Positions 1 to 47,804 of a stretch of 47,804 nt of DNA are shown here, one piece after another. The first letter of the stretch is position 1. Each line of letters begins with the position of its first letter. The position numbers and the translations under genes were made by a program. The notes under the pieces were generated by a model, which did no database searches, had not been told where the DNA came from, and saw only the letters and a list, made by a program, of their open reading frames with translations. This DNA comes from Chthonomonadales bacterium (GTDB lineage: Bacteria; Armatimonadota; Chthonomonadetes; Chthonomonadales; Chthonomonadaceae), in contig JBBQPO010000013.1 in the NCBI GenBank assembly GCA_038217285.1, positions 1-47,804 of the forward strand, read 5' to 3'.

Positions 1-944
1 ACGACTACATTTGCTACGGACGCCGCTTGCTCCTCCGTCTGCTGGCTTGCGCTCTTGCCCAGAAGTTCGGCATCGGCATTGTCAGCACGTAGGAGTTGCT
101 GCGAGTCCGTGGCTTGCGGCTTGTCAGGGGAGACGGTGCGCAGCAAGGTGTCGGGATGCTCGGGCGCTCGGCTTGCGCGCAGCATCTCTTCGGGGCCGTA
201 CCGTAATCGCTCGCGGATCTGCTCCACAGACTGAAGCGCTGCCTGTCGAAGCGCGGGATCGTCGGCCTTCCTGGCAAATCGTTTCAGCACAAGGATTGAA
301 GAAGAATCGCCAACCACGGCGAGGGCGCCAATCGCGGCAGGGCGGAGCTTGCGACGGAGAGTTTCGAAGGTCGGGGTACTTTTTCCACACACACCACCAG
401 TGCCCACGATCCAATAATCCCAGCCAGGCGGCATTACAAGCTCGTGGAGGCGTTTGCGTTGGAATTCTGTCAGAATCACTTCATCCTCCGCTCGGATCGA
501 TTGCAGCAGGGCACCAAGCAACGCAGCTACCGACTCAATCTCATCATCGTAGAGTACCACCGCCGCAGCTAGCGTCGCTTCGAGGAGGGGACCGATAGCG
601 GAGGGAGGAGCGATTTGCCGGGCATCACTGTGCCCAGGTACGAAGATGCCACGCAGTTCACCGAAGGCCTCGCGAAGACGCTTCTGTTCAGCTAGCATCC
701 ATATACACACTGCAAGGAAAGGGAGTAACAGCGGTAACAGAAACACAAGCAAAATACCGTCGATCGGTCGCTTTAGGAAGGCGTTCACCAACATGAGGAC
801 GAATGGTGAAGCGACGGACACGGCTATCCACGGTGGGCCGGTCCGCCTCATCCATCGAGCGGGAAGACGCAACGCATAGGCGCGCTCAGCCACACGGTTA
901 ATCGCATCGAGTTGCGGCGTAGACGCCATGTTCTGATCATTCAT
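1..944 (-). CDS. Membrane protein (2 TM + HEAT-like helical region + triple LLR tail), candidate Rhs immunity protein; 3' end runs off the window
   Basis: Translated by hand; absent from the ORF track because it has no stop in the window. ATG at 944 preceded by TAAGGAG; open frame to position 1 (MNDQNMASTPQL...WIAVSVASPFVLMLVNAFL...GILLVFLLPLLLPFLAVCIWML...AAIGALAVVGDSSSI...EEMLRAS...DTLLRTV...QQLLRAD). Directly downstream of the Rhs gene on the same strand. Confidence 0.85.
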   Translation of the reverse strand, partial: MNDQNMASTPQLDAINRVAERAYALRLPARWMRRTGPPWIAVSVASPFVLMLVNAFLKRPIDGILLVFLLPLLLPFLAVCIWMLAEQKRLREAFGELRGIFVPGHSDARQIAPPSAIGPLLEATLAAAVVLYDDEIESVAALLGALLQSIRAEDEVILTEFQRKRLHELVMPPGWDYWIVGTGGVCGKSTPTFETLRRKLRPAAIGALAVVGDSSSILVLKRFARKADDPALRQAALQSVEQIRERLRYGPEEMLRASRAPEHPDTLLRTVSPDKPQATDSQQLLRADNADAELLGKSASQQTEEQAASVANVV

Positions 945-967
945 ATTTCGGCACTCCTTAGGATTTC

Positions 968-1000
968 GTGCCGTCGACCAGATTCCCCAGTCGACGGCAC
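968..1000. repeat. Perfect 11-bp inverted repeat (stem-loop) between the Rhs gene and the downstream gene
   Basis: GTGCCGTCGAC (968-978) / GTCGACGGCAC (990-1000), 11-nt loop; no U-tract on either strand. Confidence 0.75.
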
Positions 1001-1018
1001 AACCTTCAGGCGATCATG

Positions 1019-4000
1019 CTACGGAACGAGCCTGTTGCACAATCCGCTAGCGAAGCCGCCCGCGATACTACCGATCCACCCCCCCCAGGGCCCAGGGATC
1101 GCACCACCGAGACACCCCGTGAGGCCACCCGTTGCAATCTGGCAGACGATATTCTCCGGGCTGGGCGGTGGGCAGGCCGCTGCGGAGCATGCTAAACCGA
1201 TGACCGCAGCGCCTATTCCACAGAGTATGCCCACGAAGCATCCCACCCCAGGGCCAGCCAACGCGACGATGGAACCGATCAGCCCACAGAGTGCCCCCGT
1301 GAAGCACCCCATGATAATGGAACAGAAACCGGCGAGGTTAAGTCCACCACCGCCGACCACATCGCCAACCAAGGCACCGACCATTCCAGCGAGACAGCCT
1401 AATCCCGCAGTTCCACCGGCGCTCCCGCCGCCACCTTTGCCGGGGCCGGTGTTGCCGCCAGCGCCGCCGTTACCCAGACCACCGTCATGAGGCCCTCCGT
1501 GCCTTTGAGGCCAATAGCCAGTCGGATCGGACATATCCAGCGGATCGTTGCTGACATAGCCATAGACGTTGACACCACCATCCGTATCCATAGGATCGCG
1601 GTTCAAGAAGCGTCCGGACGTGCTATCGTAGAACCGATGACCGAGCAGTTGCAGTCCCGTCTCCCAATCGGTGAAGTAACCCGTCGTGCCCCCGTAGCCG
1701 CTGTAGGGATCGCTCGTCGCCGTGGGATCGGAACTGTTGACCAGTCTTCCTCCGAAGCTGTCGAAGGCATACGAAGCCACCACGCTGCCCGAGGAGGCGT
1801 CTACCTGCTGGCTCACATTGCCCAAGGAGTCGGATGTGTAAAGCAGCGTTCGTGTCGCCGTGGTGCGCGCCAACACTCCTGACGGGCCAAACGTGGTCAC
1901 CGCCGTTTTTGTTCCTGAAGCGTTCACCTCCAAAACCGGACGATCCACATCGTAGATGAAGTAGGTCGTGCCGGATGCTGTTGTCTTGGAGGCGCGCAGT
2001 CCGTCGCCGCGATACCCAGATGTCATCGCCGTGCCGAAAGCGTTCAGGCGGTTCTCTGCGTCGAAGGTTGTCGTCGTTCCCTTGTAGGTTGTGGGATTGC
2101 CGGAGCCATCGTAGACATTCGCGCTGTTCTGGTTGTCGGCATTGAACGACTGCGCCGCGCCTCGGAAGGTCGTGGGGTTTTCGGCGGCATCATAGGCGCA
2201 GTTCAGAGTGTAACCGCTGCCGACCGTGCTGCTCTCGTGGGTCATCTCCGAGCGCGTATCCTGGGTGTAGTTGGTCGTGCCGCCGAGTGCGGACGCGGCG
2301 GGAAGGGAGCTGACGATCTGCGCAACGCTGCCGCCGGGAGTATATCCGTTTACCGTGTAGCTCGACAGAGTGCTTCCGCCACTTGTCGTTGTGTTCGCCA
2401 GACTGGTGAGGATTCCCCGCGCGTTGCGGGTGTAGTTGACGGTGACCCGGGTTGCGTCCATCTGCTGGCTTAGCCAGTCGTTGTTGAGGTAACTCCAGTT
2501 CCACGTCTGGCCGGAAGGGTTTTGCAGTGAAGTCAGCCGGGTTGCCGCATCGTAGCTATACCCAAAACTCGTGCCGTCCGGCAGGCGCATGGACTGGCAA
2601 CTTTCATCCGGATTGTAGGCATAGGTCAGGGTCTGAGCGGGCAAGCCGGTATAGGTCGTCGTGGCCGTGAGGAGCAGATCGTTGAAGTCGTAGCTCCACG
2701 CCTGCGAACCGCTGCCGTCAGATCTGGACTGTCGGCGTCCATAAGCATCGTAGGCGATATGCACGTTGATACCCGGAGTGGCGGGATACTGCAGGTCCGT
2801 CAGCTTATTCTCCGGATCGTCGTAGACGAAGTTGGTCACCACGCCGCGCCCATCGACGCGCTGAAGGGTATGCCCGAGGTTGTCAAAGGAGGTAAACGAA
2901 ACGATGTCATAGCCCGTGTTGACGTTGGCATTTGGGTAGGAGATCTTCCCAAGGTAGCCGCCCGTCGTATAGGCATACGTTGCCGCATGCGCATTTCCAT
3001 CGGCCATCGAGGTCATTCGGTAGAGAGCGTCGTACGTGGCGGTGAAGGGCTGGGTCGTTCCGGAGCGGGACAGAGTCTCGCCCTCGGGACCGAGGATGGT
3101 GAGAACCTGGAACACCAGGGTGCCCGCCTCGTTGGTCTGCGTCTCTTGCGATTGCGGGCCACCGACGTACTGGTAAGTGTAGCCCACCGTCGCGTGCCCT
3201 GCGCCGGTCATTCCAGTGGTAGGAAAGGTGATCGTGGTCATCTGGTCGGCCAGATTATGCGCGATGTCCATCTCGTTGCCCAATGCGTCGCTCTCGGCGC
3301 TCTTGTTTCCTCGGGCATCGAAGCGGAAGTGCGAGACGTGCCCCAACGGGTCGGTACGCGTCAGGGGCTGACGCAGAGCCGCCGCCTGGTTGTAATTATA
3401 CGCCGGGTCGCTGGTGTAGTTGAAGGTCGTGGTTTCTGTCGTCACGGCGTTGTTGCCGGGGCCGCTCTCCTGGGTCAGGTTGCCGAGGGCGTCGTAGAAG
3501 AAGTTGGCCGCGATCGTTGCCCCCGAGAGATCGCCCGGTTTGGCGCAGGTGATACTTTGCAGCAGGCCGGTGGGTTCGTAGTAGGTGAGCGTGACCGGTA
3601 TCTTCGCGCCGACTTGAATGCTCGTCACCTCGCCCAGCGCGAAGTTGGTGTAACTGATCGTGTTGGTCGTTACGGTGCCGCGCGCCGAAGTAGACGTCAG
3701 ACAGTTTCCGAACTGGTCCCAGGTCGCAGATGTCGTATTCCCGTTGGCGTTGGTCACCGACGAGGGACGATAGATGTTGTTGGGATCGGCAAAGGTTTTG
3801 GTGTACTGAACCACGCCGCTGCCATTGGTGGTACTGATGCCGTTCATGCCGGAATCGAAGCCAGCAGTGTAACTGTAGACCGTAGCGCCCTGGGGGTTTT
3901 TGACCGTGACGAGAGTGTGCGTCAGGTCGGTGGCGCTGTAGTTGCGGCTGTTGCCGTTGGCGTCCACTAACGACGTCACGTAGCAGGTGCCGTTGGTGGC

Positions 4001-6937
4001 GTAGTTGATCGTCGCCGTCGCATTACCCGCCCCGGTCGGCGAGGGAACGGTGATGGTGTGCAGGAACGGAACCTGCTCGGTGCCTTCGCCGTTATTTACC
4101 GCCTGATACCCATAGGCATAACGGTCGGGAGGGTTCAGTGCTCCGGTCGCCACGACCTGACTCACATGATCGAGTTCCTGCATCGACGTAGGATTGGGAG
4201 CGCCCACATTCACATTGGCATACGTGCCCACGTGATACGTGACGCTCCGACCGTAGCGGTCGTTGATCGCCGTCAGGTTGCCCGTGCCATCGCTTGCGCG
4301 GGTGAAGGTGAGCAGATTCTGCCCGCTCCTGTCCGTAATCGCCGAGAGCATGGGAAAATTGCCGCTGCCGGGGTTGCCGTACCAGAAGTTTATGGCGTTG
4401 CCGGTGCGGTCGATGATCTGGCCCAGAGAGTAGAGGATCGCGCTCGTTTGCCCGATGTTCGAACTGCCTCCCACGGCTTTACTCACCGTCGTCGTCACCA
4501 TCTGGGTGCGGTCTGCCATGGTGAGGACATAGTAGCCGCAGGTGTAACCGGGCGCATACTTCCACCTCACCAGCATGGGAAAGCCAGCGGGAAGCGTGCA
4601 GACGACCGAGGGATTCGCCGCCGTGGGAACCGAGGGCGCATTTATGGGAACTTGGGCTCCATTGGGTTCTATGAGGGTGCGGGTGCCAGGTTTGGGCAGA
4701 TAGCTGACGGCGTAGACTTGGAAGGGAGAGGACTGCGGATAGTAGTACTGGTAGCGCACCTCGTAGGTGCCCACAGGCGCAAGAGAAGGAGCCGTCACCT
4801 TAGCCGCCGAGGGAGAACTGAGGGTGACGCTCCAGTTATTGGGAGCGGTCGAGGTGGCAATCGTGGTTCCGTTTTGAACGATGTCCCAGGTCAGTCCGGC
4901 GGCTGGCACATCGGAGCCGGTGAAAGAGACGTCGCCCTGGCCTCCCTGTGGAACCTGCGGTGTGCTGGTGGCGGCATAGACGTCGAAGAAGCCGGACTGG
5001 AAATAGTTGTTGCTGCCGACCTGGGCGCGCATTTCATAACTGCTGCAAAGGGGGGCATTGGCGGGAATGCTCACGGTAAACTGATAGTAGCCGCTGACCG
5101 CCCATCCATTGGGGGAGGCGGAGGAGGCGATGGTGGTTCCGTTCTGGACGATGTCCCAGGTGAGCCCGCTGGCCGGGGCGTCCGTGCCAGTGGAGGGCAA
5201 CATATTGTTGGTGCTGCCTTGCAAAAAGTGCATATCGGCGCGGACGGTAGTATCATAGACGGCGTAGTTGTAGCTGTGCGACCAGCCGACCCCCATGTCG
5301 TCGGAGTTGTATTTCTCCCCTGAGGCACGCAGACTGTTGTAGATGCGACTCCAACTGACCGAGGGGCCGACCGGATTGTAGACTGTCAGATCGGTGCCCG
5401 GTCGGTACTCCTCTTCGCCTGTCGCCAGATTGACCGGATCGCCTGCAGAGGCTCCGCTAAAAGCGTCCGGAGTTACCGTGGTGGGAGGGGCTGTCGTGGG
5501 GCCACCACCATCAGTAGGTGGGGTCTTCTCGCAGGGACATGGATCGCCATCGGGTTTGTTACCGCACAGCAACAGCCGCGTTGGGGCGAGGTAGAGCAGT
5601 AGGTGGCCTGCCAGCCGAGCCGCCAGCCGAGCGGAGACGGCGGGGTTCTGCACGGACAGCGAAGCGAGCACGGTTCGAGGCGTATGGGTCGCCAGGGCGA
5701 GTTCAGCCGTTTTTGAAGCGGGGTGTAGCGCGAACTGCAGCGCCTGCGCCTCGGGGCTGTCGGGCAGGCAGACGGCCAGGTAAGGCCCAGCCTCCATGGC
5801 TTTCCACTGCTTCCAGGTCACCTTGCGCTCACCGCCAGGCCAGGCGCCGCAGTCCGAACAGAGGTAGGTCACTCCCTGCTTGTCCGCATGCGTGAGGGCG
5901 ATAAAGTGGTCGTGCTCCACGAAAGCCACCAGAGGCGAGTTGAGGGCTTGCAACGCCGTGGGATCGGCTTGGCAGGCGACGGTGGTAAGTTTGAGTTTGT
6001 TGGCGGCCTGGATAACGTCTGCGAGGCTGCTGCCTTCTCCCGTCACCCGGCAGAGAGGACGCACGGTCTTTTTGTCATAGGGCAGATGCAGTCCGCGCAG
6101 GCAGGCGGCGAGAGCTTCCACGCCGCAGAGAGGGTCCAAACGATTGGGTTCGGTGATGCCCATTTTGGAGCGCTCGGTGTGGTAGCCGGCGCAGGCAGAG
6201 GCATGGCGCTGGAAGAGAGCGGTCTCGCGACGTTCGATGCCGGGCAGGGGGGTGCGGGAGGTGAGCAGGGTATGCAGAACTTCCGCCGCCTGGGCGTAGC
6301 GTCCTGAGTAGAAGAGTCCAAACCCGATGTCGCGCCGGGCTGCAGCAACAACCGCCTCTGTGGACTGGGTGTCCGAAGGACGCTGTGCCTGATGACGCGT
6401 TCTGCGGTTCGTCTTGACGCTTGCCTGGGCGGCTAGATCGATGGCTGATTTGAAATGGGTGATAGCGTCGAGCGGCTCTTCATCTCTGGCCAGCCGGACT
6501 TCTCCGAGCCACAGATGCAGACGGGCCATTCGGAGGGAAGAGAGTTTCGCATTGGCATCCGTGTGCAGTTGCTTCTGCCATTGCCTCACCTGACCCGAGA
6601 GAAGACTGCCCTTGAGATGCCCAATGTCGTCGAGGAGCGAAAGACCAACGGCACCACGTCTGTTTTTGCCGACCAGCGCGATTTTATGCGCCTCGCCCGG
6701 TGAGAGGGGGCGAAGGTTTTCGCGCAAAGATTTCGGCGGCGAGATGCGTTTAAGATTCGGATGAAGAAGAGGCAGGGATGAGACAATCGGTTTAGCCGAT
6801 ACGGGGTGAGTCGTGGCCGTTTGGTGAGCCAGTACTTTTGCAGGCGTGGAAAGCACGAACGTTCCGGTAAAACTCAGGCTACAGAGTGCAGCAATGTGTC
6901 TCATCCATCTTGGGGTAGAGACGCGGTAAGCAGACAT
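1019..6937 (-). CDS. Rhs/YD-repeat polymorphic toxin-like protein: signal peptide, TPR-like helices, C39 peptidase-like domain, DUF6531-like start, YD repeats, Rhs core, Gly/Cys-rich C-terminal domain
   Basis: Start moved to ATG 6937 (AAGGAGG SD 6 nt upstream), about 1972 aa. N-terminal hydrophobic segment ending VLA; LCGVEALAACL and DHFIAL (C39-like Cys/His); GDPVNLATG; many YD-type repeats; core motifs RFYDSTSGRFLNRDP and YGYVSNDPLDMSDPTG. Confidence 0.93.
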   Translation of the reverse strand: MSAYRVSTPRWMRHIAALCSLSFTGTFVLSTPAKVLAHQTATTHPVSAKPIVSSLPLLHPNLKRISPPKSLRENLRPLSPGEAHKIALVGKNRRGAVGLSLLDDIGHLKGSLLSGQVRQWQKQLHTDANAKLSSLRMARLHLWLGEVRLARDEEPLDAITHFKSAIDLAAQASVKTNRRTRHQAQRPSDTQSTEAVVAAARRDIGFGLFYSGRYAQAAEVLHTLLTSRTPLPGIERRETALFQRHASACAGYHTERSKMGITEPNRLDPLCGVEALAACLRGLHLPYDKKTVRPLCRVTGEGSSLADVIQAANKLKLTTVACQADPTALQALNSPLVAFVEHDHFIALTHADKQGVTYLCSDCGAWPGGERKVTWKQWKAMEAGPYLAVCLPDSPEAQALQFALHPASKTAELALATHTPRTVLASLSVQNPAVSARLAARLAGHLLLYLAPTRLLLCGNKPDGDPCPCEKTPPTDGGGPTTAPPTTVTPDAFSGASAGDPVNLATGEEEYRPGTDLTVYNPVGPSVSWSRIYNSLRASGEKYNSDDMGVGWSHSYNYAVYDTTVRADMHFLQGSTNNMLPSTGTDAPASGLTWDIVQNGTTIASSASPNGWAVSGYYQFTVSIPANAPLCSSYEMRAQVGSNNYFQSGFFDVYAATSTPQVPQGGQGDVSFTGSDVPAAGLTWDIVQNGTTIATSTAPNNWSVTLSSPSAAKVTAPSLAPVGTYEVRYQYYYPQSSPFQVYAVSYLPKPGTRTLIEPNGAQVPINAPSVPTAANPSVVCTLPAGFPMLVRWKYAPGYTCGYYVLTMADRTQMVTTTVSKAVGGSSNIGQTSAILYSLGQIIDRTGNAINFWYGNPGSGNFPMLSAITDRSGQNLLTFTRASDGTGNLTAINDRYGRSVTYHVGTYANVNVGAPNPTSMQELDHVSQVVATGALNPPDRYAYGYQAVNNGEGTEQVPFLHTITVPSPTGAGNATATINYATNGTCYVTSLVDANGNSRNYSATDLTHTLVTVKNPQGATVYSYTAGFDSGMNGISTTNGSGVVQYTKTFADPNNIYRPSSVTNANGNTTSATWDQFGNCLTSTSARGTVTTNTISYTNFALGEVTSIQVGAKIPVTLTYYEPTGLLQSITCAKPGDLSGATIAANFFYDALGNLTQESGPGNNAVTTETTTFNYTSDPAYNYNQAAALRQPLTRTDPLGHVSHFRFDARGNKSAESDALGNEMDIAHNLADQMTTITFPTTGMTGAGHATVGYTYQYVGGPQSQETQTNEAGTLVFQVLTILGPEGETLSRSGTTQPFTATYDALYRMTSMADGNAHAATYAYTTGGYLGKISYPNANVNTGYDIVSFTSFDNLGHTLQRVDGRGVVTNFVYDDPENKLTDLQYPATPGINVHIAYDAYGRRQSRSDGSGSQAWSYDFNDLLLTATTTYTGLPAQTLTYAYNPDESCQSMRLPDGTSFGYSYDAATRLTSLQNPSGQTWNWSYLNNDWLSQQMDATRVTVNYTRNARGILTSLANTTTSGGSTLSSYTVNGYTPGGSVAQIVSSLPAASALGGTTNYTQDTRSEMTHESSTVGSGYTLNCAYDAAENPTTFRGAAQSFNADNQNSANVYDGSGNPTTYKGTTTTFDAENRLNAFGTAMTSGYRGDGLRASKTTASGTTYFIYDVDRPVLEVNASGTKTAVTTFGPSGVLARTTATRTLLYTSDSLGNVSQQVDASSGSVVASYAFDSFGGRLVNSSDPTATSDPYSGYGGTTGYFTDWETGLQLLGHRFYDSTSGRFLNRDPMDTDGGVNVYGYVSNDPLDMSDPTGYWPQRHGGPHDGGLGNGGAGGNTGPGKGGGGSAGGTAGLGCLAGMVGALVGDVVGGGGLNLAGFCSIIMGCFTGALCGLIGSIVALAGPGVGCFVGILCGIGAAVIGLACSAAACPPPSPENIVCQIATGGLTGCLGGAIPGPWGGWIGSIAGGFASGLCNRLVP
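4700..5230 (-). repeat. Intragenic tandem duplication (~90 aa unit) in the Rhs protein
   Basis: TGTDAPASGLTWDIVQNGTTIASSASPNGW and TGSDVPAAGLTWDIVQNGTTIATSTAPNNW; matching DNA (atgtcccagg at 4881-4890 and 5151-5160) offset by 270 nt. Boundaries approximate. Confidence 0.85.
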
Positions 6938-7088
6938 GAGAAACCTCCTTGATATCCTATGCGAAACAGCAAACATAAGATAAACAGCGCCCGTCACTTA
7001 TCGTGTATTCAGATTTTCAAACCCTCGCGATTATTTTGTCAGCACACTTTCAAACCAGTGACAAGTGCCGTACGTGTGTTACGAAAAT

Positions 7089-7117
7089 AGTATAGCAAAA
7101 AACAATTCTGCTGTCAA
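7089..7117 (-). promoter_or_regulatory. Sigma70-type promoter for the Rhs gene
   Basis: Minus strand TTGACA-17 nt-TATACT with extended -10 TG, in an AT-rich intergenic region ~150 nt upstream of the Rhs start. Confidence 0.75.
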
Positions 7118-7211
7118 GAAATATTTTGGAATGTCTGAAAATAATTTAGGCTATACATAAGAAGTAGTTATCCACGCATTCACATAGAGCAAATGAGCGT
7201 TCCAAAGAGCC

Positions 7212-7246
7212 TCGGGCGCACATTCCGCGTAGGAATGTGCGCCCGA
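7212..7246 (-). terminator. Hairpin downstream of pnp (probable terminator)
   Basis: Perfect 15-bp stem TCGGGCGCACATTCC / GGAATGTGCGCCCGA, 5-nt loop, ~30 nt after the pnp stop; only a weak U-tract (GGCTCTTT). Confidence 0.65.
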
Positions 7247-7278
7247 TAGGTTTGATCCGCTATGGGAGTCGGTCGCGA

Positions 7279-9591
7279 TTAGCGACGGGGACGGAAGCGG
7301 GCTTTGGGAGTCTCGTCCTCTTCCGGCTCGTCCGGCGCGGCCTGGGGAGCGGGAGCATCAGGGCGAGGCCCACGATCCCGGTCGCCGCCGCCGAAGCGGG
7401 GAGGCCCACCACGATCCCGACCGCCGCGATCTCCGCCACGGTCACCACCGCCACTGAAGCGAGGTGGACCGCCGCCACGACCGTCGTCGGGTCGCTTGGA
7501 CATGGAGGCGTCGAACGGCTGGTCGAGGTTGATCGCCGAGAGGTTGATACGACCCTGCTGATCTACTTCGATGACGCGCACCTTGATCTCATCGCCGACC
7601 TTGACCGCCTCTTCGGGGCGGCGCACCGGCGGGTTCTTGAGGTGGCTCACGTGAACCATTCCCTCTTTACCGGGCATGATCTCCACGAACGCGCCCATGC
7701 CGATGAGGCGGGTCACCTTGCCGGTGAATAGCGAGCCCACTTCGACATCGCCCACCATCCCGAGGATGATATCGGCGGCACGACGGCCTGCGGACTGATC
7801 GACTGCAGCGATGAAGATCTTGCCGTCCTGCTGAATGTCGATCTGCGCGCCGGTATCGGCGGTGATCTGCTTGATCGTCTTGCCGCCGGGGCCGATGATC
7901 AGGCCGATGCGCTCCGGATTGATCTCGATGCTGAAGATCGACGGCGCGAACTTGCTGAGCGTCTCACGCGGTTCGGCCAGCGCTTCCGCGATCTTGCCGA
8001 GGATATGGAGGCGGCCCACACGGGCCTGCTCCAGCGCCCGCACCATGACTTCGCGGGGCAGTCCCTGGATCTTGGTGTCCATCTGGATCGCCGTGATACC
8101 TTCGGTCGTTCCGGCCACCTTGAAGTCCATGTCTCCAGAGAAGTCTTCCATGCCCTGAATGTCGGTGAGGACGGCGTACTTATCGCCGATCGTCATCAGG
8201 CCCATGGCGATTCCGGCAACGGGCGCTTTGATCTTGACGCCCGCGTCCATCAGCGCCAGCGTGGAGCCGCAGACGGAGGCCATCGAGGTCGAGCCGTTGC
8301 TCTCCAGGACTTCGCTATGGAGCAGCATGGCGTAAGGGAAGTCCTCCAGCGGGGGCAGAACCGGGACCAGCGCACGCTGCGCCAGTGCGCCATGACCGAT
8401 TTCGCGCCGACCGGGGCCGCGCATCGGGCGCACTTCGCCGACCGAATAGGGCGGGAAGTTGTAGAAGTGCATATACTGCTGTCGCTGATCCATCTCCAGG
8501 TTGTCCACGACCTGCGCTTCGCTCATCGCGCCGAGGGTCAGGCAGGTGAGCACCTGGGTCTGTCCGCGGGTGAAGAGGCCGGTACCGTGTACACGGGGCA
8601 GCAGGCCGACTTCGCAGGTGATCTGGCGAATCTCGTCCAGTTTGCGGCCGTCGGGCCGAATGCTGTCCTCGATGATCAGGCTGCGGATCGCCTTCTTGAC
8701 GGCCTTGTCGGCGGCTTCGGGAATCTCGTGGGCGTTCTCGGGGAACTCCGGTTTGAAGCGAGCGACGATCTCACGCTTGAGGTCGTCGATCGCGCTCTCG
8801 CGGGCCGCTTTGTCGGGGTTCTGAATGGAAGCGCGGATCTCGGCGCCCATTTTGTCCTGGATCGCCTTCAGGATGTCGGCGTTCGGCAGGAACCTCGATA
8901 TCTCGCCTTTCGGCTTGCCGGCCAGCGCCTTCAACTCTTCCTGCAGTTCGCACTGTCCCTTGATGATCTCGTGGGCGGCGTCCATGGCGGCGAGCATGTC
9001 GGTTTCGGTCACGAAATCGCAGCCCGCTTCGACCATGATGATTGCCTTATGCGTACCGGCCACGACCAGATCAAGGTCGGACTCGCCGATCTGCTCCTGG
9101 GAGGGATTGATGATCAGTTCGCCATTGACGCGTCCGACGCGGACGGCTCCCACGGGGCCTTCCCACGGAATATCGGAGACACAGAGCGCGGCAGAGGCGG
9201 CGACGATGGCGAAGGTGTCGGAAAGGTTATCGAGGTCGAGCGAGAGGGGCATCGACATGACCTGCACGTCGTTGCGCATCCCCTCGGGGAAGAGTGGGCG
9301 CAGGGGCCGGTCGATGAGACGGGAGGTGAGCACGGCCTTTTCTGAGGGTCGGCCTCCGCGCTTCATAAAGCCGCCGGGAATCTTACCGACCGCGTACTTT
9401 CTCTCTTCGTAGTCGCAGGTCAGTGGAAAGAAATCGATGCCGGTGCGGGGTTCTCGGCTCATGGTAGCGGTCGCCATCACGACGGTATCGCCTACGGTAA
9501 GCCAGACGGCTCCTCCGGCCTGTTTCGCGATTTTGCCTGTTTCCAGACGCAAGGTCTTTCCAGCCAGTTCGCGTTCAACGGATTGTGACAA
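7279..9591 (-). CDS. pnp: Polyribonucleotide nucleotidyltransferase (PNPase)
   Basis: DFFPLTCDYEE, GKIPGGF, RREIGHGALA, SNGSTSMASVCG, GDMDFKVAGT; KH and S1 domains; TTG start with AGGAG SD; downstream of rpsO. Confidence 0.98.
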   Translation of the reverse strand: MSQSVERELAGKTLRLETGKIAKQAGGAVWLTVGDTVVMATATMSREPRTGIDFFPLTCDYEERKYAVGKIPGGFMKRGGRPSEKAVLTSRLIDRPLRPLFPEGMRNDVQVMSMPLSLDLDNLSDTFAIVAASAALCVSDIPWEGPVGAVRVGRVNGELIINPSQEQIGESDLDLVVAGTHKAIIMVEAGCDFVTETDMLAAMDAAHEIIKGQCELQEELKALAGKPKGEISRFLPNADILKAIQDKMGAEIRASIQNPDKAARESAIDDLKREIVARFKPEFPENAHEIPEAADKAVKKAIRSLIIEDSIRPDGRKLDEIRQITCEVGLLPRVHGTGLFTRGQTQVLTCLTLGAMSEAQVVDNLEMDQRQQYMHFYNFPPYSVGEVRPMRGPGRREIGHGALAQRALVPVLPPLEDFPYAMLLHSEVLESNGSTSMASVCGSTLALMDAGVKIKAPVAGIAMGLMTIGDKYAVLTDIQGMEDFSGDMDFKVAGTTEGITAIQMDTKIQGLPREVMVRALEQARVGRLHILGKIAEALAEPRETLSKFAPSIFSIEINPERIGLIIGPGGKTIKQITADTGAQIDIQQDGKIFIAAVDQSAGRRAADIILGMVGDVEVGSLFTGKVTRLIGMGAFVEIMPGKEGMVHVSHLKNPPVRRPEEAVKVGDEIKVRVIEVDQQGRINLSAINLDQPFDASMSKRPDDGRGGGPPRFSGGGDRGGDRGGRDRGGPPRFGGGDRDRGPRPDAPAPQAAPDEPEEDETPKARFRPRR

Positions 9592-9918
9592 GTTGATCTC
9601 CTGAATTCGGTGGTTGCGCCGCCCGCCCGCTCCTCGGAATAGACCCCTGCGGGGAAGACGAACGAAACCGTCTTCGTGGGCGGGCGCGTATTCGTGCAGT
9701 GAGCCGGGATAAACGGCAGATGTGCAGAAGCAGTCGGCAGGCCGAAGGGGTGTGGGAGTGTTGATGGGAAGAAGAGGGGTCAGGGGAAACGGACGGTGAG
9801 ATCCGCTTACCCTGAACCCTGAAACCTTCTGATGTCAACACGCCGTTGCTTCGGTTCAAGCCGACTGCCGGACGACAATGTGTCGTCGTGGTCGAGTGAA
9901 GTGGGACAATCGAGACGT

Positions 9919-10194
9919 CTAGATTTTGCTGCGGATGTTCAGTCGTCCGACGAGCGTACGATAACGCTCGATGTCCGTTTTGACGAGGTAAGCGAGCATT
10001 CGCTTGCGACGACCGACCATCATATAGAGTCCACGTCGGGAGTGGTGGTCGTGTTTGTGTTCGCGAAGGTGCTCGGTCAGCTGATTGATGCGCGTCGTCA
10101 GCAGTGCGACTTGCACCTCAGGCGACCCCGTGTCACCCTCATGGGTGGCATTCTCAACGATGACATTCAGTTTTAGTTCGGTCTTAAGCGGCAC
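9919..10194 (-). CDS. rpsO: 30S ribosomal protein S15
   Basis: [36 protein letters not shown] signature; GTG start at 10194 after AAGGAGG (91 aa); conserved rpsO-pnp synteny. Confidence 0.97.
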
Positions 10195-10229
10195 TGCCGG
10201 AAATCCCTCCTTCAAGCCAGTTCGGCAAT

Positions 10230-10258
10230 AATATAGCACAGATAAGGCAAAAAGTCAA
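10230..10258 (-). promoter_or_regulatory. Sigma70-type promoter of rpsO-pnp
   Basis: Minus strand TTGACT-17 nt-TATATT with TG extension, ~35 nt upstream of the rpsO start. Confidence 0.7.
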
Positions 10259-10263
10259 TGTCG

Positions 10264-10292
10264 TTGACACGCAGGCGGTTGCCGGTTATAAT
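10264..10292 (+). promoter_or_regulatory. Consensus sigma70 promoter for the glycosyltransferase cluster
   Basis: Exact TTGACA (10264-10269)-17 nt-TATAAT (10287-10292). Confidence 0.85.
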
Positions 10293-10299
10293 GGTTTGT

Positions 10300-11232
10300 G
10301 TGAACTCTCCTACCCCGCAATCCACGCCTTTTGCGCCTGTCTCCGCCTCGCCGCAGGCGGACCTCCTTCCTCTTCATGGCCTGGTATTGTCCGTCGCCAT
10401 CGTCAACTGGAACACCCGGCAGATGCTCCTGGACGCTCTCGATAGCCTCTACGCCGCCCCTCCCGCATTCCCCTTCGAAGTCATCGTCGTGGACAACGCT
10501 TCGAAGGATGACAGCGCCGCCGCAGTCTCCGGACGCTTCCCGCAGGTCGTTCTGATCGCCAATACGGACAATACCGGTTATGCCGAAGGCAACAATCAGG
10601 CGATAAAAGCCGCGCAGGCTGCGTATATACTGCTGTTGAACCCCGATGTGCTGCTGCCCGCAGGCGGACTGGAGCGGGCTATCGGGTTTATGGAAGCACA
10701 CGCCGACGCCGGCGCGCTCGGTGTACGACAGGTGCATCCGGATGGCAAACTGCAGCGCTCCGTGCGCGGTTTCCCGACGCCGACGACAGTCCTGTGGGAG
10801 CTGCTCGGCCTCAGCCGGCTTTTTCCAAACAGTCCACGGTTCGGAGCCTACCGCATGACCTGGTTCGACTATACGCATGTCGCGGAAGTCGATCAGCCGA
10901 TGGGCACCTTTCTCTTGATGCGCCGCACCGTCGTGGAGCAGATCGGGATGCTGGATGAGACATTTCCGATCTTCTTCAATGAGGTAGACTGGTGCCTTCG
11001 CTGCAAGCGGGCAGGCTGGCGCATCTATTTCACTCCCGACGTCGAGATCGTACATTATGGGGGCGCGAGCACCACGCAGGTGGGCGCGGCGATGGCGTGG
11101 GAGTCGCGGCGCGGCCTGCTGCGGTTCTACGCCAAACACTACCCTGCCCTCCGTTTCCGGCCGCTGCGCGTACTGATCGCCCTGGCCTCTTGGCCTCATG
11201 CCTGGCTCCAGGCGCGCAAGCGGGTTACCTAA
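10300..11232 (+). CDS. Glycosyltransferase family 2 (WbbL/GT2-like)
   Basis: LSVAIVNWN, VIVVDNASKD, GYAEGNNQA, LLLNPD, FFNEVDWC. Start placed at in-frame GTG 10300 at the predicted transcription start; exact start uncertain. Confidence 0.9.
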   Translation: MNSPTPQSTPFAPVSASPQADLLPLHGLVLSVAIVNWNTRQMLLDALDSLYAAPPAFPFEVIVVDNASKDDSAAAVSGRFPQVVLIANTDNTGYAEGNNQAIKAAQAAYILLLNPDVLLPAGGLERAIGFMEAHADAGALGVRQVHPDGKLQRSVRGFPTPTTVLWELLGLSRLFPNSPRFGAYRMTWFDYTHVAEVDQPMGTFLLMRRTVVEQIGMLDETFPIFFNEVDWCLRCKRAGWRIYFTPDVEIVHYGGASTTQVGAAMAWESRRGLLRFYAKHYPALRFRPLRVLIALASWPHAWLQARKRVT

Positions 11233-11266
11233 CCCCCCGGCCCCCTATCCCGAGACGGGAAGGGGG
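11233..11266. repeat. REP-like GC-rich palindrome between the two GT2 genes
   Basis: CCCCCT-A-TCCCG-AGA-CGGGA-AGGGGG hairpin right after the stop codon; similar core at 47721-47736. Confidence 0.5.
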
Positions 11267-11350
11267 TGCCCGAACAAGGAACGATCTTGTTACGTTCGGA
11301 TGAGTTTTGTTATCGACGGGATTAAACGGCTGGAGTGGATGGGAGAGCGT

Positions 11351-12313
11351 GTGGACTTATCGGTCATCATCTTAAACTGGAATACGCAGGATCTGCTGGA
11401 GAAATGCCTGCGGTCGCTGGAGTGTCCGCAGCCGGGTCTTGCCTTCGAGGTGATCGTGGTGGATAACGCCAGTGAGGACCGGAGTCGGGAGATGGTCGTC
11501 GAGCTCTTCCCGGAGGTGCGGCTGCTCGGCAATCCCATGAACATCGGATTCGGCGCGGGCAACAACACCGCCCTCCCTCAGGCCATGGGCCGTTATGTGC
11601 TCTTCCTCAACTCCGACACGGTGGTGCTGGAGGGGGCGTTGGCTGCGCTCGTAGGCTATGCCGACGCCCACCCCGACATCGGCATCCTCGGCCCAAAACT
11701 GCTCAATGCCGACGGCTCGCTGCAGTACTCGTGCCGCCGCTATCCCAATCTCGGCACCGGATTCTTCCGCAATACGCCGCTCGGCAGACTCTTTCCGAAC
11801 AATCGCTTCAACACCGACTACTTGATGACCGACTGGGACCACGCCACCCCGCGCGAAGTCGAATGGGTCTCGGGCGCCGCCCTGATGATGCGCCGCAGTC
11901 TGCTCGATGAGATCGGCAGTTTCGACGAGGCGTTCTATATGTACTGCGAAGATGTGGATCTGTGCTGGCGCGTCAACCATGCGCCACGGGGCGAAGGCGC
12001 CTGCTGGCGCGTGGCCTACTATCCCGAAGCCGTCATTTATCATCTTATCGGCAAGAGTTCGGACAAGGTGCCCACCCGTATGACCTACGAGTTTCACCGC
12101 AGTCAGTTTCTGTTCTATAAGAAGCACTATCGCGCGACGACCCCCTGGCCGGTCCGACCGTTGATTCCGATAGGCATTGGCCTCCGGGCCGTCGGGCAGA
12201 TGATTCGCTACCGCGCGCGCTACTGGCAAAGGCGTCTCACCGGTCAAGAAGCGTCTCGAAAACGCTCATCGAAATCCAAACTGCCTCCCAATGCCCCTGA
12301 AGGACGACCATGA
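11351..12313 (+). CDS. Glycosyltransferase family 2 (WbbL/GT2-like)
   Basis: LSVIILNWN, VIVVDNASED, GFGAGNN, LFLNSD, MYCEDVDLC. GTG 11351 has a GGAG SD at 5 nt (ATG 11339 is an alternative). Confidence 0.9.
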   Translation: MDLSVIILNWNTQDLLEKCLRSLECPQPGLAFEVIVVDNASEDRSREMVVELFPEVRLLGNPMNIGFGAGNNTALPQAMGRYVLFLNSDTVVLEGALAALVGYADAHPDIGILGPKLLNADGSLQYSCRRYPNLGTGFFRNTPLGRLFPNNRFNTDYLMTDWDHATPREVEWVSGAALMMRRSLLDEIGSFDEAFYMYCEDVDLCWRVNHAPRGEGACWRVAYYPEAVIYHLIGKSSDKVPTRMTYEFHRSQFLFYKKHYRATTPWPVRPLIPIGIGLRAVGQMIRYRARYWQRRLTGQEASRKRSSKSKLPPNAPEGRP

Positions 12314-14640
12314 GTCAGATCGAAAAGCCACATTTCTCCACACCGGAAGCCAACAACGGATTTCACCCTCCAGATTCGGAGACACGCAGCCGAAATCCCC
12401 GGGCGTTGAATCGTCTGGACTGGATCGCGCTGAGTCTGGTCGCAGCCGCCATCGTGTCTGCGCCGATCTGGGCCGGTACGTTCACAAATATGCCGCAGTC
12501 CGGCCTCTACCCCACCGGCAACCCGTTCAGCTTTATGGGCTCCGCCGGAATGCCGATCACACTGGCGCTGGTGGCGCTGGCGGCGGTCCTGACGGCCTGG
12601 CGGGAGTGGAAGCGTCCGGTCGCCATCGGGGCCGTGCCGGGTCTGGCGGGAGCCTGCGTTCTGATGGGCGGCTGGGCGACCCTGTCGCTGAGTCGGGGAT
12701 TCACGCCTGCCCCCAGCCTGAATGCGCTGGCGATGGTGTTCTGCGCTCTCCTGATCGGCGGGCTGGTTTCGCGACTGGCGCGGGACCGCAACGGCCTGTT
12801 CGCGCTGCTCGGAGCCGTGCTGATCGCCGGAACGCTGGTCGCCACGTTCGGCCTGCGAGAGTACATCGAGTTCTACAAGCCGCCGCACAACGATTTCGCC
12901 CATCGTACCTTCTCCAGCTTCGCCAATCCGGACTTTCTGGCGGGCTACCTGATGCTGGTGCTGCCGGTGACACTCGCGGCATTCGTTTCGGTACGCGAGC
13001 GCATGCTGCGCCTGCTGCTCGGACTCGGATTGGCGTTCCAGAGCGCCTGCCTGCTCTTGACGGGTTCCCGCTCCGGCGTGGCGATGCTTCTGGCCGCACT
13101 GGTCGCCTGGCTGGCCTTCGTCGCCTTTGCGGGCGGACTGCGCCGACAGGGGCGCGCGATCGCGACCGGGTTGGCGGTCTTCGTCGTGGGAGCCTTGCTC
13201 GGACTCGCACCGACCCTCGCGCGATTTCAGGGCCACGTCAACGTCAAGGACAAACAGACAGGGCAGATCTCGAAAGTGAGCGTCGTCGAGGCGCAGGGCC
13301 ACTCCGGTCAGTTCCGTCGCTCGACCTGGGACGGTACGGTCCATATGGCGCTCGCCAACCCCCTGTTAGGAACCGGCGTCGGGACGTATGATGTCGCCTA
13401 CCCGCGCTATGCTGAGACCGCCTTCACGCTGCACGCCCACAACGGCTACCTTCAGTGGCTGGCGGAGACAGGTCTGCCGGGCGGATTTTTCCTGCTCGCC
13501 GTGCTCGCCGCCTCGACCGCCTTCGCCACGCATACCCTCCGCCTGCAGCGCCTGCGCTCGGCAGAGGATGTTGCGGAGGAGGCTGCCGACAACGCCCTCT
13601 TCGGCGATCCCACCGTACTACTGGCCGGCTTGCTGGCGGGCGTGCTGGCAGCGCTGCTGCACAACCTTTTCGATTCGGACTTCTACCTGGTCGGCACCGT
13701 CGTCAACTTCGCCGCCGTTGTCGGCCTGATGGTCGGGTTGGCCCGCGATCTCGCCCCCCTGGGCACGCAGAGGCCGCGCCCTCTCGGCCGTGAGATGCTC
13801 GGGTTCACGGTTATCGTCGCTGTGTTCCTGTTGTGGCGCAGTTCGGCCGCGCTGTCGGTGCGAACCAATATCGCGACAGGCGAGGAGGCGGAGATGGCGG
13901 AGAAGGCGGACACCGCTGCAGAAGCCTACCGCGCCGCCGCCGCCGCCGATCCGCTGGACGGAGATCCGCCGCTCTATATGGCCCTGCTGCAGCAGAGACT
14001 CCATCGCCCGGACGACGCGCTCATCGCCCTCCAGACCGCGGTCCATACCTCCCCTACCGGCAAGGCGCTCTATCGGCTGGGTCAGCTCTATGCCGTCACC
14101 GGCGATACCGCCAGCGCCGTCACCGTGCTGGAGCGCGCCCGGCAGCGCGAGCCACGTAACCCTCAAATGCTGCGCGCCCTGGCGAAAGCGCTGCAGAGCG
14201 CCGGTAAGACCGGCCAGGCCACCGCGGTCTATCGGCAGATCACGGCTCTGGAAACGATGCCCTACGGAACGGTACGCGCCATGCCGGAGCTGGTCGAGAC
14301 AGATTTCGCCTACGCGCATGCCGCGCTGGGCGACATCGCCGCCGATGCCGGTCAGTGGAAAGAGGCGGCGGCGGAATACGCAGGCGCGGACCGGGTGCTG
14401 ACCGAGTACTGGGAAAAGCGCAACCTGGATGTCAACAGCAGTCGCTCCCCGGAGAAGAGGGCCGATCTGCTGCGTCTCTACGATTCGGTCTACACACGGT
14501 GGCAGGAAGCCTGCACCCATCTCGATCAACGGGATCAAGCCGCCGCGATAGCCGCACGGCAAGCCAAATTCCGTGCCGAGCGAGAGGCAGACCAGGCCGA
14601 AGCCGACCACGCCGCACTTCCACCCGTCCCGACGCCATGA
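12310..14640 (+). CDS. O-antigen ligase/O-oligosaccharyltransferase-family membrane protein with C-terminal TPR domain
   Basis: About 12 TM segments; FANPDFLAGYL, LLTGSRSG, PLLGTGVG, HAHNGYLQWLAETGLPG (Wzy_C motifs); TPR-like helices afterwards; ATGA overlap with the upstream gene. Confidence 0.88.
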   Translation: MSQIEKPHFSTPEANNGFHPPDSETRSRNPRALNRLDWIALSLVAAAIVSAPIWAGTFTNMPQSGLYPTGNPFSFMGSAGMPITLALVALAAVLTAWREWKRPVAIGAVPGLAGACVLMGGWATLSLSRGFTPAPSLNALAMVFCALLIGGLVSRLARDRNGLFALLGAVLIAGTLVATFGLREYIEFYKPPHNDFAHRTFSSFANPDFLAGYLMLVLPVTLAAFVSVRERMLRLLLGLGLAFQSACLLLTGSRSGVAMLLAALVAWLAFVAFAGGLRRQGRAIATGLAVFVVGALLGLAPTLARFQGHVNVKDKQTGQISKVSVVEAQGHSGQFRRSTWDGTVHMALANPLLGTGVGTYDVAYPRYAETAFTLHAHNGYLQWLAETGLPGGFFLLAVLAASTAFATHTLRLQRLRSAEDVAEEAADNALFGDPTVLLAGLLAGVLAALLHNLFDSDFYLVGTVVNFAAVVGLMVGLARDLAPLGTQRPRPLGREMLGFTVIVAVFLLWRSSAALSVRTNIATGEEAEMAEKADTAAEAYRAAAAADPLDGDPPLYMALLQQRLHRPDDALIALQTAVHTSPTGKALYRLGQLYAVTGDTASAVTVLERARQREPRNPQMLRALAKALQSAGKTGQATAVYRQITALETMPYGTVRAMPELVETDFAYAHAALGDIAADAGQWKEAAAEYAGADRVLTEYWEKRNLDVNSSRSPEKRADLLRLYDSVYTRWQEACTHLDQRDQAAAIAARQAKFRAEREADQAEADHAALPPVPTP

Positions 14641-15395
14641 TCGAGACGACCGAACATACTGTCGCCGTGCCGCACCTGCCGACGGCGCTTCAGGGCCTGC
14701 GCGTGGTCCATCTGACCGATTTCCATCGCAGCCGCCATACCTCCGACCTTTTGCTGCAGTCGGCGGTCGAGGCTGCCAACGCCGCGCACCCCGACCTGAT
14801 TCTGCTGACAGGCGACTTTGTGACGAAAGATCCCCGCGATATCGCGCCTTGCGCACGTATCCTTGCTCCGCTCCGCGCCCGACTCGGGGTCTACGCGATC
14901 CTGGGCAATCACGACTACGCCACGGACGGCCCTGCCGTAGAAAAACAGCTTATTGAGCTTGGCTTCACCGTTCTGCTCAATCGGAGTGTTCTGCTCCCGA
15001 ACGGCCTGCGAATCGTCGGTCTGGACGACGACCGATTTCACCGCACCGACGTCCCCAAAGCCTTCCACGACGTCGCCCCCGACGACCCGACCCTGGTAAT
15101 GGCGCACAATCCGGCCCTGATCGAGAGGCTGGCGGAGCGGGAGTGTATCGTCTTTTCCGGGCATACGCATGGAGGGCAGGTGCGCCTCCCGCTGCTGACC
15201 GAACGGGAGATTCGACGCATCGGGGCGAAACACTATGCGCGGGGCTGGTACACGGTCGGGAAGGCGAGGATCTATGTCAACCGAGGATTGGGCCGCGTCG
15301 GGATTCCCCTGCGGCTCTTCTGCCGCCCGGAGCTCGCCCTCTTCACGCTGACTACGGATTCGCCCGACCAGAGAGGCGTTCCTGCAGCGCGATGA
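14637..15395 (+). CDS. Metallophosphoesterase (calcineurin-like, YkuE type)
   Basis: DFH, GDFV, GNHD, GHTHGGQ, VNRGLG motifs; ATG 14637 overlaps the upstream stop (ATGA). Confidence 0.92.
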   Translation: MIETTEHTVAVPHLPTALQGLRVVHLTDFHRSRHTSDLLLQSAVEAANAAHPDLILLTGDFVTKDPRDIAPCARILAPLRARLGVYAILGNHDYATDGPAVEKQLIELGFTVLLNRSVLLPNGLRIVGLDDDRFHRTDVPKAFHDVAPDDPTLVMAHNPALIERLAERECIVFSGHTHGGQVRLPLLTEREIRRIGAKHYARGWYTVGKARIYVNRGLGRVGIPLRLFCRPELALFTLTTDSPDQRGVPAAR

Positions 15396-15397
15396 AA

Positions 15398-15802
15398 TTA
15401 GCCGCTCTCGAACGCGTCGAGCGCCTGTCGGATCCGATGCAGCAGGGTCAGTCGATCAATAGGCTTGAGTATGTAGCCGCGCGCGCCGATCTCCACGGCC
15501 TGGGCCGCGTAGTCCGTATAGGCCGTCAGCATGAGAATGCAGGTTCGGTACTCCGCCAGGATGCGTCGGGCAGCTTCCAGCCCGTTATAAGCGCCGGGCA
15601 TGTTGATATCCATGAGGATGATATCCGGCCTTTCTTGAAGGGCCAATGCGACGCCCTGTGGACCGCTGGTGGCCATCCCGACCTGCATCATTCCTGCCGA
15701 TTTGAGGATCTTCCCTAACTGCAACTGCGTGATGCCCTCATCCTCGACCGTAAGAACGCGCTTGCCCGCAAGCGCGTCTGTCTGTGGCTCTGATTCTGCC
15801 AT
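15398..15802 (-). CDS. Single-domain response regulator (CheY-like receiver)
   Basis: VEDE, MDINMP phospho-acceptor, LTAY, YILKP. Confidence 0.92.
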   Translation of the reverse strand: MAESEPQTDALAGKRVLTVEDEGITQLQLGKILKSAGMMQVGMATSGPQGVALALQERPDIILMDINMPGAYNGLEAARRILAEYRTCILMLTAYTDYAAQAVEIGARGYILKPIDRLTLLHRIRQALDAFESG

Positions 15803-15808
15803 AATCCG

Positions 15809-16075
15809 CTACTCTTCCCCGCCCATGCGCAGTGTACTTGGAATCGGAAATTCGACGACGACCTGCGCGCCACCTCCTACTTGATTCTCAAAACGCGCCT
15901 CGCCCTGCAGATCGAGCCGCGTCAATGCCTGCACCAGTTCCAGCCCCGTATTGGCGGCGGTCACCGCGTCGAATGACTCCGGAAATCCAGGTCCCTGGTC
16001 CCGTACTTCGAGCACGGCCCTGCCGTCTGTTGATTGGCAAAAAGGAATCGCCCCTCGCGATCCAGCACATACTCG
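15809..16075 (-). pseudogene. Remnant of a PAS-containing sensor histidine kinase
   Basis: HATPase C-terminal part (LEVRDQGPGFP...TGLELVQAL...GGGAQVVVEFP) with no N-box or H-box; an out-of-frame PAS-like start YVLDREGRFLFANQQ lies at ~16027-16071. Confidence 0.65.
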
Positions 16076-16098
16076 TGCCGGATCGTGCGTCGCCAAAT

Positions 16099-17436
16099 TT
16101 AGCGCGGGGGGATGGGAGCGCCGAGGGCGCGTTGGAGTTGGGCGAGCGCGCGGCGATAGTCGCCGAGAGCGTTGTTGTAGTCGTTGCGGGCGGTGCGATA
16201 GGTCTGCTGCGCATCGATCACGTCGAGAATGGAGCTGGCTCCGAGCGCGTAGCCTTGCTGCACCTGATCGAGCAGGGTCTGGGTGCGCGGCAGGATACCG
16301 TCCTGGAACGAGGCGACCAGACGCTGCGACTGCGACAGCGCGATATAGGCTGTCTGCACCTCCAGGCGGATCTGCTGCTGGACCTGGACGATCTGCGCGT
16401 CCTGCACTTTCACATCCTCTTTCGCCTTGTTGACCGCGCCGCGAATGCTCCCGAAATCGAACAGCGGCAGCGCCACCGATACCTGCACCTGACTATCTCC
16501 CAACGTGCGCGGGTTCGCGCCCAGTTGCAGGTCGGGATAGTACTGCGAACGCTGCAGCTTCACATTCGCGTCGAGAGCGCGACGGCTCGCTTCCGCCGAA
16601 CGCAGTTCCGGCCGGGAGTGCAGCGCGAGTGCCTGGAGGTCTTCCAGCTTCAGCGTGAGCGGCGTAAAGGCGAGAGGATCGGCGGCGTTGATCGGCAGCT
16701 CCGGACTGCGGCCAAGCTGCACGTTCAGAGCGGCGCGGGCCTGCTGAACCGCGCTGACGGCCCTGAAGAAATTCTGCTCCTCCTGCGTGAGCGCGATTCG
16801 CGTTCGCGTGGCATTGGAGGCGGGCGCGTCTCCGAGATCGACCCGTTTGGTGATCAGATCGTAGAGGCGCTTGGCCGTGTCGTAGGCCTCCTGCTCCGTT
16901 CGCAGGTTGCTGTTGGCGGCCTGCAGATCGGCGTAAGCACTCGCCGTGCCCTGCTGCACCGCCAGGCGCGTGGTGACGGCGTCAGCCTGGACTCCCTGCA
17001 ACTGCGCGCGCGCCTGCCCGGTGCGCCAGCGCTGCCGGCCGCTCGTCTCCAACGTATAGATGACACCGTATCTCGTGGGGTCCGAGGGATCGAGGCCGGA
17101 AGGCGTGTTCGTTATACCCGTAACGAAGAGGTTTGGATTGACGGGCTGTTTCTGCCCGGAGAGGTTGGCCTGCGCTCCTGCCACCTGATGCGTGGAGGCG
17201 ACCAACTGCGGACTGTTTGTTGCGGCGATGCGCAACGCCTGCTCCAGCGTCAGTCGCTGTGCAGGCGGAACGTCCGGCGGCAGGTCCGGCATCGGCAGCG
17301 TCTGATCTTGCGTCGGTCGCGTCTGAACCTGTCCTGCTGCCGAGCGGCCCTCGATCCCCATCACGACCAGCAGACCGAGCGCCGCAAAAACTTTTCTATT
17401 CGAAAGGGATCGTCCCTTAAAACGCGTAAAACTCAC
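16099..17436 (-). CDS. TolC/CzcC-family outer membrane efflux protein
   Basis: LTLEQALRIAATNSPQL, RPELRSAEA, VALPLFDFG, YALGASSILDVIDAQ. GTG 17436 has a GGGGAG SD; the ORF extends to 17556. Confidence 0.9.
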   Translation of the reverse strand: MSFTRFKGRSLSNRKVFAALGLLVVMGIEGRSAAGQVQTRPTQDQTLPMPDLPPDVPPAQRLTLEQALRIAATNSPQLVASTHQVAGAQANLSGQKQPVNPNLFVTGITNTPSGLDPSDPTRYGVIYTLETSGRQRWRTGQARAQLQGVQADAVTTRLAVQQGTASAYADLQAANSNLRTEQEAYDTAKRLYDLITKRVDLGDAPASNATRTRIALTQEEQNFFRAVSAVQQARAALNVQLGRSPELPINAADPLAFTPLTLKLEDLQALALHSRPELRSAEASRRALDANVKLQRSQYYPDLQLGANPRTLGDSQVQVSVALPLFDFGSIRGAVNKAKEDVKVQDAQIVQVQQQIRLEVQTAYIALSQSQRLVASFQDGILPRTQTLLDQVQQGYALGASSILDVIDAQQTYRTARNDYNNALGDYRRALAQLQRALGAPIPPR

Positions 17437-17490
17437 TTTGATTTCACTCCCCCGGTTCCTATTCCCTGGTACAGCCGAACGCGCCCCTGT

Positions 17491-17547
17491 ATAGTATCCC
17501 TCGTCTGCCTTAAACCTGACTTCACGTTGCCTGAGAGTTTTCTCAAG
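17491..17547 (-). promoter_or_regulatory. Possible internal promoter for the TolC gene with 11-bp-periodic OmpR-type half-sites
   Basis: Minus strand CTTGAG-N5-TCTCAG-N5-GTGAAG-N5-TTTAAG, then 12 nt and a -10-like TACTAT. Confidence 0.35.
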
Positions 17548-17552
17548 CGCCG

Positions 17553-18488
17553 TCAAAACAGCTTCCCTGGAAAGAAGGAGCCCGAGAGCAACACTTGAAC
17601 CGTCGCGGCGTCACCGTGCAACTGCCACTGCACCGCCGCACTGTAGACTTCGTAGCGGTGCTGCGCGAAGGCAAACCCGTGCATCGTCGTGACTCGGTAC
17701 TGCTGCCCCTGGATCGGCGCGAAGTAGACCAGTTCATTGGAATACTGCCAGCGTCCGCCCCGGATCGGCGTCGTGGTCGAAGCGGCGAGCAGCACCTGAT
17801 AGTCCACTCCCGGCACACCCGACCGGGTCAGCGATGAGAGGCCGATGTTGAAGTCGCCATGAAACTGCCATTTCGTGAAGTCCCGGCTTGCGAGCAGCAG
17901 GGCGCCCACGTCGAATTTCTGTGTGCCGCCCAGTTCGCGGCGTCCGGTCGGGATTTTGGTGTTGATTCTGCCGGCGATGTCGAACCCGGCCTTCTCCTGC
18001 GGCTTATAGAGGTACTGAAGGGCGAAATAGGTGTCTCCGACCCCGTCTGTATGGTCGCCCTGACGAATGTAGCCGTCGGTGGCGAGGCGATACTGCAAGC
18101 GACGATTGCCCGCCGTCAGCTTGAGCAGAGAAGGCGTCCCGAAGCTGCGGTCGCGGTTCAGGTTCTTGAAGCCTGTTATATCGGCCTCGATCCAGCCGGG
18201 AGCGGAGAGCGTCGCGGTATCGGTGATGCTCGGCGCGCTCGGCGTCACCGAGGGCGGATGATTGTCCGGCTCCTGCTTGCCATCGCCAGCTTTGCCGTCG
18301 GCCTGCTTCGGGTCGGTCGTTTTGCCATCGCCCTGCTTCACGTCGGCTGGTTTCGCGCCCGCCCGGCCCGCGATCATTCCGCCGAGCAGCACAACCACCC
18401 ACACTGCCGGCCCTCCTGGGCACGTTCGCACCGCTCTCCAGCCACCGGATCTATGCCTGCCCACACGCACACTCCTTCTGTTATCCAC
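17553..18488 (-). CDS. Putative outer-membrane beta-barrel protein (transporter/MetA-pathway-like)
   Basis: Signal-like hydrophobic segment, low-complexity linker, then PSITDTATL..PGWIE, GVGDTYFALQY, KIPTG and alternating beta-strand pattern; overlaps the upstream stop. Confidence 0.6.
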   Translation of the reverse strand: MDNRRSVRVGRHRSGGWRAVRTCPGGPAVWVVVLLGGMIAGRAGAKPADVKQGDGKTTDPKQADGKAGDGKQEPDNHPPSVTPSAPSITDTATLSAPGWIEADITGFKNLNRDRSFGTPSLLKLTAGNRRLQYRLATDGYIRQGDHTDGVGDTYFALQYLYKPQEKAGFDIAGRINTKIPTGRRELGGTQKFDVGALLLASRDFTKWQFHGDFNIGLSSLTRSGVPGVDYQVLLAASTTTPIRGGRWQYSNELVYFAPIQGQQYRVTTMHGFAFAQHRYEVYSAAVQWQLHGDAATVQVLLSGSFFPGKLF

Positions 18489-19278
18489 CCTTAGAAGTAA
18501 GGCGCTCGATCGCGGCCTTCTCTTTCTCGGCCCGACGGGTATCGCCCAGACCCGTCAGAGCCTCCAAATACTTCTTATGCCCCTCGACGAGTCCCGGCAC
18601 AAAAACGATGACGCGGCGGTAGTAGTCGGCCGCCCGCCGGAAGTCCTTCGCCTTCATCGCGACATCCCCCAGGCCGATCAGCGCGTCGTCGTCCGTGTTG
18701 TCGTAATGCAGCGCGGTCTCCCAATACTTCTGCGCGTCGGTCTCTTTTCCCTGTATCATCGCGATTCTGCCCAGGGCACAGTACGCGTGTCCCTGTTTGC
18801 TGTCGAGTTTGAGGGCCAGGAGAGCCTCTTTCTGCGCCTCGTCCAATCGGTTTCGCTCGACCAGCTCCTCGGCATAGGTGGTATGAATGTCCGGATTTTT
18901 CGTATCGTGCTTTACCTGATCCTCCAGCGCCTGAAACGCCTTCTCCTCCTGGCCCTTGTTGGACCTCTCCCGGGCGGTATGGATCAGGCGTTCGGCCTCT
19001 GCCGAGTGGGGCCGCAGACGGAGCGCTGCTAGAAACTCATCGACGGCCTTCTCCTCTTTGCCCGTCTGCAGATAGACTGTGCCCAGACCGATATGGGCAT
19101 CCGCGCCATCCTGATTCCACTCCAGTGCGGTACGGAAATGATAGGCGGCGGTGCTGAGCCGGTTGGCCCTGAGACTGGCCTGACCCTGATAGAGCTGCGC
19201 AGTATAGCCCTGCGAGCTGCGCTGGGCGGAGCCGACCACGGGCAGCAGACAGAGAAGACACACCATTTTTTTCCACAT
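18481..19278 (-). CDS. Exported tetratricopeptide repeat protein
   Basis: Signal peptide MWKKMVCLLCLLPVVGSA; several TPR motifs (AHIGLGTVYL, AYCALGRIAM, ALIGLGDVAM). Confidence 0.88.
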   Translation of the reverse strand: MWKKMVCLLCLLPVVGSAQRSSQGYTAQLYQGQASLRANRLSTAAYHFRTALEWNQDGADAHIGLGTVYLQTGKEEKAVDEFLAALRLRPHSAEAERLIHTARERSNKGQEEKAFQALEDQVKHDTKNPDIHTTYAEELVERNRLDEAQKEALLALKLDSKQGHAYCALGRIAMIQGKETDAQKYWETALHYDNTDDDALIGLGDVAMKAKDFRRAADYYRRVIVFVPGLVEGHKKYLEALTGLGDTRRAEKEKAAIERLTSKGG

Positions 19279-19291
19279 AGCACACCTCGCT

Positions 19292-22200
19292 TTAAGAAAG
19301 GGTCACCGGTTCAGGTTGGGTTCCATGTGCCGGAACCGGACGGGCGACCAGAGCGTAGAGAACGGGCAGGACGAAGAGCGTCAGGATCGTCGCGGAGATA
19401 AGCCCCCCGATGATGACGATGGCAAGCGGCTTCTGCGTGTCCGAGCCGATGCCGGTCGAGATCGCGGCGGGCACCAGGCCGATACTCGCCAGGATCGCGG
19501 TCATCAGGACAGGGCGCAGGCGTATCACGCCGCCTTCGATCACCGCCTCCTGCAGCCCTGCCCCCTGTGCCCGCAGATGATCGAAGTAAGAGACCATAAT
19601 GACGCCGTTCTGCACCGCGACTCCGAAGAGCGCGATGAAGCCGACGGCGGCGGCGACGCTCAGATGGAAGTGCGTCAGATAGAGCGCGAACACGCCCCCG
19701 ATGAGCGCCAGCGGCACGTTCAGCATCACGATCGCGGCGCGGGAGACCGTGTTGAAGAGCATGAACAGGACCAGGAAAATCAGAAGCAGGGTGATCGGGA
19801 CGATGATCATCAGCCGCGCGCCCGCCCGCTGCATGCTCTCGAACTCGCCGCCCCAGACGGTGTAGTAGCCGCTCGGCAGGGTGACGGCATCTTTCACCTT
19901 GCGCTGCGCCTCCAGCACCGCGCCGCCGATGTCGCGGCCGCGCACGCCGAACTTGATGGCGATGAAGCGGTGATTCGCCTCCCGGTAGATAAAGGCCGCG
20001 CCGCGCTCAGTGCGAATGTCGGCGAGCTGGGCCAGCGGAATGCGCTGCCCGTCCAGAGTGCTGACGGTAATCTCGCGTATCTGCTCGACATCCCGACGGT
20101 TCTCCGGCGTCAGGCGCGCGACGATGGAGAATTTCTTCTCGCCGTCCAGCAACTGCGTAATGGTTTTGCCGCCTATGGCCGTCTCCACCACATCCTGCAC
20201 ATCCTGCACGTTCAGGCCATAACGGGCGATCTTATCCCTATCCACATGGAGCTGTACCTGCGGTTCACCCGTCTCTTTGAACGTGTCCAGATCGACCACA
20301 CCGGAAATGCCCGCCAGTGTGCGCTGGATCTCGTCGGCCTTCTTCTCCAGAGTGTCGAGGTCGTCTCCGAACAGTTTCACGGCCAGCTCGCCTTTGATTC
20401 CGGTGACCGCTTCCTCAACGTTGTCTTCGATGTTTTGCGAGAAGTTGAACGAGACGCCGGGGATCTGCGCCAGCTCCGCGTTCATCTTCTCGACAAGGGC
20501 GGCCTTGGTCGAATAACCGTGCCAGGCATCGTAAGGTTTGAGGTCCACCAGAAACTCGGCGTTGTAGAAGCCCGTTGCATCCGTGCCATCGTCGGGCCGC
20601 CCCATCTGCGAAACGATGAGCCCGACCGGCTGATACTTCGCCAGTATCTCCCGGACCCTGGGCACGATCTGCGCCGCCTCGGTATAGGAGATGGTCGTCG
20701 GCATCGTCGCGCGAATCCACAGATTGCCCTCGTCGAGATGCGGCAGAAACTCCGTGCCGAGACGAGGCATGACGAAGAGAGAGAGCACGAACAGCCCGAC
20801 AGCGGCGACGAGTGTAGGCATCGGATTCGCCAGCGCCCAGCGCAGCGCCCCCCGATAGCTGCTCTTTAGTTTCAGACTGACGACGTTCTCGCTGTCTTTC
20901 AGTTTCCCGCGCAGCAGCAGGTAGCAGAGCACCGGTGCAACGAGCAGCGCCATTATCAGGGAGCCGATCAAGGCGAAGCCGATGGTGTAGGCCATCGGAG
21001 AGAACATCTTCTTTTCGACGCTCTGCATGGTGAACAGCGGCAGATAGGCCAGAATGATGATGACGGTGGTAAAAACGATTTCAGTCTGGACCTCGCCGAT
21101 CGCCTCCAGAATGCAGGCATGGATGCTCTCCGCTGCGGCGCGGCGCGCGAGGCGCCTATAGACGTTCTCGACCAGAATCACCGCGCCGTTGACGATGATA
21201 CCGAAGTCGATCGCGCCCAGCGAAAGCAGGTTCGCCGGAACATGAATGAGACCCATGCAGGCGAAGGCAAACAGCAGCCCGAACGGGATGGTCAAGGCCA
21301 CGATGATGGCGGCACGCACGTTACCGAGAAAGAGAAACAGTATCGCGACGACGAGCAGAATGCCCTCGATCAGGTTATGCTCTACCGTATGCGTCGTGGT
21401 TTGAACCAGGTTCGAGCGGTCCACGAACGTCTTGATCTGCACACCCTTCGGCAGGATACTGGTGTTGAGCTGCTCGATCTTTTTGTGGATCGCTTCCAGG
21501 ACCGGAGCCGGGTTCTCCCCGCGCCGCAGCAGGATGATGCCCATCACGGCGTCGTCGGTATCCGTCTGCGGTCCGCCGCCGCCGGGCCGCCATCCGACCT
21601 TTCCCAGGCGCGGCTTAAACCCGATTCGCACCGTCGCCACATCACGGACCAACAGCGGAGCGCCGTTGCGCGTGACGACGACCACATTTTCGATATCCTT
21701 CTCGTCCCGCAGAAGCCCAACGCCGCGGATCACATACTCCTCGCTGCCCCGCTCGATGTAGTTGCCGCCCGCGTTGGCATTGGCGCCCGCGATCGCATCG
21801 GTGACGCTTTTCAGGGTCACATCGTAGGCTTTGAGCCGCGCAGGATCAATCTGAACCTGAACCTGTTTGACCGTGCCGCCGAAACTGTTGACATCGGCGA
21901 CGCCGGGAATGCTCTTGAACTCGCGTTCCAGTGTCCAGTCCTCGATAGTCCGAAGGTCCATAAGCGGCTTGCCGACGACGGTATAGCGATAGATCTCCCC
22001 GGTGGCGCTGGCGAGCGGGGAGAGTGCAGGCTGCACTCCCGCAGGCAGGTCGGCGGCGGCGACACGCTCCATCACCTGCTGGCGGGCGAAATAGTCGTCG
22101 ATGCCGTCCTCGAAGACAAGGTAGACAACGGAGAGGCCGAACAGGGAACGACTGCGCAGACTGGAGACGTGCGGCACCCCGTTCAGGCTGGTCTCCAGCG

Positions 22201-22402
22201 GCACTGTGATCAGCTTCTCAACCTCTTCCCCAGCGTGACCGGGCCACTGCGTAATCACCTGCACCTGGGTGTTCATTACGTCCGGGTAGGCCTCGATAGG
22301 CAGTTGGAAGAAGCTGAGTGTGCCCCATGCCAGCAGTCCCACTGCAAACACCAGCGTAAGCACCCGTTGATTCAAAGCGAAGTGGACGACACGATTGATC
22401 AT
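19292..22402 (-). CDS. czcA: CusA/CzcA-family heavy-metal-efflux RND transporter
   Basis: LPIEAYPD, EEVEKLITVPLE, GAIDFGIIV, GRPDDGTD, RLRPVLMTA, QKPLAIVIIGG; 1036 aa. Family-level call; substrate unknown. Confidence 0.93.
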   Translation of the reverse strand: MINRVVHFALNQRVLTLVFAVGLLAWGTLSFFQLPIEAYPDVMNTQVQVITQWPGHAGEEVEKLITVPLETSLNGVPHVSSLRSRSLFGLSVVYLVFEDGIDDYFARQQVMERVAAADLPAGVQPALSPLASATGEIYRYTVVGKPLMDLRTIEDWTLEREFKSIPGVADVNSFGGTVKQVQVQIDPARLKAYDVTLKSVTDAIAGANANAGGNYIERGSEEYVIRGVGLLRDEKDIENVVVVTRNGAPLLVRDVATVRIGFKPRLGKVGWRPGGGGPQTDTDDAVMGIILLRRGENPAPVLEAIHKKIEQLNTSILPKGVQIKTFVDRSNLVQTTTHTVEHNLIEGILLVVAILFLFLGNVRAAIIVALTIPFGLLFAFACMGLIHVPANLLSLGAIDFGIIVNGAVILVENVYRRLARRAAAESIHACILEAIGEVQTEIVFTTVIIILAYLPLFTMQSVEKKMFSPMAYTIGFALIGSLIMALLVAPVLCYLLLRGKLKDSENVVSLKLKSSYRGALRWALANPMPTLVAAVGLFVLSLFVMPRLGTEFLPHLDEGNLWIRATMPTTISYTEAAQIVPRVREILAKYQPVGLIVSQMGRPDDGTDATGFYNAEFLVDLKPYDAWHGYSTKAALVEKMNAELAQIPGVSFNFSQNIEDNVEEAVTGIKGELAVKLFGDDLDTLEKKADEIQRTLAGISGVVDLDTFKETGEPQVQLHVDRDKIARYGLNVQDVQDVVETAIGGKTITQLLDGEKKFSIVARLTPENRRDVEQIREITVSTLDGQRIPLAQLADIRTERGAAFIYREANHRFIAIKFGVRGRDIGGAVLEAQRKVKDAVTLPSGYYTVWGGEFESMQRAGARLMIIVPITLLLIFLVLFMLFNTVSRAAIVMLNVPLALIGGVFALYLTHFHLSVAAAVGFIALFGVAVQNGVIMVSYFDHLRAQGAGLQEAVIEGGVIRLRPVLMTAILASIGLVPAAISTGIGSDTQKPLAIVIIGGLISATILTLFVLPVLYALVARPVPAHGTQPEPVTLS

Positions 22403-22447
22403 GATATTTCCGAAAACCAGGTTAGAAGCAAGGGGTTGGCGCCCCCG

Positions 22448-24067
22448 CTAATTGCCGCTGTTCTGATTGCCGAGGAAGAGGGCGCCGTGCGTGACGACCA
22501 GTTCACCAGATTTCAGACCCTTTTCGACGATGGCTTTGCCGTCGCGCTGCGCGCCGAGCGTGACCGGTCGGCGGGCATATTTGTCCTTTTGCTTTACATA
22601 GACGAAGTCGCTGTCGCCGTCGCGCAGGATCGCGGCCAGCGGCACGACCAGGACCGACTTACCGCTGCCTGACCGGATACGAACATCGGCATACATGCCA
22701 TCTTTGAGCAAGCCATCGGCATTCGCGATCTCGGCGCGCACCTTTACGGCGCGAGTTTTCGGGTCCAGTGCCGGAGCGATATGCCGTACAGTCCCGGTAA
22801 ACGCGCGATTCGGCAAAGCGGCGACAGTGATCGTCAAATTCTGCCCAGAATGGATCGCGCTGATGTCCTTTTCGTAGACATCGGCCTCCGCCCAGACCGT
22901 CGAGGTGTTGCTCAGCGTGAACATCTGCCAGGGCGTCATCTGCGACTGATCGACGATCTGGCCAGGGCTGACATTGCGCTCCGTCACGATGCCGGAGAGA
23001 GGAGCCTGCACCTTGACAGCGCCGTCCGCGCCGGGTTGCCCGAGCAGAACCAGGACATGCTGGGAGTTCTCCGCATCCGACTTCGCGGCCTGGAAGTCGC
23101 TGCGAGCCTGCTGCAGATCGCGCAGCATGGTGGTTTTCGCTAACCGGAGAGCGGTCTCCGCAGCCTCCTGCTGTAGCTGCGCCTGTCGGGCGTCGCTCTG
23201 TGCAGACCGCACCTGCTGGTCGGCGTATAGATTCGTCTTGAAGGCTTTTCGCTCCCGTTCCAGCGCCGTCTGGACCAGTGCGAGCTTCTCCTGGTCGGCC
23301 TTAACAGTGACGCGAGCCTTGTCCAGTGCATTGTCGGCAGCCTCCATGTCGCTTTTGGCAGCGATCCCTATCTCGAAGAGTTTGGCCTTACGGTCGCGAT
23401 CACGCTGCGTCTGGGCCTGGTCGGCCTGCGCCTGCGCCAGGTCAGAACGTGCCCCGACAACAGCCGTCTGCGCGTCCTCGACCGGCTTCTCGGTAAATCC
23501 ACCGATCCGAGCCTGCTCCTGCACCCGCTCCAGAGCGGACTTTGTGAACTCCACACGGGCTTTCGCCTGATCGAGATTGGCCTGCGCCGACGTCACATCC
23601 GGCGTTCCGAGATGGTAGAGGCGCTCGGTACGCTCCAGGGTCGAGGCCGCGAGGCGCATTTTGTTCTCGCTCTGCCTGGCGGTATTCTGCGCGGCGGCGG
23701 CATCCACACTGTCGAGCAGGGCGAGCGTCTGCCCCACGCTTACATGATCCCCCACTCGTACAAAGACCTGCCGCACACGCCCCGTCAGCCGGGGGCTAAT
23801 TTTCACCGTCTGCTCCGACGAGAAGAGGATCTGTCCGGTGGCATGCAGGTCGGTGGCCAGACTCTCGGCCCGAACGGGGGCCGTCTCGATCTGCACGACC
23901 TTCTGCCCGATGCCCGAAACCGCCACGCTCTCCGTACTCGCGGCCGGCGCGGCGGCGTGGGTTTCGGACCGGCTCTGGCGACTGAGCACGAAGCCTGCGC
24001 CGCCCAGGGCCGCGACAATGCAGAGGCTGATAAGGATCTGGCGAGGAAGCGTGGTTTTTTCCGGCAT
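22448..24067 (-). CDS. RND periplasmic adaptor (CzcB-like) with extended coiled coil
   Basis: N-terminal TM, ISPRLTGRV..VGDHV lipoyl half, long coiled coil, APLSGIV, VWAEADVYEKD, LKDGMYA; AAGGAG SD. Confidence 0.92.
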   Translation of the reverse strand: MPEKTTLPRQILISLCIVAALGGAGFVLSRQSRSETHAAAPAASTESVAVSGIGQKVVQIETAPVRAESLATDLHATGQILFSSEQTVKISPRLTGRVRQVFVRVGDHVSVGQTLALLDSVDAAAAQNTARQSENKMRLAASTLERTERLYHLGTPDVTSAQANLDQAKARVEFTKSALERVQEQARIGGFTEKPVEDAQTAVVGARSDLAQAQADQAQTQRDRDRKAKLFEIGIAAKSDMEAADNALDKARVTVKADQEKLALVQTALERERKAFKTNLYADQQVRSAQSDARQAQLQQEAAETALRLAKTTMLRDLQQARSDFQAAKSDAENSQHVLVLLGQPGADGAVKVQAPLSGIVTERNVSPGQIVDQSQMTPWQMFTLSNTSTVWAEADVYEKDISAIHSGQNLTITVAALPNRAFTGTVRHIAPALDPKTRAVKVRAEIANADGLLKDGMYADVRIRSGSGKSVLVVPLAAILRDGDSDFVYVKQKDKYARRPVTLGAQRDGKAIVEKGLKSGELVVTHGALFLGNQNSGN

Positions 24068-24117
24068 GGCACGAAATCTCCTTGCGAAACGAACGGCAGC
24101 AAAAGGGTCAACGTCCC

Positions 24118-24191
24118 ATTATACGGGCCGAACGCGGGAGAAAGAAGACGGGTTGGACACACGGTACAAAGGGAAGGATGAGGGGTACAAA
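24118..24191 (-). promoter_or_regulatory. Activator-dependent promoter of the efflux operon with candidate LytTR direct repeats
   Basis: Minus strand TTTGTACC at 24184-24191 and 24163-24170 (21-bp period), perfect TATAAT at 24118-24123, poor -35 (TTCTTT). Confidence 0.65.
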
Positions 24192-24204
24192 AAACCGGGC
24201 GGTC

Positions 24205-25047
24205 TTATTTCGCGTCCGTCTCCAGGCCAAGGCGGCGCTGAAGCTCGGGATAGCGGGCGCGGCCTACCGGCAGCAGTTCGCCATCGGTGAGACGCACACG
24301 GTAGGTGTGGTTGCCGAGAAAGAGGATCTCCTCCACCTGTTCTATCTTGACAAGGCAGGAGTCGTGGATCCGCAGAAACAGATCCGGCGGCAGCAGAGTC
24401 TCCAACTGCGTCAGCGTGTAGTAGGTCCGGTGTTCGCCGCCAGCCGTGCGGACAAAGACGCGCTTTTCCCGGGCAACCGCGCAGACGATCTCCTCCACGC
24501 GTACGAGCCGAACCGCATAGTTTTCGCGGATTGGCAGGCGGCGCAGCGGTGCAGGCGTTCTCCCGCCGTCAGCGCCGATCCCGGGCAGGGCGGAGAGAAG
24601 CGCCCCGGCCTCATCGGCGTCGCGCTCTGCCGACGGAACCGCCGCCTCGGAGGCTTCTGCCTGGAGGCTGCGGGCATGACGGTTGGCGAGACGCTCACGG
24701 GCACGCACGAGGGTACGCGCCAGTCGGTCCGGGGAGAGCGGTTTGACCAGATAGTCCAGCGCGTCCCGCTCGAAGGCGTCCAGCGCATATTCGGAATATC
24801 CGGTGACGAAGACGACGAGAGGCGGCGAGTCCAGATGCAGCAGGGCGGCCGCCATCTGCAGCCCGGTCAGGCCCGGCATCTGAATGTCGAGAAAGACGAT
24901 GTCCGGGCGCAAGTCTTCCGCAAGCTGTAGGGCTGTCGCCGCGTTATCGGCCTCGGCGACCACCTGCGCTCCCTGCGCTTGCAGGAGACGGCTCAGATGC
25001 GCGCGTGCCAGCGGCTCATCGTCCACGATCAGTCCGGTCAGTGTCAA
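24205..25047 (-). CDS. LytTR-family DNA-binding response regulator
   Basis: IVDDEPLAR, FLDIQMPG, FVTGYSEYA, DYLVKP; LytTR domain FLRIHDSCLV, LPVGRARY; TTG start overlaps the kinase stop (TTGA). Confidence 0.93.
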   Translation of the reverse strand: MTLTGLIVDDEPLARAHLSRLLQAQGAQVVAEADNAATALQLAEDLRPDIVFLDIQMPGLTGLQMAAALLHLDSPPLVVFVTGYSEYALDAFERDALDYLVKPLSPDRLARTLVRARERLANRHARSLQAEASEAAVPSAERDADEAGALLSALPGIGADGGRTPAPLRRLPIRENYAVRLVRVEEIVCAVAREKRVFVRTAGGEHRTYYTLTQLETLLPPDLFLRIHDSCLVKIEQVEEILFLGNHTYRVRLTDGELLPVGRARYPELQRRLGLETDAK

Positions 25048-26306
25048 CGACGAACTCCCTTTCGGTCCGGCAGTTGCGGCGGCATCGGTGCCGCGAAACA
25101 GGCGAGGGTGCCCTGTTCCGGTCGGGTGAACAACCGCAGGCGGGCGCGAGGACCGTGCAGCAGCACCAGTTGTTGAGTCAGAATACGCAGGCCATGCTCC
25201 CGTCCACCTTCCGGCAGCAGGGCGCGTGTGCGCGTGGGAGTGTCCATGCCCTGTCCGTCGTCTATGACTGCGATCAGCGCCTGGTCTCGAAATCGACGGG
25301 CGACGACGCGCACCTGTCCCGGCCCCATCTGCGGCCCCACCCCATGCGTGATCGCATTTTCGACGAGCGTCTGTACCGCGAATCCGGGAATATGCGCCGG
25401 GCCGCAGGCCGGGTCGATCTCCCACACGATATTCAGGCGCTGACCGAACCGATGCTGTTCGATCTCCAGATAGCCGCGCACGTAGTCGAGTTCCTCATCC
25501 AGGCAGAGAGGCGCGGCCAGGTTGCTGTCGAGCGCCCGGCGCATAAGCTGGCTGAGCCGAAGAGTGGCGGCCTCCGCCTTGTCTGGGGCGATGCCGCAGA
25601 GGGCTGCGATGGACGTCAGGGTATTAAACAGGAAGTGAGGGTGGATGCGGGCGCGCAGCGCGTTCAACTGCGCTTCGGCAACGAGGGTATACGCCCGTTC
25701 GGCCGCCGTGCGGTTGCGTTCGCTGTCGGCGCGAATCCGGGCGTCGTTGACGATCAGCAGCAGCAGCAGCAGGCCGAAGGCATTTGCAGAGATGCCTGCG
25801 GTCACATGCCAGAGGGCGAACGGAATATGCAGCGCTCCAGACAGCGCAAAACGCACCCCGGCCGCTCCTGCCTGCGCCCCCGCCCCGGTGACGAGACCGC
25901 ACCAAGGCCGACGACGGTCCGGAAAGAGCCGCGCGATCCCCTCCGCAAAAAGGGCGCTGGTGATCGTCGTCAGCAACGTCGTCACATCGGCAAAAGGAGC
26001 CTCGAACAGTGCCGCCCCCAGACTCAGCACGGTCGCCGCTATCAGTCCAACGCGCAGCCCACCGGCCAGCGTCGCGAAGATCACCAGCAGCGTGTCCGCC
26101 ACATACGGCTGGCGTTTACCGGGAAACACCGCCTCTGTCAGCCCGATCAGGCCGAGGATCAGGCCCAGAAACAGGCTGCCCCGCAGGTCGCGTCGCTCAG
26201 CAAAAAGCAGTTGCAGCATGCGGCCTCGCGCCAGCAGGTAGGCCACGACGACAATAACACTGCTATCCTCTATAAAGGCGTTGATGACACTGAAATAGGC
26301 GTTCAC
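25044..26306 (-). CDS. LytS-family sensor histidine kinase (5TM-5TMR_LYT-like)
   Basis: N-terminal TM bundle; ALRARIHPHFLFNTL H-box, YLEIEQHRFG, QTLVENAITHG, DDGQG. Start uncertain (GTG 26306 or ATG 26348). Confidence 0.92.
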   Translation of the reverse strand: MNAYFSVINAFIEDSSVIVVVAYLLARGRMLQLLFAERRDLRGSLFLGLILGLIGLTEAVFPGKRQPYVADTLLVIFATLAGGLRVGLIAATVLSLGAALFEAPFADVTTLLTTITSALFAEGIARLFPDRRRPWCGLVTGAGAQAGAAGVRFALSGALHIPFALWHVTAGISANAFGLLLLLLIVNDARIRADSERNRTAAERAYTLVAEAQLNALRARIHPHFLFNTLTSIAALCGIAPDKAEAATLRLSQLMRRALDSNLAAPLCLDEELDYVRGYLEIEQHRFGQRLNIVWEIDPACGPAHIPGFAVQTLVENAITHGVGPQMGPGQVRVVARRFRDQALIAVIDDGQGMDTPTRTRALLPEGGREHGLRILTQQLVLLHGPRARLRLFTRPEQGTLACFAAPMPPQLPDRKGVRR

Positions 26307-26527
26307 ACCTTCTACTTCCGCAGAGGCAACGCCTTTCCCTGTCGGCATACAGGAAAACAGCAGCGATCCGTTGTACTTCGGCTATTTCACGGGCTGCGTT
26401 CGTCACCGGCGGTGACGACATCACCGCCTCCGAGGAGGAAGACCCTGGTCTAACGGCGAACGGGGATTGATATTCTGAAGTTCCCAATGCAACGTTGCAG
26501 TCACGGTGTGAGGAGGAGAAATCGACT

Positions 26528-27385
26528 ATGTACAAAGCCCTGAGTCCTGGCGCTATCGGCGTCCGAACGGCGAATCTCGAAGAGGCGATCACGGCCGCAA
26601 AGACGGGCGGTTTCGAGGGCGTCGAATACAGCCCCCATGAGATCGCGGATCGGGTCGAACGTCAGGGCGCGGCAGGCGTGCTCGCTCTGTTCAGCAAGGC
26701 AGGCATTCACCCGGCAGGATTCGGACTGCCGACCGACTGGCGTGGTTCCGAGGAGAACTGGAAGCAGGGTCTGCTGGAACTGCCCCGACTGGCGAAAGCG
26801 GCCCAGGCGGTCGGCGGCGCGCGAACGATGACCTGGATCATGCCCTGCTCCAACGAGCGCGCGTTCGACGCCAACTATCGGTTTCATGTCGAGCGGTTCA
26901 AGCCTATCGCCCGCATTCTCGCCGACAATGACTGTCTGCTCGGCCTGGAGTTCATCGGCCCGAAGACCCTGCGGGACAGTCAGAAATATCCGTTTGTCCA
27001 CACTATGGAGGCGATGCTGCGCATGGCACACGACATCGGCCCCAATGTCGGCCTGCTGCTGGACTGCTGGCACTGGCATACCTCCCACGGCACGGTGGAG
27101 GAGCTGCGCCACCTGAAACCGCAGCAGATCGCCTATGTGCACGTCAACGACGCGCCTGCGGGTGTCGAGACGGACCAGCAGGTGGACAGTGTGCGAGATC
27201 TGCCGGGCGCGACAGGTGTGATAGACACCACAGGCTTCCTGAACGCCCTGCAAGCCATCGGCTACAAAGGGCCGGTCACGCCGGAGCCGTTCCAGAAGAA
27301 CCTCGCGGCTCTGCCCGACGACGCGGCCCGGTTGCAAACCGTCGGCGCGGCGATGTCCCACATCTTCGCACATTTAAGCCTCTAA
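26528..27385 (+). CDS. Sugar phosphate isomerase/epimerase (xylose-isomerase-like TIM barrel)
   Basis: GFEGVE, LGLEFIGP, GLLLDCWHW, YVHVND, PGATGVID, GYKGPVTPE; ATG 26528 with GAGGAG SD. Confidence 0.9.
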   Translation: MYKALSPGAIGVRTANLEEAITAAKTGGFEGVEYSPHEIADRVERQGAAGVLALFSKAGIHPAGFGLPTDWRGSEENWKQGLLELPRLAKAAQAVGGARTMTWIMPCSNERAFDANYRFHVERFKPIARILADNDCLLGLEFIGPKTLRDSQKYPFVHTMEAMLRMAHDIGPNVGLLLDCWHWHTSHGTVEELRHLKPQQIAYVHVNDAPAGVETDQQVDSVRDLPGATGVIDTTGFLNALQAIGYKGPVTPEPFQKNLAALPDDAARLQTVGAAMSHIFAHLSL

Positions 27386-27503
27386 AAGACGGCGTCTTTT
27401 TGCGGGCTGCCATTTTGGGAACTGAACATATCACTGAATAGTAATAAGCATAGCGATGGGGAGGAGAGCTGTGGGGCGCCTGTCTGTCGGAAAGAGAGAG
27501 CGC

Positions 27504-27977
27504 ATGGCTTCGCGTTCCAGTCTGATTTTGCCGGGTGAGATGGCACCGGACTTTACGGCCTCAACTCATGCGGGAGCTGCCATTCGTCTGGCCGATCTGC
27601 GAGGCAAGCAGCGGGTGGTACTGGTCTTCTATCCCGGCGACGATACGCCGGTCTGTACCCGGCAGTTGTGTGAGTTGCGAGACGATTGGGCTGGCCTGCA
27701 GTCTACCGACACGGTCGTCTTCGGGGTCAATCCGGCGAGTGAAGCCAGACACGCACAGTTCGCGGCGAAATATCAGTTGCCGTTCCCGCTCCTCGCCGAT
27801 ACCGGCAGTCGTATCGCCGCCGCATACGGGTGCAGCACACTCTTCGGTCTCTTGATTCGCCGTACCGTCTACGTCATCGATAAGCGAGGCCGTGTGATCT
27901 TTGCGCAGCGAGGTAAACCTGCCGTCGCGGTGATCCGGGCGGCCTTGCACGCCGCGCCTTCAGAAGAGGAGGCGTAA
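27504..27977 (+). CDS. bcp: Peroxiredoxin, Bcp/PrxQ subfamily
   Basis: APDF, FYPGDDTPVCTRQLC (PxxxTxxC with CxxxxC), FPLLAD, RTVYVID. Confidence 0.9.
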   Translation: MASRSSLILPGEMAPDFTASTHAGAAIRLADLRGKQRVVLVFYPGDDTPVCTRQLCELRDDWAGLQSTDTVVFGVNPASEARHAQFAAKYQLPFPLLADTGSRIAAAYGCSTLFGLLIRRTVYVIDKRGRVIFAQRGKPAVAVIRAALHAAPSEEEA

Positions 27978-27989
27978 GAAAGGCATCTC

Positions 27990-29621
27990 ATGTATTCGTT
28001 CAACGGGGCGGCTGCGCCCACATCCCCGGAAGCTTCCACGCAAGGGCTTCATCCTGTCGTGATGCAGGAACCGCCGCACACCCGTTCTCATCCGCCTTCG
28101 TCGGCCCGCAGTATCGGTGAGAAGGCTGATACTCGTCCCCGCGCCGTTGTGATCGGCGCGGGACTGGGCGGGCTCTCGACCGCGATTCACCTCGCCCGAC
28201 AGGGCTGGCAGGTCGATATCATCGAGCGCAACGGCCGCAGCGGCGGGCGCATGAACGTTATCGAGCAGGACGGCTTCCGCATCGACATGGGTCCGACGAT
28301 GTTGATGATGCCGGAAGTGATTGAAAACACTTTTAAAGCCTGTGGACGCGATATGAACGACTATATGACGATGCGCCGTCTCACGCCCGCCTACACCATG
28401 ACCTGGCCCGACGGCGCGACGTTCGCTATGGGCGGTTCCGCCTCCGAGATGGTGGAGAGCGTACGCGCCTTCGCCCCCGAGGACGCGGCCCGCTTTCCGG
28501 CTCTGATGGCCGCGATGAAGGCCAAATACGAGAACGCTCGCCACAACTTCATCGAACAGTCGTTCAACTCTCTGCGCGACATGATGCGGCCCTCGACCCT
28601 GCGCGGCATGGTGCAGTCGCTGCCCCTGGAGAGCGTCTATAAGTTCGTCAGCCGCTACCTCAAGAACGAGCGCCTGCGGCAGGCGTTTACGTTTCAGACG
28701 CTCTATCTCGGCATCAGTCCCTACGACTGCCCTGCGATCTACGCGCTGCTCCCGTATATCGAGATGGAGTTCGGCGTCTGGTTCCCGCAGGGCGGAACGA
28801 TCGCCCTCGCCGACGCGCTGGAAAAGCTCTTCATGGAGCTTGGCGGGCAGGTACACTACTACAGTCCAGTCGAGCGAATCCTGCTGGAAGGCCGTCGCGC
28901 CGTCGGGGTGCAGACACGGGATGGGCAGAAGTGGCAGGCCGACACCGTCGTCTGCAACCTCGATGTGCCCACCGCTTACAAGCACCTTCTGCCGCCGACG
29001 ATCCGCCGCAAGCATACCGATAAAGCCCTCGCGCGCCGTGACTACGGCTGTTCCGGCTACCTGCTCTACCTGGGCGTGAAACATATCCCCAGCGACTGGA
29101 GCCACAATATGATCGTGCTGAGCGACCGCTACGACGAGGTGCTCGCCGACATCTGTGTGCACAAGCGACTGCCGCGCGATCCCGCCATGCATGTCTGCAT
29201 TCCGACCCGCACCGACCCGACCCTTGCGCCTCCCGGCCATGACGTCGTCTATATCCTCGTTCCCTGCCCCAACGCGCAGGCCGACATCGATTGGCCGACG
29301 GAAGGGCCCAAACTACGGGATCGCGTTCTCGACAAGCTCGAAGCCAGTGGCCTGCCGGGTCTGCGCGAGAGCATCGTATTCGAGAAGTCCTTCACGCCGC
29401 CGGAGTTCGAAGAGGTCTATGGCTGCTATGCGGGCGCTGCCTACAGCGGCCTCTCGCCGACCTTCCTGCAGTCGGCCTATTTTCGGCCGCACAGCCGCTC
29501 GGAAGAGGTGGCGGATCTCTATTTCGTCGGTGCAGGCACCCACCCCGGCGGCGGTGTGCCGATTGTGCTGACCTCGGGGCGCCTCGCCGCCGAGGAGATC
29601 GTCGCCGCCCGCAGAAAGTAG
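27990..29621 (+). CDS. crtN: Phytoene desaturase family, 4,4'-diapophytoene desaturase (CrtN)-like
   Basis: GAGLGGL FAD motif, DMGPT, FQTLYLG..P....IYALLPYIEMEFGV, GLSPTFLQSAYFRP, GAGTHPGGGVPIVLTS resemble CrtN. Start may be further downstream. Confidence 0.8.
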   Translation: MYSFNGAAAPTSPEASTQGLHPVVMQEPPHTRSHPPSSARSIGEKADTRPRAVVIGAGLGGLSTAIHLARQGWQVDIIERNGRSGGRMNVIEQDGFRIDMGPTMLMMPEVIENTFKACGRDMNDYMTMRRLTPAYTMTWPDGATFAMGGSASEMVESVRAFAPEDAARFPALMAAMKAKYENARHNFIEQSFNSLRDMMRPSTLRGMVQSLPLESVYKFVSRYLKNERLRQAFTFQTLYLGISPYDCPAIYALLPYIEMEFGVWFPQGGTIALADALEKLFMELGGQVHYYSPVERILLEGRRAVGVQTRDGQKWQADTVVCNLDVPTAYKHLLPPTIRRKHTDKALARRDYGCSGYLLYLGVKHIPSDWSHNMIVLSDRYDEVLADICVHKRLPRDPAMHVCIPTRTDPTLAPPGHDVVYILVPCPNAQADIDWPTEGPKLRDRVLDKLEASGLPGLRESIVFEKSFTPPEFEEVYGCYAGAAYSGLSPTFLQSAYFRPHSRSEEVADLYFVGAGTHPGGGVPIVLTSGRLAAEEIVAARRK

Positions 29622-29626
29622 CCCTT

Positions 29627-31135
29627 ATGGAATCGTTTCTTTCCTGTAATCCGGCGACAGGTGAAACGGTCGGGTCCTTTGCGACACGTTCGCCGGTCGA
29701 AGTGGCGGAGGCCGTCGCCCATGCGCGGAATCTGGCGGAGGCGTGGCGACGACGCTCAGTGCAGGAGCGCTGCACGGCTCTGCGGCGCTGGCGGGAGCGC
29801 CTGACCGCAGACGCCGACGGTATGGCGGTGACGGTGACGACCGAGATCGGCAAACCGCTGCAAGAATCACTGGGAGCGGACCTGCTGCCCTCCCTGGCAG
29901 CACTGCGCTGGCTGGAGCGAGAGACGGCGCGTGTTTTGCGCCTGCGGCGGGTGGGCGGAGCGCAATTGACCGCCGAACCGTATGGAGTGGTTGGGGTGAT
30001 CGGAACCTGGAACTATCCCCTGCTGCTCAATGTCGCGCCGATAGCCTGGGCGCTCGCGGCGGGCAATGCGGTGGTCTTCAAACCTTCGGAGTTGGCTACC
30101 GCCTCGGCCCTGCGCCTCGTGGGCCATGCCGACGCCGTCGGTCTGCCGGTCGTCGCCGTGACCGGCGGCGGAGATACAGGACGCGCGCTCTGTCGGGTGG
30201 GCGTCGACAAGCTGGCCTTTACGGGCGGTGTGCGCACCGGGCGGGCGATCCTGTCGGAACTGGCGGAGCACAATACGCCTGCCGTCATGGAGCTCTCCGG
30301 CAACGACGCCTTTGTGGTCTGCGCCAACGCCGATGTGGCGTTGGCAGCGCGTTCGGCGGTATGGGGTCGGGTTTGCAACGCCGGTCAGAGTTGCATCGCC
30401 CCGCAGCGTTTCTATGTTGTGCGCGAACGAGCCGAGGCTTTTCTGGAGGCGTGCAGAGCAGAGCTGGAGCATCTGCGACCGGGCCTCGACTTTGGCCCGA
30501 TGCGCACCGCCCTCCTGCGCGATACCGCGCACCGTCTCGTCTGGCAGGCCCTCGCGCAGGGCGCGGAGCTGCGCACGGGTGGACGCTGCCTGACAGAACT
30601 GCCCGGCTTCCACTACGCCCCGACGCTCCTCGCGGAGTGTACGGACGATATGGCAATCATGGCCCAGGACTTCTTCGGCCCCGTCCTGCCTGTCTGTATC
30701 GTGCGCGACGCAGACGAGGCGATTCAGCGCATCAATGCCAGTGAGATGGCGCTCGGAGCGAGCATCTGGACACGTGATCTGCGGCAGGGGAGGGCGCTGG
30801 CGGGGCGCCTGCGGGTCGGTCTGGCGGCGATCAATCAGGATACCCTTCTGCTCGGCGCGAATCCGGCGCTGCCCTTTGGCGGACTGCGCGCCAGCGGCTT
30901 CGGCAAACAGCGGGGAACGGCTGGCCTGGAAGAGTTTGTCCACTGGAAAGTGACGGCGATAAGCGCGTCCGGCGGCGAACGGCGGCACCTCTTTCCCTAC
31001 GGCCCGGCGACTCTGCCGATCCTGCGCAGCTTGCTCGCCTTTCAAAACGCCCCCACACTGCGGGCGAGGCTGGGGGCCCTGCGCCAGCTCGTGCGCGCCG
31101 CCACCGACTATCAGAAACAGAACAGAGGAGAGTAG
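29627..31135 (+). CDS. Aldehyde dehydrogenase, probable diapolycopene-aldehyde oxidase (AldH-like)
   Basis: NPATGE, WNYP, KPSE, FTGG, MELSGND (catalytic E), GQSC (catalytic C), PFGG; lies between crtN- and crtP-like genes. Confidence 0.88.
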   Translation: MESFLSCNPATGETVGSFATRSPVEVAEAVAHARNLAEAWRRRSVQERCTALRRWRERLTADADGMAVTVTTEIGKPLQESLGADLLPSLAALRWLERETARVLRLRRVGGAQLTAEPYGVVGVIGTWNYPLLLNVAPIAWALAAGNAVVFKPSELATASALRLVGHADAVGLPVVAVTGGGDTGRALCRVGVDKLAFTGGVRTGRAILSELAEHNTPAVMELSGNDAFVVCANADVALAARSAVWGRVCNAGQSCIAPQRFYVVRERAEAFLEACRAELEHLRPGLDFGPMRTALLRDTAHRLVWQALAQGAELRTGGRCLTELPGFHYAPTLLAECTDDMAIMAQDFFGPVLPVCIVRDADEAIQRINASEMALGASIWTRDLRQGRALAGRLRVGLAAINQDTLLLGANPALPFGGLRASGFGKQRGTAGLEEFVHWKVTAISASGGERRHLFPYGPATLPILRSLLAFQNAPTLRARLGALRQLVRAATDYQKQNRGE

Positions 31136-31154
31136 CCTCCTCGGAGAGTGAAAC

Positions 31155-32711
31155 ATGGCGCAGATAGCGATTGTAGGCGGCGGACTGGCCGGATGTGCGG
31201 CAGCAGTGCGGTTGGCACACGCAGGACACACGGTGACGCTGTTCGAGAAGAACACGCATCTCGGCGGAAAGATGAACGTCTGGGAGCAGGACGGCTACTA
31301 TTTCGACATGGGGCCGACCATCCTCACCAAGCCTGACGTCATCGACCGCCTCTTCAGCGACGTCGGAAAACGCCGCGCCGACTATTTCGATCTCGTCTCC
31401 CTCGATCCGCAGTGGCGCGCCTTTTTCGCGGATGGCAGCCGCTTCGACCTCTACACCTCCCTGCAGGAGATGACGGCGGAGCTGAACCGTTTTGCGCCGG
31501 AAGAGTTGTCGAACTATCTCGAGTTTCTCTCCTACGCGCAGCGCATGAACGGCATCACCGACCGCTGGTTCTACTGGAAATCGTACGGCAGCATTCGCGA
31601 CATGATGCGCGCGAATCCCACGAACCTCCAGTCACTCGGCCTCGCCATGCAGATGGACCCGCTGACCACGATGCACCAGGCCATCCGCAAGCATTTCAAG
31701 GACGAGCGGCTGGCGCAGTTGTTCGAGCATTTCGTGCAGTACGTCGGCTCGTCGCCGTTCGTGGCGCCCGCCATTCTGTGCCTGATCGCCTGGGTGCAGA
31801 TCGGGCTGGGATGCTGGTATGCCGTCGGGGGAACCGGGGAGATCGCGCGGGCGCTCACGAAGCTCTGCGCGGAGTTCGGGGTCAAAACTCGATTCGGAAC
31901 CTCTATCGAAAAGATCGAGACGCTGAATGGCAAGGTCGTCGGGGTCGTGCCGGAGGGCGGGGAGTTGGAACGGTTCGATGTCGTGGTCGCGAACTCCGAC
32001 ATCGTGCGCACCCTGGAATCGCTGCTGACGGACGCCCCCTCGAAGAAATACCTGCGCAAGCAGGAGAAGCAGTTGGAGCCAGCCTGTTCAGGGATCGTGC
32101 TCTATCTCGGCTGCAACCGCACCTGGCCCGACCTGCGGCATCACGACTTCTTCTTTTCCGCCGACAGCGACGCCGAGTTCCGCGACCTCTACGAGCGCAA
32201 AGTCCCCCATGAAGACCCGACCTGTTACCTGGCCGTGCCCAGTCTGACCGATCCCGCGGTCGCGCCGCCCGGCTGCACCGCGCTCTACGTCCTCGTCCAC
32301 TGTCCCTATCTCACCGACGCGTTCGACTGGGAGCAGGAGACGGAGCGCTACCGGGACGTCATTATCGACAAACTTGAGCGCGGCGGTCTCACAGGGTTGC
32401 GGGCCAGCATCCAGGTCTCGCGCACCGTCACTCCCCGTGATCTGGAGCAGATGTATTCCGTCAACCGGGGCGCGATCTACGGCGTCGTCACGCAGCGCGG
32501 CCTCAACTCCGCCTTCAAAACCGGAAACCGCAGCAGCCTCATCCAGGGGCTCTACTGGGCGGGCGGCAGCGTCAACCCCGGCCCCGGCGTCCCGATGGTC
32601 CTGATGTCCGGCCAGATCGCCGCCAACTGCGTCCTCGAAGACATCGGTCCCGGCAACGACCCGCATTCTCCTGTCAAATCCGTCTCTGAACTCGCCGGGA
32701 GGTCGTTATGA
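31155..32711 (+). CDS. crtP: Phytoene desaturase family, diapolycopene oxygenase (CrtP/CrtNb)-like
   Basis: GGGLAG FAD motif, YVGSSP..APA.L, NRGAIYGVV, GGSVNPGPGVPMV resemble CrtP. Confidence 0.8.
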   Translation: MAQIAIVGGGLAGCAAAVRLAHAGHTVTLFEKNTHLGGKMNVWEQDGYYFDMGPTILTKPDVIDRLFSDVGKRRADYFDLVSLDPQWRAFFADGSRFDLYTSLQEMTAELNRFAPEELSNYLEFLSYAQRMNGITDRWFYWKSYGSIRDMMRANPTNLQSLGLAMQMDPLTTMHQAIRKHFKDERLAQLFEHFVQYVGSSPFVAPAILCLIAWVQIGLGCWYAVGGTGEIARALTKLCAEFGVKTRFGTSIEKIETLNGKVVGVVPEGGELERFDVVVANSDIVRTLESLLTDAPSKKYLRKQEKQLEPACSGIVLYLGCNRTWPDLRHHDFFFSADSDAEFRDLYERKVPHEDPTCYLAVPSLTDPAVAPPGCTALYVLVHCPYLTDAFDWEQETERYRDVIIDKLERGGLTGLRASIQVSRTVTPRDLEQMYSVNRGAIYGVVTQRGLNSAFKTGNRSSLIQGLYWAGGSVNPGPGVPMVLMSGQIAANCVLEDIGPGNDPHSPVKSVSELAGRSL

Positions 32712-32747
32712 CGAAACCGGGCCTCGACGGATGGAGTAAGAAAATAT

Positions 32748-33722
32748 ATGAGAACCCGAACTGCCAGACCGATCACAGACAGTGAGAAGAGCCATCACCT
32801 GGTGCGACGCCTCGGCAGTTGGAACGCAAAAGAACGCCGCAGCGCGCAACAGGAGTTTACGCGAATGGCGACCGAAGATCCCGCCCTGTTCCACGCGGAC
32901 CTTGCGGACATCATCCGCGCTATCACGGGCGATCGGAAAGGCGCCCGAATCGGCATCGCCCTCGCGGTAGCGTTCTCTTATCCGGCCTGTGTGATCCTTC
33001 TGGCATTGGGACAAAGTCGTATTCTAGTCACCCCTCTGCTGTGGGCCGTGGCCGTCCTTATACCGGTCCTTCTCACAGGCTTTGGCATGTTTAAGGCAAT
33101 CGACTGTCCACACAGGAAACATCTGGCGGAGTGCATTACGGACATCGATGATCTGAACACTCTCCCGGCTTTGATCGAGTTGTTGGAGTTCACCGACTCT
33201 AACGTTCGGCGCGCGATCATACCGCCCATGACGCGCCTGCTTCTCCGTCTGCGCGATTCCGACGCCTATCTGCTCGGCTTCCTCCACCGGTCGGTGCTGG
33301 CCCGCACACTCAGTACGCCTCGCACACGCAAACTCCCCGCCTCATTTTTTCTCGCCGTGCTGCAGGCGTTCGAGAAGATCGGTGACAGCCAGGCGCTGCC
33401 AGCCGTCACATGGCTGGCGCACGGCAAAGGCGTGGCGCGCGACTGTCCACCCCTTCAGGCTGCCGCCCAGGCGTGCGTGACGCACCTGCAGGGACAGCTT
33501 CGCCGCCGCCAGGCCCCTTACCTGCTGCTCCGGCCTTCGTCGCTCGCGGAGGCCTCCAACTCCCTCTTACGACCTATCGCCACCTCTCCGGATGCCGCGC
33601 CGCACGAGCTGCTCCGCGCGAACAACACCCCGTATGGATCGGAAACAACCTCGTCTCGCGACCCTGTTGCAGCGGTGTCTGAACTCGTTCCCATCCGTCT
33701 TCGCCAGCACGAAATTTCGTAG
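32748..33722 (+). CDS. Membrane protein (2 TM + HEAT-like + triple LLR tail), paralog of the 1-944 gene
   Basis: Two hydrophobic segments, LPALIELL, AVLQAFEKIGDSQALP, tail YLLLRPS...SLLRPI...ELLRAN; GGAG upstream. Confidence 0.8.
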   Translation: MRTRTARPITDSEKSHHLVRRLGSWNAKERRSAQQEFTRMATEDPALFHADLADIIRAITGDRKGARIGIALAVAFSYPACVILLALGQSRILVTPLLWAVAVLIPVLLTGFGMFKAIDCPHRKHLAECITDIDDLNTLPALIELLEFTDSNVRRAIIPPMTRLLLRLRDSDAYLLGFLHRSVLARTLSTPRTRKLPASFFLAVLQAFEKIGDSQALPAVTWLAHGKGVARDCPPLQAAAQACVTHLQGQLRRRQAPYLLLRPSSLAEASNSLLRPIATSPDAAPHELLRANNTPYGSETTSSRDPVAAVSELVPIRLRQHEIS

Positions 33723-33837
33723 GCGCTCGAAATACTCGGCTTGTCGCTCTTCCCGGTGCTACACTGTTGCCCCACCTGGTATTTCCTAAACGGCTCGACC
33801 GTGTGCCGACACTGGAGGGAGACGCGAACGACGATCC

Positions 33838-34392
33838 CTATGCCGTTACCGGGTCGCCGGGGAAACGATCCGGATATTCGGGCAGGTCACGGTTGAGGCA
33901 TCTGATCTTTTCCCACTGTAACGCGCGGCATTGGATGGCCAACCATTGATCCGGTTGGCTGTGGTGATGGAACTCCAATCGATGTTCGATCCTGCCCTCA
34001 GCCGCCGTGTCCACCTCATGCCGGCTGAGGTCTGCGTCGAAGAGGCCAGCGGAAACTGTACTTCGCGCCAGTCGTGCCAATAATCGCGCGTCTTCGGGTG
34101 TCATCTCCGCCTCTTTGTACGTCACAACGAGGTCGTAGTAACCCATAACGAGGTCGCCGCAACGCATAATCAGGGTGAGCCTTCCCCCGGCTCGGTCAAA
34201 CGTGACCTGTACGATCAATCCGTCATCCATGCCGCGCAACTCCGCCAACTCTATCACAGAAGAGGGAAGGACGCCGCGCAGGCTGGCAAGGTGATCCGCG
34301 CAGGCCTGGACATATCCTGCCCACGCTTTCTGATGGGCGCGTCTAGCGGCACGGGTGTTTTCAACCAGCGATGGAGGCTCGTCAAACTTCAT
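33838..34392 (-). CDS. Hypothetical protein (loosely DUF4085-like)
   Basis: Protein-like composition (HLASLRGVLP...MDDGLI...LTLIMRCGDLVMGYYDLVVTY...HEVD...IEHRLEF); start uncertain (ORF extends to 34470). Confidence 0.55.
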   Translation of the reverse strand: MKFDEPPSLVENTRAARRAHQKAWAGYVQACADHLASLRGVLPSSVIELAELRGMDDGLIVQVTFDRAGGRLTLIMRCGDLVMGYYDLVVTYKEAEMTPEDARLLARLARSTVSAGLFDADLSRHEVDTAAEGRIEHRLEFHHHSQPDQWLAIQCRALQWEKIRCLNRDLPEYPDRFPGDPVTA

Positions 34393-34562
34393 ATCGGGCA
34401 CATGTTCCAATCTTAACGCAGGGGCCGTAGAAAAGACGTGGGAGCGAAACAAGAGGCCACCTCTGCACACCTATCGAATGCAAGAGACTCCGGCGAAGGC
34501 TCGAAGTCAAAGATAATTCGCATCGTGTGCTTGCTCCCAGACGGTTCGAGGTGCAGAACTCT

Positions 34563-36140
34563 TCAGTGTCCTTCGGCATAGACCTTGTCGAGGAAGAGAT
34601 AGTGTGCCCGGTCTTGCACAGGCTCTGCGACTGCGGTGACATCGAGATGCATCATCTGCGCCATCGACCCACGATTCATGGCAGGCCAGTCCGGCAGCCC
34701 TGCACCGTTGGGGTTGCCGGTCTTGATGAAGTTGGCGAAATAGTTCTGCATCGTCGCGGAGACTTTGCGGTCCTCGTCGGTCCAGGCATAATGCGGGTTC
34801 AAGTCCAGATTGCCCAGCGCGTACTCGATCTCGACCGAGTGGAACGCCCCTGCTTCGCGGGGGCGTGGGTGGGAGTACCAGTAGCGATAGACCGGCTTGC
34901 CGCCCGTCTTGCCATGCAGGTCCATCCACTTCCAGGTGCCAAATCCGATAAACCGGTCGCTGGCCAGCGCCGTGGCGGCGGCCTTCGCTTCCGCGTCGGT
35001 GGACGCGCTGTAGGCATTCAAAGCGTCGTCCGCATGCGTCTTGTAGAGCGCCCGTAGTGCGCGTGCGAAGCCTTCCTGTGTGGCGGGTGCGCCTCCTAAG
35101 ACCGCCCAGGCACTCGCCTCTTCGGCATTCCACCCGGCCAGCAGCGGCACATGCGCCTGCTCCCCCGCGGTGTAACTATCGAGCGGCGACTTCGACAGAA
35201 AGTAGCCGTCGATCGTGAGGCCAAAACGGAAGGGGTTGGATTTGGAGGCATTCAGAACCTGCTGTGCCGACATCGCCCGCAGCGCCGCCAGGGAAGCGGC
35301 TCCGTTCTCGGCTGCAAAAGCAACCCCGTTCTTCTCCGTCTGTTCCCGCGACTGCGCTGCGAGCGTCAGGCCGATCATCGCGCCGCTCTCTCCAATGGCT
35401 CCGGTGATCAGGTTTTTGGACAGAGGAGAGACCATCTGTGCGCTCACCGAGAAGGAGCCCGCCGACTCGCCCGCAATCGTGATCTTCTTCGGGTCGCCTC
35501 CGAAGGCGGCGATGTTCTCCCGCACCCAGTGTATGGCCGCGCTCTGATCCAGCAAGCCATAGTTGCCCGAGGCGTGGTGCGACGACTCCTGCGTCAGTTC
35601 GGGATGGGCGAAGAAGCCGAAGATGCCCAACCGATAGTTGACGGTGATCGCGACCACCCCGTTGCGCGCCATGCTCTCGCCGTCGTAGCGCGGCTCCGAG
35701 CTGTCGCCTGCCACGAAACCGCCGCCATAGAAATAGACGAGCACCGGCAGACGCTCTTTTGCCGACGTTGCAGGCGTCCATACGTTCAGGGTGAGACAGT
35801 CCTCGCTCATCCCCTCCGAGCGCCAGACCATGTCTCCGAAAACAGGCAACTGCATGGGGCGCGGACCAAAATGATCGGCCTTGCGCACCCCTTTCCATCT
35901 CTCCAATGGCTGCGGCGCTTTCCAGCGCAGATCCTTGACGGGCGGAGCCGCAAAGGGAACCCCTTTGAAGACACGCACCGAAGAGTCGGAGCCGGACACA
36001 CCCGACAGCAGGCCGCTTTTCACGCGCACGGTTTCAGCAATCTGTGCCGAAACCGCACACGGCAATACCGTTAAGACAATAGTCGCCGCCCCTAACGGTC
36101 GAGAAAGCACAACCGGCAGCCAACGAAGAAACGTACGCAT
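34563..36140 (-). CDS. Type B carboxylesterase (PnbA-like), exported
   Basis: FKGVPFAAPP, SEDCLTLNVW, YGGGF, NYGLLDQ, FGGDP, GESAG nucleophile, GAFHSVEI; signal peptide. Confidence 0.95.
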   Translation of the reverse strand: MRTFLRWLPVVLSRPLGAATIVLTVLPCAVSAQIAETVRVKSGLLSGVSGSDSSVRVFKGVPFAAPPVKDLRWKAPQPLERWKGVRKADHFGPRPMQLPVFGDMVWRSEGMSEDCLTLNVWTPATSAKERLPVLVYFYGGGFVAGDSSEPRYDGESMARNGVVAITVNYRLGIFGFFAHPELTQESSHHASGNYGLLDQSAAIHWVRENIAAFGGDPKKITIAGESAGSFSVSAQMVSPLSKNLITGAIGESGAMIGLTLAAQSREQTEKNGVAFAAENGAASLAALRAMSAQQVLNASKSNPFRFGLTIDGYFLSKSPLDSYTAGEQAHVPLLAGWNAEEASAWAVLGGAPATQEGFARALRALYKTHADDALNAYSASTDAEAKAAATALASDRFIGFGTWKWMDLHGKTGGKPVYRYWYSHPRPREAGAFHSVEIEYALGNLDLNPHYAWTDEDRKVSATMQNYFANFIKTGNPNGAGLPDWPAMNRGSMAQMMHLDVTAVAEPVQDRAHYLFLDKVYAEGH

Positions 36141-36197
36141 CGAGTCCCTCCTTCAAAACCTGTTGGTATTAGAATCGAATGATCGTTTGTGATCGTA

Positions 36198-37172
36198 CTA
36201 AAAAGTAAGCTTGCCGTCGAGGGCGTTTGCGCCGATGGCGTGCAGGAGTGCGATGCAGCGCGCGGTGCCTTTCAGGCTCATGAGGACGCGGGGCAGGTGG
36301 ACGCCCTGACTCGGCAGGGCGATGGAGAGTGTGGGCGCGATGGGCGAGAACAGATACGTCTGGCTGCCGCTGCGGGCCGCCGACAGGTGAAACTCGACGC
36401 CCTGCTGCTCCATCACCTCTGCAACGCGGATACCGAACATCGGGTCGATGAAGTTTCGGCCTTCGAAGATTCGGATCGCGGGCAGGTCCAGACGACCCTC
36501 CCCGATATTCTGAATACCGGGCACATCGGCGTTGGCGATCAGTTGCAGTGCAGGCGCGTGGGCTTGCAGGAAGGTGACCGCTTTGCGGGCCACATCCATC
36601 GCGCACTCCTCGGCCATCACGAACAGCGCTCCCACTTCCGGAGTGTTCAGCGCCATCACCGCCTCCAGGACCGCATAGGCCGTGACGCGGGGATCGAGCG
36701 CCTTACCGTCGATGGTATCGCCGTCGAAGATAGTCTCCTGCTGAAAGGTCCAGCCCGTGCGATACGGTCGGATGCCCGCGCCGTAGAGCAGCATCCGCTC
36801 CTCGCCGTTGACATCCGATACTTCGCCCCGCACCGGAAACGCCTCTGCACCACTGGTTGCCAGATAGTCGAACGCCTGCAGCTTGAAGCCGGCGAACAGC
36901 TCTGGAGTATTGCCCCAGGCCCGCGTCAGGAAGCCGAGATCGGCGTGTGGACCGTAGACGCACCCGCCCACCTCATCGACATGCGCGACGAACACGACTT
37001 TCAACGCCTCCGGCCCGGCTCCCGCCTTCTGAAACAGACAGAACCCGTCGGAGACGAACGTCTGATCGTAGCTGCTGCCAAAGCGCTCCGCCAGCATGTT
37101 CATCGCTGGCAGGCAGGCGGTTCCTACCGATGGCACCTCCGTCCACGCTTTCAGAAACGCCGTATCTATCAA
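36198..37172 (-). CDS. M42/M20/M28-clan metallopeptidase-like protein
   Basis: VPSVG, AHVDEVG, KALDPR, AEEC, NADV, GVHLP motifs; TTG 37172 with GAAGGAG SD. Confidence 0.75.
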   Translation of the reverse strand: MIDTAFLKAWTEVPSVGTACLPAMNMLAERFGSSYDQTFVSDGFCLFQKAGAGPEALKVVFVAHVDEVGGCVYGPHADLGFLTRAWGNTPELFAGFKLQAFDYLATSGAEAFPVRGEVSDVNGEERMLLYGAGIRPYRTGWTFQQETIFDGDTIDGKALDPRVTAYAVLEAVMALNTPEVGALFVMAEECAMDVARKAVTFLQAHAPALQLIANADVPGIQNIGEGRLDLPAIRIFEGRNFIDPMFGIRVAEVMEQQGVEFHLSAARSGSQTYLFSPIAPTLSIALPSQGVHLPRVLMSLKGTARCIALLHAIGANALDGKLTF

Positions 37173-37191
37173 CTTTCGACTCCTTCTTCGT

Positions 37192-37944
37192 CTATTCCGA
37201 TGCGAAAAGCGAATCACCGACTAGCAGCGGATTCTCCGCCGTCAGGTCGAATACCTCCGTGAAAGCCTGCACGACGACAGGTAGGAGTTCCGGGAGGGTG
37301 ACGGAGCGCCCGAGGAGACGGGTGAGGGAGGTGACACCGTAGTCATGGATGCCGCAGGGCACGATCAGGTCGAAGTGCGAGAGGTCGGTCTGCACGTTGA
37401 GGGCGAAACCGTGCTGCGTGATCCAGCGGCTCAGGCGGATACCGAGGGCGGCGACCTTGGCCGGGTGCGGGGTGTCGAGGCCGGTCCAGACACCGGGATA
37501 GCCGGGAAAGCGACCGGCCACGATTCCGAACGCCGCGACCGTCTGGATCATCGTCTCTTCGATATTGCGTACATAGCGGTGCAGATCGGGCTGGTGGGGC
37601 GCATCTCGCAGGTTGAAAATGGGATAGCCGACGAGCTGGCCCGGCCCGTGATAGGTGACATCCCCACCCCGGTCGCTCTCGACGACCGCGACGCCTTCGC
37701 GCTCCAGCCTTTCGTCCGCCGCGACGATATGGCTGCGGTCGGCGGCGCGCCCGAGCGTCAGCGTCGGCGGGTGTTCAAGCAGCAGCAGCGTATCGGGGAT
37801 CTCACCCGCCAGCCGCCGAGTTGCCCGGTCCCGCTGCACCTCCCAGGCCGCCCGATACTCCATGCGTCCCAGCCACTCCACCCGCATCTCCACGCCCACA
37901 CTCCCGTTATCCTGCGTCTCTTCTCCTCTGCTGCCGTTCGACAT
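37192..37944 (-). CDS. lipB: Lipoyl(octanoyl) transferase
   Basis: LLEHPPTLTLGR, DRGGDVTYHGPGQLVGYPI, KVAALG, HGFALNV, IVPCGI. Confidence 0.96.
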   Translation of the reverse strand: MSNGSRGEETQDNGSVGVEMRVEWLGRMEYRAAWEVQRDRATRRLAGEIPDTLLLLEHPPTLTLGRAADRSHIVAADERLEREGVAVVESDRGGDVTYHGPGQLVGYPIFNLRDAPHQPDLHRYVRNIEETMIQTVAAFGIVAGRFPGYPGVWTGLDTPHPAKVAALGIRLSRWITQHGFALNVQTDLSHFDLIVPCGIHDYGVTSLTRLLGRSVTLPELLPVVVQAFTEVFDLTAENPLLVGDSLFASE

Positions 37945-38061
37945 GATCTTTTCCCTATGCGTTGAAGCGAGCGAACGTCTCTTCCAGGCCGTCTGATCGC
38001 GTATAGTTCCCTATACGCATCAAAGGGACCGGGAATCAACCCGCATAGGGACTGTCTGAGT

Positions 38062-39474
38062 TCAGACAGAAGTGGAGGCGCGGACGATGAGTTGGCCAGG
38101 GACGGTAATACGACACGCGTCCACCGGAGCGCCTTCGATCAAGGCGATCAGGCGTTCCGCAGCCAGGCGACCTATCTCGCGAAAAGGCTGCCGGGTGGTA
38201 GTCAGGCCGCCGCACGTATGCTGCGCGTCCGGAATGTCGTCGAAGCCGGTCACGGCGATGTCTTCCGGAACACGCAGTCCGTGCGCGCGGATTACCCCAC
38301 ACATTTTCGTTGCCAGGGAATCGTCACAGGCGACAATCGCTTCTGGAAGAGACGGAAGCCGCATCCAGGCTTCCCATGCCTGTGTATAGCCTTTTACCTT
38401 CCACCGATCCGGCTCCAGAATCGCTTCCAGGTCCGGATCGTACGGCAGACCGGCGGCCACAAGCCCTGCGCGGTAGCCATCACGACGATCCCTCAAATTG
38501 GAACTGACGTTGCCGTTGAAGGCGAGCGGACCAATATAGGCGATTCGTTTCCGCCCGCTTTCCTTCAGATGCACGACCATATCTCGCATGGCGGCGACAT
38601 TATCGACATTCACGTATCCGACGGCGTCCGGAACATGGCGGCTTAACAGGGCCACCACCGGCAGCCCTGCGGCGGCGATTCGCTCCAGCGCCGATGTTTG
38701 GAGGTGTGGCGCGACCCAGAGCAGACCGTCGATATGCCCATTGAGGAAATCCATGCCGGAGTGTCGCTCGGGACGATCCGGCCAGCCGGTAAAAACCAGG
38801 ATGTCGTGCTTTGCCCGTTCGGCTGCTTCGTAGATCCCCGCGACGAGAGGGGGCGTGATCGACTTGCCGACATCCTCGTCCAGATTGCCCAGCCCGAAGA
38901 CCAGCAGACCGAGGATATGGGTTCGGCGCTGCCGGATGGCCCGCGCGAGCGCGCTGGGCATGAAGTTCAGCGCCTCCATGGCGCCGCCGATCCGGCTACG
39001 CGTCTCCGCACTCATGCGCCCTTTGGCATTGATGAAGTTCGAAATCGTCGTGGCGGACACGCCGGCGCGCCGGGCCACATCCGCGATAGTCGCCCGCTCT
39101 TTGCGAAGTACTGTCGCTGTCGCAGGCGTTTCGGCATCGACCGTTTTGATGACAGACTCTATCGGCACGGGCATGGCTATCGCTGCGGATTCGTCTACAA
39201 CGCCTCGAAATGTCGAATCACGCTCGGTATGGCGGTGAATCCAGTTGGCCACGCTCTGGTGATTGACGCCGAGATCACGGCTAATCCGGCGGATCTTCAA
39301 GCCCTGCGCGTAGAGTTCGACCGCACGACGCTGCAGGGCGTCCGAATAGCCGCGTCGGGGCGCGTCCGGAGTATAGCGTCGCTCGCAGTGGGAACATTTA
39401 TACCGCTGAACGCTGCCGTTTTTCCCGGCCTTTACCTGCGCCTCTGTCGCTTGACAGTAAGGACAAACCACCAT
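38062..39474 (-). CDS. LacI-family transcriptional regulator with N-terminal IS1 InsA-like zinc ribbon + HTH
   Basis: N-terminal CPYC...QRYKCSHC and HTH (RRISRDLGVNHQSVANW); then ATIADVARRAGVSATTIS LacI HTH and a sugar-binding domain (VPEDIAVTGFDD, LTTTRQP, LIVRAST). Confidence 0.92.
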   Translation of the reverse strand: MVVCPYCQATEAQVKAGKNGSVQRYKCSHCERRYTPDAPRRGYSDALQRRAVELYAQGLKIRRISRDLGVNHQSVANWIHRHTERDSTFRGVVDESAAIAMPVPIESVIKTVDAETPATATVLRKERATIADVARRAGVSATTISNFINAKGRMSAETRSRIGGAMEALNFMPSALARAIRQRRTHILGLLVFGLGNLDEDVGKSITPPLVAGIYEAAERAKHDILVFTGWPDRPERHSGMDFLNGHIDGLLWVAPHLQTSALERIAAAGLPVVALLSRHVPDAVGYVNVDNVAAMRDMVVHLKESGRKRIAYIGPLAFNGNVSSNLRDRRDGYRAGLVAAGLPYDPDLEAILEPDRWKVKGYTQAWEAWMRLPSLPEAIVACDDSLATKMCGVIRAHGLRVPEDIAVTGFDDIPDAQHTCGGLTTTRQPFREIGRLAAERLIALIEGAPVDACRITVPGQLIVRASTSV

Positions 39475-39598
39475 CGGAACCCTCGCATCTCTGGGTCTAT
39501 CTCCTGATAGATAGACAATCCCACCTAAATATCTCTCCTTATATTAGACACCGAACGCCATATCCCTTTTTATGTTTCATTTTTTGGCCTATTGAATC

Positions 39599-39655
39599 TT
39601 GACAGTGCTGTAGGCGTATGGTAAACTCCTATTAGTTGATAAACCTGGTTCATCA
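39599..39655 (+). promoter_or_regulatory. Sigma70 promoter plus operator-like palindrome for the DUF1592/DUF1552 operon
   Basis: TTGACA (39599-39604)-17 nt-TAAACT (39622-39627); TGATAAACC-T-GGTTCATCA (39637-39655), a 9-1-9 palindrome with one mismatch just after the predicted +1. Confidence 0.7.
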
Positions 39656-39678
39656 CCCTGCCACCGAGGGAGTCGCGC

Positions 39679-42168
39679 ATGCGATCAAGGATCCTGCTTG
39701 CATTACCGCTCAGTCTGGCGCCCCTGGTGACGCTGGCGCTCGTGCTGCCGTCCGGGGGACAGACCGGTCATAAACAGAGCGCTCCCGGCTTCGCACAGAC
39801 GACCGGGGCCTTTTTTGCGAAAAACTGCACAGCCTGCCATAACCCCAAAGTGAAGGCCGGGGGCCTCGACCTGCAGGCTCTGCAGCGCCCCAATTCCGTG
39901 ATGCGAGATCGCGCGTCGTGGGAGAGCATCGCACGTAAGATCCGCACCGGAGAGATGCCTCCGCCAGGGTCGCCGCGCCCCACTCTTGCGGAGATCAAGG
40001 CCACGGCGCTGCGCATCGAGGCCGAGTTCGACCGCGCCGACCGACGCGACGCCTCCAACCCCGGCAGAGTGACCGCCCGCCGCCTCAATCGCGCCGAGTA
40101 CGACAACACGATCCGCGATCTGCTGGGCGTGAACTCCCATCCGGCAGACGACTTCCCGCAGGACGACTCCGGCTACGGCTTCGACAACATTGGGGACGTC
40201 CTCTCGCTCTCCTCGTCGCAAATGGAGCGGTACGTCGCCTCCGCCGAGAAGGTTGCGCGCACCGCCGTCTTCGGCCCGGAGCCGCTGCAGCCCACGCTGG
40301 CCGTACACGAGGCGCACGGCAGGAAGATCGTCTCCATGATGGCGATTCCCGCCCATTACGACGCCTCCGGGTTCACCCTTCCCAACTCGCTCCATGTGAT
40401 GCACCGATTTCCGGAGGATGCCGAATACCTCTTCCGCCTCAAGCTCGAAGGGGTGCGGCCCCTCGGATCGGATGCGCTGCATCTCGCTTTGTGGATCGAC
40501 GGCAAGCAGAGGCAGGCCATCGATTTCGATCCGACCGGCCAGGCGGCCTTCAATGAGGATCGCCAGGACTTCTCGGCGCGAACCGTCGAATGCCGGCTGC
40601 GCGTCCCGGCGGGAGATCACTGGATCGCGGCGGTCATCACGCGGATGTACGACGGCCTCCCGACGGAGTATGCCGGCCCCAACCCCTCGACAAGGCACCT
40701 CATCGCGGCGGAGTTCAAGCCGCCGCCCGGCCTGTCGCCGGAGCGGATCGCACAGATCAAGCTGCGCGTCGAGGCCCGGCGCAAAGAGAAATCCCCGGTA
40801 AACGATGCTCGTGTCAACGTTCTGGAGATAGGCGGACCCTACGCGCAGGCGAAGGGGCCTTCCGACGAAAGCCTCCGTAAGGTCTTTACCTGTGGTCACC
40901 TGCATGGCGGGCATCAGCCGGGATGCGCGCGCAAGATCGTCGGCGACGTCGGCAGTCGGGCGTTCCGGCGGCCTCTGACAGTGCACGAGATCGACCGTTA
41001 CACGCAACTGGTCTCGCTCGCACAGAGCCAGGGCGACTCCTTCGAGGAGGGCATCTGTCTGGCGCTGCAGGGCATGCTCGTCTCACCGCATTTCCTTTTC
41101 CGCCTCGAGCGCGATCCCTCTGCGCCAACGGATGCGACCGGCCACCTGATCAGCCAGTACGAGCTGGCGTCACGCCTCTCGTATTTTCTGTGGAGCACCA
41201 TGCCCGACGACACGCTGCGGGCATGCGCCGCTCAGCAGACCCTGCGGCAGCCCGCTGTGCTGAAGGCGCAGATCAAGCGGTTGCTGCAAGACCCGCGTTC
41301 GAGCGCCCTGGCCGAGAACTTCGAGGGGCAGTGGCTGCAGGTCCGCGCGCTCGAGTCGTTCAAGCCAGACCGAGCGCGTTTCCCGGATTTCGACGACTAT
41401 CTTCGCATGTCGATGCGCCAGGAGACGCAGATGTTCTTCGAAAATGTGATACGCGAAGACCGCAGCATCGTCGATCTATTGGTTGGAAAGTACTCTTTTC
41501 TCAATCAACGTCTTGCAGAGTTCTATGGCGTCTCCGGCGTCGAGGGACCGGCGTTTCGTAAGGTCGATCTCACCGGCACCCAGCGCGGCGGGATTTTGAC
41601 ACAGGCGAGCGTCCTGGCGGTCACGTCGTATCCCAACCGGACCTCGCCGGTCCTGCGGGGCAAATGGATTCTGGAAAATATTTTAAACGCGCCGCCGCCC
41701 GCCCCTCCGCCGGGAGTGCCCACGCTGGATGTCTCGGCCGTCGGCACGGAGGCTTCCCTTCGGCAGCAGTTGGAGCAGCACCGTAAAAACCCGACATGCG
41801 CCTCCTGCCATGCGCGCATGGACCCGTTGGGATTCGGCCTGGAGAATTTCGACGCCATCGGCGCGTGGCGCGCCAACGACGGCAAGATCGTGATCGACTC
41901 CTCCGGTCTGTTGCCGGACGGACGCTCTTTCCGTGGCCCGGATGGGCTGAAGGCCCTATTGAAGACGGATCGCGCCGCCTTTGCCCAGTGTCTGACCTCG
42001 AAACTGCTCACCTACGCGCTCGGACGCGGCCTCGAGGGTTATGACAGGGCGACGGTAAAGGATATCACGCTGCGTAGCGCGGCCAACGACTATCGTTTTT
42101 CGGATCTGGTCCTGGAGATCGTCACCAGCAGACCCTTCCAGATGCGCCGAGGAGACAGAACCTTATGA
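39679..42168 (+). CDS. DUF1592/PSD-domain protein with c-type heme motifs (copy 1)
   Basis: Signal peptide, CTACH, MPP, RRLNRAEYDNTIRDL, GFDN, LASRLSYFLWSTMPD, RTSPVLRG, CASCHARMDPLG. Confidence 0.92.
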   Translation: MRSRILLALPLSLAPLVTLALVLPSGGQTGHKQSAPGFAQTTGAFFAKNCTACHNPKVKAGGLDLQALQRPNSVMRDRASWESIARKIRTGEMPPPGSPRPTLAEIKATALRIEAEFDRADRRDASNPGRVTARRLNRAEYDNTIRDLLGVNSHPADDFPQDDSGYGFDNIGDVLSLSSSQMERYVASAEKVARTAVFGPEPLQPTLAVHEAHGRKIVSMMAIPAHYDASGFTLPNSLHVMHRFPEDAEYLFRLKLEGVRPLGSDALHLALWIDGKQRQAIDFDPTGQAAFNEDRQDFSARTVECRLRVPAGDHWIAAVITRMYDGLPTEYAGPNPSTRHLIAAEFKPPPGLSPERIAQIKLRVEARRKEKSPVNDARVNVLEIGGPYAQAKGPSDESLRKVFTCGHLHGGHQPGCARKIVGDVGSRAFRRPLTVHEIDRYTQLVSLAQSQGDSFEEGICLALQGMLVSPHFLFRLERDPSAPTDATGHLISQYELASRLSYFLWSTMPDDTLRACAAQQTLRQPAVLKAQIKRLLQDPRSSALAENFEGQWLQVRALESFKPDRARFPDFDDYLRMSMRQETQMFFENVIREDRSIVDLLVGKYSFLNQRLAEFYGVSGVEGPAFRKVDLTGTQRGGILTQASVLAVTSYPNRTSPVLRGKWILENILNAPPPAPPPGVPTLDVSAVGTEASLRQQLEQHRKNPTCASCHARMDPLGFGLENFDAIGAWRANDGKIVIDSSGLLPDGRSFRGPDGLKALLKTDRAAFAQCLTSKLLTYALGRGLEGYDRATVKDITLRSAANDYRFSDLVLEIVTSRPFQMRRGDRTL

Positions 42169-43520
42169 ACTTTCTGACCCGCAATCCTCTCTCCCGCCGA
42201 ACACTGCTGCGCGGTGTGGGCGCGGCCATCGCCCTGCCCATGCTGGAGGCGATGACCCCAGCGCTCGCCGCCGCAGGCCGCGCGCGCAAAGCGCCCGTCC
42301 GCCTCGTCTTCGTCTATGTGCCCAACGGCATCATCATGAAGGACTGGACGCCGAAGGGGATGGGCAGCGAATACGAGATCACGCGCATTCTCAATCCGCT
42401 CAAGGCCTATCGGGACGATATGATGCTGCTCTCGGGGCTGGCCGACCACAACGGCAACGAACTGGGCGACGGCGCAGGCGATCATGCGCGCGCGGGCGCT
42501 TCGTTTCTGTCGGGCGTTCACTGCAAGAAGACGAGTGGGGCGGACATCCACGGCGGGGTATCGGCGGACCAGATCGCGGCGCGAGCGTTCGAGTCGCAGA
42601 CGCGCTTCGCCTCGCTCGAATTCGGCTGTGAAGACTCCCGAACGGTCGGCAACTGCGACTCGGGGTATAGCTGCGCCTACACCAACAGCATCTCCTGGCG
42701 CGGCCCCACGACACCGGTGCCGCCGGAGGTGAATCCCCGCCTGATGTTCGAGCGACTGTTCGGCACCGAAGACTTTAAGCTGGACCCTGCCACACGAGCC
42801 CGCCGGGCGGGCTACCGCAAGAGCATCCTCGATATGGTTCGGGAGGACACCCAGACCCTGACCGGCACACTGGGCCAGGCCGATAAGCGGAAGATGGACG
42901 AGTATCTCACCTCCGTTCGCGAGATCGAGCTCCGCATTCAGAACGCGGAGCGGGACACGCATGCGGTGAAGCCGGGGATCGACAAGCCGACCGGTATTCC
43001 GGTCGCGTTCGGCGACTACGTCTCCCTGATGTTCGACCTGCAGGCTGCCGCCCTGCGCGCCGATCTGACGCGCGTATCGACGATGATGATCGGACGCGAG
43101 GGCAGCATGCGCACCTATCCGGAGATCAATATCGCGGACAGCCATCATCCGCTGACCCACCATCGCAACAATCCCGAGTTCATCGAAAAGGTGACGCAGA
43201 TCAATCAGTTCCACATCGGTCTGTTCGGGCGCTTTCTGGGGCAGCTCAAGGCGACACCGGACGGCGACGGCACCATGCTCGACAACTCCCTCATCGTCTA
43301 CGGAAGCGGCCTCGGCGACGGCAACCGCCATACCCACGAGAATCTGCCCATCCTGCTAGCGGGAAAAGGCGGTGGGAGCGTGAAGTCGGGCCGTCACATC
43401 GCCTATACCAGCGAGACGCCCGTAGCGAACCTGTATATGACGCTCCTGGATCGCGCCGGCGTCCATCCCGGCTCGATCGGCGACAGCACCGGCAAACTCG
43501 TTCAACTGGATGCCATCTAA
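42165..43520 (+). CDS. DUF1552 (HXXSHH) domain protein (copy 1)
   Basis: LSRRTLLRG, YVPNG, GDHAR, SADQIAA, SCAYTNSISW, HHPLTHH, GDGNRH; ATGA overlap. Confidence 0.92.
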   Translation: MNFLTRNPLSRRTLLRGVGAAIALPMLEAMTPALAAAGRARKAPVRLVFVYVPNGIIMKDWTPKGMGSEYEITRILNPLKAYRDDMMLLSGLADHNGNELGDGAGDHARAGASFLSGVHCKKTSGADIHGGVSADQIAARAFESQTRFASLEFGCEDSRTVGNCDSGYSCAYTNSISWRGPTTPVPPEVNPRLMFERLFGTEDFKLDPATRARRAGYRKSILDMVREDTQTLTGTLGQADKRKMDEYLTSVREIELRIQNAERDTHAVKPGIDKPTGIPVAFGDYVSLMFDLQAAALRADLTRVSTMMIGREGSMRTYPEINIADSHHPLTHHRNNPEFIEKVTQINQFHIGLFGRFLGQLKATPDGDGTMLDNSLIVYGSGLGDGNRHTHENLPILLAGKGGGSVKSGRHIAYTSETPVANLYMTLLDRAGVHPGSIGDSTGKLVQLDAI

Positions 43521-43522
43521 CC

Positions 43523-45985
43523 ATGAAGAATGCTAAAGTTCGCACACGGGCGCTTTTGTTAACCGGTCTGCTGCCTGCGACCACGTTGCTCTATGCGGCG
43601 GCGCTGCCTCCGGGCCACGCGCACGGGAAACCGGCGGGCGGGGCGGCGAAGTCGGCCGCAATGGCGGATCCAAAGAGTGTCGCCGCCGGTTTCGGGCACG
43701 ACGTCCTGCCCCTCGTCCGGACCTACTGCGTCGGCTGCCACACTGGCAAGGGCGCCAGTGCGGGCATCGACCTTTCGATCGCGAAAGATGCGAGCGCCGT
43801 CCTGAAGGATAGGGACTCCTGGGATCGTGTCGCGCAGAACATCGCGTCCGGGCATATGCCCCCGAAAGGCAGCCCCGCGCCGAGCGGCCCGCAGCGCGAG
43901 GCCCTGGTCACCTGGGTGCAGAATACGACGACGGCGGCGGACTGTAAGCTCAAAGATCCGGGCCATGTCACGCTGCGCCGTCTCAACCGCGCGGAGTACA
44001 ACAACACGGTGCGGGACCTGTGCGGCGTCGATATTCATCCGGCGGACGCTTTTCCCAACGACGATGTCGGGTACGGCTTCGACAACATCGGGGACGTTCT
44101 GTCGATTTCGCCGCTGCTGATGGAGAAGTATATCGCCGTCGCAGGCAAGGTGGCTCACGCCGCGTTCCAGAACCCTGACGAGTTGCTGCCGCCCATCCTC
44201 TTCGAGCCGCCCCGTCTGACATATCTCAATCAGGGCAGCAGGGCGGGCGACCATGCCGTTCTCGCCGCCCTGAACGCGGAGGCCGGCTGCGACTACACCT
44301 TTCCGGTAGCGGCGGACTATCTGCTGCGCGCGGTCGCCTATCAGAGTCAGGCAGGCCCTGATTCGGCCATCATGCAGATCAAGCTGGACGATAAGGAGAT
44401 CGCGGTTCAGAAAGTTTTCAGCGGACCGCGCGATCCGAAGCCTGTGGATATCCATATCTCGGTTCCGGCAGGACGCCATCACTTCAGCGTCGTCTTCACC
44501 AATCCTTTTCACGATGACAGCACCACAGGAACCCGACAAAATCGCAATCGTGACCGCAAACTGAACATCAAGGCGCTGGCTATCGTCGGTCCTTTGCGGG
44601 GGCCGAATGCGCTGTCTCCGCTGGCGAAGCAGCTCGGTACGATCCCGTCGGACCCCGCCGCCCGCAGCGCCATAGCTCGGAAGTTCCTGGCCGATTTTGT
44701 CCGGCGCGCCTATCGTCGCCCCGCCACGAAAGAGGACGTCGATAAGCTGGTACACTACGCGGACCTCGCCCAGGGGCAGGGAGAGACATTCCAGCAGGGC
44801 GTCGAATACGCGATGACGGCGGCGATGTGTTCGCCCAAATTTCTGTTTCGCATCGAAACCGACATTCCCGGCGTCACCAACGCCGTCAGGACGACGGCGA
44901 AAACACCTGGCAAGTCGGGCCTGAAGACGGCGGGCCTGAAAGCCGATGCGGGCAAATTTTTCCTGAACGACTATGCGCTGGCGTCGCGCCTGTCGTACTT
45001 CCTCTGGTCGACCATGCCGGACGAAGAGCTGTTCAACCTGGCGGCAAAAGGCAGGCTGCAGGATCCGCTGGTGCTGACAGCGCAGGCGAAGCGGATGCTC
45101 AAAGATCCGCGTTCGCGCGCGCTCTCCGACAACTTCGCGGGGCAGTGGCTGCAGTTGCGAAGTCTCGACAGCGTCTCGCCCGACCCACAGCGCTTCACCG
45201 GCTTCGACGACGGGCTGCGGCAGGACATGAAGACGGAGACAGAGATGTTCTTCCAGGCGATCGTTCGCGAAGATCGCAGCATTCTCGACTTTCTGGACGC
45301 CCGGTACACGTTTCTCAACGAGCCGCTGGCGAAGCACTACGGAATCGCGGGCGTGCAGGGCGGCGATTTCCGCCGGGTCACGCTCACAGGGGATCAGCGG
45401 GGCGGCATCCTGACGCAGGCGAGCCTGTTGACGGTGACGTCGAACCCGACGCGCACCAGCCCCGTCAAGCGAGGCAAGTGGGTCATGGAGAACCTGCTGG
45501 GCACGCCGCTGCCGCCCGCGCCGCCCGGCGTCCCCCCGCTCTCGGATGACAATAAAGGCCCTCTGGTGGGCACCTTGCGGCAGCGCATGGAGCAGCACCG
45601 CGCGAATCCGGCCTGCGCCACCTGCCATGCCCGCATGGACCCCATCGGCTTCGGCCTGGAGAACTACGACGCGGTCGGCAAATGGCGAGTGGCCGATGGC
45701 GACACCCCGGTGGATGCGAGCGGCGTTCTGCCGGACGGCTCCAAATTCAGCGGCCCTGCCCAGCTCAAACAGGTGTTGATGCGCAAGCAAACTCTGTTCG
45801 TGCACTGTCTGGCGGACAAGCTGATGACCTATGCCCTGGGCCGAGGCCTGGAGCGCACGGACCGTTGCAACCTCGATGACATTGTCAAGAGCACTCAAAA
45901 AGACGGCGACCGGTTTTCTGCTCTGGTTGCCGCCATCGTTCAAAGCCATCCTTTCCGCGAGCAGCGACGAGACAAGGGAGAATAA
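43523..45985 (+). CDS. DUF1592/PSD-domain protein with c-type heme motifs (copy 2)
   Basis: CVGCH, RRLNRAEYNNTVRDL, LASRLSYFLWSTMPD, RTSPVKRG, CATCHARMDPIG. Confidence 0.92.
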   Translation: MKNAKVRTRALLLTGLLPATTLLYAAALPPGHAHGKPAGGAAKSAAMADPKSVAAGFGHDVLPLVRTYCVGCHTGKGASAGIDLSIAKDASAVLKDRDSWDRVAQNIASGHMPPKGSPAPSGPQREALVTWVQNTTTAADCKLKDPGHVTLRRLNRAEYNNTVRDLCGVDIHPADAFPNDDVGYGFDNIGDVLSISPLLMEKYIAVAGKVAHAAFQNPDELLPPILFEPPRLTYLNQGSRAGDHAVLAALNAEAGCDYTFPVAADYLLRAVAYQSQAGPDSAIMQIKLDDKEIAVQKVFSGPRDPKPVDIHISVPAGRHHFSVVFTNPFHDDSTTGTRQNRNRDRKLNIKALAIVGPLRGPNALSPLAKQLGTIPSDPAARSAIARKFLADFVRRAYRRPATKEDVDKLVHYADLAQGQGETFQQGVEYAMTAAMCSPKFLFRIETDIPGVTNAVRTTAKTPGKSGLKTAGLKADAGKFFLNDYALASRLSYFLWSTMPDEELFNLAAKGRLQDPLVLTAQAKRMLKDPRSRALSDNFAGQWLQLRSLDSVSPDPQRFTGFDDGLRQDMKTETEMFFQAIVREDRSILDFLDARYTFLNEPLAKHYGIAGVQGGDFRRVTLTGDQRGGILTQASLLTVTSNPTRTSPVKRGKWVMENLLGTPLPPAPPGVPPLSDDNKGPLVGTLRQRMEQHRANPACATCHARMDPIGFGLENYDAVGKWRVADGDTPVDASGVLPDGSKFSGPAQLKQVLMRKQTLFVHCLADKLMTYALGRGLERTDRCNLDDIVKSTQKDGDRFSALVAAIVQSHPFREQRRDKGE

Positions 45986-45991
45986 GAGAAG

Positions 45992-47335
45992 ATGTCCAGA
46001 GAATCGTTATCACGACGTACGTTTTTGCGCGGACTGGGAACGGCGATGGCCCTGCCCATGCTGGACGCGATGCTCCCACAGGGTGCGCTCGCCCAGGCGG
46101 CGGGCAAGACGCGCGTAAACCGCATGGCCTTCATCTTCATTCCGAACGGCGTCAACGTCCCGCTCTGGACGCCGACGACGGAGGGCGGTTTGCAGTTGTC
46201 TCCCACCCTGGCGTCGATGAAGAACGTCAAGAACAAGGTCTCGGTGCTCACCGGTCTGGCGCAGCACAACGCCTTCGCGCTCGGCGACGGCGGCGGCGAT
46301 CATGCGCGCAGCACGGCGACCTGGCTGACCGGCTGCCACCCGCGCAAAACCGACGGGGCCGACATCCGAACGGGTATCTCGGTCGATCAACTGGCGGCCG
46401 AGCGCGTGGGCCGGAAGACCCCCTTCGCCTCGCTGGAGCTTGGCTGCGAGCGGGGCGCGCAGTCGGGCAGTTGCGACACCGGCTATAGCTGCGCCTACTC
46501 CTCCTCGATCTCCTGGCGCGGGCCGAGCACTCCCAACGCCCACGAAGTCGATCCGCGCGCGGTTTTCGAGCGCCTGTTCGGCAACAGCAGCCCCAGTGAG
46601 ACGGCCGAGAGTCGAGCGCGTCGCCAGGGCCTGAAGCGCAGCGTGCTGGACTTCGTGCTGGACGATGCCAACCAGCTCAAGAAGCAGTTGGGAACCAAAG
46701 ATCAGAGCAAGCTCGACGAGTATTTCACGGGAGTCCGCGAGATCGAAAATCGCCTGGCCCGCGTCGAAAAGATCAATGCCGATCCCAGCCTCGGCTCCAA
46801 AATGCCGGCAGGCATCCCGCAGGGGATGGGCGAGCATATCCGCCTGCTCTGCGACATGATGACCCTCGCATTCCAGGCCGACCTGACGCGCATCTGCACC
46901 TTCATGATCGCCAACGACGGCAGCAACCGGAGCTACAAGGACCTCGGCGTGTCGGAAGGCCATCACGATATGTCGCACCACGGCGGCGACCCGTACAAGC
47001 TCGATCAGGTCGCGAAGATCAACAAGTTCCACGCGGAGCAGGTCGCCTATTTCCTGGAAAAGCTGGACAGTATCCACGAACCCGATGGCACCCTGCTCGA
47101 CAACTCCATGATCGTCTACGGCGCAGGCATCAGCGACGGCAACCGCCATAACCACGACAACCTGCCTATTCTGCTGGCGGGCGGCGGCGCGGGAACGCTT
47201 AAGCAGCAGGGCCAACACCTCCGATTCGCGCAGGACACGCCCCTCAACAACCTGTTCCTCTCCCTGCTCGACCGCATGGGCGTACACGCCGAATCGATAG
47301 GAGACAGCACAGGCCGCCTCACCACCCTTATCTAA
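45992..47335 (+). CDS. DUF1552 (HXXSHH) domain protein (copy 2)
   Basis: LSRRTFLRG, FIPNG, GDHAR, SCAYSSSISW, HHDMSHH, DGNRHNH. Confidence 0.92.
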   Translation: MSRESLSRRTFLRGLGTAMALPMLDAMLPQGALAQAAGKTRVNRMAFIFIPNGVNVPLWTPTTEGGLQLSPTLASMKNVKNKVSVLTGLAQHNAFALGDGGGDHARSTATWLTGCHPRKTDGADIRTGISVDQLAAERVGRKTPFASLELGCERGAQSGSCDTGYSCAYSSSISWRGPSTPNAHEVDPRAVFERLFGNSSPSETAESRARRQGLKRSVLDFVLDDANQLKKQLGTKDQSKLDEYFTGVREIENRLARVEKINADPSLGSKMPAGIPQGMGEHIRLLCDMMTLAFQADLTRICTFMIANDGSNRSYKDLGVSEGHHDMSHHGGDPYKLDQVAKINKFHAEQVAYFLEKLDSIHEPDGTLLDNSMIVYGAGISDGNRHNHDNLPILLAGGGAGTLKQQGQHLRFAQDTPLNNLFLSLLDRMGVHAESIGDSTGRLTTLI

Positions 47336-47356
47336 AGGCATGGCATTCGCAGGACT

Positions 47357-47395
47357 AGACCCGTTCCGAAGCAACATCGGAACGGGTCTTTCTCT
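47357..47395 (+). terminator. Rho-independent terminator after the DUF1592/1552 operon
   Basis: Perfect 13-bp stem AGACCCGTTCCGA / TCGGAACGGGTCT followed by TTCTCT. Confidence 0.75.
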
Positions 47396-47471
47396 CATTG
47401 AAAGGCAGATGTAATGGAGCCTCCACAGATCATTCCCGAAATTTGGCATGCGATTCAGGAGCAACTAAGAG

Positions 47472-47714
47472 ATGAGTGAAAGATCAAAAAACAGTCTCGC
47501 CGAACGCCTCGCCGATCGGGAAGAGATGAGTCGAGCGGTGACGCAAGTGGTGCAGGAGGCAATCCGCCGACACAAAGAGATGGGCAAGTCGATTGCGGTG
47601 TGGGGAGACGGTAGCGTGGTCATTGTACCGGCAGAGCAGATCACCCTTTCGCAAGACATACAAACAGAACCGGATTTTCCCGTCAGAGAACTCGCCCAAA
47701 ACTCTGCCAAGTGA
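47472..47714 (+). CDS. Small hypothetical protein of the type usually found after zeta-toxin-like/AAA kinase genes
   Basis: EAIRRHKEMGKSIAVWGDGSVVIVPAEQI pattern recognised by eye; AGGAG SD upstream. Confidence 0.65.
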   Translation: MSERSKNSLAERLADREEMSRAVTQVVQEAIRRHKEMGKSIAVWGDGSVVIVPAEQITLSQDIQTEPDFPVRELAQNSAK

Positions 47715-47804
47715 CACTCTTCCCCCGAGATGGGGGCGAGCGCGTTCGAGATTTACCGCCGCATCGCCCTGCCTCTCTCCAAGCCCATCCTCGCCGCCAT
47801 CGCC

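Follow-up and report, generated by a model that had tools for sequence, protein, structure and literature searches.

A Putative Sec-Exported Rhs Toxin of Armatimonadota with a Conserved C39 Peptidase Domain and a Candidate Membrane Immunity Gene

The window, by which we mean the whole 47,804-nucleotide stretch of DNA analysed here, comes from a soil-type Chthonomonadales bacterium (Armatimonadota) and starts where contig JBBQPO010000013.1 starts. The locus consists of an rhs gene and a second gene downstream of it, both on the minus strand (table 1). The rhs open reading frame covers 1019..6997 (-) and would encode 1992 aa if started at a GTG; the likely start is the ATG at 6937, which has AAGGAGG ahead of it at 6944-6950, gives a protein of 1,972 aa and is where the gene caller's form (P0003) begins. 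From its N-terminus onward this protein comprises a Sec-type signal, a helical TPR-like module, a C39 domain, a DUF6531 plug, a duplicated beta domain, an RHS shell, a Rhs core, and a 165-aa tail. A first-pass annotation, made from the sequence alone, had described a single ~1972-aa protein with this order of domains, which is borne out by the open reading frame, Pfam, NCBIfam, and the positions of the motifs. GDPVNLATG and DPLDMSDPTG lie where it had placed them, at aa 519 and aa 1818 (P0001 numbering, that is, the GTG form; the ATG form is obtained by subtracting 20), as does the Gly/Cys-rich tail. The signal peptide that it named is recognizable by eye in the translation, and the two copies of the beta domain are 51% identical across 80 aa (E 2e-20). 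Two other elements stand in part. The TPR-like helices are modelled as a helical repeat, but their Pfam support is weak (E 0.009-0.06). The "strong promoter" does agree well with the consensus and has a TG extension, but positions 1-7400 hold four such sites against 2.0 +/- 1.5 in shuffled sequences, and the site at 7117-7089 is therefore a consensus match only.

Table 1. Features of the rhs locus, with positions in the window, in the order in which they are read on the minus strand
Feature	Position	Strand	Basis and details
sigma-70-like promoter match (TTGACA, 17 nt, TG-TATACT)	7089..7117	-	11/12 positions, TG before -10; consensus match
Shine-Dalgarno AAGGAGG before ATG 6937	6944..6950	-	read from sequence
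rhs gene, 1,972 aa plus stop	1019..6937	-	ORF, Pfam, NCBIfam
Putative Sec-type signal peptide, aa 1-37 (ATG form)	6827..6937	-	by eye: Arg-rich start, hydrophobic core, VLA then HQ
Helical TPR-like module, beginning at conserved SLLDD/TLLDEVG segment	6164..6640	-	weak Pfam, AF2, conservation
C39 cysteine peptidase domain	5723..6163	-	Cys codon 6125-6127, His 5906-5908, Asp 5852-5854; Pfam, triad, fold
Linker modelled at low confidence; contains a conserved Cys pair and runs up to the conserved G-P/A-S-x-G junction	5444..5722	-	conservation, AF2
DUF6531 N-terminal plug (GDPVNLATGEEEY)	5252..5443	-	Pfam; plug role after the Tse5 account in PMC10684867
Two tandem copies of ~90-aa domain	4670..5230	-	51% identity; absent from close relatives P0004, P0030
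RHS/YD repeat shell	1685..4669	-	Pfam, NCBIfam
Rhs-associated core, two Asp 23 residues apart (aa 1801, 1824), DPTG	1517..1684	-	NCBIfam, sequence
165-aa putative cargo: Gly-rich linker and five TM-length helices, conserved Cys	1022..1516	-	sequence, alignment, model
Perfect 11-bp inverted repeat, 11-nt loop, no T run, between the two genes	968..1000	-	read from sequence
Candidate immunity gene: 2-TM hairpin (690-836) and HEAT-like domain	3..944	-	314 aa seen, 3' end cut by contig start

Judged by its sequence, the locus is a polymorphic Rhs toxin rather than a bacteriocin hybrid. The protein matches DUF6531 (PF20148, aa 519-582, 35.4 bits in Pfam), the RHS/YD repeats (PF05593, E 1e-19, with a further match to TIGR01643), and the Rhs-associated core (TIGR03696, aa 1772-1827, 56.2 bits in NCBIfam), the last with D1801 and D1824 in place together with DPTG. 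Known Rhs toxins either travel as cargo of T6SS, T7SS, or Tc-type systems or are WapA proteins bound to the wall. As the first-pass annotation had noted, no PAAR, VgrG, or other T6SS family appears among the 48 window ORFs scanned with Pfam, and Pfam detects no PAAR domain in the Rhs protein itself. VipA, VipB, and PAAR were not found in the host genome, which is 95% complete; two Hcp-family matches elsewhere in that genome leave some room for a contractile system. None of the scanned ORFs next to rhs was seen to encode an ABC transporter, nor does the Rhs protein have the PCAT/AMS exporter architecture, given that TIGR03796 and TIGR01193 (NCBIfam) match only partially, with low scores, over the peptidase part. 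The host does possess outer-membrane machinery, namely an OEP/TolC-type gene in the window and secretins in the genome.

The 165-aa tail contains 50 Gly and 11 Cys. Nine Cys and two Gly are invariant in an alignment of eight rows, and the model of the tail has five helices of 20-24 aa with a core pLDDT of 75-84. The best Pfam match has an E value of 0.92, a tail profile gave 0 matches at E <= 10 against PDB sequences, a search of the ESM Atlas reached 0.78, which is below lead level, and the tail model retrieved nothing from the PDB at E <= 1e-3 with Foldseek, the weak rows being unrelated membrane proteins. An exhaustive search of 1.84 billion representatives produced only 6 matches, with E values from 2.8e-6 to 5.4e-4. 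As far as such searches define it, the tail is a new domain family, and a small one. Elsewhere the domain occurs in short cassettes behind Rhs-core remnants; these are arrayed, and every one is followed by a membrane-protein gene of its own. That the tail acts on membranes is suggested by its composition together with a model of moderate confidence. The cargo had been called "bacteriocin-like" in the first-pass annotation. What remains of this label is the hydrophobic composition of the sequence that follows the Rhs cleavage motif, but no family match was obtained, and the proposed hybrid of a polymorphic toxin with a bacteriocin system does not hold for a cargo that lacks both a double-glycine leader and a match to a bacteriocin family. 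A class II bacteriocin or microcin was considered as an identity for the tail and rejected: the tail forms the C-terminal end of a 1,972-aa protein, carries no such leader, and has no counterpart in Pfam, the PDB, or the Atlas.

The gene downstream of rhs, previously singled out as a 2-TM candidate for immunity, retains that candidacy. Hydrophobic stretches lie at aa ~37-57 and at aa 63-85 of its product, and the AAGGAG before its ATG is a strong Shine-Dalgarno sequence of its own, 74 nt past the rhs stop. The tail family has 12 matches in other genomes, of which the six best have E <= 1e-18. Each of these six cassettes, spread over four other genomes, is followed by a same-strand gene of the P0002 family (P0002 being the downstream protein), often with overlapping stop and start codons. 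P0002 by itself retrieved five of the six genes (E 4.5e-9 to 9e-4), and the sixth came up at 1.6e-41 with a profile from which it was absent. Other predicted membrane proteins follow the six weaker tail matches, one of them a weak P0002-family match (2e-5). From the conserved linkage we infer that the 2-TM/HEAT-like product of the downstream gene confers the cognate immunity and resides in the producer's membrane. It is unlikely, but deserves to be taken seriously, that the gene confers no immunity and that a large lineage-specific membrane family merely lies nearby, the true immunity factor being elsewhere or absent. Outside the host, the 19 best P0002-family loci, each from a different genome, all lack a Rhs core or tail within their stored 1.5-kb flanks, and these loci often form tandem arrays, with several copies per genome; the family is therefore not exclusive to the Rhs toxin. 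Furthermore, the closest full-length homologs, with 48-49% identity in two relatives, do not sit beside Rhs genes. However, in polymorphic toxin systems it is usual to meet immunity genes as orphans or in arrays, and both the unbroken association with the six closest cassettes and the gene's own strong Shine-Dalgarno sequence speak against this alternative. For a complex of the tail (alignment A1) and the downstream protein (alignment A3), structure prediction yielded a median of 0.29 against a mark of 0.32, which counts neither for nor against immunity.

The C39 domain claimed in the first-pass annotation, which had also suggested structure prediction as a check, is confirmed as a genuine C39 domain by Pfam, triad, and fold, and it is predicted to be catalytic. 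Peptidase_C39 (PF03412) matches aa 291-376 with 35.7 bits, above the Pfam cut-off of 22, and with 38.1 bits when the N-terminal piece is scanned alone. The AF2 model (pLDDT 76) contains a papain-like C39 fold; its best PDB matches in Foldseek are LahT150 (6mpz) and the peptidase domains of ComA, PCAT1 ranking further down. The matches to 6mpz, 5xe8, and 3k8u have E values of 4e-4 to 8e-4 and TM scores of 0.73-0.76 on the target, the model superposes on 6mpz and 3k8u with an rmsd of 2.2-2.4 A, and its Cys and His align with the Cys and His of 6mpz.

The same annotation had suggested looking for this architecture across genomes, and it proves to be widespread in the phylum. The N-terminal 520 aa are common to 109 database proteins, PF03412 being listed for all but two of them as read from the table, and the fused module is present in 40 of the 401 Armatimonadota genomes that were sampled, representing 7 families. 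A scan of a genome collection with family-specific peptide patterns gave 60 related loci in named genomes, 56 in Armatimonadota lineages and 4 labelled only "bacterium"; the nearest named homologs of the window protein belong to Chthonomonadaceae and Chthonomonadales MAGs. The C-terminal tails of the 109 relatives vary in length, composition, and Pfam content, and several bear other C-terminal families or PT-HINT; tails are thus variable, where invariant C-termini would have counted against a toxin. The C39 module is kept with these varying cargos and is therefore not a cargo-specific maturase, which disposes of the earlier suggestion that it matures the cargo. Cleavage by the C39 domain at the Gly-rich start of the cargo was likewise rejected, given that the module is retained with many unrelated cargos. 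Long forms of the family have fn3, PKD, and Ig domains ahead of the C39-plug unit, and the position of the C39 domain is therefore tied to the shell rather than to the N-terminus. A junction G-P-S-x-G is conserved before DPVNLATGEE and was considered as a possible cleavage site for C39. No conserved accessory or secretion gene lies beside the fused genes, the biggest non-Rhs cluster being present at 5 of 60 loci.

A split form of this arrangement is found in the same host. On another contig of its genome (C37), a gene for a C39 protein of 264 aa (73 bits in Pfam) that bears the lipobox LSGC is directly followed by a gene for a DUF6531/RHS protein with a Sec signal. Among the best 30 standalone-C39 loci of the phylum, the stored flank of 25 includes an ORF downstream, and 22 of these 25 ORFs encode DUF6531 and/or RHS. 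The classic double-glycine leader has a consensus of the LSxxELxxIxGG type. After the signal peptide, 18 of the 25 downstream proteins carry the leader R-x-L-[TS]-P-x-E-M-x-x-I-x-G-[AGS], a pattern present in 195 of the genome's 53,460 six-frame ORFs. In nine extended split loci, the only recurring genes are those for C39 (9/9) and Rhs (8/9), and no conserved accessory gene accompanies the pairs. Because the split C39 lipoprotein adjoins a Rhs protein with a double-glycine-type leader, the C39 peptidase most likely matures the N-terminus of the Rhs protein in the periplasm, and not the cargo, to judge from these gene pairs. The first-pass annotation had named maturation of the N-terminus as a second option. 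The leaders of the split form favor it, but the fused family has no leader above shuffled controls: the split-form leader profile scores at most 0.4 bits on the 109 fused N-termini and 3.3 bits on shuffled copies, and the faint leader look-alike LRPLSPGEAHKIALVG, which the window protein shares with P0004 and P0005, scores at noise level.

This lack of a leader-like site in the fused family would also fit a C39 domain that is itself an effector. It could then serve as an additional, non-polymorphic toxin directed at the target cell or as an enzyme that cuts that cell's envelope, for instance to bring the shell to the membrane. C39-type toxin domains are on record, with Tox-PLC39 in the account of PMC3482391 and StbD-CT cleaving GyrB/ParE at Gly-Gly in that of 10.64898/2026.05.07.723447. 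As these accounts present them, both resemble the window protein in having a C39 peptidase within a polymorphic toxin protein; there, however, C39 is the variable C-terminal toxin and has its own immunity, whereas in the window protein it is a conserved N-terminal module that accompanies another toxin domain. We consider an effector role quite improbable. The domain is conserved and not polymorphic, it lies outside the shell and before the plug, and no second immunity-like gene adjoins the C39-bearing fused genes. Moreover, the split peptidase is a lipoprotein of the producer whose Rhs neighbor has the matching double-glycine-type leader, which points to self-processing. It is more doubtful still, to the point of being very unlikely, that the C39 domain lacks catalysis and works as a binding or chaperone module of the kind found in RTX transporters, docking the Rhs protein to a partner or holding a portion of its own chain. 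Inactive C39-like domains do exist, 3zua and 3b79 being among the structural matches of the model, and the conserved TLLDEVG segment is confidently modelled as part of the helical and C39 module. The triad, however, is kept in the fused relatives (Cys in 102, His in 102, and Asp in 100 of 109, with Glu in 8 more) and in all 26 split C39 proteins, as would be expected if selection maintains catalysis.

Taken jointly, these features lead us to favor, by a modest measure, a two-gene toxin/immunity module in which a Sec-exported Rhs protein carries a membrane-directed cargo, C39 serves as a periplasmic maturation or release peptidase, and the downstream gene provides immunity. The Rhs precursor would be exported by Sec, and the RHS shell would close round the C-terminal cargo, which, as the conserved motif suggests, the aspartyl protease of the Rhs core would free at DPTG. 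The helical TPR-like and C39 unit before the plug would be the fused, cis version of the two-gene arrangement of the phylum, and C39 would act in the periplasm on the N-terminal region of its own Rhs protein, whichever cargo that protein carries. By analogy with Tse5, the five-helix, glycine-zipper-like, Cys-rich cargo most likely enters the cytoplasmic membrane of a competitor and depolarises it, and the downstream protein would protect the membrane of the producer. That the tail is instead a membrane anchor fixing the Rhs protein in the producer's envelope would accord with its five TM-length helices and with the lack of an enzymatic motif or a known toxin family, but we hold it to be highly improbable for a sequence that sits after an intact Rhs autoproteolysis motif, occupies a position that is polymorphic among relatives, and recurs in cassette arrays behind Rhs-core remnants with a membrane-protein gene each, a hallmark of toxin and immunity pairs. 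More tentatively, we propose a route of maturation and release for the Rhs toxins of Armatimonadota that would be without described precedent among polymorphic toxins, and which we regard as quite possible rather than probable: export by Sec, followed by periplasmic cleavage by a dedicated C39 peptidase at a double-glycine-type leader that follows the signal peptide, in trans in the pairs of lipoprotein and Rhs protein and in cis in the fusions.

Several known systems share parts of this arrangement. WapA-type Rhs/YD toxins of Gram-positive bacteria combine a signal peptide and an RHS shell with a C-terminus that is polymorphic, and an immunity gene follows downstream. The window protein resembles them in these respects, with a signal peptide in place of a T6SS or T7SS adaptor. 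WapA, however, has wall-binding repeats and is not known to have a peptidase module, whereas the window protein has C39 and belongs to a host with outer-membrane machinery. The C39 domains of ComA, LahT, and PCAT1 have the same fold and aligned catalytic Cys and His, and the Rhs partners of the split form carry a leader of their LSxxELxxIxGG type. Unlike them, the window C39 domain is not fused to an ABC transporter, and its place behind a Sec signal predicts that it acts outside the cytoplasm; its partner is a Rhs protein of 1,000-2,000 aa, fused or adjoining, whereas the substrate of PCAT/AMS systems is a small peptide. Tse5 (RhsP1) of Pseudomonas aeruginosa is a Rhs protein that encloses a pore-forming hydrophobic C-terminal domain, thought to insert in the target inner membrane, and has a cognate immunity gene, tsi5, according to the accounts in PMC10684867 and PMC11630599. 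The DUF6531 plug, the RHS shell, and the core are shared with the window protein, and the core Asp pair of Tse5, D1141/D1164, has the same 23-residue spacing (PMC10684867). Tse5 is, however, described in these accounts as a T6SS effector, whereas the window protein has a Sec signal and a TPR-like and C39 module in a genome without detected VipA, VipB, or PAAR; the window cargo also has conserved Cys and no detected relation to known families. The Tse5 cleavage-site mutant K47G-P48A, as presented in PMC10684867, indicates that N-terminal cleavage of a T6SS Rhs protein at the plug takes place without a C39 domain. FapD, of Pseudomonas Fap amyloid export, is a Sec-exported C39 peptidase in the periplasm that is needed for outer-membrane secretion of partner proteins, and the account in PMC5557850 calls its target unclear. 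The Rhs systems differ from it in that no conserved third gene, such as a FapF-type pore or an amyloid, lies beside Rhs in the 60 fused and 9 split loci.

The pairs of C39 and Rhs address the question of how Sec-exported Rhs proteins are matured and released in diderms. A conserved, intact C39 peptidase tied to Rhs both as a fusion and as a lipoprotein neighbor makes the split pairs a testable enzyme and substrate hypothesis, with consequences for the question of what FapD and other periplasmic C39 peptidases recognize. If it is true, these would be the first clear enzyme and substrate pairs for periplasmic C39 peptidases, the class of FapD, and the helical and C39 unit would be a new trafficking and processing module on a par with PAAR, LXG, and TPS domains. 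The system had been put forward as undescribed; literature searches, which covered article texts, returned no description of the N-terminal C39-Rhs architecture or of such maturation, but the architecture is common in Armatimonadota and not unique to the window. The locus itself contributes two new families: a putative membrane-type toxin domain rich in Cys and, as a candidate for immunity, the 2-TM/HEAT-like proteins. As minor features of the AF2 model, the putative signal peptide is rendered as one long helix, and isolated beta-bridges occur at residues 102/108 and 299-304.

Three features suggest that the C39 peptidase and the N-terminus of Rhs proteins belong together: they are fused in the window's Rhs protein, the same two components occur elsewhere as a conserved gene pair, and the presumed substrate of that pair carries a matching tag. 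A functional link is the most economical reading of these sequence patterns and, although it lies outside the region that the first-pass annotation had singled out, it is the most interesting part of the analysis.

The window opens contig C13 of a genome of 6.2 Mb, assembled in 459 contigs and 95% complete. Translation of rhs likely starts at ATG 6937, which is preceded 7 nt by AAGGAGG and yields 1,972 aa, the same as the public gene call (P0003). The housekeeping genes rpsO and pnp lie upstream on the same strand. When ORF, domain order and motifs were re-read, the earlier description of a Sec-exported Rhs protein with a C39-like domain and a Gly/Cys-rich tail proved right in nearly every detail.

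Features of the rhs locus and of related places in the genome (positions in the window unless a contig is named; residue numbers are those of the 1992-aa GTG form, P0001, and are 20 lower in the ATG form)
Feature	Location	Strand	Details
rhs ORF	6997 to 1019	minus	single ORF
Promoter-like TTGACA-17-TG-TATACT	7117-7089	minus	150-180 nt upstream of rhs ATG
Apparent GC-rich inverted repeat	7213-7243	minus	GGGCGCACATTCC ... GGAATGTGCGCCC; right after pnp stop, between pnp and rhs promoter; no T run
Sec-type signal	N-terminus of Rhs protein		read by eye
Variable linker	between Sec-type signal and helical module
Conserved helical module	begins at SLLDD
Peptidase_C39	aa 291-376		35.7 bits, cut-off 22
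Linker with Cys	between C39 and DUF6531		low confidence
DUF6531 plug	aa 519-582		first residues GDPVNLATGEEEY
~90-aa domain, two tandem copies	after plug		51% identical, E 2e-20
RHS repeats	between duplicated domain and Rhs_assc_core
Rhs_assc_core	aa 1772-1827		Asp1801, Asp1824, DPTG motif
Tail	C-terminus of Rhs protein		165 aa; 50 Gly, 19 Ala, 11 Cys
Perfect 11-bp hairpin, then AAGGAG	between rhs stop and downstream gene start		no T run
Split pair	contig C37, locus L008 118-1995	minus	C39 lipoprotein gene directly upstream of Sec-signal DUF6531/RHS gene
Downstream-gene paralog remnant	contig C49 26977-27270, locus L010	minus	C-terminal third; 71% identity, 128-aa frame
Hcp-family matches	contigs C177 891-1259, C23 11446-11760
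Glycosyltransferases and Wzy_C protein	10258-14640	plus
RND efflux operon, LytTR regulator, sensor	16099-24067, 24205-26348	minus
LacI-family regulator	38062-39474	minus	470-aa ORF, start codon uncertain
PSD/PSCyt and DUF1552 genes	39679-47335	plus

An AF2 model covering the first 498 aa (from 30 aligned rows; pLDDT 76.4, pTM 0.66) combines a stretch of helical repeats with an alpha/beta domain. In the PDB it is closest to the double-glycine peptidase LahT150 (6mpz) and ComA peptidase domains (3k8u, 5xe8), with PCAT1 lower; the five best rows have E of 4e-4 to 8e-4, TM of 0.73-0.76 on the target and rmsd of 2.2-4.0 A, with 6mpz and 3k8u at 2.2-2.4 A, and TPR proteins come next at E about 0.04-0.2. 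In the sequence alignment with 6mpz, Cys291 falls on its Cys and HFIAL on its HFVVL. With these matches, the lack of a C39 fold that the first-pass annotation had named as a refuting result is not borne out. Across 109 aligned N-termini of fused proteins, Cys and His are each kept in 102 and Asp in 100 (Glu in 8 more), with further conserved Cys at 269, 380, 383, 478 and 487. From alignment and model, the fused peptidase looks active.

The split form emerged from a weak own-genome match of the C39 region, a separate 264-aa protein on contig C37 with an LSGC lipobox and a C39 domain scoring 73 bits. The adjoining Rhs ORF, which ends after 263 aa near the contig end, carries a double-glycine-type leader behind its signal peptide; another split-type C39 is present as a fragment on contig C332 (83%). 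When the phylum was searched with the 264-aa protein, 84 of 401 genomes had matches, the weaker matches being fused forms. All of the 30 best loci have a short C39 ORF, and in 25 a downstream ORF lies inside the stored 1.5-kb flank. Twenty-two of these encode DUF6531 and/or RHS proteins, while the three without a match are 112-155 aa long, two of them cut by the locus end. Furthermore, R-x-L-[TS]-P-x-E-M-x-x-I-x-G-[AGS], which is the double-glycine leader consensus (LSxxELxxIxGG), stands a few residues after the signal peptide in 18 of the 25 downstream proteins, against a background for the loose pattern of 195 in 53,460 six-frame ORFs of the genome (0.36%, first 220 aa). The C37 Rhs gene is the sole match of the leader profile in its own genome (E 5e-6), a value that speaks to specificity only, its sequence having been inside the profile. 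All 26 aligned split peptidases retain the Cys, His and Asp, and 23 have the Cys of the lipobox. Nine neighbourhoods of 10-20 kb contain the C39 gene in every case and the Rhs gene in eight (one is cut by a contig end), with no other recurrent genes.

No leader of the split type was detectable in the 109 fused N-termini (best 0.4 bits versus 3.3 bits in 545 shuffled controls). A conserved TLLDEVG-x-L segment starts the fused module (pLDDT 87-94), and a G-P-S-x-G junction just before DPVNLATGEEEY has G at -1 in 82 of 109 and at -5 in 75; either could be a putative cis site or a bound pseudo-substrate. T6SS Rhs proteins are reported to be cleaved N-terminally at the plug too, although they lack a C39 domain (excerpts of PMC10684867), and thus the C39 step may be an additional one, such as one that frees the protein from an N-terminal tether or stalk. 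The sole precedent found for a Sec-exported, periplasmic, catalytically required C39 peptidase is FapD, whose target is stated to be unclear in the excerpted text (PMC5557850).

A search with Rhs aa 1-520 matched 109 cluster representatives of 1,291-3,369 aa, all but two of which carry PF03412 by a reading of the table, with RHS and mostly DUF6531; the few named members are Chthonomonadaceae, Capsulimonas and Fimbriimonadales MAGs. Behind the Rhs core, the relatives' tails vary in length, charge and hydrophobicity, and some contain PF15523, PF15524, PF15650, PF15657, PF15542, PF14220 or PT-HINT modules. Judged by sequence, the family is defined by its N-terminal module and not by its cargo. 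Long relatives (2,300-3,400 aa) begin with fn3, PKD and Ig-like domains, and C39 still lies ~200 aa before DUF6531; the module is therefore linked to the shell's plug side rather than to the N-terminus per se. A one-genome-per-species scan with two family-specific peptide patterns, whose reach does not extend to remote forms outside the phylum, turned up 60 related loci; 56 carry the label of an Armatimonadota lineage and 4 are named just 'bacterium'. Across an evenly drawn sample of the phylum, the module occurs at E <= 1e-20 in 40 of 401 genomes from 7 families, and at that threshold it is missing from the three other genomes of the window's genus. No gene family recurs beside the fused rhs gene among the 60 loci (largest cluster, 5 loci). 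The family is patchily distributed, has several copies per genome and varies in its tails, as polymorphic toxin genes do. The source genome also holds an N-terminal helical and C39 paralog (C169; 67% identity, 433-aa frame), a Rhs piece 91% identical to aa 515-905 (C334), a 1,652-aa Rhs protein (C356; 37%), a Rhs core remnant (C58) and another Rhs piece (C179); on these contigs and C332 the assembly probably breaks at Rhs repeats.

The tail matches no Pfam family, and among 1.84 billion representatives it found six proteins (E 2.8e-6 to 5.4e-4), three of them beginning inside a Rhs repeat or core region and three being short proteins with the domain alone. P0030, a full-length relative among the N-terminal matches, has the same domain. 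Nine Cys and two Gly are invariant at fixed spacing in an eight-sequence alignment, and the tail is therefore a domain and not mere low complexity. The AF2 model (8 rows, pLDDT 67; core 75-84) shows the Gly-rich linker as disordered, together with five helices 20-24 residues long in which small-xxx-small motifs are frequent; structure and sequence searches gave no relatives. In Tse5, a hydrophobic helical cargo sits in the Rhs shell and the C-terminal domain forms ion-selective pores (excerpts of PMC10684867, PMC11630599); by this precedent, membrane insertion and depolarisation would be expected of the tail.

The downstream gene begins 74 nt past the rhs stop. In its protein (P0002), of which 314 aa are visible, a short N-terminal stretch leads into a 2-TM hairpin, followed by a domain of ~230 aa that matches HEAT_2 weakly (E 7.6e-4). 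Little of the gene is missing, since the paralog remnant on C49 ends 9 aa past the last aligned residue and the 24 relatives in the database are 158-491 aa long, most of them 270-364. That remnant adjoins a large gene on the opposite strand. Run against 67 other genomes of the order, the tail profile matched 13 more places, spread over 6 of these genomes, and 12 ORFs in the fetched regions match it. Downstream of each of the six best (E 1.5e-45 to 1e-18; L052, L047 twice, L048, L051, L050, with L101 and L105 of the 60-locus scan counted once as repeats of L050 and L051) lies a member of the downstream-gene family on the same strand, mostly with stop/start overlap and once with a 667-nt gap. 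Five were matched with P0002 alone (E 4.5e-9 to 9e-4) and the sixth by a profile not containing it (1.6e-41); all six share the 2-TM and HEAT-like build and a C-terminal LL[RH]...P...LLR motif. Behind the six weaker tail matches lie genes for different predicted membrane proteins, one of which matches the family weakly (2e-5). Evidence against immunity comes from 19 other genomes, whose top-scoring family members have no Rhs core or tail in the stored flanks (0 of 19) and often stand in tandem arrays; orphan arrays of this kind are usual for immunity families but also allow another primary role. We regard the downstream gene as probably the immunity gene. At L014, L018, L022, L024, L026, L030 and L032, two or three paralogs stand in tandem with no Rhs gene within 1.5 kb. 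Such arrays may be polyimmunity-like or reflect another role. L047 (G231:C61 1-14000) and L049 (G344:C224) hold three or four short Rhs-core-plus-tail cassettes each, every one followed by a membrane-protein gene; they resemble orphan toxin/immunity cassettes trailing a main rhs gene.

The locus is a real, well-formed Rhs toxin locus with a probable immunity gene; it brings a new predicted toxin domain and, in the downstream gene, a new candidate immunity family. By its domain order, the Rhs protein falls in an undescribed architectural class, phylum-restricted by the pattern scan, with a predicted built-in C39 peptidase. In the literature that we searched, neither Rhs proteins with an N-terminal C39 module nor a C39 lipoprotein paired with a leader-tagged Rhs protein are described; Tox-PLC39 is listed as a C-terminal toxin domain only in the excerpted text of PMC3482391. 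As for delivery, T6SS, PAAR, VgrG and ABC-exporter families are absent from the window's 48 larger ORFs, and VipA, VipB and PAAR were not found in the 95% complete genome, which has two Hcp-family (PF05638) matches above cut-off and three secretins.

Elsewhere in the window, two family-2 glycosyltransferases precede a Wzy_C (O-antigen ligase-like) protein of 776 aa that carries TPR repeats at its C-terminus. The RND efflux operon (HlyD-type adaptor, AcrB-type pump, TPR protein, unassigned 311-aa ORF and OEP outer-membrane factor) adjoins a LytTR response regulator and a His_kinase-type sensor. Two tandem pairs each consist of a PSD/PSCyt (DUF1592/1588/1587/1585/1595) protein and then a DUF1552 (HXXSHH) protein, a pairing typical of Planctomycetes-type genomes. 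The LacI-family regulator has an extra N-terminal HTH_23/transposase-like helix-turn-helix ahead of its LacI DNA-binding domain.

Follow-up and report, generated by a model that had tools for sequence, protein, structure and literature searches.

Near one end of contig JBBQPO010000013.1 of a Chthonomonadales bacterium (assembly GCA_038217285.1), analysed here over a window of 47,804 nt, that is, the whole stretch of DNA under study, a gene for a large Rhs protein closes with a domain crowded with cysteine and glycine residues. The locus raises the question of what this domain does, how it is set free from its carrier and what part the adjacent membrane protein plays. According to the original prediction, it is a disulfide-stabilised, membrane-active toxin that resembles class II bacteriocins and may be cut out at double-glycine sites by a C39 peptidase.

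The carrier protein, its C39-like domain and its exchangeable tips

The gene is located at 1019..6997 on the minus strand, as are all of its features given below, and encodes 1992 aa from a GTG start, with matches to Peptidase_C39, DUF6531, RHS_repeat and Rhs_assc_core. A 1972-aa form in the protein collection fits a start at Met21 (position 6937). The upstream gene reads as polynucleotide phosphorylase, and the contig ends 1 kb downstream of the ORF. The N-terminus (6827..6937) looks signal-peptide-like, consisting of a basic stretch, a hydrophobic stretch and VLA-H. It is followed by weak TPR-like helices (6218..6349; TPR_12 E=0.21, below the cut-off) and by a C39-like papain domain with Cys291, His364 and Asp382 (5798..6127; PF03412, 35.7 bits at a cut-off of 22). 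The Rhs shell begins with DUF6531 (5252..5443, Pfam scan) and continues with YD/RHS repeats and the Rhs-associated core, for which PF05593, TIGR03696 and TIGR01643 score over their cut-offs. The core (1517..1684) carries the motif DPMD-X19-DPTG (Asp1801, Asp1824), the predicted site of tip release; compared with the Rhs autoprotease motif DPXG-X18/19-DPXG in the available text of PMC10684867, both aspartates are present and the first glycine is replaced by aspartate. In the solved Rhs proteins described there, the aspartyl protease of the core cuts the tip, which then remains within the shell. Behind the motif lie a Gly-rich linker of 34 aa (1412..1513), which is confined to the window's subfamily, and a hydrophobic Cys/Gly-rich tip domain of 130 aa (1022..1411; 12.0 kDa, GRAVY 1.24, five predicted helices, 11 Cys).

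In the fetched loci, the C39–Rhs chassis also carries 24 other tips that are unrelated to this one, judged by eye from their sequences to be putatively Hint-linked, HExxH, nuclease-like and others, and the enzyme-like ones among them have soluble neighbours. A conserved carrier with unrelated C-termini is the signature of polymorphic toxins (Zhang et al. 2012, available part of PMC3482391), and related Rhs genes and cassettes with unrelated tips therefore point to a polymorphic toxin system. The 164-aa end of the ORF is thus very likely an exchangeable toxin tip in a polymorphic Rhs toxin of Armatimonadota. A search by title and beginning of abstract, mostly outside subscription papers, returned no publication on the tip family or the C39–Rhs chassis; the additional files of PMC3482391 could list the domain.

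The catalytic triad of the C39 domain is intact in all 37 aligned homologues that cover it, and an alignment with PCAT peptidase domains (E 0.34) matches its Cys and His. The domain has matches in 23 of 301 genomes of the phylum. Among 18 C39 loci in a named genome collection, 14 carry Armatimonadota names, mostly Chthonomonadaceae or related ranks, three are titled 'bacterium' only and one is a weak Aminicenantales match. It is probably a processing domain, most likely acting on the N-terminal part of the carrier. A Leu-x-x/Gly-His-Val stretch behind it was considered as a cis substrate and set aside, its conservation being too loose.

The idea that this C39 frees a class II bacteriocin-like peptide at the GG pairs of the linker draws on the intact triad, on the eight GG steps that precede the first Cys in the window and on the Gly-rich linker shared by its three closest relatives (P0004, P0009 and P0011). 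Class II bacteriocins are small cationic mature peptides of under about 10 kDa. The CdiA-like toxin StbD offers a precedent, its C39 domain cutting the linker in cis behind a GG (accessible part of bioRxiv 10.64898/2026.05.07.723447), so such a cut is not absurd for the window's subfamily. However, 20 of 25 family linkers lack a GG before the first Cys. Among these 25 members with a defined junction, only the window has a linker of more than 30 aa, and the other C39–Rhs tips followed to the end, L137 and L143, have short linkers with two GG steps each. In double-glycine leaders, positions -4, -7 and -12 have to be hydrophobic (PMC10885120, as far as available), whereas none of the ten GG/GA/GS sites in the window has a hydrophobic residue at -4. 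Furthermore, this C39 has no match in five of five tip-bearing genomes of family f11, which are 98-99% complete, and it sits about 1,450 residues from the tip, N-terminal to the shell, which in solved Rhs proteins surrounds the tip. With the Rhs autoprotease site, tip release is already accounted for.

Profile searches gave no match of the window to bacteriocin families (PF10439, NCBIfam) or to Pfam Gly-zipper families; among the 34 family members, one matched Bacteriocin_IIc (E=0.018) and one PF13488 (E=0.026). Like class II double-glycine bacteriocins (PF10439) and PCAT C39 transporters, the locus encodes both Gly-rich hydrophobic helices and a C39-type domain within one gene. Unlike these bacteriocins, the tip has no leader helix pattern, is larger, is mostly non-cationic across the family and would be released by the Rhs core. 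Its C39 is part of the toxin polypeptide, whereas that of PCAT systems belongs to an ABC transporter. By leader, size, charge and profile, the tip is not a class II bacteriocin. The predicted resemblance holds for composition and is not supported as kinship, given the missing profile match and a mostly neutral or acidic family, and release of such a peptide by C39 at the linker is very improbable.

A hydrophobic tip family on a conserved cysteine scaffold

The tip region comprises the 164 residues after DPTGY (1513..1022, minus strand; 14.9 kDa, net charge -1) and contains 11 Cys, 50 Gly, six K/R/D/E and two His; its first 34-39 residues are the Gly linker, and the 130-aa domain comes after. 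These counts bear out the description of a Cys-rich end with few charges, and the four GC(L/F)xG units and GPWGGWIGSIAGG are present as had been quoted. The cysteines are at C-terminal region (CT) positions 40, 64, 70, 76, 92, 98, 109, 114, 124, 134 and 159. When the 130-aa domain was shuffled 20,000 times, its 15 GxxxG motifs exceeded an expectation of 8.0 (p about 0.001) and its eight GxxxGxxxG motifs one of 1.9 (p about 0.002), while the four GC[LF]xG units, against 0.1 expected, were reached in no shuffle. Four hydrophobic segments were found by Kyte-Doolittle analysis. A Cys/Gly-rich, charge-poor segment of 125 aa of this kind is unique to this ORF among 18,328 stop-to-stop ORFs of at least 125 aa in the window's own genome (G000).

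Neither Pfam nor NCBIfam, with their nuclease and deaminase families, has a match to the 164 aa at E up to 1, in line with the lack of such motifs noted at first. Family alignments gave only scattered sub-threshold profile matches, and the family profile had no match among PDB sequences. The best ESM Atlas scores for the tip, 0.77 and 0.82, are leads only.

A single-sequence search located the tip in 3 of 41 related genomes, its own included, and one phmmer search of 50% representatives yielded seven relatives among 1.84 billion. Word-based protein searches were insensitive, returning the protein itself only, three matches or none despite known members in the length range. Profiling within the phylum extended the matches to 13 of 401 genomes with alignment A1 and to 17 of 401, in four families and with one weak match, with alignment A2 (34 rows), where most matches are rows of A2 by construction. 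Genome G010 was discarded as a carrier: its A1 match is a Cys-free Gly-rich tip that is absent from the A2 result. Likewise, the non-Cys Gly-zipper tip of L046 was found to be unrelated (hhalign probability 1%). Members follow an Rhs core, either on full C39–Rhs loci (the window, L143 and, with frameshifts, L137) or in cassette arrays; orphan arrays of two to five divergent members occur in G250, G021, G353, G331, G400, G237 and G049, and G000 has one tip of the family only. The tip thus belongs to an apparently undescribed family without a Pfam or NCBIfam match. Its genomes and array members are related, and the family counts given here are not independent.

With a mean column identity of 21%, the family keeps its Cys scaffold fixed. 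Seven Cys columns are 85-100% conserved (33/34, 33/34, 34/34, 34/34, 33/33, 29/34 and 30/32), and two further Cys each fall in one or the other of two adjacent columns (26/30; 33 in all). The optional cysteines at domain positions 42 and 64 are both present in 16 members and both absent in 18, with 0 and 0 members having one of the two; for positions 38 and 67, the corresponding numbers are 4, 29, 0 and 0. On the tree, these pairs change jointly at four and two places, sister rows included, which means more than one inherited event among kin that are not independent. In an AlphaFold model of middling confidence (pLDDT 78.5, pTM 0.55), the domain is predicted to form five helices (3-19, 26-52, 54-77, 85-104 and 108-128), with the co-gained and co-lost cysteines, 22-29 residues apart, on facing helices. 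The position sums of 42/64, 38/67 and the invariant 30/75 are 105-106 and so fit the rungs of an antiparallel hairpin of helices 26-52 and 54-77. Conservation together with paired gain and loss suggests that the tip cysteines form disulfides, with predicted rungs CT76–98 (from covariation) and CT64–109 (from register).

The number of cysteines ranges from 8 to 16 across the members, odd and even, and the mixed parity and the count of 11 in the window are odd for a tidy disulfide picture. Together with the CxxxxC/CxxxxxC spacings in the window's tip, the odd count would suit cysteines acting as metal ligands or redox switches. Such a role does not account for cysteines that are gained and lost jointly 22-29 residues apart on facing helices; moreover, the family alignment contains no conserved His or acidic ligands and the export signals suggest an oxidising destination, making this the least probable of the readings weighed here. 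A heavily disulfide-bonded bundle could also be a compact soluble domain in which hydrophobic residues are merely buried. Fold searches with the model gave no Foldseek match at E up to 0.001 and a best VIA Z of 8.2, to unrelated helical proteins; the absence of a clear fold match (saposin-like, colicin pore domain and others) does not amount to a new fold.

In 22 of the 31 homologues with an N-terminal sequence (10 short or cut ones excluded), a signal-like N-terminus passes the basic-plus-hydrophobic heuristic, and a twin-arginine motif is present in four. The window itself fails narrowly, scoring 1.70 at a threshold of 1.8, and its paralogue passes. In G000 (95% complete), VipB/TssC (PF05943) and VgrG-like (PF05954) proteins of a type VI secretion system (T6SS) had no match, and the Pfam scan found no PAAR family in the C39–Rhs protein. 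Export probably proceeds by Sec/Tat rather than T6SS. A VKOR gene is present in all five genomes tested, G000 included, and DsbB had no match in five genomes; once outside the cytoplasm, the tip cysteines could be oxidised by the VKOR pathway.

Membrane-protein neighbours of the tips

A strong stem-loop (964..1003, minus strand; z -4.7, none of 200 shuffles as stable) lies between the toxin stop codon and the next gene; AAGGAG comes after it, it lacks a U-tract and it is present as a single copy in G000. The next gene (1..944, minus strand) runs off the contig end. It is a candidate immunity gene, encoding three hydrophobic segments, a HEAT-like repeat (HEAT_2 E=8e-4, below the cut-off) and LLRx tails.

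The presence of a membrane protein behind the tip extends to the family. In modules with a downstream ORF, the next gene encodes at least two hydrophobic helices by the Kyte-Doolittle heuristic in 30 of 33 tip-family modules, compared with 1 of 20 for other tips, and this single exception is itself a hydrophobic Gly-zipper tip. In all, there were 35 family modules and 24 other tips; the counts stood at 31/33 and 2/23 before three rows were dropped (a weak 5-Cys match, the second piece of a broken module and a non-Rhs ORF) and two truncated members were moved into the family. Neighbours are homologous in 9 of 13 close-tip pairs but in only 6 of 483 distant pairs, and in these sequences tip and neighbour co-vary.

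Covariation and membrane-protein neighbours are explained equally well if the tip acts at the membrane without a pore of its own, as a disulfide-rigid helical ligand that jams a membrane protein or a lipid such as the undecaprenyl carrier, with the adjacent membrane protein serving as a decoy or sequestering partner. Surface residues that diverge round the fixed Cys scaffold, at the low mean identity noted above, and the neutral or acidic charge are what a diversifying binding face would show. The excess of GxxxG and GxxxGxxxG on four hydrophobic segments resembles known Gly-zipper ionophores instead, and we regard the ligand as rather unlikely.

The neighbour belongs to a large gene family. 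By iteration, 27-48 paralogues with the TM–HEAT–LLRx arrangement were counted in G000, one of them in the window at 32748..33722. Its three closest homologues elsewhere have no Rhs tip within the fetched 3.5-kb loci. With so many paralogues and such orphan homologues, the window's neighbour need not be a dedicated immunity gene. Its profile matches seven neighbours of family tips, the window's included, and none of other tips; at L137, a TM–HEAT–LLRx gene is located about 670 bases downstream. Co-folding of the tip with the downstream protein gave scores of 0.07 and 0.03 against a mark of 0.32 and was used neither way.

Dozens of such paralogues, set against one family tip in G000, could also be a receptor repertoire, the tip then being a non-toxic identity or signalling peptide for kin recognition or contact signalling and its TM–HEAT neighbour the receptor. 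Ligand-receptor pairs would co-vary as well, and a cytoplasmic HEAT domain with LLRx tails is needless for a simple membrane plug. What makes this reading quite improbable is that the same chassis bears enzyme-like tips with soluble neighbours, that orphan cassette arrays are typical of toxin-immunity loci and that tips in family f11 are accompanied by small membrane proteins (94-219 aa), none of them matched by the HEAT profile.

Mode of action and place among Rhs toxins

The membrane is the likely site of tip action. Closest in architecture is Tse5 of Pseudomonas aeruginosa (available text of PMC10684867), which shares the Rhs shell, DPxG-X19-DPxG, a hydrophobic tip directed to the membrane and a cognate immunity protein, and whose C-terminal part, Tse5-CT, is an Rhs-encapsulated pore former. 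In contrast to the T6SS/PAAR-delivered Tse5, the locus presented here has a signal-like N-terminus, TPR-like helices, a C39 domain and a conserved Cys scaffold, in a genome without a T6SS match; Tse5-CT is set apart from the tip family by the lack of a PDB match of the family profile, not by direct alignment. GxxxG-rich helices at the toxic end are shared with EsxX (PMC12744356), the CdiA ionophore group 1 (PMC11630599) and Caulobacter CdzCD (PMC5380434), as described in the available parts of these sources; CdzCD differs in being a surface-associated two-protein bacteriocin. EsxX is a Gly-zipper depolarising toxin whose extracellular form is neutralised by polytopic, membrane-embedded immunity proteins (ExiCD), orphans among them (PMC12744356, same part). 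One trait of such Gly-zipper ionophores, an excess of GxxxG(xxxG) on hydrophobic helices, is present in the tip. The carriers differ, EsxX being borne by LXG/T7SS and CdiA by T5SS, and the tip family is without a profile match and is defined by 8-16 Cys.

Halocin C8 is Cys-rich and hydrophobic, and its domain (TIGR04449) is likewise a small C-terminal antimicrobial domain of a precursor that is Sec/Tat-exported or Rhs-borne. It also occurs on Rhs proteins in Nitrolancea (available part of bioRxiv 10.64898/2026.07.27.741052); in contrast to the tip of about 130 aa, mature halocin C8 has 76 aa and its immunity part is on the same polypeptide. Kinship was rejected: TIGR04449 matches 0 of 34 members, and a search of five genomes gave nothing over the cut-off and nothing at these loci, with the control over it in 1 of 14. 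Tox-WTIP and other non-catalytic tips are comparable as non-enzymatic hydrophobic tips of Sec-type Rhs toxins; WTIP differs by its two helices, its RxxR/WxSIP motifs and its proteobacterial origin (available part of PMC3482391). The same source lists HEAT repeats among immunity proteins, paired there with REase-7 and not with a membrane toxin. By analogy, the tip may function like Tse5-CT, EsxX and the CdiA ionophores.

On the whole, the explanation that fits best, and which we hold to be somewhat probable, is a disulfide-stapled, membrane-acting tip toxin with a membrane immunity protein. The C39–Rhs protein would leave the cytoplasm by Sec, or by Tat in some relatives, and its cysteines would be oxidised by the VKOR pathway. 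The aspartyl protease of the Rhs core would cleave after DPTG, with the shell shielding the hydrophobic tip, and helices 2 and 3 would be joined as a hairpin by disulfides. The tip would get to the inner membrane of a competitor from outside, pack via its GxxxG faces and depolarise it, and the adjacent TM–HEAT protein would block it in the membrane of the producer. As the killing step, an ion leak or pore has about an even chance. The charge of the family argues against a membrane toxin: 27 of the 34 members, being neutral or acidic, have no electrostatic route to anionic membranes. The predicted disulfide-stabilised, membrane-active toxin nevertheless draws support from conserved and pairwise co-varying cysteines, the hydrophobic five-helix model, membrane-protein neighbours, signal-peptide-like N-termini and the VKOR gene.

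Rhs tips that act at the membrane and are paired with immunity proteins in the membrane have been described before. Apparently undescribed are a tip family whose disulfide scaffold is conserved and co-varies, its chassis of signal peptide, TPR, C39 and Rhs parts, and polymorphic toxins of Armatimonadota in general. The approximately 30 natural pairs of tips and neighbours provide material on disulfide-locked helical bundles at membranes and on the evolution of specificity, and they raise the question by which route a Sec/Tat-exported Rhs protein reaches its target without a T6SS. As a tentative proposal, which we consider possible although doubtful, Armatimonadota may possess an Rhs weapon that folds oxidatively and works without a T6SS: a TPR–C39–Rhs capsule, exported by Sec/Tat, would deliver disulfide-stapled helical membrane toxins diversifying as a scaffold family, and a genome-wide library of orphan TM–HEAT–LLRx immunity proteins would counter them. 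If true, this library would give a function to the TM–HEAT–LLRx expansion, with its 27-48 copies beside one family tip, and thereby offers a testable role for the TM–HEAT genes, a large family that is so far unexplained.

Surroundings of the toxin gene

The gene upstream of the C39–Rhs toxin gene (7279–9591, minus strand) reads as a polynucleotide phosphorylase, and the toxin therefore appears to adjoin a housekeeping gene. A strong hairpin (positions 964–1003), present as a single copy and without a U-tract, separates the toxin gene from the one that follows it, which encodes the candidate immunity protein; through this hairpin the two genes may be transcribed to different levels. The candidate immunity gene has a paralogue at 32748–33722 on the plus strand, and genome-wide its HEAT-like family comprises 27–48 members, most of them carrying one to three LLRx motifs at the C-terminus and many also possessing TM helices.

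A second C39–Rhs paralogue of the same genome is represented by pieces at the ends of contigs C169, C334 and C179 (66–91% identical), with which its tip was not assembled. Four further Rhs genes or gene pieces, on contigs C356, C24 and C58, have unrelated tips.

Cysteine-rich tips were also observed in other settings: the loci L090, L091, L092, L135 and L144 are arrays of short Rhs-core cassettes whose tips, outside the family of the window's tip, are likewise very rich in cysteine, and some of these tips have HExxH motifs and secreted-looking neighbours. Among the fetched loci, at least seven cysteines were counted in 11 of the 24 non-family tips.

The C39-like domain and variant architectures

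The C39-like domain of the toxin (5798–6187, minus strand) contains an invariant CSDCG motif around the catalytic Asp, both cysteines of which are found in all 37 aligned homologues, and lacks a conserved Gln at six residues before the catalytic Cys. Redox control of the C39-like protease is possible.

The homologues L037/L131 and L039 are larger proteins, of 3,100–3,400 aa: their C39–Rhs module is preceded by a long extension at the N-terminus that begins with a signal-like stretch, and L039 additionally has a long GD-repeat linker. At locus L002, at the end of contig C24 of another Armatimonadota genome (G021), the YD shell is absent and the Rhs core and tip follow almost directly after the C39 region in another frame, an arrangement that we read as a copy with an internal deletion.

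Twin-arginine N-termini

The homologues L046, L047/L021, L051 and L033 have twin-arginine (Tat-like) N-termini and, where the gene is whole, a length of ~1,700–1,900 aa. Such N-termini on Rhs toxins suggest that in these homologues the Rhs shell would be exported in the folded state.

Follow-up and report, generated by a model that had tools for sequence, protein, structure and literature searches.

The gene at 38062..39474 of the window, which is the whole 47,804-nucleotide stretch of DNA that was analysed, is predicted to encode a LacI/GalR-type one-component repressor that carries an additional DNA-binding head of unrelated type, some 125 residues ahead of its LacI helix-turn-helix (HTH). 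The head corresponds to the InsA part of IS1-family transposases, and we are highly confident that this is a real, conserved and IS1-derived fusion. New here are two conserved types of candidate binding site, A and B, in the 204-bp intergenic region that separates the gene from a divergent operon of DUF1592 and DUF1552 genes. The source genome belongs to a soil or sediment bacterium, is 6.2 Mb in size and is 95% complete. Positions of all features are listed in Table 1.

Table 1. Features of the fusion gene, the intergenic region and the divergent operon, with positions in the window. Identity, mean pairwise identity within the family; dN/dS, window versus the related locus L004.
Feature	Position	Strand	Basis	Identity	dN/dS
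Whole fusion gene, 470 aa	38062..39474	-	Single ORF with ATG start; domain profiles; AF2 mean pLDDT 82.4
Zinc ribbon, residues 4-30 (CPYC...CSHC)	39385..39465	-	Profile matches; Cys conservation; AF2 beta-hairpins 13-27	0.55	0.15
InsA-type three-helix HTH, residues 45-87	39214..39342	-	HTH_23, HTH_Tnp_1; AF2 helices	0.39	0.19
Predicted disordered linker, residues 88-125, about 38 aa	39100..39213	-	pLDDT <50; low identity; high dN/dS	0.14	0.88
LacI-family HTH, residues 129-174, then hinge	38953..39090	-	PF00356, E 2.8e-15; low dN/dS	0.64	0.11
LacI-type periplasmic-binding-protein-like effector/dimerisation core, residues 186-468	38071..38919	-	Pfam and NCBIfam profiles	0.52	0.18
Candidate site B2, IRL-like repeat, gene strand GGGATTGTCTATCTATCAGGAGATAGAC	39495..39522	-	8-6-8 inverted repeat; PWM
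Candidate site B1, IRL-like repeat, gene strand GTGTCTAATATAAGGAGAGATATT	39528..39551	-	Direct repeat; PWM
Predicted sigma-70-type promoter of the divergent operon, TTGACA-17-TAAACT, TG ahead of -10	39599..39627	+	Promoter prediction
Site A, 21-bp palindromic candidate LacI-type operator TTGATAAACCTGGTTCATCAC	39636..39656	.	Conserved; PWM
Likely target operon: two tandem pairs DUF1592/PSD-PSCyt (829, 820 aa) and DUF1552 HXXSHH (451, 447 aa)	39679..47335	+

A sequence-only reading of the window had recognised an InsA pattern at the N-terminus of the protein and quoted the residues MVVCPYCQ...KAGKNGSVQRYKCSHCERRYT...YSDALQRRAVELYAQGLKIRRISRDLGVNHQSVANW, which the open reading frame does contain. 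Profile searches confirmed the pattern. Residues 4-90 matched positions 1-87 of the 199 positions of the NCBIfam model NF033558 ('IS1 family transposase') with an E-value of 2e-17; the score of 63.8 bits lies below the whole-protein cut-off of 100, as is expected for the InsA part alone. In Pfam, Zn_ribbon_InsA was found at residues 2-30 with 23.9 bits, slightly under its cut-off of 26.1, and HTH_23 and HTH_Tnp_1 matched residues 49-83 and 40-84, respectively. The same reading had proposed a linker followed by a complete LacI protein, and this also holds. Beyond the disordered stretch, residues 125-468 aligned end to end with the NCBIfam profiles of the dimeric LacI-family proteins GntR, RbsR, CcpA and PurR (GntR, for instance, from position 3 to 333 of 333, E 1.7e-40). 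The LacI HTH, which is internal in the fusion protein and not N-terminal, covered PF00356 completely (profile positions 1-46 of 46; 56.3 bits versus a cut-off of 27), and the effector core was matched by Peripla_BP_3 (residues 302-468, 111.7 bits) and Peripla_BP_1 (63.3 bits). A match to the LacI-subfamily profile NF007075 ended at position 332 of 358, indicating that the C-terminal tetramerisation segment is absent. The protein thus shows the features expected of the LacI/GalR family: a LacI-type HTH, an effector/dimerisation core and a palindromic candidate operator near a promoter.

Structure prediction by AF2 with 38 homologues gave a confident model of the N-terminal module (N-module), with the beta-hairpins followed by helices at residues 45-56, 61-68 and 72-87 and pLDDT values of about 85-95. 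The linker was predicted to be disordered and to be followed by an ordinary LacI HTH, hinge and core, the latter composed of alternating beta-strands and alpha-helices with pLDDT values mostly above 90. When the N-module was modelled by itself, the same hairpins and helices were obtained as in the full-length model. In a PDB sequence search the HTH resembled, weakly, the Sleeping Beauty PAI subdomain, the Pax paired domain and Cgl2762, and Foldseek with the N-module model returned no match at E <= 0.001. Neither search found a solved structure of a whole InsA-like module, the only likeness being to generic transposase or paired-type HTHs.

The reading had also considered that translation might start at the LacI HTH. 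An in-frame methionine is present at residue 100 in the linker of the window protein; it was not conserved in the alignment of 38 homologues. A Shine-Dalgarno-like GAGGG run ends 5 nt 5' of the ATG of the fusion gene, and all 11 further fused loci inspected have a start codon a few codons ahead of the first cysteine. Moreover, C27, C30 and G17 were invariant in the 38-sequence alignment, and C4, P5, C7, Q13, R32, R33, Y34, G58, I64 and W78 were conserved in at least 90% of the sequences. Start codons ahead of the first cysteine, invariant or nearly invariant cysteines and the lack of a conserved linker methionine leave an internal start at the LacI HTH unsupported by sequence.

To determine the spread of the architecture, a protein search over 5.8 billion sequences was evaluated; of the 8000 candidates that were scored, 1393 matched at E <= 0.001. 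The N-module, counted at a score of at least 40 bits, was present in 91 of the best 120 of these 1393 matches, with 40-81% identity to the window protein; 119 of the 120 were kept for analysis of the LacI part. The closest homologue among the matches listed, P0002, shares 81% identity. Named records among the matches listed were from Armatimonadota (metagenome-assembled genomes of Chthonomonadaceae, Chthonomonadales, Capsulimonadaceae, Capsulimonas and Armatimonadaceae), and Capsulimonas corticalis encodes at least five paralogues. One cluster of homologues was labelled Fibrella sp. In the databases the homologues are named 'LacI family transcriptional regulator' and, in two cases, 'LacI/PurR.../transposase-like protein'. 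When the N-module profile was run on 401 sampled Armatimonadota genomes (E <= 1e-5), 71 of them contained matches. Thirteen fused frames of 456-509 aa, scoring 111-142 bits, were found in seven of the 401 genomes, which represent three family codes: besides the window's own genome, these are a second member of its genus, a further member of its family and four more. A scan of metagenome contigs with LacI-part patterns yielded 80 loci, 79 of which encode a plain LacI protein and only one (L022) a fusion.

Comparison of substitution rates between the window and L004 revealed similar constraint on the N-module and on the LacI core, and purifying selection on both heads. The dN/dS values of the zinc ribbon (0.15) and of the InsA-type HTH (0.19) were close to that of the core (0.18), at a dS of about 0.75-1.0; more distant pairs were near or at saturation, and the N-module HTH gave 0.63 versus L005, which shows that the estimate is noisy. 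The fusion is thus neither unique to this genome nor decaying, a combination that had been named as fatal to the proposal. A FastTree phylogeny of the LacI parts scattered 'LacI-only' rows among the fusions with 18 changes. Many of these rows are truncated metagenome calls, so that no history of gain and loss was drawn from this tree; three loci checked by hand (L008, L010 and L015) genuinely have no N-module.

The idea that an IS1 DNA-binding module had been exapted was supported by its relatives. Below the fusions, the profile search of the 401 genomes detected a tier of short ORFs of 85-175 aa with scores of up to 96 bits. Several of these occur as identical copies within one genome, namely seven copies of 132 aa in G145, six of 154 aa in G134 and three of 133 aa in G306. 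In the loci L125 and L124, the first ORF corresponds to positions 1-112 of the IS1 profile and the next one to positions 113/156-199. These units are bounded by terminal inverted repeats about 800-950 bp apart and are ordinary, active-looking IS1-family elements. By sequence, the nearest non-fused relatives of the N-module are the InsA ORFs of such multi-copy elements in the same phylum. The N-module tree was calculated with a quick IQ-TREE run from 148 sequences and 94 columns. These were the 148 of 224 proteins with a match that showed at most two matched stretches and near-full coverage of the profile; proteins with 8-22 tandem HTH repeats, which dominated the top of the representative search by accumulated score, were left out. 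In this tree, 43 IS or short-ORF rows formed one clade (SH-aLRT 93), and all 90 fusions lay outside it. Eight changes of the fusion label are needed, of which the starred branches force only one, and 74 of the 144 forks lacked resolution. A single origin of the fusion is thus allowed by the tree, not demonstrated by it.

The fusion gene itself has none of the remaining attributes of a transposable element. As the sequence-only reading had noted, an InsB/DDE region is missing: the IS1 profile matched the window protein at positions 1-88 of 199 only, and no InsB/DDE remnant was detected elsewhere in the window. The rest of the genome contained one weak, unrelated, stop-containing match on contig C92. 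No right-end repeat beside the gene was found among the matches to a PWM of IS ends, and a genome-wide search identified the N-module as single-copy. With the zinc ribbon and HTH retained, but no InsB, no flanking pair of inverted repeats and a single copy, the N-module is best classified as a domain of IS1 origin that forms part of a host regulator, and not as an IS1 element. It displays the marks of a domesticated domain, with orthologues in several lineages, immobility, purifying selection and synteny in the window, L004 and L005.

Divergent pairing with DUF1592/DUF1552 genes was also observed in L004 and L005. The intergenic region of the window was aligned with those of four related loci (L004, L005, L009 and L013). 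Direct reading of the upstream sequences showed the TTGACA and TAAACT hexamers of the operon promoter in L004, L005 and L009 as well. Site A starts 9 bp past the -10 box of this promoter and is conserved in the same three loci and, more weakly, in L013. A PWM constructed from L004, L005 and L009 without the window scored 31.2 bits at site A, the highest value in the whole 6.2-Mb genome; the next best position reached 22.5 bits. In L015, the one LacI-only relative compared, palindromes with the same GATAAAC half-site are present without a proximal B-like motif.

Site B consists of two direct repeats in the same orientation, with B1 located upstream and a start-to-start distance of 34 bp. B2 ends 20 bp and B1 53 bp before the ATG of the regulator gene, and B2 contains an 8-6-8 inverted repeat (39495-39502/39509-39516). 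B-like sites with a GTCTAAT core were first defined by eye in five related loci; they recur in L004 and L009, with two sites each, and in L005 and L013. The Capsulimonas paralogue L139 has two TTTGTCTA repeats followed by GGGTATAAT, a layout as in the window. The B repeats resemble the terminal inverted repeats of IS1-family elements in sequence. The absence of terminal inverted repeats reported by the earlier reading is therefore correct as far as a flanking pair is concerned, and incorrect with respect to the two repeats upstream of the gene, which are similar to the left inverted repeat (IRL).

This similarity was quantified with a set of 28 ends from 15 IS1-family loci, which have the consensus GGGAGTG(T/C)CTAA...; the IRL carries on its inner side GGTATACT, which resembles a -10 box, 8-12 nt ahead of the insA ATG. 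The IS-end PWM scored 14.76 bits at B2, a value reached at 18 of 12.4 million genome positions (P about 5e-4 for the 204-bp region). At B1 the core PWM gave 14.73 bits, a score reached at 24 positions of the genome (P about 7e-4), and the 12-nt core 18.07 bits, with two positions genome-wide. A stretch of 14 nt is identical between B1 and the IRL of the L115 element, a member of the IS1 family, and the GGGAG tip of the inverted repeats is partly kept in the B sites. In the reverse test, a PWM from eight B instances was applied to the 15 IS loci, and in five of them its single best match fell on a terminal repeat. The result was the same for both PWM lengths, at a chance expectation of about 0.003 per locus for loci that are not all independent. 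Across the family the rigid matrices performed poorly. The plain-LacI loci were reused as controls, 61 of them having 200 bp of usable upstream sequence, and with the IS-end PWMs none of L004, L005, L009 and L013 rose above the best control. A 16-nt tip PWM exceeded the controls in only 3 of 12 fused loci (window, L007 and L011) and in none of five further independent paralogue loci. Strong likeness of B to inverted repeats is thus confined to the window, and IS-end PWM matches elsewhere in the genome were noise-like apart from the local sites.

These observations suggest the following course of events. An ancestor would have captured the 5' part of an IS1-family element, comprising the InsA zinc ribbon and HTH and probably the adjoining IRL. 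A dimer of the fusion protein would bind site A via its LacI HTH and hinge and keep the operon silent; repression at A would be relieved once the core binds an effector, which is probably a sugar or a glycan product. The two InsA-like heads of the dimer would occupy B1 and B2, like E. coli InsA on the IRL, where it represses its own promoter. Occupancy of B could serve autoregulation, provide a second anchor, or both, either raising local occupancy or forming a loop from B to A of about 105-140 bp (106-138 bp centre to centre). As the LacI tetramerisation segment is lacking, the B anchor or loop would be a substitute for it. The linker of 38 aa cannot reach across 105-140 bp without bending of the DNA, which makes simultaneous binding of A and B by one dimer speculative. 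We consider it reasonably probable that the system works in this manner as a whole, with the LacI head at A, the InsA-like head at B, and autoregulation and/or looping as the outcome. Binding of B by the N-module, taken on its own, is a modestly favoured assumption. The more far-reaching scenario is tentative, and we give it a little less than even weight: head and cognate terminal repeat would have been domesticated together, the IRL becoming a host operator or promoter and the InsA-like head an effector-independent anchor, with a dimer that autoregulates and loops and a module that was recruited repeatedly. The original suggestion of a two-headed protein that might loop DNA or bind IS ends gains indirect support from the two conserved site types, one of them similar to inverted repeats.

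In the main rival explanation, the fusion is still real, but B would represent no more than promoter elements of the regulator gene, inherited from the promoter within an IRL or acquired by convergence. The N-module would then have its target elsewhere or lack a specific one; it could be a zinc- or redox-sensitive module, a protein-interaction module or a reader of sites other than those found. The -10-like box within the IS IRLs is in line with this explanation, and part of the likeness between B and the inverted repeats could therefore reflect shared promoter architecture. Furthermore, the B sites finish in AGGATATA-like or GGGTATAAT-like boxes, promoter prediction in the intergenic region found no sigma-70-type promoter on the strand of the regulator, and the rigid PWM test was weak across loci. 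However, conservation within B centres on GTCTAAT, and this motif is the core of the inverted repeats, not a -10 or -35 hexamer. The N-module HTH is preserved as in a working DNA reader, with W78, G58 and I64 among its most conserved residues and a low dN/dS, and E. coli InsA binds exactly such sites (PMC12428005). On balance, we regard a promoter-only role of B as rather unlikely.

A different function would be that of a host-encoded, effector-responsive repressor of IS1-family transposition, whose InsA-like head would occupy true IS ends throughout the genome in competition with transposase, while the LacI part would contribute only dimerisation and signal input. IS1-family elements with matching inverted-repeat cores are common in the phylum, and in E. 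coli, IS1 transposition is almost completely suppressed when overproduced InsA competes at IRL and IRR (PMC12428005). The genome of the window, at 95% completeness, nevertheless contains no intact element of this kind, its IS1-profile matches being the fusion and the weak C92 locus, which disfavours a genome-wide role in IS silencing. The N-domain has no second genomic copy, the genome-wide IS-end matches resemble noise except at the local sites, and the gene keeps a conserved local candidate operator together with synteny to a metabolic-looking operon. We regard the IS-silencing role as very improbable. Finally, a recent IS insertion, a mis-assembled chimera or a miscalled insA remnant next to a LacI gene with an internal start could have mimicked a fusion, for which the linker methionine at residue 100 might be taken as an indication. 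We gave such an artefact or accident next to no weight, and it is ruled out by the family data: the same uninterrupted architecture recurs in the best database matches and in seven genomes of three families, both parts are under purifying selection, the methionine is not conserved, the upstream start is preceded by the GAGGG run, and no InsB remnant is present.

Compared with known systems, the fusion protein begins, like InsA of E. coli IS1 and the InsA ORFs of the IS1 family, with a CxxC...CxxC zinc ribbon and continues with an HTH. In E. coli, InsA is described as a repressor of the IS1 promoter, which overlaps the IRL, and as a competitor for IRL and IRR (PMC12428005); the IR-like repeats of the fusion gene occupy the corresponding position, a short distance ahead of its start codon. 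Unlike IS1, the fusion gene has no InsB/DDE region, no frameshift site and no right-end repeat and is single-copy. Unlike InsA, its module shares one polypeptide with a complete LacI repressor, encoded by a host gene that is conserved across families. An InsA-like module also occurs with different partners and in different positions. The same zinc ribbon and HTH (IS1 profile positions 1-81) are located C-terminally in P0217 (TPR) and P0243 (kinase/cyclase-like) and ahead of HTH repeats in P0146.

With the LacI/GalR repressors (LacI, PurR, CcpA, RbsR and GntR-type), the fusion shares the HTH, the hinge, the two-lobed effector-binding core, a palindromic candidate operator at the target promoter and divergent local regulation. 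Looping by LacI in E. coli likewise involves auxiliary operators, at a distance of about 92 bp (O1-O3). In contrast to LacI, the fusion lacks the tetramerisation segment, and looping, if any, would depend on a different type of head acting at a different type of site. The eukaryotic captures SETMAR, Pax paired domain and CGGBP1 likewise place a transposase DNA-binding domain on a host protein where it is kept by selection, and the N-module HTH has weak sequence and fold likeness to the Pax and Sleeping Beauty PAI domains. SETMAR is described, in the abstract of PMC9062482, as still binding the ancestral terminal inverted repeats. The fusion differs from these proteins in being prokaryotic and derived from the IS1 family and not from Tc1/mariner or hAT; moreover, its partner is itself a sequence-specific DNA-binding repressor, and its IR-like sites are local, not dispersed.

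In eukaryotes, the origin of transcription factors by capture of transposase DNA-binding domains is well documented. To our knowledge, clear examples from prokaryotes that retained both the protein head and, apparently, its DNA target have rarely been described, and searches of the openly accessible full-text literature found no paper on the LacI/InsA fusion architecture. The fusion is an example of bacteria turning a part of a transposon into a regulator, apparently with the end of the element as a docking site. It would represent a compact system in which two unrelated DNA readers are joined by a flexible tether, only one of them being coupled to a ligand-binding core, with both types of site within 204 bp. 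As such, it bears on the question of how one-component regulators may gain auxiliary sites or looping without tetramerisation, and how IS ends may become host cis-elements. It also offers a regulatory handle on the widespread and uncharacterised DUF1592/DUF1552 gene pairs.

The regulator, an InsA-like zinc ribbon and HTH joined by a linker to a LacI-type repressor, faces two tandem copies of a divergent gene pair, which are apparently controlled by the putative LacI-type operator upstream of them. Each pair encodes a DUF1592/PSD-PSCyt protein (829 and 820 aa), whose N-terminal part gives cytochrome-c-like matches, and a DUF1552 HXXSHH protein (451 and 447 aa). An A-like palindrome, GTGAACCTGGTTTAC, was also detected upstream of L143, a Capsulimonas sp. 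paralogue, where it adjoins an opposite-strand promoter, TTGACA-17-TATATT, so that the predicted operator layout of the A-type site reaches this distant paralogue. On the other side of the regulator, a LipB/LplA-type gene lies 117 bp downstream in the same orientation. The interval between the two genes yielded no terminator-like site, and co-transcription is thus possible.

Features in the window and on contig C92
Feature	Position	Strand
IS1-family end PWM match	window 931-958	-
LipB/LplA-type lipoyl or octanoyl transferase gene	window 37192-37944	-
DUF1592/PSD-PSCyt + DUF1552 HXXSHH gene pair, two tandem copies	window 39679-47335	+
L002, IS1-profile match	C92:7586-8083	+

Elsewhere in the genome, the sole IS1-profile match besides the fusion gene is L002 (E 3e-11, positions 14-170), a 380-aa open frame with one in-frame TAG; it possibly represents an IS1-family transposase that has decayed or been frameshifted. 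The top genome-wide match to the PWM built from Armatimonadota IS1-family ends (AGGAGTGCCGAAATATG..., 19.7 bits) sits 38 kb from the fusion gene; it may represent a solo IS end or have arisen by chance. In six Armatimonadota IS1-family elements (L111, L115, L119 and L123-L125), the inner end of IRL forms an extended -10 box resembling (TG)GGTATACT. The insA ATG follows this box after just 6-10 nt, a spacing which implies that the predicted insA leader is very short or absent.

Searches with the N-module also revealed many long proteins (P0121-P0140 and others; 400-1700 aa) in which 8-22 HTH units similar to the one in the N-module stand in tandem. A similar match was obtained for 8vd6, a designed or solved 'CAP REPEAT' chain. 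P0217 (376 aa) and P0243 (1227 aa) carry the InsA-like zinc ribbon and HTH at the C-terminus, their partner parts being TPR and kinase/cyclase-like (SARP/TOMM-like), and appear to represent additional, independent cases in which the InsA-like module was recruited.
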